The notes beneath the pieces are model-generated. The model saw only the letters and a list, made by a program, of their open reading frames with translations. It did not search any database and had not been told where the DNA came from. The translations under genes and the position numbers were made by a program. A stretch of 64,000 nucleotides of DNA from contig OY764159.1 of NCBI GenBank assembly GCA_963668175.1, positions 1,504,001 through 1,568,000 of the forward strand, read 5' to 3'. Positions 1-64,000 of this stretch are shown in pieces. The number at the start of each line of letters is the position of its first letter. Within the stretch, counting starts at the first letter, position 1. The stretch comes from Syntrophales bacterium (GTDB lineage: Bacteria > Desulfobacterota > Syntrophia > Syntrophales > PHBD01).

Positions 1-1699
1 TGCCGTCCTCGTTGATGACGAGGTTGACATAGAAATCCGCCAGGGCGATCTGCCTGATGTCGATCGAGAGGGGGTTATAGCCGGCGCGGATGTCGCTGAA
101 GAAGAGGGACTTCCATTTCAGGAACGTTTCGGCGTTGACCTTGTCGATGGCGTTGAAGCGGGAGATCAGGAGCTTGCCCGCGTATTTGGCCGCCAGCCCC
201 TTCGCCCCCTGGTGGGCGATGGTAACGTTGCCCGCCGCGTTAATGCCGCCGCTCGTGATGTTGATCCTGATCTTGTCGTTGAAATAGCCCTGGACGGTCC
301 GGATGTCGATGTCGTTCAATTTCAAGGCCAGTTCCGCCGCCAGCGGATCGATGCCGAAGGGGCCGGTCACCGCTATGGTTCCCTTCTTGTCGTAATTGAC
401 GGCGAAGTTGAGGTTCGCTTTGCTCTCCTTCTTGGTGGAAAAGTTGTCGACGGCGATGTTCATCTTGGTCAGGGCCACCGACACCGGCTGTGCCGGCGTC
501 TCGTCCTTGAAACGGACCGTGCCGTCGGCGATCTGCAGGGCGTCCGCCGTAAGAAGCACGGGCCCGGCAGATGCGGACTCCTTGGCGGCGGTTTCCTTCC
601 GGGCCTGGTCCTTGACCGGGGCCTTCTTTCTGTCCGGTTCCTTCGCCTTCGCCGGCGGTTCCTTGGCTTTTTTCCCCGGAATGACGGCCAGAAGGTTGAC
701 GGTGCCGTCCTTGGCCCGGTGGACGGTCACGTCCGGCTGGGCGAGGGTGATCTTGGCGAAATGGAAGGTCGGCACCAGCGGCTGGGCGTCGGCGATTGTG
801 ATATTGAGGGCAGGCAGCTTCACGAGCGGCTGGCCCTTCTTGTCGTCGAGGACGAAGTTCTTGAGGGCCACGTCCCCCTTGAGGGCCAGGGCCGGGGCGG
901 GCTTGTTCTTGTCCCGGGACTGGGAGAAGGAGAGCTCCAGGTCCGTGTCCAGTGTTCCGCTCGCAAGCTTGAAATTCATTTCGACGGGCACGTAGGCCAG
1001 GTAGAAGGGGATGTTGAAATCCTTGATCTTGACGTCGAATGTCGTGGCACGGGTGTCGGCAAAGGGCTTGGTCTTGCCCTTGAGGGCATACGGCGTTCCG
1101 TTGATCGTGGCGGAAATGACAGGCTCCGTGTATTGGTCGATCCGGTAAGCCATGTTGGAAACGAAGGGAAGTGCCACCAGGATGTCGGCGACTCTGTGTT
1201 TGGTGCGGTTGGGTCCGTCGTCGAAATCGACGGCCCCCCCCTCGATCCTGATGTTGTTCAGGGAGAACTGGAAGGGCTCGGACGGCTTCTCCTTTTCCGC
1301 CTCCTTCTTCTCGGCGGCGGGCTTCGCGAGCAGGTCGGAGAAGTTGTACGATCCGTCTGCGTTGCGGACGACCTTGGCGTAGGGTTTCTTGAGGCTGATC
1401 TCTTTCAGGATCAGCGCCCTCCGGAAGACGGAAGTCGAATCGAGATTGACGTACAGCTCGTCGAAAGAGACGAAGACCTCGGGGCCGGAGGGCTCCTTAA
1501 TCTCGAACCCGCGTACCGTCACGGAAAGAGCATAAGGATTGATCCCGATCTCTTTGATCGTAACCGTCCGGTGGATGGCCTGGGATAATTTGTCGGTCAG
1601 AACGGATTTGACGATAGGGGGAAGGACGAAGAAACCTACGATGGAAAAGACCGCGAAGAAAACGGCCGTCCAAATGAGGATTTTCTTCCAGCGTCTCAT
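1..1699 (-). CDS. DUF748/AsmA-like envelope protein, 3' end beyond window edge
   Basis: Absent from ORF track (runs off the edge). Read by hand: ATG at 1699 after GGAGG; MRRWKKILIWTAVFFAVFSIVGFFVLPPIVK...INPYALSVTVRGF...RNADGSYNFSDLL, a typical DUF748 N-terminus with an anchor helix. Confidence 0.8.
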   Translation of the reverse strand, partial: MRRWKKILIWTAVFFAVFSIVGFFVLPPIVKSVLTDKLSQAIHRTVTIKEIGINPYALSVTVRGFEIKEPSGPEVFVSFDELYVNLDSTSVFRRALILKEISLKKPYAKVVRNADGSYNFSDLLAKPAAEKKEAEKEKPSEPFQFSLNNIRIEGGAVDFDDGPNRTKHRVADILVALPFVSNMAYRIDQYTEPVISATINGTPYALKGKTKPFADTRATTFDVKIKDFNIPFYLAYVPVEMNFKLASGTLDTDLELSFSQSRDKNKPAPALALKGDVALKNFVLDDKKGQPLVKLPALNITIADAQPLVPTFHFAKITLAQPDVTVHRAKDGTVNLLAVIPGKKAKEPPAKAKEPDRKKAPVKDQARKETAAKESASAGPVLLTADALQIADGTVRFKDETPAQPVSVALTKMNIAVDNFSTKKESKANLNFAVNYDKKGTIAVTGPFGIDPLAAELALKLNDIDIRTVQGYFNDKIRINITSGGINAAGNVTIAHQGAKGLAAKYAGKLLISRFNAIDKVNAETFLKWKSLFFSDIRAGYNPLSIDIRQIALADFYVNLVINEDG

Positions 1700-1827
1700 C
1701 GTTGCATCCTCCTTTGTCTGCGTTGTCGTGGTTGAGGGCTGATCGTCCGCTATATTCTCGAAAAATATCTTCTCACAGGAATGGCCGTTTTGCAACGGCC
1801 TTTACATAAAGCCGTACCGGTTCATGC

Positions 1828-3144
1828 TCATATGTCCCGCAGGCGCAGATTGGCGGGCGAGGAGGCAATCAGGTCCCCAAAGGTCCGGATGCTCTGGGCA
1901 ATCGTCTCCAGGTCCTTGTTCCGGGCGACGGGAATGTTGTCGATGCCCCGGCCTTCCAACGCGTCGAGGACGTATTTGACGGTCAGAAGATTCGTGTCGA
2001 GGGCCGGCTGATAGGCGGCGGGACCGTCTGCGGGTGTTACCGTCGTAATGATGCCGCAGGTTTCAAGCCCGTCGAGAATCTCGGCAAGGAGTTTCCCCGG
2101 GATCTCCGTGGTCCGGGCGATGTCGTTCGCCGTGAGATGGGGCGGGGAGGCGCCGAATTGTCTGCATACAAGGTGCGTCACCCAAAGGGAGAGGAGCTTC
2201 CGGAAGGCGGGATTGACCAGCCGTGTGTCGGGTTCGTATTCGTAAAAATCCGCGTGCTGATGGGCCTGGGCGATCTCGGCCCCGGCGAGGACGATGAGCC
2301 AGCTCAACTGGAGCCAGGCCAGAAAGAGCGGCAGCGCCGCAAAACTGCCGTAAATGGCGTTATAGGAGGCGACGCCGACCTGGAACTTGATGTAGATCCA
2401 CTGGACGACCTGGTAGCCGGTTCCGGCGAAGATGCCGGCGACGATGCCCGAAGTCAGGCCGACTTTCGTATTGGGAATGAAGACGTAGATGAAGGCGAAG
2501 AGAAACCACATGATGGCGAAGGGCACGGCCTTCAGGATGAAGAGGAGGATGGGTTTCAGCGCCCCCAGGATTTCCAGCCTGGCGGCGAGAAAGGATATCT
2601 GTGTGGCGGCGAAAACCGTGGCGCTGCTCGCAAGGACGAATAGCACCGGGGCGATGAGCATGAGAGAGAGGTAGTCGGTGGCCATCCGGGGCAGGGGGCG
2701 GGCCTTTTTTACGCCCCAGATATCGTTGAAGGAGCTTTCGATGTTGCCCAAAAGCTTGAGGAAGGTCCAGAACAGGATGATCACGCCGATGCCGGCGATC
2801 AGCCCCCCCTTGGTGTTTTCCAGCATCTTGTCCGCGAATTCGAATACCTTGAGCAGGACCTCTTCCTGCCCGGCGAATTCCGAGAGGAGCCTTTGCTGGA
2901 GCATCTTTTCGAAATGGAAGCCTTTGGCGATGCCGAAGGCCATGGCGACGACCGGGACGATGGAGAGGAGCGAGAAGAAGGTGAGCGCCGAGGCCCGCAA
3001 CGGGCACCTGTGTTCGTCGAAGCCCCGCCGTGCGGCAAGCAGAACACGGAGGGATGTTATGCCCAGGGCTTTCCCTTTCGGCAAGGCCCTCGTGCGGATG
3101 CGCCAGATGTCTTCGCTGAGGAAACGGATGATTTTCCTGATCAT
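1828..3144 (-). CDS. YihY/virulence factor BrkB family inner membrane protein with C-terminal winged HTH
   Basis: ASALTFFSLLSIVP and YNAIYGSFAALPLFLAWLQLSWLIVLAGAE motifs; C-terminal LTANDIARTTEIP HTH-like segment. Confidence 0.9.
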   Translation of the reverse strand: MIRKIIRFLSEDIWRIRTRALPKGKALGITSLRVLLAARRGFDEHRCPLRASALTFFSLLSIVPVVAMAFGIAKGFHFEKMLQQRLLSEFAGQEEVLLKVFEFADKMLENTKGGLIAGIGVIILFWTFLKLLGNIESSFNDIWGVKKARPLPRMATDYLSLMLIAPVLFVLASSATVFAATQISFLAARLEILGALKPILLFILKAVPFAIMWFLFAFIYVFIPNTKVGLTSGIVAGIFAGTGYQVVQWIYIKFQVGVASYNAIYGSFAALPLFLAWLQLSWLIVLAGAEIAQAHQHADFYEYEPDTRLVNPAFRKLLSLWVTHLVCRQFGASPPHLTANDIARTTEIPGKLLAEILDGLETCGIITTVTPADGPAAYQPALDTNLLTVKYVLDALEGRGIDNIPVARNKDLETIAQSIRTFGDLIASSPANLRLRDI

Positions 3145-3171
3145 GGCGGCCTCCTCCCGAATGCGGGCCCG

Positions 3172-3474
3172 TCAGGGCCGGGTGTGTTTGCGGATGAAGT
3201 GCCGGAGCGCATGGAGGGGATGGCGGTAGAGCATCCGTGGGCCTGCATACCGCATCACGTCCTGGATACGCCGGCGCATCTCCGGTTTATAGCAATGGAT
3301 GGGGCAGCGCGAGCAGACAGGCTTGTCGGGACCGAAAGCGCACTTCGTAACCCTTTGCGCGGCGTATCGAAGCAGGTCCTCGCAGTCGGAACAGGGCCGG
3401 CGGTGATGGCGCCGGCAATAGATCCCGATCATCAGGCCGACTGTCTCTATTTCCCGGTCTCTCTGGTCGGTCAT
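3172..3474 (-). CDS. Nitrous-oxide-stimulated promoter (YgbA-like) family protein
   Basis: MIGIYCRRHH...C..C..L..YA..R...C.FG.DKP.C..CPIHCYKP...VMRYAGPRML..HP pattern. Confidence 0.85.
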   Translation of the reverse strand: MTDQRDREIETVGLMIGIYCRRHHRRPCSDCEDLLRYAAQRVTKCAFGPDKPVCSRCPIHCYKPEMRRRIQDVMRYAGPRMLYRHPLHALRHFIRKHTRP

Positions 3475-3498
3475 GGCGGAGGCCGTACGGGAAGGCCG

Positions 3499-3681
3499 TT
3501 ATTTTTTCTTGGCCTTTACGAGGTCGTCGTGGACGCGTTTCATCTCGTCCATTAGTTCCTCTTTGGATATTACGCCTTTTTGCGCAAGGAGGTTGGTGAT
3601 GGCCTCGGACTGGATCACCATGGACATCATGAGCTCCTGCATCTCTTTCAATTTTTCCCGTTGGTCGGTTTTTTCCGTCAT
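3499..3681 (-). CDS. Small hypothetical protein
   Basis: Helical ORF (EAITNLLAQKGVISKEELMDEMKR) co-oriented with neighbours; start may instead be 3711. Confidence 0.65.
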   Translation of the reverse strand: MTEKTDQREKLKEMQELMMSMVIQSEAITNLLAQKGVISKEELMDEMKRVHDDLVKAKKK

Positions 3682-3736
3682 AAATAACGTCTCTTTCTTT
3701 TGGCGCGGCATCGTGAGGATATTGCCGCCGCGAATC

Positions 3737-3925
3737 TTATTGGATGGGCGTGATCGATTGCCTCATTTTGGCGCCGCATTCCCGGCAATAAACGGCGGGT
3801 TTCTCGGCGATGGGCTTGCCGCAGGCCGGACACTGTTTCAGGAGTTCGGTCCGGCAATACTCACACAGGATCCTTTCCCTGTCATCCGTTGTATAGGCGC
3901 ATTCCGGGCAAATGGCATAGTACAC
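3737..3925 (-). CDS. Double zinc-ribbon protein
   Basis: Four CxxC pairs (CPEC, CEYC, CPAC, CREC) in 62 aa; GTG start. Confidence 0.75.
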   Translation of the reverse strand: MYYAICPECAYTTDDRERILCEYCRTELLKQCPACGKPIAEKPAVYCRECGAKMRQSITPIQ

Positions 3926-4154
3926 GAGGCAACCTTAAAAATCTTCATTTCTCACTGGATTCTATCAAGTTATGGCCTGCAACGCGAGCACTATTTTCGG
4001 TGCGCCGGATGGCGGCAGGATCGTTTTCCCGCGTCTCCGACGTTGCGGCCGTGTTAACGTTTCGTTAAGATTCGACAACGGGTTGATTTTTGTCTGACAA
4101 TGTGTCATAGGCTTATCACGCCAAAGGCGGTGTGAAAACGGGGCGTCACGGTAA

Positions 4155-5153
<999 letters not shown>

Positions 5154-5157
5154 AAGA

Positions 5158-6579
5158 ATGAACCACGTCTACGCCGTGATCATGGCGGGGGGTGCCGGGA
5201 CCCGTTTCTGGCCCCTGTCGCGGGAAAAGATGCCGAAGCAGCTCCTGCGCATTTTTTCCGACGATACGATGATCCAGGAAACCGTGAAGCGCATCCTGCC
5301 GCTTGTGGCGCGGGAGCGCATCCGCATCGTGGCGACGGCCGAACTGGCCGAGGCCATCGGCTTGCAGTTGACGGAAAAATTCGGCGGAAGCTGGCGGGAC
5401 AACTTTATTGCCGAGCCCGAGGCGAAAAACACGGCGCCGGCGCTGGGATTGGCCGCCGTCCACCTCGCCCTCACGGACCCCGAGAGCGTCATGATCGTGC
5501 TTGCGGCCGACCACTTTATCCGGGAGGAGGCCCTCTTCCTTCGCCTCCTCGGGACCGCCGTTGCCGCTGCCGGTCAAGGCATGCTGGTCACACTGGGAAT
5601 CACGCCGGACCGTCCCGAAACGGGCTACGGCTATATCCGGGCCGGGGAGCCATGCATGGAGGCGGAGGCCGGGGGGGTCCGCAAGGTGGAGGCCTTCGTG
5701 GAAAAGCCCGATCTTGCCACGGCCCGGGATTATCTGCAAAGCGGCAGGTATCTGTGGAACAGCGGCATGTTCGTCTGGCGGACGGACGCCTTCCTCGCGG
5801 AGTTGGCCGTCCATCAGCCGTCGCTTTATCAGGGACTTGAGGAAATAAGAAACCGGAACGGCGATCCGCAGGCGGCGCGCGAGGTGTTCCGGAGTATTAA
5901 AGGCATTTCGGTCGATCATGCCGTCATGGAAAAAACCGGACGGTCCGCCGTCATACCCGCGGCCATCGGCTGGTCCGACGTGGGAAGCTGGGGGGCCGTT
6001 GCAGACGTAGCTCCGGGCGATTCTGCCGGGAACGTCATTGCCGGGAACGTCCTCGCCATAGGGAGCGAACGGTCCGTCATTTACGGCGACAAACGCGTCG
6101 TGGCGGCGATCGGCCTTGCCGATACGATCGTCGTCGATACGCCGGACGCCCTCCTGGTCTGCGGCAAGGACAAGGTCCAGGACGTCAAGCTGGCCGTGGA
6201 CGAATTGAAGAAGCGCGGCGCCCCGGAAGTTGTTTTTCCCGGCACCGTCCGGCGTCCGTGGGGCACTTACACGGTCCTTGAGGAAGGCGAGCGGTTCAAG
6301 GTCAAGAAGATCACGGTGGACCCGGGCGCACGGCTCTCCCTTCAGTATCACGAACACCGGAGCGAGCACTGGACCGTCGTTGCGGGCCGGGCCCGCGTTA
6401 CGAACGGCGACGGCGTCTTCGATCTCGACGAGGGCGAAGGCACCTTTATCGGCGTGAAGGCGAAACACCGCCTGGAAAACAAGGGTACGGAAACTCTCGC
6501 CGTCATCGAAGTGCAGTACGGCGAGAGATTGGAAGAAGAAGACATCGTCCGCCTGGACGACGATTACGACAGGGTTTGA
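5158..6579 (+). CDS. manC: Mannose-1-phosphate guanylyltransferase/mannose-6-phosphate isomerase
   Basis: AGGAGTRFWPLSR..PKQ, PETGYGYI, WSDVGSW; C-terminal cupin RPWG...LSLQYHEHRSEHW. Confidence 0.95.
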   Translation: MNHVYAVIMAGGAGTRFWPLSREKMPKQLLRIFSDDTMIQETVKRILPLVARERIRIVATAELAEAIGLQLTEKFGGSWRDNFIAEPEAKNTAPALGLAAVHLALTDPESVMIVLAADHFIREEALFLRLLGTAVAAAGQGMLVTLGITPDRPETGYGYIRAGEPCMEAEAGGVRKVEAFVEKPDLATARDYLQSGRYLWNSGMFVWRTDAFLAELAVHQPSLYQGLEEIRNRNGDPQAAREVFRSIKGISVDHAVMEKTGRSAVIPAAIGWSDVGSWGAVADVAPGDSAGNVIAGNVLAIGSERSVIYGDKRVVAAIGLADTIVVDTPDALLVCGKDKVQDVKLAVDELKKRGAPEVVFPGTVRRPWGTYTVLEEGERFKVKKITVDPGARLSLQYHEHRSEHWTVVAGRARVTNGDGVFDLDEGEGTFIGVKAKHRLENKGTETLAVIEVQYGERLEEEDIVRLDDDYDRV

Positions 6580-6609
6580 AAAGAACGATATCGGGAGAAC
6601 GCTTAGATC

Positions 6610-7635
6610 ATGAAGACGGCTTTGATTACAGGCATCACCGGGCAGGACGGCTCCTATCTGGCCGAGCTGCTTTTGGACAAGGGATACACCGTGCACGGGC
6701 TCATCCGCCGGTCCAGCACGTTCAATACGGACCGGATCGATCACCTTTACCGGGATTTGCACGATCCCGAGGCGCGGATCTACCTCCACTACGGCGATCT
6801 CAGCGTTTCCGGTTCCCTGACGGATTTCCTGCACGCCATCCGGCCAGACGAGATTTATCATCTCGGTGCCCAGAGCCACGTCCGCGTGAGCTTCGACATG
6901 CCCGAGTATACGGCGGACATCACGGGCCTGGGGACGCTGCGGCTCCTGGAGGCCATCCGCAAGACGGGAATTCCCGCGAAGTTCTACCAAGCCTCCTCCA
7001 GCGAGATGTTCGGGGCGGCGCCGCCGCCGCAGCACGAGCTGACGCCCTTTCAGCCCCAGAGCCCCTACGCGGCGGCCAAGGTCTTCGCCTACTACGTAGT
7101 GAAGAACTATCGGGAGGCCTACAAGATGTTCGCAGCCAACGGCATCCTCTTCAACCACGAATCGCCGAGACGGGGCGAAACCTTCGTGACCCGGAAGATC
7201 ACCCGGGCGGCAACGAGGATCAAGCTGGGGCTTCAGAAGAAACTTTATCTCGGCAACCTGGACGCCAAGCGGGACTGGGGGTTCGCCGGGGATTACGTCG
7301 AGGCCATGTGGCTCATGCTCCAGCAGGACGCGCCCGACGATTACGTCATCGCCCTGGGCGAGACGCACTCCGTCCGGGAGTTCGTCGAGAAGGTCTTTCA
7401 GAAACTGGACATGGACTATCGCGATTACGTGGAAATCGACGCCCGGTATTTCCGCCCGACGGAGGTCGACGTCCTTTTGGGCGATTCCGGCAAGGCCAGA
7501 AAAAAACTCGGCTGGGAGCCGAAAGTCACGTTCGATATGCTGGTGGAGATGATGGTGGCTTCCGACATGGAGCAGGCCAAGAGGGAAAAGACGCTCCTCG
7601 ATGCCGGTTACGGATGCGGCAACGGCAGGCTGTGA
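6610..7635 (+). CDS. gmd: GDP-mannose 4,6-dehydratase
   Basis: [58 protein letters not shown]. Confidence 0.97.
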
Positions 7636-8598
<963 letters not shown>

Positions 8599-8660
8599 TC
8601 GTTGCCGTTCGGTGCATGATATAAAGACAGAATGCAGAAACAGAGAATGAGGAAAATACC

Positions 8661-9989
8661 ATGAAGAAGACTTCCATGAGAAAAGAAAACGGGTCGGCGA
8701 CGATCGTTCAAAAAATTAAAACAAAAAAAGCGCAAATTGGCGTCATCGGCTTAGGGTATGTAGGACTGCCGCTCGTCATCGAGTTCTGCCGGGCGGGCTT
8801 CCGGGTCACGGGGTTCGACGTCGACGGTACGAAGGTGTCGATGCTTAAAGAAGGCAAGAGCTATATCAAGCATATCGATGCGTCCAAGCTCGCCCAGCCC
8901 TTCATGAGCCGCTTCCGGCCGACAAACGATTTTTCGGCGCTGCGGTCCATGGACTGCATCGTCGTCTGCGTTCCCACGCCGCTCAACAAGAACCGCGAGC
9001 CGGATATGCAGTATGTCTTCAGCACGACGGAAACCATCGCCAAGTATCTGCGGAAGGGGCAGCTCATCTCCCTCGAATCGACGACCTACCCGGGGACGAC
9101 GGACGAAGACATGCGGGCGATCCTCGAAGAATCGGGACTCAAAGCGGGCAGGGATTTTCACCTGGCCTTCTCGCCCGAGCGGGAAGACCCCAACAACACC
9201 GATTTCAGCGTGCGGACCATTCCCAAGGTCGTCGGCGGCTACACGGACCGCTGCCTGAAGGCGGCCGTCGCCCTCTACGACCAGATCGTCGAGAAGACGG
9301 TGCCCGTTTCGTCCACGCGCGTGGCCGAATCGACCAAGCTCCTGGAGAATATCTACCGTTCGGTGAACATCGCCCTGGTCAACGAGCTCAAGATGCTCTT
9401 CGACCGGATGGGCATCAACGTCTGGGAGGTCATCGACGCGGCCCGGACCAAGCCTTTCGGCTACCAGGCCTTCTATCCGGGGCCCGGCCTCGGCGGACAC
9501 TGCATCCCCATCGACCCGTTCTATCTCACCTGGAAGGCCCGGGAATATGAATTCAGCACGCGGTTCATCGAGCTTGCCGGGGAGATCAATACGTCCATGC
9601 CCGATTTCGTCGTCTCGAAGGTCATGAAGGCCTTAAACGAACGAGGACGGCATCTGAAGGGCGCGAAGATCCTCCTCCTGGGACTTGCCTATAAAGCCAA
9701 CGTGGACGACGACCGGGAATCGCCGTCTTATCACCTGATCGAGAAACTGGAGAAACTGGGAGCCAAGGTGTCCTACAATGATCCCTATATCCCGGTGATC
9801 CGGCCGTCCCGCGAGTACGCCCATTACGCCGGCCGGAAGTCCGTGCCGGTCAGCAAGCGTTTCGATCTTATCCTGATTTCAACGCCCCATGACGCCTACC
9901 GGACGATCGACTTCAAGGCCCTGGGCGTTCCCGTCGTCGACACGCGGAACGTCGTCAAAAAGGCGGGGAGCTTCCTGTATAAGGCCTGA
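8661..9989 (+). CDS. wbpA: UDP-N-acetyl-D-glucosamine 6-dehydrogenase (nucleotide sugar dehydrogenase)
   Basis: GLGYVGLPL, ESTTYPGTT, FSPEREDP, GPGLGGHCIPIDPFYLTWKAREY (WbpA-type signature). Confidence 0.85.
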   Translation: MKKTSMRKENGSATIVQKIKTKKAQIGVIGLGYVGLPLVIEFCRAGFRVTGFDVDGTKVSMLKEGKSYIKHIDASKLAQPFMSRFRPTNDFSALRSMDCIVVCVPTPLNKNREPDMQYVFSTTETIAKYLRKGQLISLESTTYPGTTDEDMRAILEESGLKAGRDFHLAFSPEREDPNNTDFSVRTIPKVVGGYTDRCLKAAVALYDQIVEKTVPVSSTRVAESTKLLENIYRSVNIALVNELKMLFDRMGINVWEVIDAARTKPFGYQAFYPGPGLGGHCIPIDPFYLTWKAREYEFSTRFIELAGEINTSMPDFVVSKVMKALNERGRHLKGAKILLLGLAYKANVDDDRESPSYHLIEKLEKLGAKVSYNDPYIPVIRPSREYAHYAGRKSVPVSKRFDLILISTPHDAYRTIDFKALGVPVVDTRNVVKKAGSFLYKA

Positions 9990-10055
9990 CGCCGAGACAG
10001 GGGACTGGAAGGATTACACAGAACAAACGGGGAAAGGAAAACAGCCAAGGTGTCA

Positions 10056-11084
10056 ATGGACGATTACCGCAGTATTGCAGACGGACTGATCAAAAAGCCG
10101 AGGAAATGGCTTGTCACGGGCGTGGCGGGCTTCATCGGCTCGAACCTCCTGGAGGCGCTCCTCAAGCTCGATCAGGAGGTCGTCGGCCTGGACAACTTTC
10201 TCACGGGCCACCGGCGGAACCTCGATGAAGTGCAATCCCTGGTGACGGATGCCCAGTGGCGACGTTTCGCTTTCAGGGAAGGCGATATCAGGGACCTGGA
10301 AACATGCCGGGAGGTCTGCCGTGGTGCGGACTCTGTCCTCCACCAGGCCGCCCTGGGTTCGGTCCCGCGGTCCGTGAAAAACCCCGTCGCCACGAACGAG
10401 AACAACCTTGTCGGCTTCCTGAACGTCATCCTTGCGGCCAAGGATGCCGGCGTGGGGCGCTTCGTCTTTGCGACGTCAAGTTCCGTCTACGGCGACCACC
10501 CGGACCTGCCCAAGGTGGAGGAGAAGGTCGGCCGTCCCCTTTCGCCCTACGCCGTGACGAAGAAGGTAAACGAGATCTATGCCGACGTCTTTGCGCGCTG
10601 CTACGGCTTCCGGACCATCGGACTGCGCTACTTCAACGTCTTCGGCCCCCGCCAGGACCCGAACGGCCCGTATGCCGCCGTCATTCCCAAGTGGTTTACC
10701 GATCTGGCCAAGGGCGAGAAGATTTTCATCAACGGCGACGGAGAAACGAGCCGCGATTTCTGCTTCGTGGAGAATGTCGTGCAGGCGAACCTGCTGGCGT
10801 CCTGCACGGAGAACGAAGAGGCCTTCAATCAGATCTACAACATCGCCTACGGCGAAAGGACGACGCTGAACGAGCTTTTTGCCCTGATCCGCGACGGCGT
10901 GGCGAAGAAGTATCCGGATGTCGCAAATGCCCGGCCCGTCTACAGGGAATTCCGCGAGGGGGACATCCGCCATTCCCTGGCCGACGTCGGCAAGGCGAAG
11001 CGGCTCCTCAAATACGATCCCCATTACTCCGTCCGCAGCGGCCTGGAGAAGGCCGGACTGTGGTACCTGGCCGACCGGGGATAA
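10056..11084 (+). CDS. wbpP: UDP-GlcNAc(A) C4-epimerase, WbpP/TviC type
   Basis: [62 protein letters not shown]; alternative GTG start at 10050. Confidence 0.88.
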
Positions 11085-11280
11085 TGCCCGCACAGGGCCT
11101 CTCTCGTCATTCATGTGGAGATGTGACAGCGGGGAGAGGGATTGTCTGCTTCACCTACGAGTCAACGCATCATAATATAAAAGAAAATCAACAATAACCA
11201 CTTGCAGGGTAGAATAGATTTTGAGCAAAAGGCTTGCATCTCTTGAAATCTCCTTCGGTACGATCTGGTCCAAATGATTC

Positions 11281-11540
11281 CTGTTTGATCACGTAAACCG
11301 ATATATCTATGCCGATATTATTGACTATCGGTGTCCGTGTGCGGCCAGTCCCTTTTGACTGCGTCGTAAGAGTGTGATCCAATCTCATAAATACACAGCC
11401 TGCCATCCATATTGGTAACGCCATCCCGGTTGTTGCGGAGTCCTTGCAGAAGAACATGAGTGAACATCCTATCCTTGCCCTTGTGCCCGTCTATTGCTGT
11501 CCATGATAGAACTAGCCGTGGTAAATATTTGAAGACCTAT
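11281..11540 (-). pseudogene. Frameshifted remnant of a caspase-like (peptidase C14) C-terminal domain
   Basis: Hand translation across frames: IGLQIFTTASS / AIDGHKGKDRMFTHVLLQGLRNNRDGVTNMDGRLCIYEIG / GRTRTPIVNNIGIDISVY, resembling the C-terminus of bacterial WD40-caspase proteins. Confidence 0.5.
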
Positions 11541-11650
11541 AAAACGTCGCCGTCTGCATATGAAAATTCTTTTCTATGTCCTTTCCGTCCATAACCGCAT
11601 ACTAAAAATTGATAGAGCCGGCATGGAGTATCTTAAGAATAAAAAAGTTC

Positions 11651-11695
11651 TTGACAAGAATCCAACCTTAAGATACATAACGACCGGTCGGTATA
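11651..11695 (+). promoter_or_regulatory. -35 TTGACA plus TetR-type operator copy 1 (ATAACGACCGGTCGGTATA, 11677-11695)
   Basis: TTGACA at 11651-11656; palindromic core CGACCGGTCG; operator ends 24 bp before the tetR ATG. Confidence 0.8.
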
Positions 11696-11719
11696 AATAT
11701 CGCTTTTGGATGCAGCCAC

Positions 11720-12310
11720 ATGTCAGGTATAGCAACAAGACAAAATATCATAAATAAATCATTGCAGCTCTTTTCGGTGAAGGGTTACTTCAATACGTCC
11801 ATAAATGATATACTTCAAGTGACAGACCTGACGAAGGGGGGTCTTTACGGTCATTTCGACAGCAAAGAGGACGTTTGGTATGCCGTATATGATGAAGCCG
11901 CATTAATCTGGAAAGGGATCGTTTTCAGGGATGTGAAGAATATATCGGACCCTCTGGAGAGATTGGAAAAAGTTATAAGCAACCACTTGAAGAATTATAT
12001 CGGCGGAAGAGTCTTCAAGGGCGGTTGCTTCTTTCTGAACAGCATGATCGAGCTAGCCGGGCAATCAAGCGTCATGTGTCATCATGTTTCAAAAGGGTAT
12101 AAGCAATTTTCACGACTTTTTCTTGCGTGGTTGAAGGAAGCGGACCAAAAAGACCTTTTGAGAAAGGATCTTCATCTTGAAGAGATCAGCAATTTTATTC
12201 TTGTGACACTTAATGGTGCAGCAGCTCTCTATACATCTGGAACCAATGCCGCTATTCTGGACCAGACGATGAACCAACTACATTCCTTTATTGAGCAACT
12301 GAGGAAATGA
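11720..12310 (+). CDS. TetR/AcrR family transcriptional regulator
   Basis: N-terminal HTH LFSVKGYFNTSINDIL...LTKGGLYGHFDSKE; C-terminal GGCFF. Confidence 0.95.
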   Translation: MSGIATRQNIINKSLQLFSVKGYFNTSINDILQVTDLTKGGLYGHFDSKEDVWYAVYDEAALIWKGIVFRDVKNISDPLERLEKVISNHLKNYIGGRVFKGGCFFLNSMIELAGQSSVMCHHVSKGYKQFSRLFLAWLKEADQKDLLRKDLHLEEISNFILVTLNGAAALYTSGTNAAILDQTMNQLHSFIEQLRK

Positions 12311-12331
12311 GGAATTTTTTTTCAACATAAA

Positions 12332-12350
12332 TATACCGACCGGTCGTTAT
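12332..12350. promoter_or_regulatory. TetR-type operator copy 2 (TATACCGACCGGTCGTTAT)
   Basis: Exact reverse complement of copy 1; abuts possible extended -10 TGcTAATGT at 12350-12358, upstream of DUF169 gene. Confidence 0.8.
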
Positions 12351-12400
12351 GCTAATGTGGGAGATATATTGTACTGCTGTGTAAAATTGAAAGGAGTAGG

Positions 12401-13237
12401 ATGATGTACGATTTTGAAAAACCGAAAGGCCTTCCGAGAAACATAGAGCGTGCCGAGAAGATTGATAAACATCTTAAAATCTCTACTCTGGCGTTGGGTT
12501 TGAAATTCTTTAAAAAAGGAGAGGAAATCGTTTCAGGTCTGGAAAACGAATCCACTTCTCCCGGGACTTTTTGTCAATTTCTATCACAGACTCGATTTGA
12601 TAGATGCACTATAAGGCAGAATTATCTGCTCAGGCGAAAAGATATTGTATGTCCTTATGCTCCGGGTGTCATCGGCTTTGAAGCCTGGGGTGAAGATGTC
12701 AATAGCGGGGATCATATGGCGGGAGTCCATTTCGAAACGGCTGAGGCAGCAAGAAGGGCGCAATCGGCGGTACCGAAGATTGAACCGTTTTCAATAGAAG
12801 CTTTTCTGATCGGACCTTTAATGGATCTCGAAATCGATCCCGATATTATAGCCATAGCGTTTCAACCGGGAATGAGCTGTAAGCTTCTGGACGGCGCAAT
12901 GTGGAATACCGGAGAACCATTCAATATCAAATATTTTAATATGTGCGGAACTTGTGGGGCCGTGGCGGATGCCTACAATAAGAAGAATTTGGTAATCGGT
13001 TTCCCCGATCACGGTACGAGAAGAATGGCTTTGTTCGGAGACGCGGAACTATTTGCAGCGATACATATAGAATTTTTTGACGAATGGATTCTCGGAATGG
13101 AGAAATCGTTCGCGACCGGCCACTCTTTTCCGGTCGGATATATGTTAAAACGACCTCCTGCGAGCGTGCCGCATTTTAAGATAAAGGAATGGCCGAATAA
13201 TATTGTTCCTTTCGGTGAAAAAATGGATAAAAAATAA
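12401..13237 (+). CDS. DUF169 family protein
   Basis: LGLKFF...TFCQFLSQTR...DIVCPYAPGVIG...IGPL...DPDII...CGTCG...GTRRMA...EL pattern of DUF169/COG2043. Confidence 0.75.
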   Translation: MMYDFEKPKGLPRNIERAEKIDKHLKISTLALGLKFFKKGEEIVSGLENESTSPGTFCQFLSQTRFDRCTIRQNYLLRRKDIVCPYAPGVIGFEAWGEDVNSGDHMAGVHFETAEAARRAQSAVPKIEPFSIEAFLIGPLMDLEIDPDIIAIAFQPGMSCKLLDGAMWNTGEPFNIKYFNMCGTCGAVADAYNKKNLVIGFPDHGTRRMALFGDAELFAAIHIEFFDEWILGMEKSFATGHSFPVGYMLKRPPASVPHFKIKEWPNNIVPFGEKMDKK

Positions 13238-13293
13238 TCTTAATACTGGTAAGTGTCTTTCTCTGAATATGGTATATAAAATCGGAGGTGAGA

Positions 13294-13599
13294 ATGTACT
13301 GTAAAATTTCGAAGGTTAAAGTATCTGGCGATAAGGTGGATACCATGATTAAATGGGTCAGGGACGTATGGGGGCCACTCATTTCTAAGCAAGAAGGATT
13401 AAGAAGATACTATTTTCTGGTGAGAGAAGATGGAGAGGTCATATTCTTTATGATTTGGTCGGATATAAGCAGTATTGACTCCTGGTCCGGTAATCCGGAA
13501 CATATGGAGATATTGCCCGCATTCAAAGATATGATCATCGGTCCCGTGGATATGAAGGTATATGAAATATGCGGCCATAGCGTGAATTGCGAGCTTTAA
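13294..13599 (+). CDS. ABM (antibiotic biosynthesis monooxygenase-like) dimeric alpha/beta barrel protein
   Basis: About 100 aa; QEG.RRYY...W.D...D.W...PEH; GGAGG RBS. Confidence 0.7.
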   Translation: MYCKISKVKVSGDKVDTMIKWVRDVWGPLISKQEGLRRYYFLVREDGEVIFFMIWSDISSIDSWSGNPEHMEILPAFKDMIIGPVDMKVYEICGHSVNCEL

Positions 13600-13616
13600 T
13601 TTTTTTTAAACAACTA

Positions 13617-13652
13617 TATACCGACCGGTCGTTATTTTATGCATTGTATAAT
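13617..13652 (+). promoter_or_regulatory. TetR-type operator copy 3 (TATACCGACCGGTCGTTAT, 13617-13635) and -10 TATAAT (13647-13652)
   Basis: Identical to copy 2; covers the expected -35 position of the promoter for the downstream genes. Confidence 0.8.
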
Positions 13653-13672
13653 ACTTGAATAGGAGAATAAGA

Positions 13673-14317
13673 ATGTCAGAGAAACCCGATTATAAATTCC
13701 TGAAAGGGAAAGTCGAGGAATTATCCAAAGGAATAAAAGACAGAACGTCCGTAGAAAACAGGTTGCTTCTTCTCATAAAAAATAATTTTTCCGAAAGAAA
13801 AAGCGATGACGAAATTTTAGCGGCTCGTGAGGAAATATTGAATAGGGTTCAGAAGAAAGCGGAAGAGTACGAACAAGTGACTCACAGCTGCGCAAAAAGC
13901 GGAGCATTAGCGGTAATGGAAGAATTCGGTTTTGGCGACATCAAAATGATTAAGGCTCTTTCGGCTATGCCGGGAGTAGCTCTCACGGGCGAAACGTGCG
14001 GCGCGGTCTTAGGAGGGCTCTTCACGCTCGGATCGTATTTCGGAAGTGACGACGCATTAAATTATAAAGGTAATATCGAATGCTTTAAGAAATCCCGTCA
14101 ATTCATAGATACATTCGAAAAAGAATTGGGTACGACAAAATGCCGTCTGCTTCATGAAACCGTCGTCTTCGGCCAATATTTCGATACATCGGATGGGAAA
14201 GAAGGGTATCCCAATTTTCTGAAGAACAATGGCTATGAGAGGTGTAGCCTGATTCCGGGAATAAGCGCAAGAATCATGACCAATATAATATTAGATCATA
14301 TAGAATCAAAAAAATAA
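13673..14317 (+). CDS. C_GCAxxG_C_C family putative redox-active protein
   Basis: HSCAKS...GETCGAVLGG...GTTKCRLL...ERC four-Cys pattern; AGGAG RBS. Confidence 0.85.
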   Translation: MSEKPDYKFLKGKVEELSKGIKDRTSVENRLLLLIKNNFSERKSDDEILAAREEILNRVQKKAEEYEQVTHSCAKSGALAVMEEFGFGDIKMIKALSAMPGVALTGETCGAVLGGLFTLGSYFGSDDALNYKGNIECFKKSRQFIDTFEKELGTTKCRLLHETVVFGQYFDTSDGKEGYPNFLKNNGYERCSLIPGISARIMTNIILDHIESKK

Positions 14318-14403
14318 TGAATAGACATGCCGCAGTTCGGGTATTCGTGTCAATATTTGCTGAATCGATAAAGTGACCGATATTTCATAAAGAGGAGATC
14401 CTG

Positions 14404-15615
14404 ATGAGATCATTGCCGGTTAGAATGCAAGATCATATGTACCACGATTTATTCTCAAGTGATGAGACACAGATTATAAGAAAGAAAGCCAGGGAATTCG
14501 CAGTTAACGAGATTGCCCCCCGTTCTTACGAAATAGCGCATCAAGAAGAGCAAAAAGAGAATTTCCCATTCGATATATTTCATAAATTGGCGAAGGAAGA
14601 ATTCTTTAAAATACCCTTTCCCGGAGAAGTCGGCGGTCTGGGATTGAAATATCCGGTCTGCGCTACCGTGGTCACCGTCGAAGAACTGGCTTATATCAGT
14701 AATAGTATTGCCGCGATATTTGATGTTCATTGCATCCTCGCGGGGCATGCTCTTATGTATGGGTCGGAATTCATCAAAAAGAAGTATTTGTCGCCGTTGC
14801 CGCTCGGGGCGAGAATAGGCTGCTTTGCGACAACGGAGCCGAATGCAAGTTCCGAACTATCGGTGAAGGCTTTGAAAACGACCGCGTATAAAAGCGGAAA
14901 TAAATATATCGTAAATGGTCAGAAACGATTCATAACAAATGCATGCGTCGCCGATTATACGACGGCATTGGTGAATATAGAGGGAAAATTAAGCATGCTC
15001 GTTATCGATCTCGACTCAAACGGCTGCAAAGTCGGAATTCCTGATAAGAAGATGGGTAATCGCAGTCAGCTTACATCGGATATATATTTTGAAAATGTTG
15101 AAGTTCCGATCGAAAATCTTATTGGCAATGAGGGACAAGGCTTGCCGATAGCATTAAATACGTTGACGTACGGCAGAGTGGGCATTGCCGCAAGCGGAGT
15201 CGGTATGGCTCAATCAGCATTCGATGAGAGTGTCGAATATATGAAAAAAAGGGAAGCGTTCGGCTCGAAAATAGCTCAATTCCAGTATTGGCAATTTAAA
15301 CTTGCCGAAAGAGCTGTCGAAATAGAAAACGCGAGAAATTTATACTTAAAGGCCGCTTTGAGAATGGACAGCGGCGAGAAGCATCCGGAACCCGAGGCGG
15401 CCGGTGCAAAATACTATGCCACGCAACTGGCGGGCGATATGGCGAGAGACGGAGTGCAAATATTCGGTGGATATGGATTTATGCGCGCCTTAGGACATGA
15501 CAATTCAAGTTATAAAGTCGAAGAAATCATGCGAGATTACAAAATCGCGGAAATATATGAAGGTACGAACGAAATACAAAAGATGATTATAGCAAGAACA
15601 ATATTTGGAAGGTGA
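14404..15615 (+). CDS. Acyl-CoA dehydrogenase family protein
   Basis: FATTEPNASS, NGQKRFITN, KKMG, R.AFG..I..FQ, QIFGGYG, RDYKIAEIYEGTNEIQ. Confidence 0.93.
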   Translation: MRSLPVRMQDHMYHDLFSSDETQIIRKKAREFAVNEIAPRSYEIAHQEEQKENFPFDIFHKLAKEEFFKIPFPGEVGGLGLKYPVCATVVTVEELAYISNSIAAIFDVHCILAGHALMYGSEFIKKKYLSPLPLGARIGCFATTEPNASSELSVKALKTTAYKSGNKYIVNGQKRFITNACVADYTTALVNIEGKLSMLVIDLDSNGCKVGIPDKKMGNRSQLTSDIYFENVEVPIENLIGNEGQGLPIALNTLTYGRVGIAASGVGMAQSAFDESVEYMKKREAFGSKIAQFQYWQFKLAERAVEIENARNLYLKAALRMDSGEKHPEPEAAGAKYYATQLAGDMARDGVQIFGGYGFMRALGHDNSSYKVEEIMRDYKIAEIYEGTNEIQKMIIARTIFGR

Positions 15616-15620
15616 CGTTT

Positions 15621-16733
15621 ATGTCTAAAAGAAGAGGAGCGGAAGAATTATTCAGAGAAGTCGTAAACAACGGCTTATGCACCGGTTGCGGTGCGTGCGT
15701 ACGAGGATGCCCATATATCGCGGTTCATGAAGGATCGCCTGTATTGCTGGATAAATGTATCGAGACCGACGGCGAGTGCTATAAAAACTGTCCAAGAACA
15801 TATACGGATCTGAATTATTTAAGTCGGGAAATCAATGGAACGCAATTTGGAGTAACGGAAATAGGGTATTACCAGGATATTAAAATGATGAGATCGATAG
15901 ATCCAAAGATAAGAAAAAAATCGCAAGACGGAGGTATCGTTACGGATATATTGTGCAAAGCACTCGAAAAGAAAAATATCGATGCTGTCGTATGCAGTAA
16001 AATGGACGAGGAAAAAAAACCTCGCGGATTTCTCGCAAGATCGAGAGACGAAATAATGTCCTGCTCCGGTTCCAGTTATGAATCCAGTTATTCTCTCGAG
16101 GCATTACATAAAATAAATCGAGATAAGGAAGAAAAAATCGCGTTGGTGGGCCTGGGCTGTCAGATTGAATCGGTGAGTAAAATGTTGACATCCAAAGATG
16201 GACCTAAGAATAATATAGAATTAACGATAGGTCTATTTTGCGGCTGGACGCTAAACCAAAAAGCATTTCATCCATATCTCGAAACAATATGCGATATATC
16301 GGAAATTAAGAGGTTCGATATACCTCACTCGCCTAATTACACTTTTGACGTATATACCAATAACGACATGAAAATATCGAAATCCCTGGGTGAAATTAAA
16401 CCTTACATAAATTCGGGATGCGATTATTGCTGGGACATGACGGCGGAGTATGCCGATATATCCATCGGGTCGGCTGGTTCGGCCTTTCCGGGGTGGAATA
16501 CGGTTGTGATCAGAACGAATCGAGGCCGTGACGCCATAGAGACGATGTTGGAGGCTAACGCACTTGAGACGCAGGAACTGCCGTTAAAGCGAATAGAACA
16601 TCTAAAGAATGCGGCAATAAATAGAAAGAAAAAAGCATTTCAGAAAATGATTGGCAATACAGAAAAGAGCGAAGAATTAATGTTCATATGCGGAATCGAT
16701 AAAAAACAATTGGACGAAATATTGAAGTCATAG
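15621..16733 (+). CDS. FrhB/FdhB-like (F420 hydrogenase/dehydrogenase beta subunit family) Fe-S flavoprotein
   Basis: CTGCGACVRGCP, SQDGGIVT, SGSSY, VGLGCQ, IGLFC, GCDYCWDMTAEYADISIG, GWNTVVIRT.RG. Confidence 0.9.
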   Translation: MSKRRGAEELFREVVNNGLCTGCGACVRGCPYIAVHEGSPVLLDKCIETDGECYKNCPRTYTDLNYLSREINGTQFGVTEIGYYQDIKMMRSIDPKIRKKSQDGGIVTDILCKALEKKNIDAVVCSKMDEEKKPRGFLARSRDEIMSCSGSSYESSYSLEALHKINRDKEEKIALVGLGCQIESVSKMLTSKDGPKNNIELTIGLFCGWTLNQKAFHPYLETICDISEIKRFDIPHSPNYTFDVYTNNDMKISKSLGEIKPYINSGCDYCWDMTAEYADISIGSAGSAFPGWNTVVIRTNRGRDAIETMLEANALETQELPLKRIEHLKNAAINRKKKAFQKMIGNTEKSEELMFICGIDKKQLDEILKS

Positions 16734-16756
16734 GCCAACGAGTTAAGGGGAATATA

Positions 16757-18697
16757 ATGAAGAATATTGCTTTAAATAAGCCGGGGGCCGAAGTGCTTCT
16801 GATGGGAAACGAAGCTGTCGCTCGAGGTGTCCTGGAAGCAGGTGTGAGTGTAGCGGCAGCGTATCCCGGCAGTCCCTCGACAGAGGTGCTTAACACAATA
16901 GCAAAAGTGTCTAAAGAAATGAAAATTCACGCTGAGTGGTCGACAAATGAAAAAGTGGCGACTGAAGTTGCCGCCGGAGCGTCATTCGCAGGGTTGAGAT
17001 CGTTTGTGGCGATGAAGCAAAACGGCGTCAATGTGGCTGCTGATTTCATAGTCAATCTGAATATGACGGGAATCGGAAAAGGAGGAATGGTTATATTTGT
17101 GTCCGACGATCCCGGTGGAAGTACGAGCAATAACGAAGAGGATTCGAGAACCGCCGCAAAATGGCTTGACAATCCGTTGATGGAACCCAGCAGCGCGCAC
17201 GAAGCAAAGGAAATGATCAAATGGGCATATGAAGTGTCGGAGGCCATCAATCTGCCTGTCTATGTCAGAGGCGTAACAAGGATATCGTATACAAAAAGCA
17301 ACGTGACGTTGGGAAAGCTGCCGGATGATCGACACAAGAAGGCATATTTCGAAGAAATATGGGATATGAATAATCCGATAAAAAGTAAATTCACTTCAGG
17401 TCCATTTCCCGTATTCCACAAGCCGCTTCACGAAAAGATCGAACTGGCGAGGGAATTATTCGAAAAATCCGGCTTCAACGAATATGTGGGAAAAGAATAT
17501 CCGGATTTATTGATTATAGCGTCCGGAGCATGCATTTCCTACTGTGCGGAAGCTATAGAACAATTAGAAGCTGAGGATAAGGTAGCCATACTGAAGCTGA
17601 AGACCACGTGGCCAATACCTGAAAAACTTATAAAAGAGCATCTCATGCGCACGAGTAAAGTGCTGTTTGCGGAAGAAATGGATCCGTTTATCGAAAGAAG
17701 TATTTTGGAAATGGCCGCCGCATCGATACTGAAATACAAGAAGATAGAATTCTACGGGTCACTGTCCGGGCACTTCACACCGTATAACGAAAAAAGCACA
17801 AATCAGGTAATCGATGTGTTGGTCAATTTGCTGAACGTGGATTATCAGGCACGTGAAGGAGGTTACGAAAATAAGGCAAAGCAACTGACGCAGATTGTTC
17901 CGAATCGGCCGATAACGATGTGCGCGGGGTGTCCTCATAGAGCGACGTTTTGGAGTATTAAAAATGCAATTAAGCTCGACGGTAGAAATGGATTTCTATG
18001 CGGGGATATCGGCTGCTACGCAATGGGATTTGCCAGCCCGGGATATTATCAATCGCGCACCATGCACGCCATGGGATCGGGCGCGGGTGTTGCGAGCGGA
18101 TTAGGCGTTTTGAAGCGGTTCGATTTCGATCAACCGGTGCTCGCGATATGCGGTGATTCGACCTTTTTTCACGCCGTCATTCCCGCACTGGTAAACGGCG
18201 TATACAACGGATCGAATTACACCCTCATCGTTGTAGACAACAGTGCTACCGCCATGACGGGATTTCAGCCGCACCCGGGAACAGGAAAGGTAGCATCAGG
18301 CGAATATTCCCCCGTGATAGATATAGCGTCGATCTGTAAGGCAATAGGCACAACAGTCGCGGTGTGCGATCCTTTCGATATAAAGGAAACAACGACGACA
18401 TTATTGGAAATGATGAAAAGAGACGGCACCAAAGTCGTGATCTCGAAGCACATGTGCCAATTATACAAAGCGGGACAGAAAATACCTAACGAATACAAAA
18501 TGCATGTAGATTCAAAAAAATGCCTATCGGATTCATGCGGATGCAAGAATGTTTGTACGAGAATATTCGGTTGTCCGGGTATAACGATCGACAGCGAAAG
18601 CAATAAAGCCGTAATCGACGAGGCAATATGTGTCGGCTGCGGATTCTGTGCAGATATCTGTCCAGCAGGCGCTATTACGAGAGAAGAGGTCATATGA
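16757..18697 (+). CDS. iorA: Indolepyruvate ferredoxin oxidoreductase alpha subunit
   Basis: LMGNEAVARG, YPGSPSTE, WSTNEKVA, MKQNGVN, MCAGCPHR, GDIGCY, GDSTFFH TPP motif, C-terminal ferredoxin. Confidence 0.93.
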   Translation: MKNIALNKPGAEVLLMGNEAVARGVLEAGVSVAAAYPGSPSTEVLNTIAKVSKEMKIHAEWSTNEKVATEVAAGASFAGLRSFVAMKQNGVNVAADFIVNLNMTGIGKGGMVIFVSDDPGGSTSNNEEDSRTAAKWLDNPLMEPSSAHEAKEMIKWAYEVSEAINLPVYVRGVTRISYTKSNVTLGKLPDDRHKKAYFEEIWDMNNPIKSKFTSGPFPVFHKPLHEKIELARELFEKSGFNEYVGKEYPDLLIIASGACISYCAEAIEQLEAEDKVAILKLKTTWPIPEKLIKEHLMRTSKVLFAEEMDPFIERSILEMAAASILKYKKIEFYGSLSGHFTPYNEKSTNQVIDVLVNLLNVDYQAREGGYENKAKQLTQIVPNRPITMCAGCPHRATFWSIKNAIKLDGRNGFLCGDIGCYAMGFASPGYYQSRTMHAMGSGAGVASGLGVLKRFDFDQPVLAICGDSTFFHAVIPALVNGVYNGSNYTLIVVDNSATAMTGFQPHPGTGKVASGEYSPVIDIASICKAIGTTVAVCDPFDIKETTTTLLEMMKRDGTKVVISKHMCQLYKAGQKIPNEYKMHVDSKKCLSDSCGCKNVCTRIFGCPGITIDSESNKAVIDEAICVGCGFCADICPAGAITREEVI

Positions 18698-19320
18698 GAA
18701 AAGATGGGAAGATAAAAGGCAGAGGCATCAATGTAATCATTGCCGGAGTTGGAGGACAAGGGAATGTCCTGTTGTCCGATCTAATCGGAAACGCGTTCGT
18801 TTCCAAAGGATACAAAGTAAGCGTTGTCGACACGTATGGCGTAACGCAGCGCGGCGGTTCGGTGGCAAGCCATTTGAAAGTGTCGCGCGACATGCCGTAT
18901 AGCTCGGTAACATTGCAGGGAAAGGCGGATGTAATCCTGGGGATGGAGCCGGTAGAAGCATTAAGGGCTCTCGGAGAATACGGAAACGACGAAGTAATAA
19001 CGATCGTCAATCCAAGACCGGTATATCCGACGGGCGGAACGGTTTATCCAAATCCGGGAAAAGTATTTGAAGCGATTGAGAGTCTCTCCAAAAAAACGAT
19101 TTATATCAAAGCGACGGAAACCGCATTGCATATGAAAAGACCCATTTTGACGAATATCATATTATTGGGGGCTTTGATCGGTACCGATATTCTTCCTATT
19201 GACAAAGAGTCAATGATTCGGGTTCTGGAGGATCGATTCGCGGCAAATATATTGGATATTAATAAGGAAGCTTTCAATATCGGAATGAAAATGGGTTCGG
19301 GTGGAATGATGTCAATTTAA
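18694..19320 (+). CDS. iorB: Indolepyruvate ferredoxin oxidoreductase beta subunit
   Basis: AGVGGQGNVL, G..QRGGSV.SH, EP.EALR, N.EAF..G; ATGA overlap with iorA stop. Confidence 0.92.
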   Translation: MRKDGKIKGRGINVIIAGVGGQGNVLLSDLIGNAFVSKGYKVSVVDTYGVTQRGGSVASHLKVSRDMPYSSVTLQGKADVILGMEPVEALRALGEYGNDEVITIVNPRPVYPTGGTVYPNPGKVFEAIESLSKKTIYIKATETALHMKRPILTNIILLGALIGTDILPIDKESMIRVLEDRFAANILDINKEAFNIGMKMGSGGMMSI

Positions 19321-19339
19321 ATGTAAAGGAGAATGGGGT

Positions 19340-20635
19340 ATGGAACATGTAACAAGTGCACAGATGATCGCAGATACTAAAAATCCAACTCACCAAAGAG
19401 CGGTACTCGTATTTATACTCCTGATTACTTTATTGGTAGCGAATCTCGATCGGGTGAACGTATCGATATTAGCGGCGGATAGCGGTTTTTTAACCGATAT
19501 GCTGATTAAAGGTAAACCCGTCGAAATTGGATTACTGATGACGCTGTTTCTGATTGCTTATGGTATTGCAAATGTGGTTCTTAGTCCCTTGGGAGATATC
19601 ATAGGTCCGAAGAAGGCGATGATGATATCGATTTTTTTATGGACCATATCTATTATGATGGGCGGCTTCGCCGCTATATTTTCTACGATGTTGATATCGA
19701 GGGCCGTTCTGGGCGTCGGCGAAGGCATGCATTTCCCGATGCAAAGTGCTTTTGTGAAGAGATGGTTTCCGCCAACTGAGCGGGGCAAAGCAAACGGCTG
19801 TTGGCTCATAGGTGTAGTAGCCGGACCGGCACTGGCTATGCCATTCTTCACCTGGATCATTTCTTCCTGGGGATGGCGCACGAGTTTCTTCGTGATGGCC
19901 TGTGTAGGGCTCATACCTTTTCTTCTGATATGGTTGTTCATCACGGACCATCCCCATCAGAACAGATTCATCAATGCTGCTGAACGTAAATATATTGAAG
20001 ATGCGTTGGAAGCGGAAGCCGAACAAGAGAAAAAAATGACGAAAGAATGTCTGAGAGAGAGGCTTTCGACATTCTGTTCCAACTATCGGTTTTGGCTGCT
20101 GACATTTAATTATTTCTGTATAGCGGCGATATGGTGGGGAATGATGGCGTGGCTGCCCTCATATTTAAAAGTATCGCGCGGCTTCAGTTGGGCAGCCATG
20201 GGAACATTATCCGCTTTGCCATATATTTTGGGCGGTATCAGTATTCTTACCGTAGGACATTTGGGAGACAAGATCGGGAGACGCGCACCGCTCATTATGA
20301 TCGCTCATTTACTAGCGGCGACAGGCATTTACTTGGGTGCGCAGGCAACAAATAATATCTACTCGGCTCTCTTTATATCGTTCGGGATTGCTTGCGTCGC
20401 CGGTGCTATGCCGCTTTCATGGTCCTTACTGCAAAATATCGTTCCCGGTAAAGCCATTGGAGCGGGATCAGGCATGATGAATGGAGTTGCCAATGGCGGG
20501 GCGGCATTCGTTCCTGTCATCATCGGTTATTTCATCGCCTTCTCCGGTGGATATACGGGCGGCCTGATGTTTTTAGTAGGCCTGGCGATGCTTGCCCTTA
20601 TATCTATGGCCTTTTTATCTTTGCAGAAGTATTAA
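19340..20635 (+). CDS. MFS transporter, anion:cation symporter-like
   Basis: LDRVNVS, SRAVLGVGEG..FP, WFPPTERGKA, WLPSYL, GDKIGRR; about 12 hydrophobic segments. Confidence 0.9.
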   Translation: MEHVTSAQMIADTKNPTHQRAVLVFILLITLLVANLDRVNVSILAADSGFLTDMLIKGKPVEIGLLMTLFLIAYGIANVVLSPLGDIIGPKKAMMISIFLWTISIMMGGFAAIFSTMLISRAVLGVGEGMHFPMQSAFVKRWFPPTERGKANGCWLIGVVAGPALAMPFFTWIISSWGWRTSFFVMACVGLIPFLLIWLFITDHPHQNRFINAAERKYIEDALEAEAEQEKKMTKECLRERLSTFCSNYRFWLLTFNYFCIAAIWWGMMAWLPSYLKVSRGFSWAAMGTLSALPYILGGISILTVGHLGDKIGRRAPLIMIAHLLAATGIYLGAQATNNIYSALFISFGIACVAGAMPLSWSLLQNIVPGKAIGAGSGMMNGVANGGAAFVPVIIGYFIAFSGGYTGGLMFLVGLAMLALISMAFLSLQKY

Positions 20636-20693
20636 CGCATCATGGATTCAGAGCTGTTAAACTGAGAAAATAATCGATTGCATGAGGATAATG

Positions 20694-22346
20694 ATGAACA
20701 AAAAAGTAGTTATAATAGGCGGCGTTGCCGGTGGAGCGAGTGCAGCAGCGAGACTACGGCGCCTGAGCGAAGAACATGAAATCATCATATTTGAAAGAGG
20801 ACCCGACGTATCATTAGCAAATTGCGGTTTGCCTTACTACATAGGCGGCATAATCGATGCGCGCAAGAAGCTGCTGGTTCAAACCCCTGCTTCCCTGTTC
20901 AAGCGCTTTAATATTGATGTCCGGACATTGAGCGAAGTAACCCATATCGACCGGCAGAAAAAAGAAGTCGAAGTTAAAAATCTAAAAACTTCTGAAATCT
21001 ACACGGAAAGCTACGATTATCTCATCCTCTCGCCTGGAGCGAAGCCGATCATACCTGATATCCAGGGCATCGACCTCCTGAACGTTTTCAGCGTACGCAA
21101 TCTTGTAGATACAGACAATATCAAGAAGTTTATCGAAACTTCCAGCCCGAAGAGAGCTCTTCTCATCGGCGGCGGTTTTATAAACCTCGAAATCGCTGAG
21201 AATATAAAGGAAAAGGGTATAGAAGTAACGATTGTCGAAATGACGGACCAGATCATGGCGCCGCTGGATATCGAGATGGCCTCTATTGTGCATGATCACT
21301 TGAGAAAAGGCGGGATTAAGCTGTTGCTGAAACAGAGCGTAACGGCTCTGGAAGGAGATACCGAGGTAAAGAGCGCGCGGCTATCGAGCGGTGATGAGCT
21401 GGAAACGGACATGGTGGTGATAGGTGTCGGCGTAACACCCGAGACGTCGCTCGCGAAAGACGCGGGACTGACCATCGGGAAGACCGGAGGTATCGAGGTC
21501 AATAAATACCTGAGGACTTCTGATGCAAGCATTTATGCGATAGGGGATGCAATTCAGGTCAAGCACCTTGTAACTGATCAGGATGTTTTACTCCCTCTGG
21601 CATCGCCTGCAAATAAGCAGGGCAGGATTGCCGCGGATAATATTGCCAAGAGACCGGCAACGTATAAAGGGACACAGGGTACGGCGATAGTCAGGACGAT
21701 GGGTCTAACGGCAGCGGTGACAGGGACAAATGAGAAAACCCTCAGGAAACTTGGTACGAATTATGGCGTATGCTATCTGCATCCGGACGATCATGCGAGA
21801 TATTATCCGGGATTTTCGGAAATGTCCATGAAACTCATCTTTGCTCGGGTAGACGGTAGAGTGTTGGGGGCGCAGATTGTGGGAAGGCAAGGCATCGACA
21901 AGAGAATCGATGTTATCGCCACGGCCATCAGGGCAGGTATGACCGTATATGACCTTCAGGAGCTGGAACTGGCATACGCGCCTCCGTTCTCTTCTGCCAA
22001 GGACCCGGTCAACATGGCGGGTTATGTTGCGGCCAATATAATAAAAGGAGACTATGAACCGTGCTACTGGAATGATTGGGCGAAGGTTCTATCTGAGGAC
22101 CCGATGCTTATCGATGTCAGGATGGAAAAGGAGGTTGAAAATATTGGGGCCATTCCCGGGGCCGTTATAATTCCCCTGAACGATCTTCGCGAGAAGCTTT
22201 CAGAAATACCCAAAGATAGGAATATCATAATTTTCTGCCAGGTTGGTTTGAGGGGTTACATCGCTGAACGGCTGTTAAAGCAACACGGATTTACGAACGC
22301 CAGGAACTTCTGCGGAGGGTATAAAACGTATAAGTCCATAGCCTGA
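20694..22346 (+). CDS. cdr: CoA-disulfide reductase with C-terminal rhodanese domain (CoADR-RHD/persulfide reductase type)
   Basis: GGVAGGASAAARLRR, SLANCGLPY redox Cys, LELAYAPPFSSAKDPVN, rhodanese IDVR...FCQVGLRGY; start may be 20682 or 20691. Confidence 0.9.
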   Translation: MNKKVVIIGGVAGGASAAARLRRLSEEHEIIIFERGPDVSLANCGLPYYIGGIIDARKKLLVQTPASLFKRFNIDVRTLSEVTHIDRQKKEVEVKNLKTSEIYTESYDYLILSPGAKPIIPDIQGIDLLNVFSVRNLVDTDNIKKFIETSSPKRALLIGGGFINLEIAENIKEKGIEVTIVEMTDQIMAPLDIEMASIVHDHLRKGGIKLLLKQSVTALEGDTEVKSARLSSGDELETDMVVIGVGVTPETSLAKDAGLTIGKTGGIEVNKYLRTSDASIYAIGDAIQVKHLVTDQDVLLPLASPANKQGRIAADNIAKRPATYKGTQGTAIVRTMGLTAAVTGTNEKTLRKLGTNYGVCYLHPDDHARYYPGFSEMSMKLIFARVDGRVLGAQIVGRQGIDKRIDVIATAIRAGMTVYDLQELELAYAPPFSSAKDPVNMAGYVAANIIKGDYEPCYWNDWAKVLSEDPMLIDVRMEKEVENIGAIPGAVIIPLNDLREKLSEIPKDRNIIIFCQVGLRGYIAERLLKQHGFTNARNFCGGYKTYKSIA

Positions 22347-22592
22347 ATGATCAATAAACATCGTGTCAATCGGCTATTGAAAGAGCGTATTCCGATTATG
22401 GAGAAAGTGCAAAGGGATCAATAACAAAGCAAAGAATTGTTTTGACGGTGTTTAGATCAATCAAGTTCATGTAAAACCCGGAGATATCTGTTATGAGCTA
22501 TCGCGAAACTGCGTGAGACCCGATGATGCATGTGTCTATTCCGAGCAGAGGTAAATTAGAAATGGTGGCATCATTTCTTCTGCTCTTTTAAT

Positions 22593-22625
22593 AAGGGCCG
22601 GCGCTTATAGGCCGGTCCTTTTCTT
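22593..22625 (+). terminator. Rho-independent terminator closing the island operon
   Basis: AAGGGCCGGC-loop-GCCGGTCCTT followed by TTCTT. Confidence 0.6.
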
Positions 22626-22912
22626 CGACACGTGAATAAAGTAATATTATACTGTCGCTTTCGATGAACTCTCTGCAAACGGGTATTCCGTCTAAAAATG
22701 TTCTTTCTCTGATTCATCTGCAAGGTTTGGGCGGGATACCTGTCTATATGACATTTATTTCTGTATGTTATGTTGCGTCATCTGATGGTTTTGTGATCCG
22801 CAGATAACAGGAAGAAATTCACAAAAAAATCGCCAAATGACAATCCGGACCGGCTGCGTGGCGGGTCTGTCCGGCGGTATCGGATGTAACGGCCGCTATC
22901 CTGTGCGCCGTT

Positions 22913-24259
22913 TCAATGCGCCTTGAGGAGCGAGCCCACCAGTCTTTCCAGGTGGGTGAGGGTGTTGCATTCGCGGACCATGTGGCAGTACGGCATGAAT
23001 TTTTTGATCTCCGAATCCCCCGATCCCCAGTAGGACGGGATGTCCGGGTTCAGCCAGATGAGCTTCTTGCAGCGCCGGTAGATCGTTTTCAGGTTGTCGA
23101 TGTCCGTGTCGGCGTAGTTGTTGCGGGCGTCGCCGATGATGAGGACCGTCGTCTTGCGGGTGACGGCGTCGAGGTGGTTTTCCCTGAAATCGCGGAAGGA
23201 GCGGTCGTAGTCGGTCCGGCCCATGAGGACGGGAATCTCCGCCCCTGTCTGGAGTCGCTCCAGCGCCTCCTCGATCCGGTATTTGCTGAAGACGTCCGTC
23301 ACCTCCGCCAGATCGGAGCAGAAGACGAAGCTCCGGATGTCGATGACGGTCTTGTTGAGGCTGTAGAGAAAGAGCAGCAGGAACCGGACGGTGCGCTGGA
23401 CGGAGCGGCTGACGTCGCAAAGGGCGACGACCTGGGGCCGCTCGATCTTCTTTCGCTTCCAGTGGGTGTCGAAGAGCATGCCCTCGTAGGTGACGTTCTT
23501 GCGGAGGGTCTTCTTGAAATCGAGCATCCCCCGCCGGGCCGCCTTCCGCCTGCGGGAATGGATGTCGTTCAACTGCTTCACGAGTCTCTGGATGATGATA
23601 TGCATTCTCTGGAGGTGCTGCTGGTCGAGCTGGTTCAACCTGGCGTTGCGGAGCATCTCGTCGATGGACTGGTCACGGTCCGCCTTGGTCACGAGTTCCA
23701 ATTGCCTGACCACGATATTGCGCACGTTCTGCGTCAGCGTCTCCCGGGCCTTCTCCAACTGGGCGGCCGTGCCCATGCTCTGCGGCGTGCCCTGGTCCTG
23801 GAACATACGTATATCCGCATCGAGGGTCCGGCTGCCCATTCGCTCCATGATGCGCAGGACGTAGAGGTTCTTCTGGGTGAAGTGTTTCATCCCCGGCAGG
23901 TTCTCCTCCCGCGCAGCCAGCGCTAGGGCCGCGGCCAGGCCGCCGTGGTCCGCCATGAGCATCATCTGTGTCAGGGCCGATCGTTCCGCGTCCACGGCCT
24001 TCAATTCCCGGGGCTCGTTCCCGCTGCCCTCGGAGCAGGTGAAGATATCGGGCGAAAAGTAACGGTCGAAGCATTCCCGGAAGATGCGCTTTTCGATGAT
24101 GCTCTTGGCGAGCACCGCCGCGAGCGCATCCCGGAACAGCTCGCGCTCCGAGATGCCGACCTGACGGACCGCCTCGAAGGCCTCCAGCGTTTCGGCGATG
24201 GATATGCGGACGCCGGAGCGGCGCAGGGTGCGGATGAAATTCTCCAGGACCGTGTCCAT
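22913..24259 (-). CDS. VWA domain-containing CoxE-like protein
   Basis: Real start MDTVLENFIRTLRRSGVRIS at 24259 (TGATG overlap with upstream gene); LCDVSRSV MIDAS, TDY, IIGDARNNY, WLNP..W.SGDS. Confidence 0.88.
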   Translation of the reverse strand: MDTVLENFIRTLRRSGVRISIAETLEAFEAVRQVGISERELFRDALAAVLAKSIIEKRIFRECFDRYFSPDIFTCSEGSGNEPRELKAVDAERSALTQMMLMADHGGLAAALALAAREENLPGMKHFTQKNLYVLRIMERMGSRTLDADIRMFQDQGTPQSMGTAAQLEKARETLTQNVRNIVVRQLELVTKADRDQSIDEMLRNARLNQLDQQHLQRMHIIIQRLVKQLNDIHSRRRKAARRGMLDFKKTLRKNVTYEGMLFDTHWKRKKIERPQVVALCDVSRSVQRTVRFLLLFLYSLNKTVIDIRSFVFCSDLAEVTDVFSKYRIEEALERLQTGAEIPVLMGRTDYDRSFRDFRENHLDAVTRKTTVLIIGDARNNYADTDIDNLKTIYRRCKKLIWLNPDIPSYWGSGDSEIKKFMPYCHMVRECNTLTHLERLVGSLLKAH

Positions 24260-25212
24260 CAGGCTGCCCCCGCGCTCTTGACGGCGCCGGCCGTCAGGGT
24301 GTGAATCTGTTCCTTCATGGCGTCGATGTCGTCCTCGAATTTCAGAAAGACGTTCATTGTCTCCCGGACGATGTCCACATTGAGATTGCCGGCATTGAGG
24401 AGGACGACGGTCCGGGCCCAGTCGATCGTCTCGCTGATCGACGGGACCTTCTTGAGGTCCATCTTCCGGATCGTCTGGATGAAGGCCACGAGCTGCGCCG
24501 TAAGCTCCTGCGATATGCCCGGTACCTTGGCCAGGACGATTTCCCGCTCCAGGTCGGGGGCGGGGAAGGGGATGTGGAGGTGGAGGCAGCGGCGCTTCAG
24601 GGCCTCGCTGATTTCCCGGGTGTTGTTGCTCGTGAGGAAGACGAACGGCTTGGTGATGGCCTTGACCGTCCCCACTTCGGGGATCGACACCTGGAAATCG
24701 GACAGCATCTCCAGGAGGAAGGCCTCGAATTCGTCGTCGGCCTTGTCGATCTCGTCGAGGAGCAGGATGGCGCCTTCCTTCTGCTGCAGGGCCTTGAGGA
24801 GGGGGCGCTCTTCCAGGAACTGGCTCGAGAAGAAGATGTCGTCGTACTGGTGGAGCCTGTTCAGGGAATCGCCAAAACTGCTTTCCTTGCTGATGATGTC
24901 GTCGAGCTTGTCCTTGAGGAGTTGGGTGTAGAGGAGCTGCTTGCCGTATTTCCACTCGTAGAGGGCCTTCGATTCGTCGAGCCCCTCGTAGCACTGGAGG
25001 CGGATCAGGGGCAGGCCGAGATAGGCCGCGGCCGTCTTCGCCAGTTCGGTCTTGCCGACGCCGGCCGGCCCTTCCACCAGGATCGGTTTTTCCAGCTGGT
25101 AGGCGAGATAGACGGTCGTCGCGATCTGGTTGCTCGGGATGTAGCCCAGCTCTTTAAAGCCCTGGAGGATCTTCTCCCGGGAGGCGAATTTTTCCGCTTG
25201 AATCGGTTTCAT
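24259..25212 (-). CDS. MoxR family AAA+ ATPase, CoxD-like
   Basis: EGPAGVGKTE Walker A, RLQCYEGLDESKALYEW.Y.KQLL, LLDEIDKADDEFEAFLLE, TSNNTRE.SEALKRRC. Confidence 0.92.
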   Translation of the reverse strand: MKPIQAEKFASREKILQGFKELGYIPSNQIATTVYLAYQLEKPILVEGPAGVGKTELAKTAAAYLGLPLIRLQCYEGLDESKALYEWKYGKQLLYTQLLKDKLDDIISKESSFGDSLNRLHQYDDIFFSSQFLEERPLLKALQQKEGAILLLDEIDKADDEFEAFLLEMLSDFQVSIPEVGTVKAITKPFVFLTSNNTREISEALKRRCLHLHIPFPAPDLEREIVLAKVPGISQELTAQLVAFIQTIRKMDLKKVPSISETIDWARTVVLLNAGNLNVDIVRETMNVFLKFEDDIDAMKEQIHTLTAGAVKSAGAA

Positions 25213-25215
25213 GCA

Positions 25216-26355
25216 CTATTCCTTTCTTGCCAGAAGGTCGTCCCCTCTTTTTATTCTTCTGATTTCGGCGATGTCTTCCGCGATGCCGATGGTCTTGTCG
25301 AGGTCGTTGATGAAAGCCTCACCTTCGGAGTCTGGCGTAATCAACGATGCCGCGAGGAACGCACGGTATTCGCCAAGGAAGCCCGCAGCCATGGCCTTGA
25401 AGGAGCGAAGCAGGGCGGGCAGTTCCGTGTCCGTTGCGCCCCCGTCCGTCATGGCCGCCGCTTCATAGGCCGCGATCCGCAGGGTATCGACCGTGTCCGC
25501 CATCGCTCCGAGGCGGGCCCTGATATCCGGGCCCGCGGGGACAGTCTTCTTTCCGAGTGCTTCCACGGCCGTCTCCAGGAGGCGGCCGAAACCTCCCGCT
25601 ACAGCTCCGGCGAGGAGGACGTCCTCGATATTTCGGAAGGGAAGGGCGATGTCCCGGAAGGCCTCGCCTTCCGTGCCGACCCTATGCGCATCGTCGATAT
25701 GGCAGCCGTCGAGCCTGATTCCGCCGTGGCGCGCCGGCTGCAAAAACCCCAGTTCGATCGGCTTCGTCAAGGAGAACCCGGGCGTTGTTTTCGGCACGAG
25801 AAAGGCCGTGAAGGCCTTTCTCCCTTTGTTACTGCTCGTGAAGGCCACAACGACAATGAAATCGGCGATGGGGCCGTTGGTGATCATCGTCTTTTCGCCC
25901 GAAAGAAGCCAGCCTGTCCCTTCGCGCGTCGCCGAAGCCGCAAGGTGTTTCGGATGGGCGCCGACGCCGGGTTCGGAGATGGCCAGGGCGGCCACGGCGG
26001 AGCCTCCCGTCAGAAGGCGAAGATAATGTTCTTTAATTCCGTCGGCGGCGAAAGGGAGAAGGATGAATCGTCCTATGGCCTCCTGCATCATCCATGAGAG
26101 GGCGAATCCCATGCTATGGCCGTGACGGACCATGGCCTCCAGGGCGACGGTGAGGGAAACATAGTTCCCGCCCAGGCCGCCGTATTCGACGGGAAGAGCG
26201 ATGCCCGTGAGCTTCGCCGCCGCCAGCTTTCCCCAGAGGTCGTGGGGAAAGGAGACGGCGTCCCTCATGTCCGTGCGGCCGGCGATCTCCGTGCGGGCGA
26301 AACGGCCCATGTCTTCTCGAAGGCCCGGTAGGGCTCTTTGTAAATGGGTGGACAT
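25216..26355 (-). CDS. Acyl-CoA dehydrogenase-like protein with atypical C-terminus
   Basis: PVEYGGLG, LAISEPG.G, L.GEK..ITNGP.AD; lacks the C-terminal IYEGT motif. Confidence 0.8.
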   Translation of the reverse strand: MSTHLQRALPGLREDMGRFARTEIAGRTDMRDAVSFPHDLWGKLAAAKLTGIALPVEYGGLGGNYVSLTVALEAMVRHGHSMGFALSWMMQEAIGRFILLPFAADGIKEHYLRLLTGGSAVAALAISEPGVGAHPKHLAASATREGTGWLLSGEKTMITNGPIADFIVVVAFTSSNKGRKAFTAFLVPKTTPGFSLTKPIELGFLQPARHGGIRLDGCHIDDAHRVGTEGEAFRDIALPFRNIEDVLLAGAVAGGFGRLLETAVEALGKKTVPAGPDIRARLGAMADTVDTLRIAAYEAAAMTDGGATDTELPALLRSFKAMAAGFLGEYRAFLAASLITPDSEGEAFINDLDKTIGIAEDIAEIRRIKRGDDLLARKE

Positions 26356-26367
26356 GCCCCGGGCCTC

Positions 26368-26793
26368 TTAAGCGAATTTAGAGGAAAAAGCGTTCAGAAC
26401 GGCCTTGAAGGAATCCACCTCCTCGGTTGTGAAGCCTTCCTTGATCCTGTCGTTCACCCGGTGGATGATGACCTTGGCCGCCTCAGCCTGGGCCGCGCCT
26501 TCTTCGGTAATATAAATATGGGAGGAGCGCCGGTCGCCGGGATTGGCGCTCCGCCTCGCGAATCCAGCTTTTTCCAGGCGGTCGGTGAGCCCCGTGAGGG
26601 TCGAATTGTCGATGTTGAGAATCCGGCTCAGTTCCGTCATGGTCCGGCCGTCCTTCTGCTTGAGCAGAAAGAGGATGGCGTTCTGGGCGATGGTCGCCTT
26701 GACGCCGCCAGCGGCCAGGGCGTTGTTCAGGTGGTTGCGCAGCGTCTGCTGCGCCGTGAGTATCAAGTAGATCAGGCGATCGTCCTTCTTCAT
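26368..26793 (-). CDS. MarR family transcriptional regulator
   Basis: TELSRIL.ID.STLT...DRLE..G...R..NP.DRR...I.IT.EG; GGAG RBS before ATG 26793. Confidence 0.92.
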   Translation of the reverse strand: MKKDDRLIYLILTAQQTLRNHLNNALAAGGVKATIAQNAILFLLKQKDGRTMTELSRILNIDNSTLTGLTDRLEKAGFARRSANPGDRRSSHIYITEEGAAQAEAAKVIIHRVNDRIKEGFTTEEVDSFKAVLNAFSSKFA

Positions 26794-26824
26794 GGGTATC
26801 TCCATCTGTTTAGTATGCACATAT

Positions 26825-26850
26825 TTTGCATGCAAAGCATTCCTTGTCAA
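26825..26850 (-). promoter_or_regulatory. marR promoter -35 (TTGACA, 26850-26845) with palindrome TTTGCATGCAAA (26825-26836), probable MarR operator
   Basis: Perfect 12-bp palindrome just downstream of the -35 hexamer. Confidence 0.55.
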
Positions 26851-26896
26851 GAACTAATTTATAAGTATGCCGGGACCGAATCAGAGTGGCGGAAGA

Positions 26897-26920
26897 CGGG
26901 CCGGCTGCGCAGCCGGCCCG
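26897..26920. terminator. GC-rich hairpin downstream of kinase-like gene
   Basis: Perfect 24-bp palindrome CGGGCCGGCTGCGCAGCCGGCCCG, 18 bp after the stop; weak U tract. Confidence 0.5.
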
Positions 26921-26938
26921 GAAATATCTCAATGAAGT

Positions 26939-28498
26939 TTACGCCACGACGAGCATGGGATGGATACGCCGCGCGGCCTCGGCGCTGACCCCGAGGCGGT
27001 GAATATCCTGGGCGTACTGCTGAACCTGTGTGTAAAGGGCGAAGTAGGCCTGCGTGGTCGATGCCTTGCGGGAAGTGCTGGTCGAATGGTGGGCGTCGTG
27101 GATGACGGACACCATGTCGCGGACCGCGCGCATGACCCTGTGGCCGCTCTTGGCGTACAGGTCGAGCTGGTTGACGAGCTGGGCGATATGGGCGGGGACC
27201 TTGACCTGTTTGCCCCTGAGGGTGACCGTGGTTCCTCCCATCAGGCCGACGGACCATTTCTGCGAGCCCACGAAATCCAGGAAACCCTCGATGAGGTTCC
27301 GGCTGCGGGGGATGACGTCCCGACGCTGGTATTCTCCCCCTTTTTGCGCCGCATCCGCAAGCGCCACATCGTCGACGGGATTGATGCCCATGGCGGTCGT
27401 GCCGTAACGCTCCGACAGCGCCCCCGTGCCGCCTCGCTTGTGGATCATCATATTCCACGAATCGTTGATCCGTTCCTTGATCATATAATCGTAGACCCTG
27501 CAGAACCGGAGAAAGTCCGGGTCCTTGGCCACTTCGACGAGAAGTTCGTTTCTGTTCTCGCGGATCTTGTTCTGGACTTTCTGCCATATCGGCCGGATTT
27601 GATCGGTATCGGTGGCGTTCTTCGCGATATGCAGGTAGGCCGCCTCCGACGTGTAGGCGAGCTTCGCTAGGGCCCAGTATTTGGCGATTTCCATCTTTTC
27701 GTAGCGTTCCTCGCCCAGGCCGGCGATTATCGGCAGAAGCCGGGGATCGTAGAACGGCGAGGTGCTCGGCTGGTAGGTCAGATTGCAGATGTATGCCTCG
27801 GTGACGCCGGCGTCGACGAAATCCATGACGATGCGGTCGAAAAACTCGTGGCTGAGATGGTACTTTCTTGTGCCCGACTTGAGCGGATTCTTGATTTTTT
27901 TCCGGTCTGTCAGCTTCCTCCAATCGGTCTGCGGCACCGGTTTGATGGGTTTGAAGAACTTGATTTCGGCAAATCTCAGGAACCAATTTTCGCCGATGCG
28001 GAGGGAGTTGAAGGACTGGCCGTGATCGATCTTGACGAAGCCGCCGAAGTCCTTGATCGCACCGTGCGTGCCCGTCACCACGAGGCCGTAGTTGTTGTCC
28101 GAAAGGTCGTTCTCCTCGAAGAAAATGGACGAGAAGGCGACCATCATGAAGCCTTCGACGTGGTCGCAGAACGCCTTCTTGAAATTGTTGAAGCTGGGCC
28201 GAAGGTCCTGCTTCTCCATGATGTCGCGGAACGAGACAAAATTGACGGACTCGGACGCCACGTAGGTTGAGCTCTTGACCCGGATTTTCGGCTGATCGGG
28301 GCCGAGCAGGTAGCGGTATATCTCGCCGGTCATGCACTCGATCTGGGCTTCCTGGGCGCTGGCCAGATCTTTCGTAAACCAGGTCGTCGTCTTGTTTTCC
28401 CCCCGGCGTTCGACTTTCACAACGGGATGAGCGCTCTGGTTCAACTGTTTCTTGCTGATCAGTTTGTCATCGCTGAAATCCTTGAATCCTTTGGGCAT
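26939..28498 (-). CDS. Hypothetical protein with atypical kinase fold (LepB/PI3-PI4K/HipA-like N-terminal domain)
   Basis: SAHPV, WFTK (Lys), EAQIE (alphaC Glu), EENDLSDNNYG catalytic-loop-like, FVKIDHG (DFG-equivalent); AAGGAG RBS. Confidence 0.65.
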   Translation of the reverse strand: MPKGFKDFSDDKLISKKQLNQSAHPVVKVERRGENKTTTWFTKDLASAQEAQIECMTGEIYRYLLGPDQPKIRVKSSTYVASESVNFVSFRDIMEKQDLRPSFNNFKKAFCDHVEGFMMVAFSSIFFEENDLSDNNYGLVVTGTHGAIKDFGGFVKIDHGQSFNSLRIGENWFLRFAEIKFFKPIKPVPQTDWRKLTDRKKIKNPLKSGTRKYHLSHEFFDRIVMDFVDAGVTEAYICNLTYQPSTSPFYDPRLLPIIAGLGEERYEKMEIAKYWALAKLAYTSEAAYLHIAKNATDTDQIRPIWQKVQNKIRENRNELLVEVAKDPDFLRFCRVYDYMIKERINDSWNMMIHKRGGTGALSERYGTTAMGINPVDDVALADAAQKGGEYQRRDVIPRSRNLIEGFLDFVGSQKWSVGLMGGTTVTLRGKQVKVPAHIAQLVNQLDLYAKSGHRVMRAVRDMVSVIHDAHHSTSTSRKASTTQAYFALYTQVQQYAQDIHRLGVSAEAARRIHPMLVVA

Positions 28499-28544
28499 AA
28501 CTTCTCCTTATCCCGATGGGTCTTATGGTTTGCTCGGGGGAAAA

Positions 28545-28573
28545 AGTATAGGGAGGAGGTTTCGGGGTGTCAA
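28545..28573 (-). promoter_or_regulatory. Sigma-70 promoter TTGACA-N17-TATACT for kinase-like gene
   Basis: -35 at 28573-28568, -10 at 28550-28545, exact 17-bp spacer. Confidence 0.75.
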
Positions 28574-28667
28574 GGGGATTCTGTCTGCAAAGCGGCGTCG
28601 GATCTTGGTTTCTCCGAAATAAGTGGTGGAAGGACAGGCGTATTGACCATCGTCGAGTCGCCGGCGG

Positions 28668-29372
28668 TCAGTTCGATATCTCGATGAACTCCAGATAGGA
28701 GACGGCCGCCTCCCCCGTATTGTCCGAGTCGTTCATGACGGCGAGGCTGGCTTTTGCGGGGGGATCCTTGCCGAAGGCTTTCCGGTAGTCTTCAGCAATG
28801 TGAACCGTTTCGTCCACCCACTGGCCGACCTTCGCGGGACCCTTTTCCAGGGCGATCATCTTTGCCCTGTCCGTGTACGGGCTGGTGATGACGGTGTCGG
28901 CGCCGGCACTGCTCGCCCAGACGTAATTCATGGTGCTTTGGGGCGGGTATTTCCCGTAGACGGCCTTCAGCGTTCCGTAGAGCAGCTTCTCGGACAGATC
29001 GGCTTTGTCGGGATCGTACTGGAACATCACGTAGATGCGCAAGGGATAGTCGTCCCCGGCTTTCGTCCGGCCGTCGGCCGACTTGTAGACATTCTCCACT
29101 TTCCAGCGCCAGCGGAGACGCGGGTACTGGTAGGGATTGAAGGTCTGTTTGAAGACGATGGCCGAAGCGGAGGCGGCGCTCCGGGCCACGAGCATCGTCC
29201 GTTTGCCGTCGGCGACGGCCGCGTATTCGGTATGGCGGGCGATCTTGGGGAAATAGAGGGGTTCCCAGTTCCTGAGGTCCCGGAAGTCCTCCCGGAACAG
29301 GACGGCCGCCGGCAACGCGGTTCCTGCCGCCAGAAACAATATTGCGACCGCTAAAAGAATCCGGTATCTCAT
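28668..29372 (-). CDS. DUF3047 domain-containing exported protein
   Basis: Signal peptide; SASA, P.LRWRWKV, K.GDDYPLRIYV.F, NYVWAS, MNDSDNTG. Confidence 0.88.
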   Translation of the reverse strand: MRYRILLAVAILFLAAGTALPAAVLFREDFRDLRNWEPLYFPKIARHTEYAAVADGKRTMLVARSAASASAIVFKQTFNPYQYPRLRWRWKVENVYKSADGRTKAGDDYPLRIYVMFQYDPDKADLSEKLLYGTLKAVYGKYPPQSTMNYVWASSAGADTVITSPYTDRAKMIALEKGPAKVGQWVDETVHIAEDYRKAFGKDPPAKASLAVMNDSDNTGEAAVSYLEFIEISN

Positions 29373-31123
29373 GGCCCACCGCCTTCGATACCGCTGCCGT
29401 TCGTCTTTCCTGTCGGCTTGGGCGGTTCGTTCCTGTCACCGCCCACGATCTTGCGGAAATAAGGCTTGAAAGCGACGGACAGAGCGATTGCCGCTGCGGC
29501 CACGGCCAGCCCCAGGACGACGCCTCGCATACTGCCCGTGAGGAGCAGGGCTCCCAGGGAACTGCCGAAGGCGACGAAGGCGATGCAGCCCGGCAGCATG
29601 AAGATAGCGGTGCTCGCGAGATAATGCCGGAAGGGGATCGGCGTCAGGCCGAACAAGTAGTTCAGGAGATTGAAGGGAAAGACGGGGATGAGCCGGGTGA
29701 AGGCCACGGCCTTCCATCCATGTCTTTCAACCTTTTCCGTAAGCCATGCCCAGTGGTCGCGCTTGAAACGCTGCCGGACCAGGCCGCTCAGGACATACCG
29801 GGCAAGGAAGAAGGGCAGGCATGAGCCGATGGTCGCTCCGACGATGGAGAAGACGACCCCCCAAACGGGCCCCCAGAGGAAACCGGCGGCCACCGTCAGC
29901 GGAATGCTCGGCAGGAGAAGCGAAGGCGAAACGGCATAGATCGCCATGAAGATGACGGGGGCGGCGACGGGGTATTGCTTGAGAAGGGCGAGGACACGTT
30001 CCGCCGAAAAGAAGCCCTGGCGGTTCAGAAAGAGACCGCAGAGAAGGAGAAGGGCAATCAGCAGGACGGCCGGCCACTTTCCGGATAATGTTTTCCGGAG
30101 ATGAAGCTCAGCTGAAAGCAGGAATCGGTTCAGCCAATGCCTGCTCATGGAGACGCCCGACGGCAGCGGTTTCATTCCCGGCAGGAATGAGAATAAGTGC
30201 GAGGCTTCCCGGCCAGCCTTCCCGAATGGGTTTGTGCATCCGGTGCAGTAGGAGATGATCGGCAGGCTGTCCGCCCTGCGGACGATCCTTTGGGTGAACT
30301 GCCAGGAGAGGTCCGGCGCCAGGGCGGCCAATCCGCCTCCCTTCCCGCAGCAGGCCGCGAGACTGTCTTCCATCCGGGCGTCGGCGGACCGGCTCAGCGC
30401 GTCTTCAACGTTGCAGCGCGTTTCGGGAAACATGAGAGACGGGCAGGGATGATGGAGAAAATAAGCGCGGGGCAGACGGTCGAAAGCGATCTCGTCGCCG
30501 ATGATGTCGAGGACGAATTCGATCTTGAATTCAGGCAGATAGCGGGCAAAAATCTTGCGGCAGTTGAGGCATCCCGTGATGATCCGAACGGTTTTCCCCG
30601 CCTGCAGCCGCGCTTTGATTTCCGATAAGGCCTTTTGCAGCGTGTTGCTGTCCCCCAACTGCCCCGAGGGATCGAAGCAGCAATCAAGGACGATTCCGAC
30701 CGGTTCCGCCAAACGTCTCTCCAATAGCGTCGCAATCTTTTTTACGGCGGAGGGACTGGTCCCCGCAAGGCCGCAGCCCGGCCAGAAAACCGTCGCGGCT
30801 GCGCCATCGTACCGGAAGGGGAAGCGATGTCCGTTCCGGGCGAAAGAGAGGGCGCCTTTCAAGGCCTTCCCGACCTCAGGGGGGGCGGTTCCGGAGACGA
30901 CGGCGGCTTCCCTCGCCTGCCTGAGGGCTTCTCCCGGGTTCAGCCCCAGGGGGCATGCGTCGCGGCAGGCCCCGCAGCCGGCGCATAAAAAAGCGGTGAC
31001 GGGGCCTGCTTGGACAATCTCATCGGGCGTTCCGCAACGTTGGATGACGGGGCAAGCATCCCGGCAGGCCCCGCAGCCGTTGCATGTTTCAAGAAAAGTT
31101 TCCGATACGGATTTGGTTGGCAC
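29369..31123 (-). CDS. Fe-S/CCG-domain oxidoreductase fused to TVP38/DedA (VTT) membrane domain
   Basis: Two CxxCxxCxxxCP motifs, FWPGC, DCC, ACCGKGG, then LTVAAGFLWG...GAT.G...F..ARY...RLIPVFPFNLLNYLFGLT. Confidence 0.85.
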   Translation of the reverse strand: MPTKSVSETFLETCNGCGACRDACPVIQRCGTPDEIVQAGPVTAFLCAGCGACRDACPLGLNPGEALRQAREAAVVSGTAPPEVGKALKGALSFARNGHRFPFRYDGAAATVFWPGCGLAGTSPSAVKKIATLLERRLAEPVGIVLDCCFDPSGQLGDSNTLQKALSEIKARLQAGKTVRIITGCLNCRKIFARYLPEFKIEFVLDIIGDEIAFDRLPRAYFLHHPCPSLMFPETRCNVEDALSRSADARMEDSLAACCGKGGGLAALAPDLSWQFTQRIVRRADSLPIISYCTGCTNPFGKAGREASHLFSFLPGMKPLPSGVSMSRHWLNRFLLSAELHLRKTLSGKWPAVLLIALLLLCGLFLNRQGFFSAERVLALLKQYPVAAPVIFMAIYAVSPSLLLPSIPLTVAAGFLWGPVWGVVFSIVGATIGSCLPFFLARYVLSGLVRQRFKRDHWAWLTEKVERHGWKAVAFTRLIPVFPFNLLNYLFGLTPIPFRHYLASTAIFMLPGCIAFVAFGSSLGALLLTGSMRGVVLGLAVAAAAIALSVAFKPYFRKIVGGDRNEPPKPTGKTNGSGIEGGGP

Positions 31124-31636
31124 CTACTGCACTTTCTCGATTGCGTAACCGGCTTCGTCCCAGGCCTTGATGCCGCCCGGATGGCGGTAGACGTTCTTGT
31201 AGCCCAGCCTGACGGCCCACATGGCCCCGTTATGGCTCCGTGTGCATTTCACGAATCCGCAGTAAAAGACGATCAGGCGGTCCTTGTTCGGGCCGAGAAG
31301 ACTGATCAGGGCGGCCTTCGTCTTGTCATCGAGCGTGGTCATTTCGGGGATGGGGAATTCGATCTGCTTCGCACCCGGCACGTGCTGCTTCTTATAGCTG
31401 TCGGCGTAAGGCATCGTATCGACGATCAGCATGTCCTTCTTCTGGTCGATCCATCCCTTGAGTTCGTCGGTGGCGACGATTTTGTATCCGCCCCGCTCGA
31501 CCTCCCTGGCGAAGGCGACGGCGCTTTTTTCCGTGTCCAGTTCCTTCGTTCCCCATGCCGCCTGTACCGGTCCCTGCCAGGCGAGCAGGACCGCGACGGC
31601 GGCAAACAGCACCCAAAACCTCTTGTACGTCAGCAT
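31124..31636 (-). CDS. Periplasmic rhodanese-like sulfurtransferase
   Basis: Signal peptide; IVDTMP...Y...HVPGA, FYCGFVKCTRSH, LGYKNVYR.PGGI.AW. Confidence 0.9.
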   Translation of the reverse strand: MLTYKRFWVLFAAVAVLLAWQGPVQAAWGTKELDTEKSAVAFAREVERGGYKIVATDELKGWIDQKKDMLIVDTMPYADSYKKQHVPGAKQIEFPIPEMTTLDDKTKAALISLLGPNKDRLIVFYCGFVKCTRSHNGAMWAVRLGYKNVYRHPGGIKAWDEAGYAIEKVQ

Positions 31637-31652
31637 TTGATCATATCTCCTT

Positions 31653-32141
31653 TCATGGTGTCATGTCCATCCGGTTTTTTGCGTGTGCGATTTTCCGGCC
31701 GCGCATCCGCCTGGAGAGGTAGAGATAGGGGATGATGCAGCCTGCCAGAAAGATGTCCCGGTAAAGGGCCAGGCGCAGTCCGTGGCGCGTCGTCAGGTCT
31801 TCCTGGGAGAAGCAGCCGCAGTCCACGTCCATGTCCGTCACGACGCCGTAACCGAGAATCGCGACAAATAAAACGAGCAGGGCGGCGATGACGGCAAGTC
31901 CCTCCCGGCGATCGAAAAGAAGGGCCGTTCCTGCCAGGACCTCCAGAAGCGGCAGACCGACGGCAACCACGGGAAGCAAAGGTTCCGGTACCAGTCCGTA
32001 GGCGTCGATGACGCGGGCGAAGGCCTTGGGGTCCATGAGCTTGACCCCTCCGCCGTAAACGAAGAGAAGGGCGAGCCCGATCCGGACCAGTCCGTAAAGC
32101 CGTCGTGAGGAAACGATTTTTGTGATGTATTCCCGCTTCAT
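31653..32141 (-). CDS. MauE/DoxX family membrane protein
   Basis: R..L..LF.Y.G..KL.DP..FA..I..Y, LP.LE...G, DVDCGCF, RD motif. Confidence 0.88.
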   Translation of the reverse strand: MKREYITKIVSSRRLYGLVRIGLALLFVYGGGVKLMDPKAFARVIDAYGLVPEPLLPVVAVGLPLLEVLAGTALLFDRREGLAVIAALLVLFVAILGYGVVTDMDVDCGCFSQEDLTTRHGLRLALYRDIFLAGCIIPYLYLSRRMRGRKIAHAKNRMDMTP

Positions 32142-32378
32142 GGAAACCGGACCGAAGACGATGCGTTCATTCCGAATCTGAAAGTGAGTTTCCTATATAA
32201 CAGAAGGGGATAGATATCCAATTCTATATATGAATAAAAGTAATAAAGATCATAGCCGCATGGCATAACTTCCCGGGTCGCTTCGGATCTCCGATATGGC
32301 GAAACGAGAAACGGATGCCGCGCGAAGGCCCTGTTTACACTCGCCGCGGTCGATGACGGGCCGCTGCCGGCAGAGGCT

Positions 32379-33404
32379 TTATTTCATGAGATTGCTGGCC
32401 CTGACGCCGATGAGGCGGACGCGCTTGTCCAGGGAGATGCGCTTGAGGCAGGCAAAGGCCGCTCTCCGGGCCTCTTCTTCCGAATCGGTATAATCGGGGA
32501 GCGTTTTGGCCCTCGTCAGGGTCTGGAAATCGTGGAACCGGATCTTGATCGTGATCGTCCGGGTCCTGTAGCCCTGGTCCTTCAGGTCAGCCACGACCTC
32601 CCTGGTCAGACCCGCGAGGCAGCGGGCGATAATCTGCCAGTCCCGAATGTCGTTCTGGAAGGTTGTTTCCCGGCTGACGGACCGGGGTTCCCAGTGGGTG
32701 ACGAGGGGGCTGTCGTCGATTCCGTGGGCGGCGTCATGGAGATAGGCGCCGTAGGATGCGCCGAAGACGGCAATCAGCTTTTCCGTCGGAAACCCGGCCA
32801 GTTGACCGATCGTGTCGATTCCCGCTTCTTTCAGGCGCGTCTCCGTTTTGGGGCCGACGCCGAAGAGCTTGCGGATGGGGAGCGGCCATATCCGGGCGGC
32901 GACATCCTGCTCCGTGAGAATGGTGAGGCCGTCGGGCTTCTCCAGGTCGGAGGCGATCTTGGCCAGAAGCTTGTTGGGGGCGACGCCGATGGAGCAGGTG
33001 AGGCCCGTCGCTTGCCGGATGCCGTCCTTGATCCGCCGGGCGATCTCCACGGAGGAGGATGGGACATCGGTGAGGTCCAGATAGGCCTCGTCGATGCCGC
33101 CGCTTTCCATGACGGGGCTGGCATCCGCCAGGACTTTCTTGAATTTATGGGAGGCTGCTGTGTAGGCTTCGAAGTCCACCGGCAAATAGACGGCGTGGGG
33201 ACAAAGCTTGTAGGCCGTCTTCAGGGGCATGGCGGAATGGACGCCGTATTTGCGCGCCTCGTAGTTGGCCGTGGAGACGACGCCCCGTCGCGAGGGATCG
33301 CCCCCGCCACCGATGACCACGGGCTTCCCCGTTAGGGCCGGATTCCTTCTCTCTTCCACGGCGGCGAAAAAGGCGTCCATGTCGCAATGCAGGATTCTTC
33401 TCAT
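32379..33404 (-). CDS. dinB: DNA polymerase IV
   Basis: Start MRRILHCDMDAFFAAVE; RGVVSTANYEARKYGV.SAMP, IDEAYLD, NKLLAKIASD..KPDG, GVGPKT, VRLIGV. Confidence 0.96.
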   Translation of the reverse strand: MRRILHCDMDAFFAAVEERRNPALTGKPVVIGGGGDPSRRGVVSTANYEARKYGVHSAMPLKTAYKLCPHAVYLPVDFEAYTAASHKFKKVLADASPVMESGGIDEAYLDLTDVPSSSVEIARRIKDGIRQATGLTCSIGVAPNKLLAKIASDLEKPDGLTILTEQDVAARIWPLPIRKLFGVGPKTETRLKEAGIDTIGQLAGFPTEKLIAVFGASYGAYLHDAAHGIDDSPLVTHWEPRSVSRETTFQNDIRDWQIIARCLAGLTREVVADLKDQGYRTRTITIKIRFHDFQTLTRAKTLPDYTDSEEEARRAAFACLKRISLDKRVRLIGVRASNLMK

Positions 33405-33427
33405 GAACGCCGGTGTAGCACAGGAAG

Positions 33428-33661
33428 CTAACGCATGCATATCGAAAAGAGAACGGGCAGGAAGTAAAGCATGGCGACGGCGATGCCGAACCAGCACATG
33501 CGGTCCAGCCATTTTTCGTGCTGCATAAGTTTCTCCTCCCAGGTGGTTTCTTCAACAAGATAGCAAACATATTCGCATATGGTCGGCCGAGCGGCTTTCG
33601 GTTCCGCCGGCCATACGCAGGCGGAGCGGATATCGGAGGCGATGATGGTCTCTTTGGACAT
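33428..33661 (-). CDS. Small membrane-anchored hypothetical protein upstream of dinB
   Basis: AAGGA RBS; C-terminal hydrophobic helix WFGIAVAMLYFLPVLF; ends 23 bp before dinB start. Confidence 0.55.
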   Translation of the reverse strand: MSKETIIASDIRSACVWPAEPKAARPTICEYVCYLVEETTWEEKLMQHEKWLDRMCWFGIAVAMLYFLPVLFSICMR

Positions 33662-33737
33662 GGGCGGTTCCTTTTCTCTATAAATTTTTACTTCTCCCGA
33701 CGCCTGACGGGATGGTTCTTCTTGTGGCCCAGTATTT

Positions 33738-33761
33738 ATAGTACGATCGTACTATTGTCAA
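33738..33761 (-). promoter_or_regulatory. -35 TTGACA (33761-33756) abutting perfect 18-bp palindrome ATAGTACGATCGTACTAT (33738-33755)
   Basis: Palindrome fills the -35/-10 spacer of the promoter pointing into the small ORF and dinB. Confidence 0.65.
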
Positions 33762-34027
33762 GAAAAAAATGGACCGTGAACAGGAGGAGATGCCTTGCCC
33801 GGGGGGCCGCTGTGTTAAAACGACAAATCATACAAGGAGGATAGTCTCCGGGCGGTGGTTTGAAGGGGGCATGTAATACGCATAACGCATTTGCATTACA
33901 AATATAGATAAATGTAGAGATAGCGACAATCATCAAAATAACGGGCACTTAAAATTTCACGGCAAGCCCCTGTCTTTTTCTCACGGTAGTATTAGAAGTG
34001 GACTAGGTTTTTTTACTTTAATCTTTA

Positions 34028-34215
34028 TGTCGGATTGTTTTACAGGTCAGATCTGTTAAGAATTGTAAAATAAAACGGGGGATTGGCGATTAGGGCTCCT
34101 CCCAGTGCACCTTTTCTGTCAGGATATTTTACAGTATACATAATGCTTATAATAGGTGGATAAGTATCAAAAGGCCAAGATATCATGTGCTTGCTTCGTA
34201 GGCACGGGAATTGCT
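34028..34215 (+). promoter_or_regulatory. PEP-CTERM gene 1 control region: TGT-N11-ACA boxes (34028-34044, 34117-34133) and sigma-54 promoter TAGGCACGGGAATTGCT (34199-34215)
   Basis: GG-N10-GC spacing exact; enhancer pattern repeated before all three genes. Confidence 0.85.
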
Positions 34216-34309
34216 ACTAACATTAAACAGCAAAGACGTGTGTCGCGTAGAAACGGTCTTTGCATTCGGTGAGGAGAATAAGAGAAAAATATCGATAAAG
34301 GGGGAATTT

Positions 34310-34831
34310 ATGAAAAAGATTGCAGTAGCACTTATGATGGTGAGTATGTTGGTTTTTGCGGGAAGCGCTATGGCGCTGACATGTCCCGACTGTTATGTGA
34401 CGTTGACCGATGATCCCAATCTTAAAATAATTCATGATGGTACGCCATCTTATTATCAGAAGACCTTCGATATCACGGTCGGCGCCCATCCCTACCAGCC
34501 CGGCGTAGATTCAATAGATTACGCATACGTCCAGATTTGGCTTAAAGATGATAATGACACATCCTATGAATCGGGCCAGATCTTACTTGATGGTCATACG
34601 AAAACTACGTCCATCGGTTATAACAGTTTCGACGTCGATTCATACCTGAACGACGGTATACTGATTGTACGTGTTACGGCCACGGCAGGCGATTTCATAG
34701 TTGATTATGTTCAGCTGGACGTGAGATTCGATGATTGTCCTACGACGGGTGTTCCCGAGCCCTCGACGATGCTGCTTCTGGGCTTCGGTCTGGCCGGTGC
34801 CGCCTATGCCAGGAAGAGATTCAGGAAATAA
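34310..34831 (+). CDS. PEP-CTERM sorting domain protein 1
   Basis: Signal peptide MKKIAVALMMVSMLVFAGSAMA; C-terminal VPEPSTMLLLGFGLAGAAYARKRFRK. Confidence 0.92.
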   Translation: MKKIAVALMMVSMLVFAGSAMALTCPDCYVTLTDDPNLKIIHDGTPSYYQKTFDITVGAHPYQPGVDSIDYAYVQIWLKDDNDTSYESGQILLDGHTKTTSIGYNSFDVDSYLNDGILIVRVTATAGDFIVDYVQLDVRFDDCPTTGVPEPSTMLLLGFGLAGAAYARKRFRK

Positions 34832-34836
34832 CGAAG
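34751..34836 (+). repeat. 86-bp PEP-CTERM tail repeat copy 1
   Basis: 3 mismatches versus copy 2 (counted by eye). Confidence 0.9.
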
Positions 34837-34856
34837 GTTTGACTTAACCTCACAGG

Positions 34857-34893
34857 GAGGCAGGGCTCATACAGGGTCCTGCCTCTTTTTTTT
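34857..34893 (+). terminator. Rho-independent terminator
   Basis: GAGGCAGG...CCTGCCTC followed by T8. Confidence 0.85.
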
Positions 34894-35301
34894 GTGCCGT
34901 TGTTTGTTTGCCGCCAACCCGAGTCGTACGCGTTGATCTCCCCCGCAATAGCGGTTTCGCCGAAGCCATCGTCCCTCGTCCGAGACGATGCGGGATTGGT
35001 TGCCCTCCGCAGGACGGATCCGTTTCTTCTCCATGCCTGCTATGCCTCGCACGATCGCCGGAAATAAAAAGACACCCTCGGAGCGCCGGCCTCAACTGCC
35101 CGTGTATTTGGGAGTCGGGAACGTCTTGACATAACATACGGATATGAAATAGAAAATAGGATAAATAGCAGAATCGTCTGCGAAAATGTAATGCAGCAGC
35201 CGACTGGGAGAGGCAAGACGGTCAAATATTTCTTCGGAAGATCGTCCTATAGGAGGACCGATTTCCGAACCAGTGCGACTTCTCCTGGCCGGCCGACTTT
35301 C

Positions 35302-35488
35302 TGTCGATTTGTTTTACAAGGCAAGAAATTGTGGAATAACTAGACAGAACAGAAAGATAGCGGCAAAAGGCGGCTAAATTGCTGCTTTGCTGTCGGGATA
35401 CTTTACAGTATCAACAAGCCGGGCATACCAGAAATACAGATATTGCGTAGCGATAACAATTGGATACGTTTTAGGCACAAGACTTGCT
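35302..35488 (+). promoter_or_regulatory. PEP-CTERM gene 2 control region: TGT-N11-ACA boxes (35302-35318, 35391-35407) and sigma-54 promoter TAGGCACAAGACTTGCT (35472-35488)
   Basis: Same architecture and spacing as gene 1. Confidence 0.85.
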
Positions 35489-35565
35489 TTACAAACGTAT
35501 AAAGAGGTGTATGGCGAAGCAATACTGACGTATAACCAATAATAAAATATAAAAAGGGGTGTAAG

Positions 35566-36141
35566 ATGAAAAAAATCGCAGTGGCAATTATGATGATCGG
35601 GATGTTGGTCTTCGCAGGGAGCGCGATGGCGTGCGAATACCCGAATTGCGGCGCCGGGGCGGTGTATTATGATGGTTCGGTGACGTTGAACCAAACGCTG
35701 TCGGGCAAATCCTCCTATACATGGACGATGAGTACGCCCACAGCTTTAAGCGTGCCGCCCGATACGGTTAATTGGGCAATGGTAACGCTCTATGCGTATG
35801 ATGTCAGCGGCAGCAACGACATAATCACTATCAAGGGATCAGGCTTTGGGGCGCTACAGAACGAGACCTGGGTTTGGGATTGGTCGTCTTGGTCGTGGGT
35901 GGCTGAGGGGCAGGAAATTTTAATTACTTCGTTGTTTGGTTCCTGGACCAGCGGCCAACTGTTAACGTTGACGTTAAATTATGACGAACAGGGCAGAGGC
36001 AATTCTCTGACCTTGGTCAGCTCCGAACTGGAAATTTGCTATACCAACGGCAATACCCCCGTTCCCGAGCCCTCGACGATGCTGCTGCTCGGCTTCGGTC
36101 TGGCCGGTGCCGCCTATGCCAGGAAGAGATTCAAGAAATAA
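35566..36141 (+). CDS. PEP-CTERM sorting domain protein 2
   Basis: Signal peptide MKKIAVAIMMIGMLVFAGSAMA; VPEPSTMLLLGFGLAGAAYARKRFKK. Confidence 0.92.
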   Translation: MKKIAVAIMMIGMLVFAGSAMACEYPNCGAGAVYYDGSVTLNQTLSGKSSYTWTMSTPTALSVPPDTVNWAMVTLYAYDVSGSNDIITIKGSGFGALQNETWVWDWSSWSWVAEGQEILITSLFGSWTSGQLLTLTLNYDEQGRGNSLTLVSSELEICYTNGNTPVPEPSTMLLLGFGLAGAAYARKRFKK

Positions 36142-36146
36142 CGAAG
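36061..36146 (+). repeat. 86-bp PEP-CTERM tail repeat copy 2
   Basis: GTTCCCGAGCCCTCGACGATGCTG...AAGAAATAACGAAG. Confidence 0.9.
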
Positions 36147-36165
36147 TCTGGTTATAGCTTCACAG

Positions 36166-36202
36166 AGAGGCGGGGCCTTTAAAGGCCCCGCCTCTTTTTT
36201 TT
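36166..36202 (+). terminator. Rho-independent terminator
   Basis: AGAGGCGGGGCCTTTAAAGGCCCCGCCTCT followed by T run. Confidence 0.9.
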
Positions 36203-36620
36203 GATACTGTTTGCCTGGCCGCTTGTGTTTCCCCGCCTTCACCATGGTATCCCCTATATAGGAAGCCGAAGCATCTTGCCTAATACACCACTGCACGATC
36301 GGCCGCCTTCCCCCGAATGGGCCCGCTTCTGTTCCATATCCGGTATTTATCCGCGTCTGCTAAGGCGGGTTTCTTCGGGGCGTTCGACTCGGCTCTCGGC
36401 GATTTTAAGGGGCAGTACACTGAGGCGCAAACGCCTGCTTGTAAAGAGAGGATATAAGCTCAAGAACCGCAGCGGCCGCAAGAATGTTATGCATATGTTG
36501 AAAAACGCAAGACGGCGGATGACGGTGCGTTGATCGGCGCAATTTATTCATGGAAAAGTTTCCTTCTCGGAAAGGGCGCTTTTCCCTGGCTGCATGATTT
36601 TTCTTGACAGGTCTCCTTTT

Positions 36621-36808
36621 TGTCGGCTTGTTTTACAAGACCGATGATTTTGGATAGAACAAATAAAAACAATGAGATAGCGATATAAAACCTCCTGGCT
36701 GTGCCTTTTCTGTCGAAATATTTTACAGTATACGCAGACCGGAAAATAGCAATATAAGTGATATGATCAGTGATAACGTATAGTTGCGTTTTAGGCATGG
36801 GACTTGCT
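36621..36808 (+). promoter_or_regulatory. PEP-CTERM gene 3 control region: TGT-N11-ACA boxes (36621-36637, 36711-36727) and sigma-54 promoter TAGGCATGGGACTTGCT (36792-36808)
   Basis: Same architecture and spacing as genes 1 and 2. Confidence 0.85.
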
Positions 36809-36892
36809 TGTATACCTTTAAAGCGGGGGGGTTAAGCAGTCGAAACCGCAATGACTAAAAAAATGAATAATAACAATAGCAGGGGGTGCAAA

Positions 36893-37444
36893 ATGAAGAA
36901 ACTTTTAGCATCAATTTTAGTGGTTGGGATGATGATTTTCGCGGGTAGCGCGATGGCATGTACCCCAACAGAATGCCCGGGAAATTATAGCTACTACTCG
37001 AATGTCTACTATTTCAACGATGGTGTCGGAATCACGAAGCATTCCTCGGAAACTCTGAGTTGGACTCAGCCCGTAACGAGCGATCTGACCGTTCCGCCCG
37101 ATATCATCAATTATGCAAAGCTCACGATCAAAGGATGGTGGGATAGCGGCAGGGGCCTTGTTCAGGTCGAAGGCGTTGCCATGGGCGCACTCAATGCGGA
37201 CGGGAGTTGGAATTGGTCGGCGACCGTGGATATTGGCAACATATTCTCCGACGGCTGGGTGCCGGCTGACAATCCGCTCAATGTTTCGATATATGTCACG
37301 TACTCAGCGATCAACTTTACCGAGTCCGACCTGGAGATCTGCTATAAGAACGTAAACACTCCCGTTCCCGAACCCGCGACGATGCTGCTTCTCGGTTTCG
37401 GTCTGGCCGGTGTCGCCTATGCCAGGAAGAGATTCAAGAAATAA
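36893..37444 (+). CDS. PEP-CTERM sorting domain protein 3
   Basis: Signal peptide MKKLLASILVVGMMIFAGSAMA; VPEPATMLLLGFGLAGVAYARKRFKK. Confidence 0.92.
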   Translation: MKKLLASILVVGMMIFAGSAMACTPTECPGNYSYYSNVYYFNDGVGITKHSSETLSWTQPVTSDLTVPPDIINYAKLTIKGWWDSGRGLVQVEGVAMGALNADGSWNWSATVDIGNIFSDGWVPADNPLNVSIYVTYSAINFTESDLEICYKNVNTPVPEPATMLLLGFGLAGVAYARKRFKK

Positions 37445-37449
37445 CGAAG
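37364..37449 (+). repeat. 86-bp PEP-CTERM tail repeat copy 3
   Basis: 5 mismatches versus copy 2 (counted by eye). Confidence 0.9.
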
Positions 37450-37460
37450 TTTCATAAAGA

Positions 37461-37500
37461 AAAAAAGAGAGGCGGGGCCCTAAAGCCCCGCCTTTTTATT
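37461..37500. terminator. Rho-independent terminator, possibly bidirectional (PEP-CTERM 3 / moeA)
   Basis: A run, AGGCGGGGC-loop-GCCCCGCCT, T run, between convergent genes. Confidence 0.8.
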
Positions 37501-37577
37501 TTGTTTAAACAACATTTTCAGGAAAACCATCCGCGGGATGGCGTACCGGAATATGAGAAGGCGCGACTGTTTCGGTA

Positions 37578-38819
37578 TTAAAGGTACGATGGCGTCGGCG
37601 TCTGCAGGAGCGACCGGTCCAGGAGCTGGACGGTGACCTCGTCGCCTTTCCCGGCCCTCGTCATCTCCTCCGGCAGGATGATGAGGCCGTTCGCCCGAAC
37701 CATCGACTTCAAGATGCCCGATCCCTGGTCTCCTGTCGTTGCGACTTTAAAGCCGTCCTTGTCCCTGCGGACGACCGCCCGGAGAAAGAGCCTGGCTCCC
37801 TGGCTTTTGGTCACCTCTTCTTCGAGGATCGCCCTGACGGGCGTCCGGAACAGGTCTCGGTGCCCCATCATCTTGAGGATCGACGGCCTTACGAACTGCT
37901 CGAAAGAGATCATGGAAGAAACGGGGTTGCCGGGGAGGCCGAATACCGGTATGCCCTGAATGGCGCCGAAGGCCAGGGGCCTACCCGGTCTCATGGCCAC
38001 CCGCCAGAACTGCATGCGGTTTCCCACTTCTTTCATGATGTCCTTGACGAGGTCGTAGTCCCCTACCGAAACTCCCCCCGACGAAATGATGATATCGGCC
38101 CGCGAGGCCGATTGCAGTTTGGCGATCAGGTCTGCACGGTTGTCCCGGGCGATGCCTAGCTGGAGAGGAACGGCGCCGGATTCGATGACCTGGGCGGCCA
38201 GGGAGTAACTGTTGGAGCTGACGATGCTCCAGGGCGACGGCGGCCCGTCGATATCGACCAGTTCGTTGCCCGTCGCCAGGACGGCGACCACCGGCCGCTG
38301 GTGGACCGAGACGAAGGAGCGGCCCAGGGAAGCCATCATGCCGACTTCGGCGGGTCTCACAACCGCACCTCGGCGGATGACCGTGTCTCCTGCCTGCACG
38401 TCTTCTCCTGCACGCCGTATGTCCTGGCCTTTCCTGACCTCGACCATGATGCGGACTTTACGCCCGGACTTCTTCGTATCTTCCATGCGCAGCACGGCGT
38501 TGGCGCCGGGCGGGATGGGGGCGCCCGTCATGATGCGGGCGGCCTGTCCTTCCCCGATCTTGAAACGGGGAATGACGCCGGCGGGAATGTCTTCCGTGAC
38601 ATCGAGAAGAACCGGGGTCCTGGGAGATGCGCCCCGCGTATCCTGCCATCTCAGCGCGTAGCCGTCCATGGCCGAATTGTCCTTCGGAGGGATGTCCCGG
38701 GGGGCCGTGATGTCTTCGCCCAGCACCCGTCCCAGGGCGTCCAGGATGTTGACCTTCTCCAACCCCAAGGGGGCAAAAGCGCCCAATATCTGCTCAAGGG
38801 CCTCTTCAACGTGTATCAT
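37578..38819 (-). CDS. moeA: Molybdopterin molybdotransferase
   Basis: GRVL..DI.A..D.PP.DNSAMDGYA, RIMTGAP, TGNEL, SGGVSVGDYD, LPGNPVS, ANGLI. Confidence 0.95.
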   Translation of the reverse strand: MIHVEEALEQILGAFAPLGLEKVNILDALGRVLGEDITAPRDIPPKDNSAMDGYALRWQDTRGASPRTPVLLDVTEDIPAGVIPRFKIGEGQAARIMTGAPIPPGANAVLRMEDTKKSGRKVRIMVEVRKGQDIRRAGEDVQAGDTVIRRGAVVRPAEVGMMASLGRSFVSVHQRPVVAVLATGNELVDIDGPPSPWSIVSSNSYSLAAQVIESGAVPLQLGIARDNRADLIAKLQSASRADIIISSGGVSVGDYDLVKDIMKEVGNRMQFWRVAMRPGRPLAFGAIQGIPVFGLPGNPVSSMISFEQFVRPSILKMMGHRDLFRTPVRAILEEEVTKSQGARLFLRAVVRRDKDGFKVATTGDQGSGILKSMVRANGLIILPEEMTRAGKGDEVTVQLLDRSLLQTPTPSYL

Positions 38820-38890
38820 GGGGCAACCTAACCTGTTCTGTTTTATATAGCATTAGTGATCATCACAGAAACGCCCCGCCCTGTCAACGA

Positions 38891-39781
38891 TTAAAGTCGT
38901 GTAAAAATGCCGTCGTCGTTCCTTACGACGAGACGGCGCGCTTCGAGACGGTCAAGATGCTTTTTGACGAGGGCCCTCTCTCCGAACTCGAAGAAGGCGA
39001 GGGGCTCACGGGGCTTTCCATACATGAGCCACGCGGAGAGGATGTCGTCCAGGGTGCGGGGCTTCCTGAGGAAATCGAGGAGTCGGTTCTCCCGTTCGTA
39101 GATGACGCCTTCGAACTCTTCCCAGCGCACCCCGGGGTTCTCCTCGAAAAGTCCCGTGTCGTGGCCGGTGATCCAGGTTCGGGCCGGGATGTCCTTTAAT
39201 TTCTTGAGGGAGGATACGGTATCGTCGATGTCCGAGTAAAGATCGCCGTACCAGGGGCCGAAGGAGGTCAGATCGTAGTCGCCCAGAAAGAGAAGCCCCT
39301 CTTCACGGAAGAAAAAAGACAGGTGCCCCGGCGTATGGCCCGGCGTGGGAATCACTTCCACCGTAACGGGACCGAAGCGCATGATCTCCCCGTCCTTGAG
39401 GAAATGTTCGATCTGCCGCGGCTTATAGTTGAACTGTTCGAGGAAGGACTTTCTAAAGAACAAGCGTTGATTGTCCCGTTCGATATCGTACCAGTCGAGC
39501 ATACATTCGATATCGGTCAGGGGCGGCTTGTCCCGTTCGGAAATCCGGATCGGACGGCCGGGGAAGAGATCGAGATAAGTGATATGGTCCTCGTGCCAGT
39601 GGGTGAGCCATATTGCGTCCACACCCTCTTCGTCCCGCAGACGCAGGAGCTTCTCCCTGCTTGCCGCCGGATCGATGAGGACCCTGGCCCCTTCGATGTA
39701 CACCGAATGACAGTACGGATAGCGGCCCTTATTCTCGCCGCGGATGAACCGGATCGGTCCGAATTGCCGGTCGACTTCCAA
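38891..39781 (-). CDS. Metallo-beta-lactamase fold hydrolase
   Basis: LIDP, THWHEDH, TPGHTPGH, GDYDL, TGH motifs. Confidence 0.88.
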   Translation of the reverse strand: MEVDRQFGPIRFIRGENKGRYPYCHSVYIEGARVLIDPAASREKLLRLRDEEGVDAIWLTHWHEDHITYLDLFPGRPIRISERDKPPLTDIECMLDWYDIERDNQRLFFRKSFLEQFNYKPRQIEHFLKDGEIMRFGPVTVEVIPTPGHTPGHLSFFFREEGLLFLGDYDLTSFGPWYGDLYSDIDDTVSSLKKLKDIPARTWITGHDTGLFEENPGVRWEEFEGVIYERENRLLDFLRKPRTLDDILSAWLMYGKPREPLAFFEFGERALVKKHLDRLEARRLVVRNDDGIFTRL

Positions 39782-39937
39782 TCTTCAGAACCTCGTCTGG
39801 ATGTGGTATAAGACAATATATGAAATAGGGGAATTGCCCGTCAAGGAATAAGTATCGGCCGTGTCTTGTTTTTCTTGACCGGCAGGATTTTTTTCCTTAT
39901 AAAACGGTCCACCATTGAAACGAAAAGGGGATACATT

Positions 39938-40582
39938 ATGAGAATCATACTGCTGGGAGCGCCCGGTGCCGGCAAGGGAACCGTGGCCAAGCTGCTGACG
40001 GAGATTGACGGTTCCGTGCAGATTTCCACGGGGGATCTGCTTCGGGCCGCCGTGAAGGAAGGTACGGAACTGGGAAAAGAGGCCCAGGCTTATATGGGCA
40101 GGGGCGACCTCGTGCCCGATTCGCTCATTATGAAGATGATGGGGGTGCGCCTCCAGGAACCGGATTGCCAAAAAGGGTTCATCCTGGACGGGTTTCCCCG
40201 GACGATTCCCCAGGCGGAGGCTTTGAAAACGCTGCTCGCCTCTCTTAAGATCACGCTCGATTTCGTCGTCAATCTCGAAGTGCCGCGGGATGTCATCCTG
40301 GACCGCCTCACGACGCGCCGGACCTGCTCGAATCCGAACTGCCAGGAGATCTATAATGTCAAGAGCAACCCGCCGAAACCCGACGGGACATGCAAGAAGT
40401 GCGGCAGCCCAACCATCCAGAGGGACGACGAGACGGAAGAGGCCATCCTGAACCGGCTTGCGACCTACAACGAGAAGACCGCTCCCCTGATCGGCTATTA
40501 CGAAAAGGAAGGCCTCTTGAAGAACTTCCTGTCCGTGAGCAGTCAGGAGACCGTGGCCGAAATCAGAAAGGCCCTGAAATAA
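39938..40582 (+). CDS. adk: Adenylate kinase with zinc LID
   Basis: LLGAPGAGKGT, ISTGDLLR, G.LVPD, ILDGFPRT, QRDD, Y.EKT.PL. Confidence 0.96.
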   Translation: MRIILLGAPGAGKGTVAKLLTEIDGSVQISTGDLLRAAVKEGTELGKEAQAYMGRGDLVPDSLIMKMMGVRLQEPDCQKGFILDGFPRTIPQAEALKTLLASLKITLDFVVNLEVPRDVILDRLTTRRTCSNPNCQEIYNVKSNPPKPDGTCKKCGSPTIQRDDETEEAILNRLATYNEKTAPLIGYYEKEGLLKNFLSVSSQETVAEIRKALK

Positions 40583-40640
40583 GGGCTATGCGCATCAAGG
40601 CGGCGGCGGGAGGTCCCGGCGGGAGCGGCCGGTATCAGGC

Positions 40641-42605
40641 ATGATTGATTACGAGAAGGAACTGAATCGGGAACAACTGGAAGTGGTCATGCAGGCCGGG
40701 GGGCCGCTCCTCGTCATCGCCGGGGCCGGCAGCGGCAAGACGCGCACCCTTACGTACCGCGTCGCCCGCCTCATCGAACAGGGGACAAGGCCCGATCGGG
40801 TCCTGCTTGCCACGTTTACCAACAAGGCCGCCCGGTCCATGCTGGACCGGGTCGCCTCTCTGATAGACCGTGACATCGGCCAGCTGTGGGGAGGCACGTT
40901 CCACCACATCGCCCACCGGATTCTCAGGAAACACAGCGACAAGATCGGCTACGAGAGGAATTTCTCCATCAGCGACGGCGAGGACGCCCGCCAGCTTATC
41001 GCCTCCTGCATTGCCGAAGCCAAGGTGGAGACGAAGCTGGACAAATTCCCCAAGGCCGATATCCTCGCCTCCATCTTCAGTCTGGCGGTCAACACCGAAA
41101 CGCCCCTCAAGGAGATCGTCGTCAATCGCTACCCCTACTTCTCCCATCGGAGCGACGACGTCGCCCGGGTCGAGGCCCTCTACCGCTCTCGCAAGAGTGA
41201 CCTCAACATCATGGACTTCGACGACCTGCTCCTCAACTGCCGGCGGGTTTTATCCGAATTCCCCGACGTGGCGGCCGCGTATGCCGACCGCTTCCTCCAG
41301 GTGCTTGTGGACGAGTATCAGGACACGAACATCGTCCAGGCCGAGATCGTGGACCTGATCGCCGCCCGCCACGGGAACCTCATGGCCGTCGGCGACGATT
41401 CCCAGAGCATCTATTCCTTCCGCGGCGCCCACTTCGCGAACATCATGAAGTTCCCTGAGAAGTATCCGGCCTGCCGCATCTTCAAGCTGGAGACGAACTA
41501 CCGCAGCACCCCGGAGATCCTCCACCTGGCCAATTTAAGCATCGTGAACAACGAGCAGCAGTACCCCAAGTCGCTTCGGGCCATTCGGGCGGAGGGTGTG
41601 CGGCCCGTTCTGGTGTCGGCCGGCAATGCGGCGAGACAGGCCGATTTCGTCGCCCAGCGGATCGGCGAGCTTCACCGCGGCGGCGTACCTTATAAGGAGA
41701 TCGCCGTCATGTACCGGGCCCATTACCATTCCATGGAGGTCCAGATGGAACTGGTCCGGCGGGGCATCCCCTTCCTGATCCGTTCCGGCATCCGCTTCTT
41801 CGAGCAGGCCCACGTGAAGGACGTGACGTCCTATCTCAGGATCGCCGCCAATCCCTTCGACGAACTGGCCTGGAAGCGCGTCCTCAAGCTCTACGACAAG
41901 ATCGGCGCCGTCGCCGCCGGGAAAGTCTGGAAGTTCGTCTCCGGAGTCGACGACCCGCTGGCCGCCGTCAAGACGGACAAGTTTGCGGCCTGTGCCGGCA
42001 AAACGGCCATTCCATCCTTAAAAGCCGTTGCGGAGATTCTCGATATCGTCGCGGAGGCCGCAGGCGCCGGGGCGCCTCCGGCGGAACTGATCCGGACCGT
42101 GATGGACAGGGGCTACCTGGACATCCTGCACGAGAGGCATGCCGACGCCGTGTCGCGGGAGGACGATTTGCTGCAGTTGGCCGGTTTTGCCGAGGAGTTC
42201 GAGACGCTGGACGCTTTCCTGAACGAACTTGCGCTCATGACGGACATTGCGGAGGAAGGCCGGAGCGACCGAACGGAAGACGAAGACAAGGTCGTGCTGA
42301 CGACGATCCACCAGGCGAAGGGCCTGGAGTGGCGCGTCGTCTTCATCGTCTGGTGCGCCGAGGGCATGATCCCCCTGGCTAGGGCTCTGAAAGACCCCGG
42401 CGGAGAAGAGGAGGAAAGACGCCTCTTCTACGTGGCCGCGACGCGCGCCAAGGACCAGCTTTACCTGTCCTATCCCATGGCGGATTACACCCGGGCCATG
42501 GGCCACCTGCCCCTAAGCCCGTCCCGGTTCATCCGGGAACTCGCTCACCGTCCCTCCGGGAAAGACCGGCCGTACGATGAATGGGTCGTCGAAGCTTCGT
42601 ACTAG
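40641..42605 (+). CDS. UvrD/PcrA/Rep family ATP-dependent DNA helicase
   Basis: AGAGSGKT, TFTNKAA, VDEYQDTN, VGDDSQSIYSFRGA, NYRST, TIHQAKGLEW, EERRLFYVAATRA. Confidence 0.95.
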   Translation: MIDYEKELNREQLEVVMQAGGPLLVIAGAGSGKTRTLTYRVARLIEQGTRPDRVLLATFTNKAARSMLDRVASLIDRDIGQLWGGTFHHIAHRILRKHSDKIGYERNFSISDGEDARQLIASCIAEAKVETKLDKFPKADILASIFSLAVNTETPLKEIVVNRYPYFSHRSDDVARVEALYRSRKSDLNIMDFDDLLLNCRRVLSEFPDVAAAYADRFLQVLVDEYQDTNIVQAEIVDLIAARHGNLMAVGDDSQSIYSFRGAHFANIMKFPEKYPACRIFKLETNYRSTPEILHLANLSIVNNEQQYPKSLRAIRAEGVRPVLVSAGNAARQADFVAQRIGELHRGGVPYKEIAVMYRAHYHSMEVQMELVRRGIPFLIRSGIRFFEQAHVKDVTSYLRIAANPFDELAWKRVLKLYDKIGAVAAGKVWKFVSGVDDPLAAVKTDKFAACAGKTAIPSLKAVAEILDIVAEAAGAGAPPAELIRTVMDRGYLDILHERHADAVSREDDLLQLAGFAEEFETLDAFLNELALMTDIAEEGRSDRTEDEDKVVLTTIHQAKGLEWRVVFIVWCAEGMIPLARALKDPGGEEEERRLFYVAATRAKDQLYLSYPMADYTRAMGHLPLSPSRFIRELAHRPSGKDRPYDEWVVEASY

Positions 42606-42673
42606 CAGGCCGCGCCCCCCGCATGGGAAGTGTTGAAAAATGCGATTTTCAACAGGCCATGACCCCTGCATAG

Positions 42674-42795
42674 GGGGTGTTCAAAAATGTTCAGATGTAA
42701 GGCGCGCAAAAGCCGAGGAATGAGGCATACATAGAAGTATGTCGATTGACGAGGCTTGCAGCGCAACGCGACAGGTGGACGTTTTTCAACAGCCC
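42674..42795. mobile_element. MITE-like element with imperfect 20-bp terminal inverted repeats
   Basis: Left GGGGTGTTCAAAAATGTTCA versus right-end reverse complement GGGCTGTTGAAAAACGTCCA (16/20); related hairpin TGTTGAAAA-N6-TTTTCAACA at 42631-42654. Confidence 0.6.
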
Positions 42796-42796
42796 A

Positions 42797-44686
42797 TTAG
42801 AGCCACTTGTCCGATTTCAGTTTTTCTTCGTACTCGGCCCGCAGTGCAATCTGGGTCGCTTCGGCGATGTCCTCGACCCGCTTCACCCAGTCCTCGAACT
42901 TGATGTCCGCTCCGAAGACGCCGACCATCTCGTCGTTGTCGTCCATGATCGGGGCCGAGACGGTGATGCACAACGCCCCGGTCATCTTCGAGATGTAGAA
43001 ATTGGTGATGTGGATCTTCCCCGACTGCAGGGGGCGGATGAACCATTCCCGGTCGGACTGGTCGGTCCCGACGCCGTAGTTCTCGTATTTGGCCTTGTCG
43101 GCGATGTTCGTGATGTTTTTCGTGATTTTCCGGCCGTTCATGTCCACCACGTAGGCGAACTGGATGGACGGATTCTCCTCGATGATCCTCTGCATCACCG
43201 GCTCCTGGAGATCGGGCTTCATGGTCTTCATGACGGGGTCTTCGATGATGCGCTTGACCACGGTCACGGCCACCTCTGCGGCCTTGTGCTTGATCTTGTC
43301 CAGGTCGGACATGAAGAGCTCCGGCAGGAACTTCCGGACCATCCTGTCCATCTCCTCGTGGGAAATGGAGGTCATGCGGCCTTCGTCGTACTGGTCGGCA
43401 ATCCATTTGTGGATTTTGGAGACGCCGGGGTGCCTCTTGTCGACCACGTTGTCTCCGCTTAAACCGAGACGGGAGTTGATCCAGAAGGCGATGCCCGCCT
43501 TGCCCGACTTGTCCGTCACCATGGCGACGATGGGCCGTTTCAGGATCTTCGTCGTATCGAAGATATTATAAATCTCCTCGCTCTTGATCAGGCCGTCGGC
43601 ATGGACGCCCGCACGGGTCACGTTGAAATCCTCGCCCACAAAGGGATAGTTCGCGGGGATCTTCATGCCGATCTCGTCCTCAAAGTATTGCGCGATGTCG
43701 GTGATGACCGTCGTATCGATGCCGTTGGCGGAGCCGGTGAGGCCGATGTATTCGATGAGCATGCCTTCGATGGGCGGATTGCCCGTCCGCTCGCCCAAAC
43801 CCAGCAGCGTTCCATTGGCGGCGCTGCAGCCGTAAAGCCAGGCCGTCGAGGCATTGATCAGGGCCTTATGGAAGTCGTTATGGCCGTGCCATTCCAGGAG
43901 ATGACTAGGAACACAGGCGTCCTCGACGAAGGCCCGCACCAGTTTATCGACGCTGCGGGGCAGCGATGCGCCGGGATAGGTGACGCCGTAGCCCATGGTG
44001 TCGCAGAGCCGTATCTTGATGTCGATGCCGCTTTCTTCCCGGAGCTTCATGAGCTCGAGAGCGAAGGGGATACAGAAACCGTAGATGTCGGCCCTGGTGA
44101 TGTCTTCGAAGTGGCACCGGGGTTTGATGCCCGCCTCCAGAATCGATTTGACGATGCCCAGGTAGTCGTCCATGGCCTTGCGCCGGGTACTGTTGAGCTT
44201 GAGGAAAATATGGTAATCCGACACGGACGTGAGGATTCCCGTCTCTTTGAGGCCCGCGGCCTTCACCAGCGGAATGTCCTCCTTGGCCGCCCTGATCCAG
44301 CCCGTGATCTCCGGGAAGGGGAGGCCCAGGGCCTGGCATTTCTCCACGGCCTCGCGGTCCTTGCCGCTGTAAAGGAAGAATTCGGACTGGCGGATGACCC
44401 CGTTGGGGCCGCCCAGTTTGCTCATGAACCTGTAAAGATCGACGATCTGCTTGACCGTGTACGGCGGCCGCGCCTGCTGGCCGTCTCGGAACGTCGTGTC
44501 CGTAATGAAGATGTCTTCCGGCGGGTTGATCGGAATGATCTTATGGTCGAAATCGATCTTACAGACTTCGTCGTAAGGAAAAACCTCCTTCAGGAGATTC
44601 GGTTCTTCGAGATCGCGGAGCTCGAAGCGCCAGAACTTTGAATGAACGTGATCCAGAACCCTTCTGTCTTTGTTCCACCGTGCCAT
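42797..44686 (-). CDS. Re-citrate synthase-like (HMGL/LeuA DRE-TIM family) with C-terminal Cache-like domain
   Basis: ITDTTFRDGQQ, RCHFEDITRAD, RLCDT.G, EWHGHNDF, GERTGN, RAGVHADG; tail D.S.REWF...YIS..TG..CITVSAPI...VGVFGADI. Confidence 0.82.
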   Translation of the reverse strand: MARWNKDRRVLDHVHSKFWRFELRDLEEPNLLKEVFPYDEVCKIDFDHKIIPINPPEDIFITDTTFRDGQQARPPYTVKQIVDLYRFMSKLGGPNGVIRQSEFFLYSGKDREAVEKCQALGLPFPEITGWIRAAKEDIPLVKAAGLKETGILTSVSDYHIFLKLNSTRRKAMDDYLGIVKSILEAGIKPRCHFEDITRADIYGFCIPFALELMKLREESGIDIKIRLCDTMGYGVTYPGASLPRSVDKLVRAFVEDACVPSHLLEWHGHNDFHKALINASTAWLYGCSAANGTLLGLGERTGNPPIEGMLIEYIGLTGSANGIDTTVITDIAQYFEDEIGMKIPANYPFVGEDFNVTRAGVHADGLIKSEEIYNIFDTTKILKRPIVAMVTDKSGKAGIAFWINSRLGLSGDNVVDKRHPGVSKIHKWIADQYDEGRMTSISHEEMDRMVRKFLPELFMSDLDKIKHKAAEVAVTVVKRIIEDPVMKTMKPDLQEPVMQRIIEENPSIQFAYVVDMNGRKITKNITNIADKAKYENYGVGTDQSDREWFIRPLQSGKIHITNFYISKMTGALCITVSAPIMDDNDEMVGVFGADIKFEDWVKRVEDIAEATQIALRAEYEEKLKSDKWL

Positions 44687-44752
44687 TTTTGTCTTGCTCC
44701 CTCTTTTTTAACGTCGTTTCCTCCGGGACGAGATACCCGGTCTCTATGCGTC

Positions 44753-46531
44753 CTACTGGACGATCTTTAAGGATAGTTCCATGAGTTGCTCGATGCCCAC
44801 GGTCGAAGGCGCATCCGTCAGGAGGCAGGTGGCCTTCTGCGTCTTCGGGAACGCGATAACGTCCCGGATCGAATCGGTGCCGGTCATCAGCATGATCATC
44901 CGGTCGAAGCCGAAGGCCAGGCCGCCGTGCGGCGGCGTTCCGTATTCGAGGGCGTCGAGAAGGAATCCGAATTTGGTGCGGGCCTCTTCCTGCGAAAGCC
45001 CCAGGGCCTCGAATATCTGGGCCTGGACATGCTGCTGATGGATACGGATGCTGCCGCCGCCGATCTCGGAGCCATTGAGGACCAGGTCGTAGGCCCGGGC
45101 CCGGACTTTTCCGGGATCCGTTTTGAGATACGGCAGGTCTTCCATCACCGGCGACGTAAACGGATGATGCGTCGAGACGAAACGCTTCTCCGATTCGCTG
45201 TATTCCATGAGCGGGAATTCCGTCACCCACGTGAAGGCAAACTGTCCCGGGGCGACCAGGCCCAGTTTTTTGGCCAGATGCAGGCGCAGGTTGCCCAACG
45301 CGTCGTGGACGACGCGGGGGCTGTCGGCGCAGAAGAGAATCAGGTCCCCTTCCTTCGCTTCCATGACCGTTTCGATACCCTTCACCTCTTCGGGCTTCAG
45401 GAATTTGTAAATAGGGGACGTCCAGCCGTCGGGGTTCACCCTGGCCCAGGCCAGGCCTTTCGCCCCGTAGACGGCGACGAAATCCCGGAGTTCATCGAGG
45501 TCTTTCCGGGAGAGGCGTTTGCCGTCCTCGACCTTGATGCATTTGATCATGCCGCCCGCCTGCGTGACTTCCTGGAAGAGGTTGAAGTTCGAGTTCCTCA
45601 CGCAATCGGTGATGTCCCGCAGTTCCAGGCCGAAACGCACATCCGGGGCGTCCTTGCCGTAGCGGTTCATGGCGTCGTGATAGGGAATCCTGGGGAAGGG
45701 CACCGTAAGCTCGATGCCGAGACAGGCCTTCCAGACATGGGCCATGAAACCCTCCATGATCCGGATGATGTCGTTCTCGTCGATGAAGGACATTTCGAGG
45801 TCGATCTGGGTGAATTCCGGCTGGCGGTCGGCCCGCAGGTCCTCGTCGCGGAAACATTTCGCAATCTGGTAGTAGCGGTCGAAGCCGGAAACCATGAGGA
45901 GCTGCTTGAATATCTGCGGCGACTGGGGGAGCGCATAGAACATCCCCTGGTTGACGCGGCTGGGCACCAGGTAGTCCCTGGCCCCTTCGGGCGTGCTCTT
46001 CGTGAGAATGGGGGTTTCGACCTCGATGAAGCCGTTGTCCCGGAAGTAAAATCTCGTTTCCGCCGCCACCTGGCTCCGCAGGAGCAGGTTCTTCTGGATT
46101 TCGGGCCGGCGGAGATCGAGATAGCGGTATTTCAGGCGCACGTTCTCCGAGATGTCCGCCTCCACGTCGAGCACGAAGGGCGGCGTCTTCGCTTCGTTCA
46201 GGATATCGAGTTCATGGACCATGACTTCGATGTCGCCGCTTTTGAGGTCCGGGTTCTCCATGCCTTCAGGCCGGCGGCGGACCGTGCCGGCGACGGCCAG
46301 CACATACTCGCTTCTGATCCGGTGGGCCTCCTTGTGGGCCGCAGGTGCATTTTCCGGGTTGAAGACGACCTGCACGAGACCCTCCCGGTCCCGGAGATCG
46401 ACGAAAATGACGCCGCCGTGGTCGCGCCTCCGGTGCGTCCAGCCCATGAGGACGACTTCCTTGCCGATATCGTCCTTACCGACATTCCCGCAGTAGTGGG
46501 TTCTCTTTTTGGTCGTTATGAAATCAGTCAA
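44753..46531 (-). CDS. aspS: Aspartate--tRNA ligase, probably non-discriminating Asp/Asn type
   Basis: [62 protein letters not shown] start overlapping hisS end. Confidence 0.97.
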
Positions 46532-47810
46532 GTGGCTTTTCTCCTTTGATCACTTTCTTGATGTGTACGATTTGATGAAAGCCGACGGGCGCCTGCCTGC
46601 TTTCCTGCATGTCACGGAGCGTCGCCTGGTTGTTGGCGATCTCCTGGTCCCCGATGATCATCGTGTACCGGCACTTCAATTTGTCGGCCCGCTTCATCTG
46701 GCTCTTCAGGCTCTTGCCCGCGTAATCCATTTCGGTCCGGATGCCCTCCAGCCTCAGTTTGTTGCAGAGCGCGAAGGCCATCCCCTGCGCCTCTTCGCCC
46801 ATGGCGGCGATGAAGAGGTCGGGACGGCCGTGGCGGCAGCGGCAATCCTCGTCGTGGGCCTGCATCAGGGCGACCAAACGCTCGAAGCCGATGGCGAATC
46901 CGATGCCGGGGGTATCGGGGCCGCCCAGGTCCTTGACGAGTCCGTCGTAACGCCCTCCTCCGGCGACGGCGTTCTGCGCCCCCAGAAGCTCCGTCGTGAC
47001 CTCGAAGGCCGTTTTCGTATAGTAGTCGAGGCCGCGGACCATCCGCGGATTGACCTCGTAGGGCATGTTGAAAATCGTCAGGGCTTCCCTGAACCTGTCA
47101 AAATGATCCCGGCAGGCGCCGCACAGCGCATCCAGGACTACGGGGGCGGAGGTCATGATCTCCCGGCAGGTCTCGACCTTGCAGTCGAAGATGCGCAGGG
47201 GGTTCGTCTGCATCCGCCGGGTGCAGTCCGGGCAGAAGCCCTCTTCCTTTCCCCGGACGAAGTCGGTGATCATCTTCCGGAAGACCGGGCGGCACTCCTT
47301 GCAGCCGAGGGAGTTGATCTCCAGCTTCGGGCCCGCAAGCCCCACGGCGGTGAGGAAATGCATCAGCATAAGGATCAGCTCGGCGTCGATGCGGGGATCG
47401 TCGATGCCGAGTATCTCGGCGTCGATCTGGTGAAACTGCCGGTAGCGCCCCTTCTGGGGCCGCTCGCGCCGGAACATGGGCCCGAACGTGTAGAGTTTGG
47501 TTACGGCGTCCTCGGCGTGCAGGCTGTGTTCGATATAGGATCGGATGACCCCTGCGGTCGCCTCGGGGCGCAGCGTCAGGTAGTCGTCGCCCCGGTCGAG
47601 AAACGTGTACATCTCCTTCTCGACGATGTCCGTCGCTTCCCCGATGCCGCGCTTGAAGAGGTCCGTTTTCTCGACGATGGGGATGCGGATTTCATTGAAG
47701 CCGAAGGCAGAAAAGACCTGCCTCGCCGTCTCTTCGACCATCTGCCATTGGCCCGTTTCCCTGGGGAGGATGTCCTTGAATCCCCTGATGGCGTTGATCG
47801 TCTCCTTCAT
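46524..47810 (-). CDS. hisS: Histidine--tRNA ligase
   Basis: [57 protein letters not shown]. Confidence 0.97.
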
Positions 47811-47959
47811 GCCACGTCACCGGTACGGAAAAATGATGCCGCCTTTCTGTTCAATGCCCTGGTCCACCTCTAAAAAAGGGTAAATTAAAGCAGAAACCTT
47901 TAGCACAATCGGCCGGCCGGCGCAACAGAAAGATAGGAAAGCGGAACGCAGACGAAAAA

Positions 47960-50443
47960 TCAAGGGATATAGGTCGATACGAAACACTTTTTGCCGTCGG
48001 AAGTGACCGTAATGGCTCCGTGAATGTCTGTCCGGTACAATTTTGTGCCAGCGGCCCGAATCCGGCCGACGACGTCGGGATGAGGAAAGCCGAAGACGTT
48101 CTCCTTCCCGCAGCTCACGACGGCCGCCTCCGGCCGGACCGCCGCCAGGAAGGCCGCCGTCGAGGCATGGCCGGAGCCGTGATGGGGGACAAGGAGGATG
48201 TTGCTGGCAACCGTGCCTCCTGCCCGGACGATTCTCTCCTCCTCCGTGCCGGAGATGTCAGCCGTGAAAAGAAGGAAGGTATCCCCGTAAGCTATCCTCA
48301 ACACGAGCGAATCGGCATTGGCGGAGACGTATTCGTCCCGATCTTCCCCTGTCGCGGGCGTTTCCGGATTGAGGAAGCGGATCGAGACGCCGTCGATGTC
48401 CACCGGAGGCGTCCGGGCCGATACGATCCGGTGCCTGATCCCTTTGGCGGCGATGACCGCCTTCATGCGGAGGTAGTCGTCTGTCCGCGCCTCCTCGCCG
48501 TTGCTCCAGAGTTCATCGACCTGGAGATGGCCGAGGATGTGGATCAGGCCCTGAAGGTGGTCCGGATGGGGATGGGTGAGGATGACGATATCGACCTTCC
48601 TGACCCTTTCCTGACCTAGATAGGGCGCCAGGACGTTTTTTCCCATGTCGAAGGTGCTGCCCGGGGCGCCGCCGCCGTCGATCAACATCTTCTTGCCGTG
48701 CGGGAACCGGATGAAAGCGGCATTGCCCTGGCCGACGTCCAAAAAGGTCACTGTCAGGTTGCCGGGGTGCCTGTCCCGGACATAAAGACGGATGCCGTCG
48801 GCGGCAAAGAGCGCAAGACAGAAGACGGCCGCAGCGGCAGACCAACGCCGTCTGCGGACGAGGTCGGCGGGCGGCTTGTCGCCGGGACGGACCGTTTCCA
48901 TGAAACGCAGGATGGCGTAAAGGAGGAAGTAGTAGAGCAGCATTTCGAAAAGCGACGGTGTGCCGACCGTCAAAGACGACCATCCCGGCTCTGCAAAGCA
49001 TTTCGTAATCTTAAGCGATACGTCTACGAGAAAGGTTGCCGCCTGTATCAGAAGGACCGCCGCCCATGTCGAGAAGGGGGCCGCGATCATGATCGCCGTG
49101 CAGACGGGGATTGCCAGGATGCCCAGGATCGGTCCCACCACGAGATTGGCGGGGAGGACGACGGTGGAGATGCGGTTGAAATAGAAGGCGATCAAGGGGA
49201 GTGTCCCGGCCGTGGCGCTCACGGTGACGATGAGAAAGAGCAAAACGCCGCGCAGGGCCTTACGCCAGGGGGAAGGTCTCGACGACCCCTCCGCCGCGGG
49301 CGCGGGGAGGAAACGGGACAGGACAGGTGCGATGGCGAGGATGGCGCCGACCGCGATAAAAGAGAGCTGGAAGGAGACGTCGAAGAGGGAATAGGGGGCG
49401 ACGGCGAGGATGACGAAGGCGGCGACAGCGAGCGTGTTGAACATGTCCCGCCGCCGGCCGATCAGGAGGGCGACCAGGAAGACGACGATCATAAGGGTGG
49501 CCCGCACGACCGAGATACCGGCGCCCGCGGCATAGGTGAAGAGAACGATGGGGACGGCCGTCGCCGCCAGGGCGACTTTATTCATGTCGAATCTCAGCAT
49601 GAGATAGACTGAGCGCTTCATTGCACCGCGGATCAGGAAGACGATGAAGGCGGAGATGATACCGATGTTGAACCCCGAGATGGCGATGATGTGGGAGGTG
49701 CCGGTGCGGTTGAATATCTCCATCGTCTCCTGGGGGATCTCCTTCTGGTTGCCGAGGATGGAGGCCTGGATGATCTGGGCATGGGGGGAAGGCGCATGGT
49801 CGGCGATCAGGGTCTTGAGATCGGTGCGGAAGGTCTCCAGGCGCGTCCTCAAAGGGTTCCCCTGACCCTTCCGCAGGACGACCAGGTCCGCGGCGCCTGC
49901 CGTGTACCCTCGGACCGGCGTCTCCCGGAAGAGGTATCGCTTTTCGATGTCGCCGCCCCCGGGATTGTTGAAGTTATGGGGGAAGCGGAGCCTGGTCCGG
50001 AACCGTATCACGTCCCCGTAGGCAAGTTCGGGATGGCCCTTGACCGTAAGCCAGACATTGCCGCGGACGGGCAGCGCCGCCCCGTCCCGGATGACCTGGA
50101 AGGCAGCCACTTTCATTTCCATTTTTTCCGGCTGCTGCACCTGGGGGTTGTCCAGAACGATCCCGTCTATCAGGACCTTGTCCCTGCCGGCGAACGCGCT
50201 GATATGGCTTGCGTCTGTTTCCGGGTAGAGATAAGGATTGACGGCTAGGACGCCGATGACGGCCAGGGCGGGCAGCGACAGGGGCATGATCCATTCGCGC
50301 TGCTTACGGAGCACTGCCGCAGCAAGAAAAACGAGCATGACGGCCAGGATGGTCCACAGGACCGGGTCGGGAATACGGAACCGGTACCCGGTCAGGATTC
50401 CCGCCATCAGAGCCAGCACCAATGGGATAAAGGGTCGTTGCAT
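47960..50443 (-). CDS. comEC: DNA internalization competence protein ComEC/Rec2
   Basis: NFNNPG, G.SHIIAISG, SVVRA, SFQLSF, FLDVGQG, THPHPDH, VPHHGS, FGFPH, YRTD.HGAI. Confidence 0.93.
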   Translation of the reverse strand: MQRPFIPLVLALMAGILTGYRFRIPDPVLWTILAVMLVFLAAAVLRKQREWIMPLSLPALAVIGVLAVNPYLYPETDASHISAFAGRDKVLIDGIVLDNPQVQQPEKMEMKVAAFQVIRDGAALPVRGNVWLTVKGHPELAYGDVIRFRTRLRFPHNFNNPGGGDIEKRYLFRETPVRGYTAGAADLVVLRKGQGNPLRTRLETFRTDLKTLIADHAPSPHAQIIQASILGNQKEIPQETMEIFNRTGTSHIIAISGFNIGIISAFIVFLIRGAMKRSVYLMLRFDMNKVALAATAVPIVLFTYAAGAGISVVRATLMIVVFLVALLIGRRRDMFNTLAVAAFVILAVAPYSLFDVSFQLSFIAVGAILAIAPVLSRFLPAPAAEGSSRPSPWRKALRGVLLFLIVTVSATAGTLPLIAFYFNRISTVVLPANLVVGPILGILAIPVCTAIMIAAPFSTWAAVLLIQAATFLVDVSLKITKCFAEPGWSSLTVGTPSLFEMLLYYFLLYAILRFMETVRPGDKPPADLVRRRRWSAAAAVFCLALFAADGIRLYVRDRHPGNLTVTFLDVGQGNAAFIRFPHGKKMLIDGGGAPGSTFDMGKNVLAPYLGQERVRKVDIVILTHPHPDHLQGLIHILGHLQVDELWSNGEEARTDDYLRMKAVIAAKGIRHRIVSARTPPVDIDGVSIRFLNPETPATGEDRDEYVSANADSLVLRIAYGDTFLLFTADISGTEEERIVRAGGTVASNILLVPHHGSGHASTAAFLAAVRPEAAVVSCGKENVFGFPHPDVVGRIRAAGTKLYRTDIHGAITVTSDGKKCFVSTYIP

Positions 50444-50542
50444 GGGGAGCGTCGGCCGAAAAAAATGAGTGCGTTTTTGTTTATATCTTTGTAATATATC
50501 CTATTCGTAAAATGATAAAGCAAAATGATTGGATGATAACGG

Positions 50543-52228
50543 TTGCTGCGACCCCTTCCCGAATATGAGCAGACTTTAACGGAGCAGAGCACCGCCACCA
50601 AATTCCGGTGGCTGATGGTCTCCCGGATAGCCATGGCCAGTTTTATCCTGGGCATCGCGCTCTTTTTGGAGATAAAGGGGACCAGCCTCTCCCCCGATGT
50701 TCATCTGCCCCATCTGTATGTTGTGATCGGCTTAACCTACCTCCTATCCCTGGCCTTTCATTTCCTCCAGAATTTCGACAAAAGCGTCAGCCTGAACATC
50801 TATATCCAGGCCGTATGCGACATGGCCCTGGTGGCGGGCCTGGTCTATGCTACGGGCGGCATCCGCAGCATTTACGCCGTCTTCTATTCCCTGGTGATCA
50901 TCTATTCCGTGCTGTTTCTGGGCAGAAGGGGCGGGCTTCTCATCGCCTCCGGGAGCAGCATCGTCCTGGGGTTCCTCTTCAACCTGGAATACTACGACGT
51001 TATCAGGCCCATGTACGGTACGGAATTTCTCGACTATCCCTTCACATCCGGATACATCTTCACCCGGCTTTGCATCTACATCCTCCTGTTTTATGTGATC
51101 GCCCTGGTGGCGAGCTTCGTCGTGGAGCGGGAAAAAGCCGCCCGGACGCTGCTCGCGGAAAAGGAGACCGCCTTCGACCAGCTCGATCAGCTTCACCGGA
51201 GCATCATCGAATCGGTCGATACGGGCATCATGACCGTCAACATGAGGGGGCGCATCAAATCGTTCAACGCGGCGGCAACCAAGATCACGGGTTTCCTGGC
51301 GAATGAGGTCGAGAACAGGCATATCTCCGAGATCTTTCCCGAATATCCGGAAAAGATGCAGCGGTGGCTGGACGAGGGGTCGAGGCGGCGGGGCTTCGAA
51401 ATGATTATCCCGGCCCAGGCGCAGATGAAGAAAATCCTCGGCTGCTCGGTGTCGCCCCTCCTGGATGCAAGGCAGCAGAGGATGGGAGACATCGTCATCT
51501 TCCAGGACGTCACGGCGATCAAGGACATGGAAGAGGCCGTCGAGCGCAGCCGGAGAATGGCCTTCATCGGCGAGATGGCGGCCGGCCTCGCCCACGAAAT
51601 GAGGAACCCCCTGGCGTCGATCAGCGGCTCCATCCAGCTTCTGAGGAAGGGACTGCCCCTGAACGATACGGACCGGAGGCTCATGGACATCATCATCCGG
51701 GGAAAGGACCAGCTCGACAACTTCATGCGGGACTTCCTGGTGCTGGCGAAGCCCGTTGCGGGCCCCCGGGAACGCTTCGACGTCCGCGAGGTCTTCGACG
51801 AGGTCGTGGAATCGCTCAAGATGACGCCGGACTGGCATGCCCGGATCGACATCCGGACGAGGTATGCCGCCGATAATGCCGTTTTCGTCAACCGGAAGGA
51901 GATGCGTCAGATCGTCTGGAACCTCCTGATGAACGCCGTTCAGGCCATGCCGGAAGGCGGGACGCTCGAGATCGAGACGAAGCCCGCCCGGATGGGCCGG
52001 GACGATTATCTCCTGATCCGCATCGTCGACACCGGTTGCGGTATCGGGCAAAACGAGCTTGAAAAAATATTCGAACCATTTTACACCAACAAGGATAAGG
52101 GTACGGGGCTGGGTCTTGCCGTCGTGAGCAGGATCGTCGAGCGATACCGGGGACGGATCGACGTCGACAGCATCAGCGGCCGGGGCTCGACCTTCACCCT
52201 GTGGCTGCCCCAATCGGAAGAGGAGTAA
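50543..52228 (+). CDS. pilS: PilS-type PAS sensor histidine kinase
   Basis: N-terminal TM region with LVYATGG..S, PAS, AGLAHEMRNPLASISG, NLLMNA.QAM, DTGCGI, GTGLGL; precedes PilR-like gene. Confidence 0.8.
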   Translation: MLRPLPEYEQTLTEQSTATKFRWLMVSRIAMASFILGIALFLEIKGTSLSPDVHLPHLYVVIGLTYLLSLAFHFLQNFDKSVSLNIYIQAVCDMALVAGLVYATGGIRSIYAVFYSLVIIYSVLFLGRRGGLLIASGSSIVLGFLFNLEYYDVIRPMYGTEFLDYPFTSGYIFTRLCIYILLFYVIALVASFVVEREKAARTLLAEKETAFDQLDQLHRSIIESVDTGIMTVNMRGRIKSFNAAATKITGFLANEVENRHISEIFPEYPEKMQRWLDEGSRRRGFEMIIPAQAQMKKILGCSVSPLLDARQQRMGDIVIFQDVTAIKDMEEAVERSRRMAFIGEMAAGLAHEMRNPLASISGSIQLLRKGLPLNDTDRRLMDIIIRGKDQLDNFMRDFLVLAKPVAGPRERFDVREVFDEVVESLKMTPDWHARIDIRTRYAADNAVFVNRKEMRQIVWNLLMNAVQAMPEGGTLEIETKPARMGRDDYLLIRIVDTGCGIGQNELEKIFEPFYTNKDKGTGLGLAVVSRIVERYRGRIDVDSISGRGSTFTLWLPQSEEE

Positions 52229-52234
52229 CGGGTT

Positions 52235-53599
52235 ATGGCTAAAATACTCGTCGTTGACGATGATCAGGGCATGCGGGATTTCCTGGAGATCATGCTGAGC
52301 AGGGAGGGGCATCGCGTGACCTGCTGCGCCGAGGCGGAAAAGGCCCTCGCCAAGTGCAAAAAAGAGAACTTTGACCTGATCATCACCGATCTCAAGATGC
52401 CGAAGGTCGACGGGATCGAATTCCTGAAGCGGGTGAAGGTCGTCTCCCCCGAGGCGATGGTCATCCTGATAACGGCCTATGCCTCGGGCGAGACCGCCGT
52501 TTCCGCCATGAAGGAGGGGGCCTACGATTATATCGAGAAGAACTTCGACATCGATGATTTGAATGCGATCGTCCGCAAGGCCCTGGCGAAGAAGGGGATC
52601 AAGGAAGGCGACGCCCAGTTTCTCAAGGGGGTGGAAGACGCCCATGCCTTCGGCGCCATGATCGGCAAGAGCCGGGAGATGCTGGACGTTTATACGACGA
52701 TCAAGAAAGTGGCCCAGACCTCAACCAACATCCTCATCCTGGGCGAAAGCGGGACGGGCAAGGAACTGGTGGCCAAGGCCATCCACGAGCACAGCCCCCG
52801 GCAGAACATGCCCTTTGTCGTCATCAACTGCGGCGGCATTCCCGAAAACCTCCTGGAGTCGGAACTCTTCGGCCATACGAAGGGGTCGTTCACCGGGGCG
52901 CATGTGGATAAGGCGGGGCTCTTCGAGATCGCCCGCAACGGCACGATCTTTCTCGACGAAATCGGGGACCTGACGCCCCTCCTTCAGGTCAAGATCCTCC
53001 GGGTCGTTCAGGAGAAGACCTTCCGGCGGGTGGGCGGCGGCGACGACATGAAGGTCGACGTCCGGATCATCTCCGCCACGAACAAGGACCTGGAGCAGAA
53101 GGTCCGCGAGGGGACCTTCCGGGAAGACCTCTTCTTCCGGCTCAACGTGATTCCCATCAAGATACCGCCGCTCCGGAAGAGGAAAGAGGACATCGCCCTT
53201 CTGACCCGGTACTTCATCGAAAAGTATTCGCGGGAGTTCGGCAAGGAGATTCAGACGATCTCGTCTTACGCCATGGAACTCCTTATGGATTACCGTTTCC
53301 CGGGAAACGTGCGGGAGCTTGAGAACATCATCGAGCGGAGCGTCGCCCTGGAGACGTCGAGCATCATCCTGCCGGAGAACCTTGTTCTCTCCGGCAGCGG
53401 TCTCGGCCCGTCCGACCCTGTCGACGGGGAACTGCCGGACGAGGGCATCAATATCAACGACGAACTGGCCAGGATCGAAAAGCAGTTGATCGAAAAGGCC
53501 CTTGCCAAGACAAGGGGCTCGAAGACGAAGGCGGCCGAGTTCCTCTCCATCAGCCTCGACTCGCTTCGCTACCGCATTGAGAAGCTCGGCATCGAATGA
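52235..53599 (+). CDS. pilR: Sigma-54-dependent response regulator, PilR/NtrC type
   Basis: Receiver (VVDDD, TDLKMP), GESGTGKELVA, ESELFGH.KGSFTGA, FREDLFFRLN, PGNVREL.N, Fis HTH SLRYR. Confidence 0.85.
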   Translation: MAKILVVDDDQGMRDFLEIMLSREGHRVTCCAEAEKALAKCKKENFDLIITDLKMPKVDGIEFLKRVKVVSPEAMVILITAYASGETAVSAMKEGAYDYIEKNFDIDDLNAIVRKALAKKGIKEGDAQFLKGVEDAHAFGAMIGKSREMLDVYTTIKKVAQTSTNILILGESGTGKELVAKAIHEHSPRQNMPFVVINCGGIPENLLESELFGHTKGSFTGAHVDKAGLFEIARNGTIFLDEIGDLTPLLQVKILRVVQEKTFRRVGGGDDMKVDVRIISATNKDLEQKVREGTFREDLFFRLNVIPIKIPPLRKRKEDIALLTRYFIEKYSREFGKEIQTISSYAMELLMDYRFPGNVRELENIIERSVALETSSIILPENLVLSGSGLGPSDPVDGELPDEGININDELARIEKQLIEKALAKTRGSKTKAAEFLSISLDSLRYRIEKLGIE

Positions 53600-54552
53600 A
53601 CCATGTCCATGTCGGCGGCGATATCCCGGCAGTCGGTCGTCAGGTAGTTGCCCACCATCATGCCGTTGGCGCCGGCAAAGAATATCCAGGACTGGAAATC
53701 CTTCAGGCCCATGCGGCCGCCGCAGATGATAATGTCGCGGTCGGCGTTGACGAAGCGGAAAAGGGCGATGCATTTAAGGGCTTCCATCGGCGCCAGCATC
53801 GGCCGGTTCTCCATTTTCGTGCCTTCGATGGGGATGAGGAAATTCATGGGGATGCCCTCGACGCCGAGGTCCCGGACGGTGAAGGCCAGCTCCAGGCGCT
53901 GCTCCCACGACTCGCCCAATCCCATGATGCCGCCTGAACAGACCCTCATGCCCGCCGCGTGGGCCATCTTGATCGTTTCGATGTCCTCGTCGTAGGCGTG
54001 GGTCGTGCAGATCTGGTCGAAGAAACTCCGGGCCGTCTCCAGGTTGTGATGGAAGATCGAGATACCGTTTTCCGCAAGCCTTTTGGCCATGACGGGGGTG
54101 AGATTGCCCAGGGACCCGCAGACGGTCATCCCCGTCTGCGACTTGATCTGTCCTGCGGCGTGGCAGACCGTATCCATTTCCTGCTCGTTGAGCATGTAGC
54201 CGCTTGTCACCATGGAGTAACGCTTCGCCCCGCCGGCGGCGAGCATCCGGCCCCGCGCCAGGATTTCCTCCTCGCTCTTCATGGGATAGATGTCGATGGC
54301 GGTCTTGTGATGGCCCGACTGGGCGCAGAAGGCGCAGTTTTCCGAGCAGCGCCCTGATTTGGCGTTGATGAGCGAACAGATGACCTGACGGTCCTTGACA
54401 AAATGTTTTTTTATTGTATAGGCGCCGAAGAAAAGGTCGATGAGGGAATCGTCGGGAAGTGCGGCCAGTTCCACCGCCTCCCCGGGCGTGAGGGCGTCGG
54501 GTCCGTTCTCGATGATCTTGTCCACGCAGGCGCTTATGTGACGGGTTGCCAT
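53569..54552 (-). CDS. bioB: Biotin synthase
   Basis: INAKSGRCSENCAFCAQS, HHNLET, VCSGGIMGLGE, GNYLTT; GGAGG RBS before ATG 54552; 31-bp convergent overlap with pilR. Confidence 0.95.
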   Translation of the reverse strand: MATRHISACVDKIIENGPDALTPGEAVELAALPDDSLIDLFFGAYTIKKHFVKDRQVICSLINAKSGRCSENCAFCAQSGHHKTAIDIYPMKSEEEILARGRMLAAGGAKRYSMVTSGYMLNEQEMDTVCHAAGQIKSQTGMTVCGSLGNLTPVMAKRLAENGISIFHHNLETARSFFDQICTTHAYDEDIETIKMAHAAGMRVCSGGIMGLGESWEQRLELAFTVRDLGVEGIPMNFLIPIEGTKMENRPMLAPMEALKCIALFRFVNADRDIIICGGRMGLKDFQSWIFFAGANGMMVGNYLTTDCRDIAADMDMVHSMPSFSMR

Positions 54553-54604
54553 ATCTTTTGAACCTCCCAAGTGAGTGACCTGCCCCTTATCAACCGGTCG
54601 CCTT

Positions 54605-54639
54605 ATTGTCAACCAAAAATATTGATGGCGGTTGACAAT
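54605..54639. promoter_or_regulatory. BirA operator ATTGTCAACC-N15-GGTTGACAAT
   Basis: Perfect 10-bp arms between divergent bioB and birA, matching the known BirA site architecture. Confidence 0.9.
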
Positions 54640-54685
54640 GCCTTTGGGGAGTGCTAAGAGGCGGAGAATATTAGGGGAGGGAAGT

Positions 54686-55681
54686 ATGACAAACCGCAGT
54701 CAATTGCTGGCGCAACTGAAAGGCGGAGGCTGGGTCTCCGGCCAGGTCCTGACCTATCAACTTGCCATCAGCCGGACGGCCGTCTGGAAGCACATCTGCA
54801 AGCTCCGGGAGGAGGGTTACACGATCGAGGCCTCCCGGAAGAAGGGCTATCGGCTGCTCAAGGTTTCGGACTTTTTGAACGAGTCGGAAATCCGGGAGGG
54901 ACTCAAGACCTCCATCCTGGGGCAGGGGGAAATCGTCTGCCTGAAAGAGACCGAGTCCACCAACGCCTATGCCAAGGCGATGGCTGTCGACGGGATACCG
55001 GAAGGGACGGTGATCGTCGCCGAGCTGCAAACCCGGGGGCGCGGGCGGAGGGGCCGGGACTGGTTTTCGCCTTTCCGGGAGGGCCTCTACCTGACGATGA
55101 TCCTCAGGCCGCAGATCAGGCCGACGGAAGCGCCCCGCCTCACCCTGATGACGTCCGTGGCCGTTGCCGAGGCCATTGAAGACATGACGGACCTCAACTG
55201 CCGGATCAAGTGGCCGAACGACGTCCTCATCGGCGGAAAAAAGGTTGCGGGTATCCTGACGGAGATCCATTCGGAGATGGATGCGGTGAATTTCGTGGTC
55301 CTGGGCATCGGCATCAACGTGAATACACCTCTGGATTCGTTTCCGGACGAGCTTAAGGCGAAGGCCTCGTCGCTTCTCATCGAGACGGGCCGGATTGTTT
55401 CCCGCGTGGAACTTCTCCGGGCCTGCCTGGAGAGGATCGAGGCCCGTTACGAAGAGTTTAACAAGGGCCGTTTCGACGACGTCATGGACTGCTGGCGGGA
55501 ACGGTCGGACATTATAGGCAGAGAAATTGAAGTGGACATGATCAACCGTCGTTTCCGGGGTGTGGCGGTCGAATTCGACGCCGACGGCGTTCTGATCCTG
55601 AAGGACGGTGAGGGAAATACGCAGCGGATCTTTTCCGGCGACGTGACGGTGCCGGTGCCGGAAGAGAAAGGCGTCCGATAA
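54686..55681 (+). CDS. birA: Bifunctional biotin--protein ligase/biotin operon repressor
   Basis: HTH SG..L...L.ISRTAVWKHI, STN, QTRGRGRRGR.W.SP, KWPND, KVAGIL.E, GIGINV. Confidence 0.96.
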   Translation: MTNRSQLLAQLKGGGWVSGQVLTYQLAISRTAVWKHICKLREEGYTIEASRKKGYRLLKVSDFLNESEIREGLKTSILGQGEIVCLKETESTNAYAKAMAVDGIPEGTVIVAELQTRGRGRRGRDWFSPFREGLYLTMILRPQIRPTEAPRLTLMTSVAVAEAIEDMTDLNCRIKWPNDVLIGGKKVAGILTEIHSEMDAVNFVVLGIGINVNTPLDSFPDELKAKASSLLIETGRIVSRVELLRACLERIEARYEEFNKGRFDDVMDCWRERSDIIGREIEVDMINRRFRGVAVEFDADGVLILKDGEGNTQRIFSGDVTVPVPEEKGVR

Positions 55682-55683
55682 AC

Positions 55684-56988
55684 ATGGATTGGATTTTTGC
55701 TATCCCCGCCTTCGTCAAGGTGGGGTCTTCTTTTGCGGGCATCCTGCTCTGCAACAGGCTGGGGCTGCCGTTGGGTGTCGCCATCCTGCTCTTTTCGGTC
55801 ATCCTCTCCCTCTGGTCGCGAACGGGCCTTTCGGGCCTTTTGCATCAGATTTTCGCCTTCGCCCGGCCGGAGAACTGGATGCTTCCCGTCGTCATCTTCC
55901 TCCTGCTTCTTTTGACCGAGGGCCTCAACCGTTCGGGAAGAATGAAGCGGACGATGGACGCCCTCAAGTTCTGGCTCAAGAGCAAGCGGATGCTCCTGGC
56001 GGGCTTCCCGGCCCTGGTGGGCCTCCTGCCCATGCCCGGCGGGGCCATCGTCTCCGCACCGCTCGTGGCCGAGGTGGACAGCGACAACGAACTCGAACTG
56101 GCGCACAAAGTGGCCATCAACTACTGGTACCGCCACCTCTGGGAGTACTGGTGGCCCCTCTATCCCGGCGTCATCCTCGCCATGAGCTATTCGGGCCTGC
56201 CCGTCGCCCTCTTCTTCGCCGTCCAGATCCCCTTCAGCGCGGCGATGATGCTGGGCGGCTACCTTTTTATCCTGAAAAAGATACCGGCGGCGGAAAACGG
56301 CAGGATCCGCCTGGCCGACCTGAATCTTGGCGATGTCGGGGCGGCACTGGGGCCCATCATGGTCCTTGTCGTCGCGTCCCTTGTCGGATCGGCCGTCCTT
56401 CCCCGGTTCGGCATGGACGAGAACCTGTCGAGCCTGGCGGCGATGTTCGCGGGGCTTCTCTTCGCCATGGCGATGGTCTTTTTCCGAAGCCCGTCCTCGT
56501 TTGCGGAGTCGCTTCGGCTCTTCCGGGACAAGGCCACCGGCCTCATGATGGTCCTGGTCGTCGCGATCCAGATGTTCTCCGGCGTTCTCACCTATCCCCT
56601 GGACCCCGCCGGCCACACGATCGTGACGGCGATGCGCGACGAATTCCTCCGGGCGGGGATTCCCATCTTAAGCCTCGTCATGCTCGTCCCCTTCATCTCC
56701 GGGGCGGTGACCGGGGTGGCTTTCGGCTTCGTCGGGGCGAGCTTTCCCATCGTCTTCGCCCTCGTCGGCTCCGATTTGTCGACAGCCGCGGCTGCGGCCA
56801 CGACGGCCCTGGCCTACGGTTTCGGCTATATGGGGATGATGATGTCGCCCATGCACGTCTGCCTCGTCGTAAGCGGCGAATACTTCCGCTGCTCCCTCTA
56901 CGGCGCCTATCGATATATCGTAGGCCCGGCGGGCGTAATTCTCCTGGCCGCCCTTTTCCTGTCTGGATTCTATTACCTCGTCCTCTGA
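55684..56988 (+). CDS. DUF401 family membrane protein
   Basis: PALVGLLPMPGGA..SAP, INYWYRH.WE..WPLYPG, G.M.SP.H.CL; many TM segments. Confidence 0.85.
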   Translation: MDWIFAIPAFVKVGSSFAGILLCNRLGLPLGVAILLFSVILSLWSRTGLSGLLHQIFAFARPENWMLPVVIFLLLLLTEGLNRSGRMKRTMDALKFWLKSKRMLLAGFPALVGLLPMPGGAIVSAPLVAEVDSDNELELAHKVAINYWYRHLWEYWWPLYPGVILAMSYSGLPVALFFAVQIPFSAAMMLGGYLFILKKIPAAENGRIRLADLNLGDVGAALGPIMVLVVASLVGSAVLPRFGMDENLSSLAAMFAGLLFAMAMVFFRSPSSFAESLRLFRDKATGLMMVLVVAIQMFSGVLTYPLDPAGHTIVTAMRDEFLRAGIPILSLVMLVPFISGAVTGVAFGFVGASFPIVFALVGSDLSTAAAAATTALAYGFGYMGMMMSPMHVCLVVSGEYFRCSLYGAYRYIVGPAGVILLAALFLSGFYYLVL

Positions 56989-58520
56989 TTTTGATGGATG
57001 AGGAAGAAGGGGGCGTGACTGGACGTAAAGAAAGGCGGCTCGCGCCTCAGGATCGGTGCGATTGCGGGGTGCTTCCTGAAATCCTTTTCCAGAAACCGCC
57101 GGACCTGCATCCGGTCCCACCCGGCAGGGTGACGGAAATCGCGGTAGAGGGAGAGATCCCCTTCGTAGAAGCTCTCCGTGGGTAGCGCCTCCGCATCGGG
57201 TCCGTAGGCCGGCAGGTTGAAGACGGCCAGGTTGAGGAAGTCGATGAAGCCGCTGTGCCTCGCCGTGAAAGCAAGCGTCTTTTCCGCCGCGGCACGGTTT
57301 TCCGCCGGTGTGCCGAAGAGGAGGTAGACGTAGGTCCCTATCCCCGCCTCTTTCAGGGCGGTTAAGGCCGCCGCGGCCGTTTCAAGGTCGATTCCTTTTT
57401 CCAGATGGTCCAGGACCGACTGGTCCCCCGATTCCAATCCGAGCTTCATCATGACGCATCCCGAGGACTTAAGCGCCCGGCAGAAATCGGGATCGGCCAG
57501 GTGTTCCGTGACCCGCGCGAAGCCGTACCAGGGTATCCCCGGCGGGTCGTGAATGACGGCGTTCAGGAATGCGGGCGATATGGCGCTGTCCAGGAAATGG
57601 ATCAGGGAGGGCTGCAAATCTGCGGCGCACTTGCGCAGGACGGCAAGGGCTTCGCCGGCCGGGACGGGCCGGAAGCGGTTTCCTTCGGCCTTCTCCGGGC
57701 AGAACGTGCACCGGCGCCAGTAGCAGCCGGCGGCGGCGCCGAAAGGAAGGACCATCCCCGGCGACAGGTAGTCGCCGCTCCGCAGTTGGCTGAAATCGGG
57801 GACAGTCGCGGAAGGCTGTTCCGCAACTCCCAGACTTTGCAGAAGGGGGGCCTCGCCGGGCCCGGCGATTAACTCGTCGATGAGGCCGCCGAAGGGGCTT
57901 CGCCAGTCCGGCCTTCTCATCCAGGACGTGACCAGGCTTCCGCCGAGGATCACCTTGAGAGCGGGGTAGGTCTGCTTGACAAAGCCCGCCATGGCGAATG
58001 TAGCGAGGGCCTGGCTCAGGTAGTTAAGGGAGAAGCCGACGACAGCGGGAGGCCTCTCCTCGATGATTTCGCTCAAGCGTCCGTGGAAATGGGGATAGAA
58101 TGCATTGGACGCCGGCCTCTCCGCCGCGGTAAGGAGGTCGGCGCTTTTGAGGGGCGATAGCCCAGGGTCCTCGTAATTCGCCAGTCCCGCCGCAGCGCCG
58201 AAGGGCCGGGAAGCATGTTCCAGGACGCGGTTGATATCCGTGACGGCCCGGCGGTAGCGGTCGATGGCCCTGTATCCTTTGCCGCTTCGCAGAAGGGCCA
58301 GGTGCGCCTCCCGGTGCTTGAGCGCCCGCTTGGTCCAGGTGTCCGCATCATCCGCCGGGAGCGGCGAATCCAGGAGGTGAAGGATGCCTTCCCGGTTGAA
58401 ATCGGCAAGCCGGAAAGGAATGCCGTGACGCGCCAGGGCGCCGGCCAGCACGGCGATGCCCGCAGGCGGCTCGCACGGCCTGACGACCGGCGGATTGATG
58501 AGTAGGACCGGCGCGCTCAC
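56973..58520 (-). CDS. B12-binding-type radical SAM protein
   Basis: Real start GTG 58520 (LLINPP...EPPAGIA.L), GFS..Y.SQ, GCYWRRCTFCPE, LGLESG, YLLFGTP.E. Confidence 0.85.
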   Translation of the reverse strand: MSAPVLLINPPVVRPCEPPAGIAVLAGALARHGIPFRLADFNREGILHLLDSPLPADDADTWTKRALKHREAHLALLRSGKGYRAIDRYRRAVTDINRVLEHASRPFGAAAGLANYEDPGLSPLKSADLLTAAERPASNAFYPHFHGRLSEIIEERPPAVVGFSLNYLSQALATFAMAGFVKQTYPALKVILGGSLVTSWMRRPDWRSPFGGLIDELIAGPGEAPLLQSLGVAEQPSATVPDFSQLRSGDYLSPGMVLPFGAAAGCYWRRCTFCPEKAEGNRFRPVPAGEALAVLRKCAADLQPSLIHFLDSAISPAFLNAVIHDPPGIPWYGFARVTEHLADPDFCRALKSSGCVMMKLGLESGDQSVLDHLEKGIDLETAAAALTALKEAGIGTYVYLLFGTPAENRAAAEKTLAFTARHSGFIDFLNLAVFNLPAYGPDAEALPTESFYEGDLSLYRDFRHPAGWDRMQVRRFLEKDFRKHPAIAPILRREPPFFTSSHAPFFLIHQNQRTR

Positions 58521-60607
58521 CAGATGATCCTGGCGTCGACGGCGACGCAGCCGCCTTCCGAGGCGATGAGCGGATTGATGTCCAGCTCGGCGATGTCCGG
58601 GATTTCCGCCGCCAGGAACGAAAGCCGCTCCATGGCGCTGGCGACGGCCTCCAGATGCACGCCCGCTTCGCCCCGAATGCCGGCGAGAAGCGGATAGGTT
58701 TTCAGGGACGAGAGCATGACATAAGCCGTTTCCCGGTCGATGGGGACAAGCTCGCGGCTTACGTCCCGGAAAACTTCCGTATAGATGCCGCCCAGGCCGC
58801 AGGCGGCGATATGGCCGAACTGGGGGTCCCGTTTCAGGCCGAGGATAAGCTCCTTTCCCGAAGCCTGTTCCTGGATCTGGAAGGCGTCCACAATCATTAC
58901 GGGATCGCGCCGCCGGACGTTTTCGACAAGCGTGCCGCAGGCGCGCGAAAGTCCCTGGCGGGACGTGATTCCGGCGATCACGCCGTTCCATTCGCTCTTG
59001 TGGAGGAAGGTGGGGCCGGAAAGCTTCAGGACGACCGGAAATTGCAGCGATGCCGCCGCCCTGAGCAAGGCTCTGCGACTGCCGGCGACGGCGCCTTTGG
59101 CGACGGGTATGCCGAATAGGGCAAGGAGGGCCAGGGCCGCTTCGCCCGCCAGGAGTTTCTCCCTGCGGCCTTCGGCAAGGAGGGGGGCGAGGGCCTGCCG
59201 GTCGACGGCAAAAGTTCCGGACTTGGGCGTCTTTCTCTGCCTGATCGCATGATACCGGCGGCATACGGACAGGCCGTAGACCGCCTGCTCGATCGTATCG
59301 AAACAGGCGACGCCGTCTATCGCTTCCAGTTTATTGACGGCGGAGGCGACGTCGATGTAGGGCCAGACGGCAAGCGGTTTCCTGTTGCCGGATGCCTCTC
59401 TGGCGGCGGCGACCATGCCCGTCATGTCCAGATCCGTATGGAGGGGGGAGGCGGATGTCGGGAAGATTGCGAGGACGCCGTCCACTCCCTGCGATTTGAA
59501 GAGTTCCGTGAGGGTGAGGCGGGAGACGTCCCGGTAGTGGCCGCCGATCATGCCGATCGGCCAGATATCGATGGGATGGCCTACGTGGAGCCAGTCGGGA
59601 GTCCCTTCCTCGAGTTTCCGGGCGAGCCCATCGGGCAGGGCCGCGACTTCCAGCCCGAAGTCCTCGCAGGCGTCTACCGTCATGATACCGCCGGCGCCGG
59701 TGACGGTCATGATGCCCAGGCGCGGGCCCGCCATCTCCTTCATCCGGACGAGGGCATGGACGGCGTCTTTCATTTCGGCGGTGCTTCTCACGCGGATGAT
59801 GCCTGCGCGCCGGAAGGCGGCGTCGAAGACGGCGTCCTCCCCGACAAGGGAGCCGGAATGGGAGAGGGCGGCCTTGGCGCCTGCCCGGCTCCGGCCGGAT
59901 TTGAAGACGATGATGGGCTTCCGGCGGGTCACTTCCGCCGCTTTCTTAAGAAAGGCATCGCCCCGCTTCATGCCCTCCATGTAGAAGACAATGACCTCCG
60001 TTTCCGGATCGTCGCCGAGATAGGAGAGACAATCGGTGAAGTCGATATCGCAGCCGTTCCCGATGTCGATGGCCTTGCCCCAGTGGCGCCAGGCCATGTT
60101 CTTGTCCGCCACCTGGAGGATGCCGCTCTGGGCGACGAGGGAGACGGGGGCGAACTGTTCGGGGGAATCGGCGTCCACGAACGACGTCGTGAAGCGGCGG
60201 TAGTTGTTGACAATCCCGATGGTGTTGGGACCGACGATGCGGATGCCGTGCCGCCTGGCCGTCGCCGCAATCTCCTCCTGGAGCTTCGTTCCCTTCTCGT
60301 CGGCATCGGCAAAGCCCTGGGTGATGATAAGCACCCGGCCGATGCCGGCGCGGACGCAATCGTTGAGAACGGGCAGAACGTTGTCCCTGCCCACGGAGAT
60401 GACGGCCAGGTCCGCCCGCTCGGGCAGATCGGCCAAGTTGGCGTAGGCCTTGCGGCCGCAGATTTCCCTCGCGTTGGGATTGATGGGGTAAATGCGGCCC
60501 TGGAAGCCGTAGCGGAGCATCGTTTCGCAGCCGTTGAACGAACCGGCCCCGGTCTTCCTGGGGACGCCGATCAGGGCGACGGAAGACGGGTTCATGAATG
60601 TATCCAT
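58517..60607 (-). CDS. ADP-forming acetate/acyl-CoA ligase family protein (CoA-binding plus ATP-grasp)
   Basis: P.SVALIG, YPINP, GFA, GPNTIG, QSG, K.GRS..G..AA.SHSG (phospho-His), HKSE, LDINPL, AVDARI. Confidence 0.9.
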   Translation of the reverse strand: MDTFMNPSSVALIGVPRKTGAGSFNGCETMLRYGFQGRIYPINPNAREICGRKAYANLADLPERADLAVISVGRDNVLPVLNDCVRAGIGRVLIITQGFADADEKGTKLQEEIAATARRHGIRIVGPNTIGIVNNYRRFTTSFVDADSPEQFAPVSLVAQSGILQVADKNMAWRHWGKAIDIGNGCDIDFTDCLSYLGDDPETEVIVFYMEGMKRGDAFLKKAAEVTRRKPIIVFKSGRSRAGAKAALSHSGSLVGEDAVFDAAFRRAGIIRVRSTAEMKDAVHALVRMKEMAGPRLGIMTVTGAGGIMTVDACEDFGLEVAALPDGLARKLEEGTPDWLHVGHPIDIWPIGMIGGHYRDVSRLTLTELFKSQGVDGVLAIFPTSASPLHTDLDMTGMVAAAREASGNRKPLAVWPYIDVASAVNKLEAIDGVACFDTIEQAVYGLSVCRRYHAIRQRKTPKSGTFAVDRQALAPLLAEGRREKLLAGEAALALLALFGIPVAKGAVAGSRRALLRAAASLQFPVVLKLSGPTFLHKSEWNGVIAGITSRQGLSRACGTLVENVRRRDPVMIVDAFQIQEQASGKELILGLKRDPQFGHIAACGLGGIYTEVFRDVSRELVPIDRETAYVMLSSLKTYPLLAGIRGEAGVHLEAVASAMERLSFLAAEIPDIAELDINPLIASEGGCVAVDARIIW

Positions 60608-60672
60608 AGTATTTCCCCCCCATGATGAAGATGTGGAGCTTAAGCGATACGATCGGTTGCTTCACATATTAC

Positions 60673-60701
60673 TTGACAAAACATAACAATTATAGTAGTG
60701 T
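60673..60701 (+). promoter_or_regulatory. Sigma-70 promoter TTGACA-N17-TAGTGT for csp gene
   Basis: -35 at 60673-60678, -10 at 60696-60701; implies a leader of about 170 nt. Confidence 0.6.
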
Positions 60702-60880
60702 TAAATAAATTTACGCACCTGTCAAGCATTAGTAACCGTGATGGAAGGTGCGGAGAGCAGTCGGATTTGGACAGTTGAAGTGCAAAGGTTGCCCACCATG
60801 CTCTTAAGGGTCTGGTGGTTTTTTTATTCTGGTACCTTAGTGATCCGACTTTATGAAAATCTGTGAAAGGAGGATGCTAG

Positions 60881-61081
60881 ATGCCGGAAGGTAAGGTTAA
60901 ATGGTTCAACGAGAACAAGGGCTTCGGTTTCATCGAGAAGGACGACGGCGGTGACGTATTTGTTCACTTCAGCGCGATCCAGTCGGACGGGTTCAAGACC
61001 CTGGCCGAAGGTCAGCGTGTCAGTTTCGACGTCACGCAGGGCAAGAAAGGCCCGGCGGCTGAAAACGTGAAGGTCCTGTAA
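60881..61081 (+). CDS. cspA: Cold-shock protein (CspA family)
   Basis: [47 protein letters not shown]. Confidence 0.95.
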
Positions 61082-61105
61082 GGGAAGATTCGATTTGAAA
61101 TGCAG

Positions 61106-61144
61106 GCCCCCGGGGCGCTATCGGCGTCCCGGGGGCTTTTTTTT
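61106..61144 (+). terminator. Rho-independent terminator after csp
   Basis: GCCCCCGGGGCGC-loop-GCGTCCCGGGGGC plus T8. Confidence 0.85.
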
Positions 61145-61167
61145 ATCTTGCGTGATGCCCTGCTCGC

Positions 61168-61902
61168 TTACGACAGGTCCTGGCCCGCCTTGGCGAAGGC
61201 CGCCTTCATGGCTGCCAGGTAGGCGCCGGGCATATCGTGGAAGCGAAAGACGATGCTGACGCGGTCGGGCGAACGGTCGGCGCGCCAGGAGCGAACGGCC
61301 AGACGCAATAGGCTCACGGCGATGTCCTTGAGGATCTCCTTGCCGTATTCGGCGGGAAAGCGGACGGACATCAGCGCGGTCATCATGATGTCGGGGGACG
61401 GACGGGGGCAGTCGAGTTCGCAGAGGATGCCGTCTATGCTGATATTGACGACCTCCGCCCGGACTTCACGGTCGCCGAAGCGGATGGCGGCCGTGGTGTC
61501 GGGGATGCTGTAGCGGGTGTGGATACGCTTGCTGCGGGAATCGGTGACACGGTCGATCATGTTTCTCAGTTCCAGGGCCGCACAGGGAAGCGCCAGGATG
61601 TGCTCGATGCCGTGTCCGGCCAGTTCCTGACGCCTGCCGGCGCCGCCGGACGTCGTCAGGACGATGTAGGGCACTCCCCGGTTGATCGACGCGTCGAGAT
61701 TTTTCTTGAAAGCGATGCCGTTCATGTTGGCCATGTCCAGACCGCAGAGAACGGCGTCGTATTTGTTGTTTTGCAGGATCATCGCCGCATCGAGGGCCGA
61801 ACTGAACCAGTCGACGTCGGCGTCGCTGTACTCGGTGCGGATGAACTGGACGAGCCTCGTGACGGTCTTGATGTCGTGGATGATGAGCAGCTTCATGGGC
61901 AT
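61168..61902 (-). CDS. Degenerate receiver domain plus PilZ domain protein
   Basis: Receiver-like N-half (YDAVLCGLDMANMNG); PilZ RIHTR (RxxxR) and NISIDG (NxSxxG). Confidence 0.75.
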   Translation of the reverse strand: MPMKLLIIHDIKTVTRLVQFIRTEYSDADVDWFSSALDAAMILQNNKYDAVLCGLDMANMNGIAFKKNLDASINRGVPYIVLTTSGGAGRRQELAGHGIEHILALPCAALELRNMIDRVTDSRSKRIHTRYSIPDTTAAIRFGDREVRAEVVNISIDGILCELDCPRPSPDIMMTALMSVRFPAEYGKEILKDIAVSLLRLAVRSWRADRSPDRVSIVFRFHDMPGAYLAAMKAAFAKAGQDLS

Positions 61903-62085
61903 GGGATTTCATTCTCCTGGGATGACGGGGCTCGCTCCGGCCTGTGATGTAAACTTCGAGTCTTAACCGGCTCTTTCATGAACGCGCATCGACGCGCCGC
62001 GCGTGAGAGCCAAGGAGATTCTCGCATCCCGGCGGCCAGCCGGCCGGGAAAGCGGATCAGCCTGGTTCAGGTTCCGGAGGGGCTT

Positions 62086-64000
62086 TTATCGCCTTGCTTC
62101 GGAGAATTTTGCTGCCTGGGCTCCGGCTATCCTGCCGTAAGTGATCGTCTGGGCGATCGAGTTGCCCCCCAGGCGGTTGGCGCCGTGGACGCCGCCGCTG
62201 ACCTCGCCTGCGGCATAGAAGCCCGGGATCGGCCGGCCGTTCTTGTCGATGACCTGGGAAAGGGCATTGATCCTGAGGCCGCCCATCGTGTAATGGATGC
62301 CCGGTATGACCTCGATGGCATAGAATTTGGGCGTTTTGACGGGCAGAGGCATGTCCGGGCGCTTGAATTCGGCGTCGTTCTTCGCCGCCACGGCGCTGTT
62401 GTATGCGTCAAGGGTTGCCGTCAGGGCGTCGGCCGGGCAGCCGATCTTCGCGGCCAGTTCCGCGGGTGTCGCGCCTTCCCGGACCAGGGAGAGGTGGAAA
62501 TACCCTTCAATCTGCTTGAGGCTTTTCCGGATACCCTCGTCGAAGACGAGGAAAGCCGATTTGCCGGTCTGTTTGAGGATGGCTGCAGAGGCCGCGTCGC
62601 GTGTCGTCAGTTCGTTGACGAATCGCTTCCCCTCCCGGTTGACCAGAATCGCCCCGTTCCCCCGGACCGCCTCGGTGATCAGGATACGGCTGCCTGCGGC
62701 GACGGTCGGATGGATCTGGATCTGCTCCATGTCGCGGAGCTTGCCGCCGGCATCGGTGCCGATGTCGAGGCCGTCGCCCGTCGCGCCGGGCTGGTTCGAG
62801 GTGGTCATGCCGGCATATTCGGGCCGGTAAAAGGCCACTCTCTCCGGATTCGCCGAGAAACCGCCCGCCGCGTTGATCACGGCCTTGGCCCTGATGACGT
62901 ATAAATTTCTGTGCTTGCCCTGGACCACCACCCCGGTGACGTTTCCTTTCTTGTCTTCCAGGATTTTTACAACCTTGCTGTTGATGCGGACGTCGATCTT
63001 CCTCTTGGCGACATTCTTCCGCAGGACGTCCACGATATGGGCGCCGACGGCCGCACCGCCCTTGGGCCGGTGGGCGCGGCTGACACTCGCCCCGCCGAGG
63101 CGGCCGACGTCGCTGAGATCGGCCCCGAGGGACATGAGCCACTCAAGGGAGGCCGCGGAATTGGCTGCGAGGATCCGGACAAGCTCAGGATCTCCCAGGT
63201 TCTTGCCGCCTTCCATCGTGTCCTTGTACATCAGGTCCACCGAATCCTTGATGCCTTTCGCCTGCTGGAACCTCGTCCCGGCGGCGTTCATCCCGCCGGC
63301 GGCAAGGAGGCTGTTGCCGCCCGTAATGGGCTGCTTCTCGAGTACGATCACTTTCGCTCCCGCATCGCAGGCCGTGATAGCCGACGTAAAACCGGCGGCG
63401 CCCGATCCGATGACGACGACGTCCGTCTTTTCGGCGGGTACGTCCTTGGGAACGGCGACGGATGCGGGACGCAATGCGCCCTTCGGGCCGGCCGCGGGTG
63501 CCGCCTCGGCGGCTCCTCCCGGAATGGCCATTTGGTACGTATGGCAGTTCAGACAATAGGCGCGGGAAGCTGCATGGCCGTGATGGCATGTCGTGCAGGC
63601 GATCTCGCCCAGGTGTGATTTGTGGGGGTTGATATGGGCCTTGTTCTTGGCCGCGAGCTTATCCGACGTTCCATGACAGGCCGCGCAGCGGCTGTTGATC
63701 CCGGCTTCCGTATCGGAGGGAATCAGGTTTTTTCCATGGCAGGTGTCGCACATGAAATTTTTCCTGGCATGGAGATTGTCAAGATAGGCGGACTTGGCCC
63801 ACGACTCGGTGTCCTTACGAACATTGACGAACTGGCCCGCCGTAAAGACGCCGAGGGATTTTTTTTCGCCGTTCACGGTGAAGTTCTTGCCGGGACTGAC
63901 CGTATGGCAGAGCGCGCAGTCCGTTACGGCCGCATGGGCCCGGTGGAGGCGGGCAGAAAAGGGATTGGGCATCTTGTCCGCCGCGGCCTTGTGGCACGGC
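62086..64000 (-). CDS. Multiheme flavocytochrome c, fumarate-reductase type; 5' end beyond window
   Basis: Frame open to the edge (..PCHKAAADKMPNP); CALCH, CDTCH, CAACH, CTTCH, CLNCH; DVVVIGSGAAG, GGNS..AAGGMNA, QIHPT, TEAVRG.G, TTRD, HYTMGG, GANRLGGN. Confidence 0.9.
   Translation of the reverse strand, partial: PCHKAAADKMPNPFSARLHRAHAAVTDCALCHTVSPGKNFTVNGEKKSLGVFTAGQFVNVRKDTESWAKSAYLDNLHARKNFMCDTCHGKNLIPSDTEAGINSRCAACHGTSDKLAAKNKAHINPHKSHLGEIACTTCHHGHAASRAYCLNCHTYQMAIPGGAAEAAPAAGPKGALRPASVAVPKDVPAEKTDVVVIGSGAAGFTSAITACDAGAKVIVLEKQPITGGNSLLAAGGMNAAGTRFQQAKGIKDSVDLMYKDTMEGGKNLGDPELVRILAANSAASLEWLMSLGADLSDVGRLGGASVSRAHRPKGGAAVGAHIVDVLRKNVAKRKIDVRINSKVVKILEDKKGNVTGVVVQGKHRNLYVIRAKAVINAAGGFSANPERVAFYRPEYAGMTTSNQPGATGDGLDIGTDAGGKLRDMEQIQIHPTVAAGSRILITEAVRGNGAILVNREGKRFVNELTTRDAASAAILKQTGKSAFLVFDEGIRKSLKQIEGYFHLSLVREGATPAELAAKIGCPADALTATLDAYNSAVAAKNDAEFKRPDMPLPVKTPKFYAIEVIPGIHYTMGGLRINALSQVIDKNGRPIPGFYAAGEVSGGVHGANRLGGNSIAQTITYGRIAGAQAAKFSEARR

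Follow-up and report, generated by a model that had tools for sequence, protein, structure and literature searches.

The window analysed here is a 64,000-nucleotide stretch of contig OY764159.1 (positions 1,504,001 to 1,568,000, forward strand) from a Syntrophales bacterium. Within it an 11.7-kb block is made up of ten intact open reading frames, all on the plus strand. Each scored above the curated Pfam cut-offs for its family; these were, in order, TetR_N/TetR_C_13, DUF169, ABM, C_GCAxxG_C_C, Acyl-CoA_dh, Fer4 plus FrhB_FdhB_N/C, POR_N plus TPP_C plus Fer4, POR, MFS_1, and Pyr_redox plus Rhodanese. The ten co-oriented genes named in a first-pass annotation were thus all recovered. The features of the locus are as follows.

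11152..22814, no strand assigned: low-GC block, likely transferred, of 11,663 bp; one contig with exactly these limits in four assembly runs
11677..11695, minus strand: operator 1, an inverted copy, downstream of TTGACA at 11651-11656
11720..12310, plus strand: TetR-family repressor of the TetR_C_13 type (Pfam)
12332..12350, plus strand: operator 2, inside a 38-nt block that matches the one around operator 3 at 89% identity
12401..13237, plus strand: DUF169 protein (PF02596)
13288..13599, plus strand: ABM-fold small protein (PF03992, E 6e-7)
13617..13635, plus strand: operator 3, inside the cluster, followed after 11 nt by a perfect TATAAT (13647-13652)
13655..14317, plus strand: C_GCAxxG_C_C putative redox protein (PF09719; likely start the ATG at 13673)
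14404..15615, plus strand: acyl-CoA dehydrogenase (ACAD) with the catalytic Glu386, from a conserved clade that is uncharacterised
15612..16733, plus strand: FrhB-like iron-sulfur flavoprotein with an N-terminal ferredoxin domain and FrhB fold, predicted third oxidoreductase subunit
16757..18697, plus strand: IorA-type alpha subunit of a distinct clade of about 645 residues, with a modified ferredoxin loop (C589-x4-C594-G-C596)
18694..19320, plus strand: IorB-type beta subunit, its start overlapping the IorA stop
19340..20635, plus strand: ACS-type MFS permease (best NCBIfam match TIGR00893, below cut-off)
20682..22346, plus strand: CoA-disulfide reductase-rhodanese fusion (CoADR-RHD, Cdr; Pfam)
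22593..22627, plus strand: intrinsic-terminator-like hairpin with a U-rich tail (folding energy)

The composition of the block is indeed unlike that of its flanks. GC content was 0.444 over positions 11150-22850 versus 0.558 for the genome and about 0.57-0.64 for the flanks, and about 1% of 11.7-kb genome windows reach a value as low. An assembly artefact was ruled out because contigs cross the island junctions on both sides with a depth like that of the host. In assembly graphs of this sample the identical 11152-22814 block also occurs in a second flanking context, with the second flanks joined to both block ends in three of the four runs; as these runs are probably from the source sample, they lend no independent support to the block or to its second context. 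The second flanks had no match in the 4.57-Mb host assembly, the right one had no match among viral contigs, and the empty-site joint was not seen in the sample's assembly graphs. As an identical block lies between different flanks in the same sample, recent transfer of the 11.7 kb is likely, and the proposal of a foreign, TetR-controlled island is upheld. The hallmarks of an integrative mobile element were not found: the block contains no integrase, transposase or terminal repeat, its ends carry no border repeat longer than 10 nt, and the 64-kb window has no tRNA gene. The fragments at the block ends have no Pfam family, Rfam gave no match, and a plasmid search with the FrhB-like protein was negative.

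Three exact copies of the 19-nt operator, one of them inverted, were found as first reported, and with up to two mismatches allowed the 4.57-Mb genome has no other match; a similar palindrome lies upstream of 19 of 20 TetR relatives. Operator 1 is likely the autoregulatory site of tetR, and operator 3 with its TATAAT likely marks an internal promoter that serves C_GCAxxG_C_C through Cdr. As operator 3 lies inside the cluster beside a TATAAT, the block likely comprises three promoter units under one repressor rather than a single transcript. TetR orthologues (47-61% identity) adjoin genes for thiolase, ACAD, enoyl-CoA hydratase, carboxyltransferase and methylmalonyl-CoA mutase, and we infer that the effector is likely an acyl-CoA. 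The single terminal terminator of the first-pass annotation corresponds to the hairpin and U-rich tail at 22593-22627; its 10-bp hairpin (22593-22620) folds at -19.6 kcal/mol (z -3.2; 2 of 200 shuffles fold equally well) and was not listed by the consensus scanner.

The genes that travel together are fewer than ten. Among 160 FrhB-like loci the IorA gene lies directly downstream in 147 and upstream in one, and the remaining 12 stop within 340 nt of the FrhB-like match. The other island families are scarce in these loci, only 56 of which extend to 15 kb: ACAD occurs in 10, C_GCAxxG_C_C in 7, TetR in 6, MFS in 4, DUF169 in 2, and ABM and Cdr in none, counts that come from related genomes and hence are not independent. 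A conserved ten-gene cluster is ruled out by these numbers, and the conserved ten-gene pathway put forward earlier is not borne out, as co-occurrence searches of the fetched loci found no conservation for seven of the ten genes. What is conserved is the set of FrhB-like, IorA and IorB (the triad); only these three of the ten island genes travel together.

A sample of 300 genomes of the phylum gave the same picture. The three genes are adjacent in 68 of them, and the FrhB-like gene lies directly upstream of 89 of 113 clade IorA matches (at least 520 bits) versus none of the 31 canonical IorA matches listed (up to 411 bits), the score thresholds having been set after gaps in the scores were seen. 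The IorA clade was found in 78 genomes, the FrhB-like clade in 77 and both in 75. Many of the 24 clade IorA matches that are not adjacent to an FrhB-like gene are at contig ends; ten of the 113 lie more than 6 kb into a contig on the plus strand or are otherwise unpaired, and the pairing is not absolute. The first-pass annotation did not see these genes as a widespread, tightly coupled unit.

DUF169 relatives (56-57% identity) follow IorB in the two loci counted above, a search of 150 genomes of the phylum gave no close relative of the island protein, and an Atlas look-up returned DUF169 clusters only. For C_GCAxxG_C_C, the 1.5 kb around each of 15 phylum relatives contained no close relative of any other island gene. 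The parts of the literature available gave no function for DUF169 or C_GCAxxG_C_C. These two and ABM, proposed here to be lineage-specific accessories, gain neither a function nor the pathway context that had been claimed for them. ACAD orthologues were found in none of 40 relatives at E 1e-100 and in 5 of 400 phylum genomes at 1e-150, and the triad was absent, within the fetched stretch, from all six orthologue loci (the five phylum loci and one more). An ACAD does lie beside the triad in three near relatives, two of which also have ETF, and ACADs beside other triads are only 24-36% identical to that of the island.

The triad might be a real enzyme and the other seven genes cargo from different donors, brought together under one repressor and sharing no pathway with it. 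The nearest relatives of each accessory gene sit in unrelated contexts; the nearest named MFS relatives are mostly Negativicutes/Sporomusaceae (57-67% identity) plus a Syntrophales MAG, whereas those of the triad and ACAD are from Desulfobacterota and Chloroflexota. The GC3 of the island genes, 0.43-0.50, rises to 0.55 at Cdr, and three promoter units also fit a piecemeal origin. However, selection on the block as a unit is suggested by its three identical operators, the overlap or near-overlap at the ACAD/FrhB-like and IorA/IorB junctions, the single terminator and the intactness of all ten frames. There is also a hint that the best ACAD match (81%) and the best MFS match (76%) may be linked elsewhere. 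We consider such a mosaic unlikely. The island is a combination of genes that one organism probably acquired recently.

The FrhB-like subunit was modelled with a pLDDT of 89.6 and superimposed on 8RIU_B, an F420-reducing zeta subunit, with a TM score of 0.87. It has the marks of the FrhB fold: the QxGG FAD motif (Q105-x-G107-G108) and the cluster cysteines C183/C210/C270/C273 are conserved in 174 sequences, with 11 conserved cysteines in total, and the electron-transfer role first assigned to this gene is supported. A predicted complex with IorA, folded from the C-terminal 267 residues of IorA without IorB, scored 0.74, whereas the best of three controls, which did not include canonical IorA, scored 0.00; of 157 solved complexes 116 attain the mark for this score, as do 2 of 215 mismatched pairs. 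The runs agreed in 100% of contacts and partner pLDDT was at least 85. The predicted interface joins IorA residues 402-409, 594-603, 634 and 636 to FrhB-like residues 31-55. IorA C596 and R602 fall within it and D408 and R410 beside it; across 104 clade sequences all four show conservation of 95% or more, and 16 canonical IorA proteins lack them. The ferredoxin-on-ferredoxin docking in the model may be remembered from 8RIU-like structures; in the available part of its report 8RIU_B is described as docking via the N-terminal ferredoxin domain (PMC11493965).

IorA and IorB have the architecture of the IOR family (POR_N, ThDP-binding and ferredoxin domains in alpha, a separate POR-type beta by Pfam), and their best NCBIfam matches are the IOR_alpha and IOR beta models. 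The scores fall below the equivalog cut-offs, however (TIGR03336, 576 versus 651 bits; TIGR03334, 136 versus 206 bits), and the clade IorA has 27 clade-specific positions that include two extra cysteines in the ferredoxin loop. A FastTree phylogeny of IorA gave a long-branch warning and no donor was drawn from it; a sequence search found no solved IOR structure.

The electron acceptor of the triad is probably something other than F420. Neither CofD nor CofE was found in the 100%-complete host genome. The available parts of two structural reports describe the F420 channel by an IGKGK-type turn and an isoalloxazine loop, as in FrhB 132-138 (PMC3591093, PMC3930138). The channel residues of the F420-reducing FrhB/FpoF/zeta subunits are replaced in the FrhB-like subunit, in which a Pro-rich loop stands in place of the IGKGK turn and an invariant Trp (174 of 174 sequences) occupies the position where three aligned F420 enzymes have Glu. 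As zeta has IGEG-K at the turn, this element is only partly diagnostic. Scores also fall below the curated cut-offs for frhB (144.5 versus 331.5 bits) and FpoF (108.7 versus 475 bits). It could be argued that the subunit still uses a deazaflavin (F420 or Fo from archaeal partners), since its closest structures are all F420 enzymes and CofE is encoded in 7 of 50 carrier genomes, or that it reduces an organic substrate at the flavin as does HCAR (5DQR), which has the same fold. However, CofE was found neither in the other 43 carriers, many carrier genomes being incomplete, nor in the complete host, the same Trp and Pro-rich loop occur in carriers with and without CofE, and we know of no F420 uptake in these bacteria. 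We regard this alternative as very improbable. Within the model of a non-F420 acceptor, NAD(P)+ is the most likely candidate, with about an even chance of being correct. As to our knowledge no FrhB-fold protein uses NAD(P), the acceptor is the weakest step of the scheme.

The substrate was approached through the neighbouring genes. The nearest MFS orthologue with known context (70-72% identity) precedes GlcD/GlcF-type 2-hydroxyacid dehydrogenase genes, and the permease likely imports a 2-hydroxy or 2-oxo carboxylate; the island itself has no 2-hydroxyacid dehydrogenase. Families near the triad in the 160 loci include LUD (about 18), LarA-type racemase (17), GlcD-type (11), D-2-hydroxyacid dehydrogenase (9) and Glu/Leu/Phe/Val dehydrogenase (7), counts that are approximate as the all-against-all BLAST covered about 147 of 161 loci. 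ACAD retains the catalytic Glu of its YEG motif; the island has no ETF genes and the host encodes three ETF pairs outside it. Cdr aligned to PDB 3ICR (E 6e-185) with both active-site cysteines in register, and combines a CoADR domain that has the redox cysteine with a fused rhodanese domain that likewise has its own; on TIGR03385 it scored 533 bits, slightly below the cut-off of 579.

The first-pass annotation raised the possibility of an organosulfur substrate. A sulfur-bearing 2-oxoacid such as 4-methylthio-2-oxobutyrate would be decarboxylated to a thio-acyl-CoA and oxidised by ACAD, with CoADR-RHD handling the released sulfur as CoA persulfide. Cdr indeed matches the CoA-persulfide reductase 8A56 (E 5e-160, both cysteines aligned), 3-methylthiopropionyl-CoA would be a chemically valid ACAD substrate, three MFS relatives are named 'putative sulfoacetate transporter SauU' in the source, and dehydratases of the UxaA/SuyB family, which includes sulfolactate sulfo-lyase, lie near the triad in about 11 of 160 loci. 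However, the SauU names are likely automatic transfers, and GlcD/GlcF-type genes accompany the best MFS orthologue for which a context is available. ACAD, its Glu retained, scored 167 bits versus the 600-bit cut-off of NF042439 (3-sulfinopropionyl-CoA desulfinase) and is much shorter than DmdC (about 590 residues), the island has no hydratase or C-S lyase, and Cdr is found in none of the 160 triad loci. We thus judge a sulfur-bearing substrate quite improbable.

We favour, with moderate confidence, the reading that the block is a catabolic cassette, likely of recent transfer, the conserved core of which (FrhB-like, IorA and IorB) is a predicted three-subunit 2-oxoacid oxidoreductase that likely passes electrons via a bound flavin to a non-F420 acceptor. 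The MFS permease would import a 2-oxo or 2-hydroxy carboxylate, most likely aliphatic or branched and amino-acid-derived. IorAB enzymes decarboxylate 2-oxoacids on thiamine diphosphate to give acyl-CoA, and the island pair would do likewise. The N-terminal ferredoxin domain of the FrhB-like subunit is predicted to dock on the C-terminal ferredoxin loop of IorA in place of soluble ferredoxin, giving an Fe-S wire to FAD as does zeta on archaeal CO dehydrogenase, and FAD would then hand two electrons to the acceptor. ACAD would oxidise the acyl-CoA with host ETF; as C-H bonds at both the alpha and the beta carbon are required for this step, the product would not be phenylacetyl-CoA or indoleacetyl-CoA. 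CoADR-RHD would maintain CoA as the thiol, and TetR would repress the three promoters until released by acyl-CoA. Anion import, oxidative decarboxylation and an acyl-CoA dehydrogenase step, as first suggested, find support here.

A more far-reaching reading, which we hold tentatively and place somewhat short of an even chance, is that the triad, three soluble proteins, is an undescribed class of 2-oxoacid oxidoreductase present in about a quarter of Desulfobacterota and many Dehalococcoidia, its F420-reductase fold re-tooled for NAD(P)+ or an organic co-substrate, with the island an 11.7-kb cassette in transit between two replicons that coexist. No description of such an enzyme was found in the literature searched. 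The ten-gene island matters less than the triad. In metabolic models of sulfate reducers, syntrophs and sediment Chloroflexota, reduced ferredoxin is taken to be the product of every IorAB, and the gene beside it is taken for a hydrogenase or F420 subunit. Should the triad be a single enzyme that reduces a carrier of higher potential, the energy balance of oxidising amino acids and 2-hydroxyacids would change in a large part of these organisms. On the wider reading, many genes of anaerobes now called 'F420 hydrogenase beta' or 'ferredoxin-yielding IOR' would be misannotated, the subunit would be the first FrhB-fold protein with NAD(P)+ or an organic co-substrate as acceptor, and the enzyme would have its archaeal counterparts in the CO2-releasing enzymes that ethane oxidisers wire to F420.

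Among known systems, Cdr is an ordinary member of the CoADR-RHD/CoA-persulfide reductases (PDB 3ICR, 3NTA, 8A56), which it matches over its full length with both cysteines, without a link to the triad elsewhere (0 of 160 loci). PadEFGHI, phenylglyoxylate:NAD+ oxidoreductase, likewise acts on a 2-oxoacid and uses subunits of its own to reduce a two-electron carrier, and its flavoprotein has a fold other than FrhB; the island subunit set is unrelated, with Pad models far below cut-off. IorAB enzymes (TIGR03336/TIGR03334), such as Desulfococcus multivorans IorA3B3, share the two-subunit architecture of a POR_N/ThDP/Fer4 alpha and a POR-type beta, but IorA3 has 602 residues versus about 645 in the island clade (PMC5109826), and the dedicated FrhB-like partner gene belongs to that clade and to none of the 31 canonical IorA genes listed. 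The FrhB-like subunit resembles zeta of the F420-reducing CO dehydrogenase (8RIU_B) and FwdI (8RJA_E) of Ca. Ethanoperedens thermophilum (PMC11493965), with the same N-terminal ferredoxin domain, FrhB fold and length of about 370 residues; TM scores of the FrhB-like model are 0.87 and 0.78, respectively. Zeta is described as wired to a CO2-releasing enzyme via the N-terminal domain, an arrangement that is only predicted for the FrhB-like subunit (PMC11493965). The latter is 31% identical to zeta and differs in its partner, a 2-oxoacid oxidoreductase, in its bacterial hosts, mostly without CofE, and in the F420 channel, where Trp replaces Glu after a cluster cysteine and a Pro-rich loop is present.

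The FrhB-like, IorA and IorB genes of the low-GC island (the triad) likely encode an IOR-type oxidoreductase of three subunits, in which the FrhB-fold subunit is of a non-F420 kind, and this is a conserved and testable finding. The triad lies among ten ORFs at 11720-22346, all on the + strand with every frame intact, and profile matches bore out the families named in the first-pass annotation (TetR, DUF169, ABM, C_GCAxxG_C_C, ACAD, FrhB-like, IorA, IorB, MFS and Cdr). The composition distinct from the flanks, three identical operators and terminal terminator that it described were also recovered. The GC content is 0.444 versus 0.558 for the complete 4.57-Mb host genome, in which about 1% of windows of the island's size reach equally low values. 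The features are as follows:

5158-11084, nucleotide-sugar/polysaccharide cluster, on one side of the block
11677, inverted, operator 1, a 19-mer identical to operators 2 and 3
12332, + strand, operator 2, the 19-mer within a duplicated 38-nt block
13617, + strand, operator 3, the 19-mer within a duplicated 38-nt block, with a perfect TATAAT next to it
15612-16733, + strand, FrhB-like gene
16757-18697, + strand, IorA gene
18694-19320, + strand, IorB gene
22593-22620, terminator-like hairpin of 10 bp with a U tail (-19.6 kcal/mol, z -3.2)
22913-26850, convergent MarR-ACAD-AAA-vWA gene set (MarR and vWA being labels that we presume from the sequence), on the other side of the block
26939-28498, - strand, 519-aa ORF with no Pfam match

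No further copy of the 19-mer was found in the host genome at up to two mismatches. The 38-nt blocks around operators 2 and 3 are 89% identical, and given the TATAAT that follows operator 3 an internal promoter is likely there. For 19 of 20 TetR relatives, a palindrome akin to the operator (at most 3 mismatches in 14) lies upstream at a distance of 30-106 nt, against a background of one equal or better match in the remaining 150-nt windows of those 19 loci, which ties the operator to the island's repressor type. As the TetR relatives adjoin acyl-CoA enzyme genes (23 of 44 ORFs scanned from 11 loci), we infer that the effector of the island TetR would be an acyl-CoA. Elsewhere in the window, the N-terminal half of the 519-aa ORF has motifs that we take to resemble PI3/4-kinase-like or HipA-like kinases, as in some bacterial effector-like proteins, and a second low-GC stretch (GC 0.46-0.48) occupies 34001-37000.

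The block was assembled as a single 11,663-nt contig (11152-22814) in four runs of one sample, which is probably the source of the window, and hence these runs are not independent support. A second, differing sequence joins the block at both ends in three of these assemblies (X1, X3 and X4); in X1 the block has a depth of 26, the window junctions 12-16 and the second flanks about 7. The second flanks had no match in the host genome. Past 11157 the host left flank also continues into other DNA in X3 and X4, and therefore the population varies at this site. No sequence difference was listed between the block in its two contexts, although contigs drop rare variants. A run from another study gave short identical pieces of the block at low depth. 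No orthologue of the island ACAD was found in 40 relatives, and searches for an integrase, terminal repeats and a tRNA target of the block were negative. We infer recent horizontal transfer; the island is real and probably recently acquired. The six nucleotides CACCTA (11152-11157) are common to the host left flank and the left end of the block, in both alternative contexts, and resemble a microhomology crossover, with no repeat at the right end. Other contigs of X1, X3 and X4 show short identity that ends at 11709, just after operator 1, or that begins at 22198, the end of Cdr, and then diverge; DNA related to the block may be present in the same sample.

A search with 56 aligned FrhB-like proteins covered metagenomes as well as Desulfobacterota, Myxococcota-labelled and Chloroflexota genomes, and gave 160 loci (the best 80 of more than 500 each, with some duplicates). 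IorA was present at 148, directly downstream at 147, and IorB at 119; at the 12 loci lacking IorA the sequence stops within 340 nt of the FrhB-like match. Iterated profile searches of the same loci, 56 of which reach 15 kb, found few accessory genes: ACAD at 10, C_GCAxxG_C_C at 7, TetR at 6, MFS at 4, DUF169 at 2 and neither ABM nor Cdr at any. The ACADs were only 24-36% identical to that of the island, which places them outside its clade. Conversely, the triad was absent from the loci of accessory relatives (0 of 6 for the ACAD clade, 0 of 15 for C_GCAxxG_C_C with 1.5-kb flanks, 0 of 20 for TetR and 0 of 2 for MFS). A conserved ten-gene pathway found no support in these loci. Among the accessory genes, DUF169 alone has a close relative next to triad genes, 56-57% identical and located after IorB in two near relatives of the triad (locus L019, 13803-14654; locus L082, 4282-5133). 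The best matches of the ACAD (P0122, 81%) and MFS (P0242, 76%) are both Logan proteins with a longest contig of 9,430 nt, and thus may be neighbors in a second version of the island that is partial. Shortly downstream of the triad, five genomes of the host's order (L218-L222) carry a flavodiiron (ODP/flavodoxin) gene, followed in some by rubrerythrin (four of the five loci were annotated directly).

Within the phylum, an even sample of 300 genomes was surveyed with at most four candidates scored per genome and thresholds placed at gaps observed in the scores; kin genomes are not independent. An FrhB-like gene was directly upstream of 89 of 113 IorA matches of at least 520 bits (68 genomes), 0 of 5 intermediate, mostly partial, matches and 0 of 31 listed canonical IorA, a set that leaves out 196 weaker matches. 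Strong FrhB-like matches preceded clade IorA in 89 of 103 cases and weak ones in 0 of 23; 75 of the sampled genomes had both clades.

The predicted complex of IorA residues 380-646 with the FrhB-like protein scored 0.74 (best control, 0.00). Of 157 solved complexes, 116 attain this mark; of 215 mismatched pairs, 2 do. All contacts (100%) agreed between runs, with partner pLDDT of at least 85. The complex was folded without IorB and without a canonical-IorA control, and its score may in part stem from resemblance to solved structures; the model supports, rather than shows, binding of IorA to the FrhB-like protein. The predicted interface pairs FrhB-like residues 31-55 with IorA 402-409, 594-603, 634 and 636. 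In an analysis independent of this interface, 27 IorA signature positions were at least 90% conserved in 104 clade sequences and at most 10% in 16 canonical IorA; C596 and R602 fall within the interface and D408, R410, C589 and G591 beside it. The island IorA and IorB score under the equivalog cut-offs.

Neighbors in the 160 loci (counted by cluster from one annotated representative each, with incomplete BLAST) were LUD (18), LarA-type (17), GlcD-type (11), UxaA/SuyB-type (11), D-2-hydroxyacid dehydrogenase (9) and Glu/Leu/Phe/Val dehydrogenase (7) genes, which point to oxidation of 2-hydroxyacids and amino acids. At twenty additional triad loci the neighbors varied and gave no common pathway. 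The nearest MFS orthologue with context (70-72%) lies upstream of GlcD/GlcF-type genes, and the host encodes three ETF pairs. If the ACAD uses the IorAB product, that product would on chemical grounds require alpha and beta C-H bonds; this rules out arylacetyl-CoAs and favors branched or aliphatic 2-oxoacids. A methylthio substrate likewise has these bonds and is a possible alternative: SauU-named MFS relatives, SuyB-family triad neighbors and a Cdr match to persulfide reductase would all suit it, none of them specifically. The island ACAD retains the catalytic Glu and is distant from the desulfinase model. The ten-gene organosulfur pathway considered in the first-pass annotation was not supported.

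The host genome gave no match for CofD or CofE. Of an intended 79 carrier genomes 50 were searched, many of them incomplete, and 7 of these had CofE. The 174 FrhB-like sequences retain the FAD motif and 11 cysteines. Trp212 is invariant in them, a position occupied by Glu in three aligned F420 enzymes, and the IGKGK turn has given way to a Pro-rich loop. Mills et al. (PMC3591093) place this turn near the F420 phosphate; a later paper (PMC3930138) reports no F420 density, which leaves these contacts less than firm. At the Trp212 and loop positions, carriers that have CofE resemble those that lack it. From the distribution of CofD and CofE and the altered flavin pocket, F420 is an unlikely acceptor. 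We know of no FrhB fold that uses NAD; our guess of NAD(P)+ as acceptor is by analogy to phenylglyoxylate:NAD+ oxidoreductase.

No description of the triad was found in the titles and abstract openings of the open literature on FrhB with indolepyruvate or IorAB, and the three text supplements of PMC11493965, figures not included, do not mention IOR. The phenylpyruvate-induced IorA3 of D. multivorans, 602 aa according to the accessible text of PMC5109826, fits the canonical IorA length (compared by length alone) rather than the ~645 aa of the clade. The structure closest to the predicted FrhB-like model (pLDDT 89.6) is the zeta subunit of F420-reducing CO dehydrogenase (8RIU_B, TM 0.87), with FwdI (8RJA_E) at TM 0.78; Lemaire et al. 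(PMC11493965) show that zeta uses the ferredoxin domain at its N terminus for docking and forms an electron bridge to FAD.
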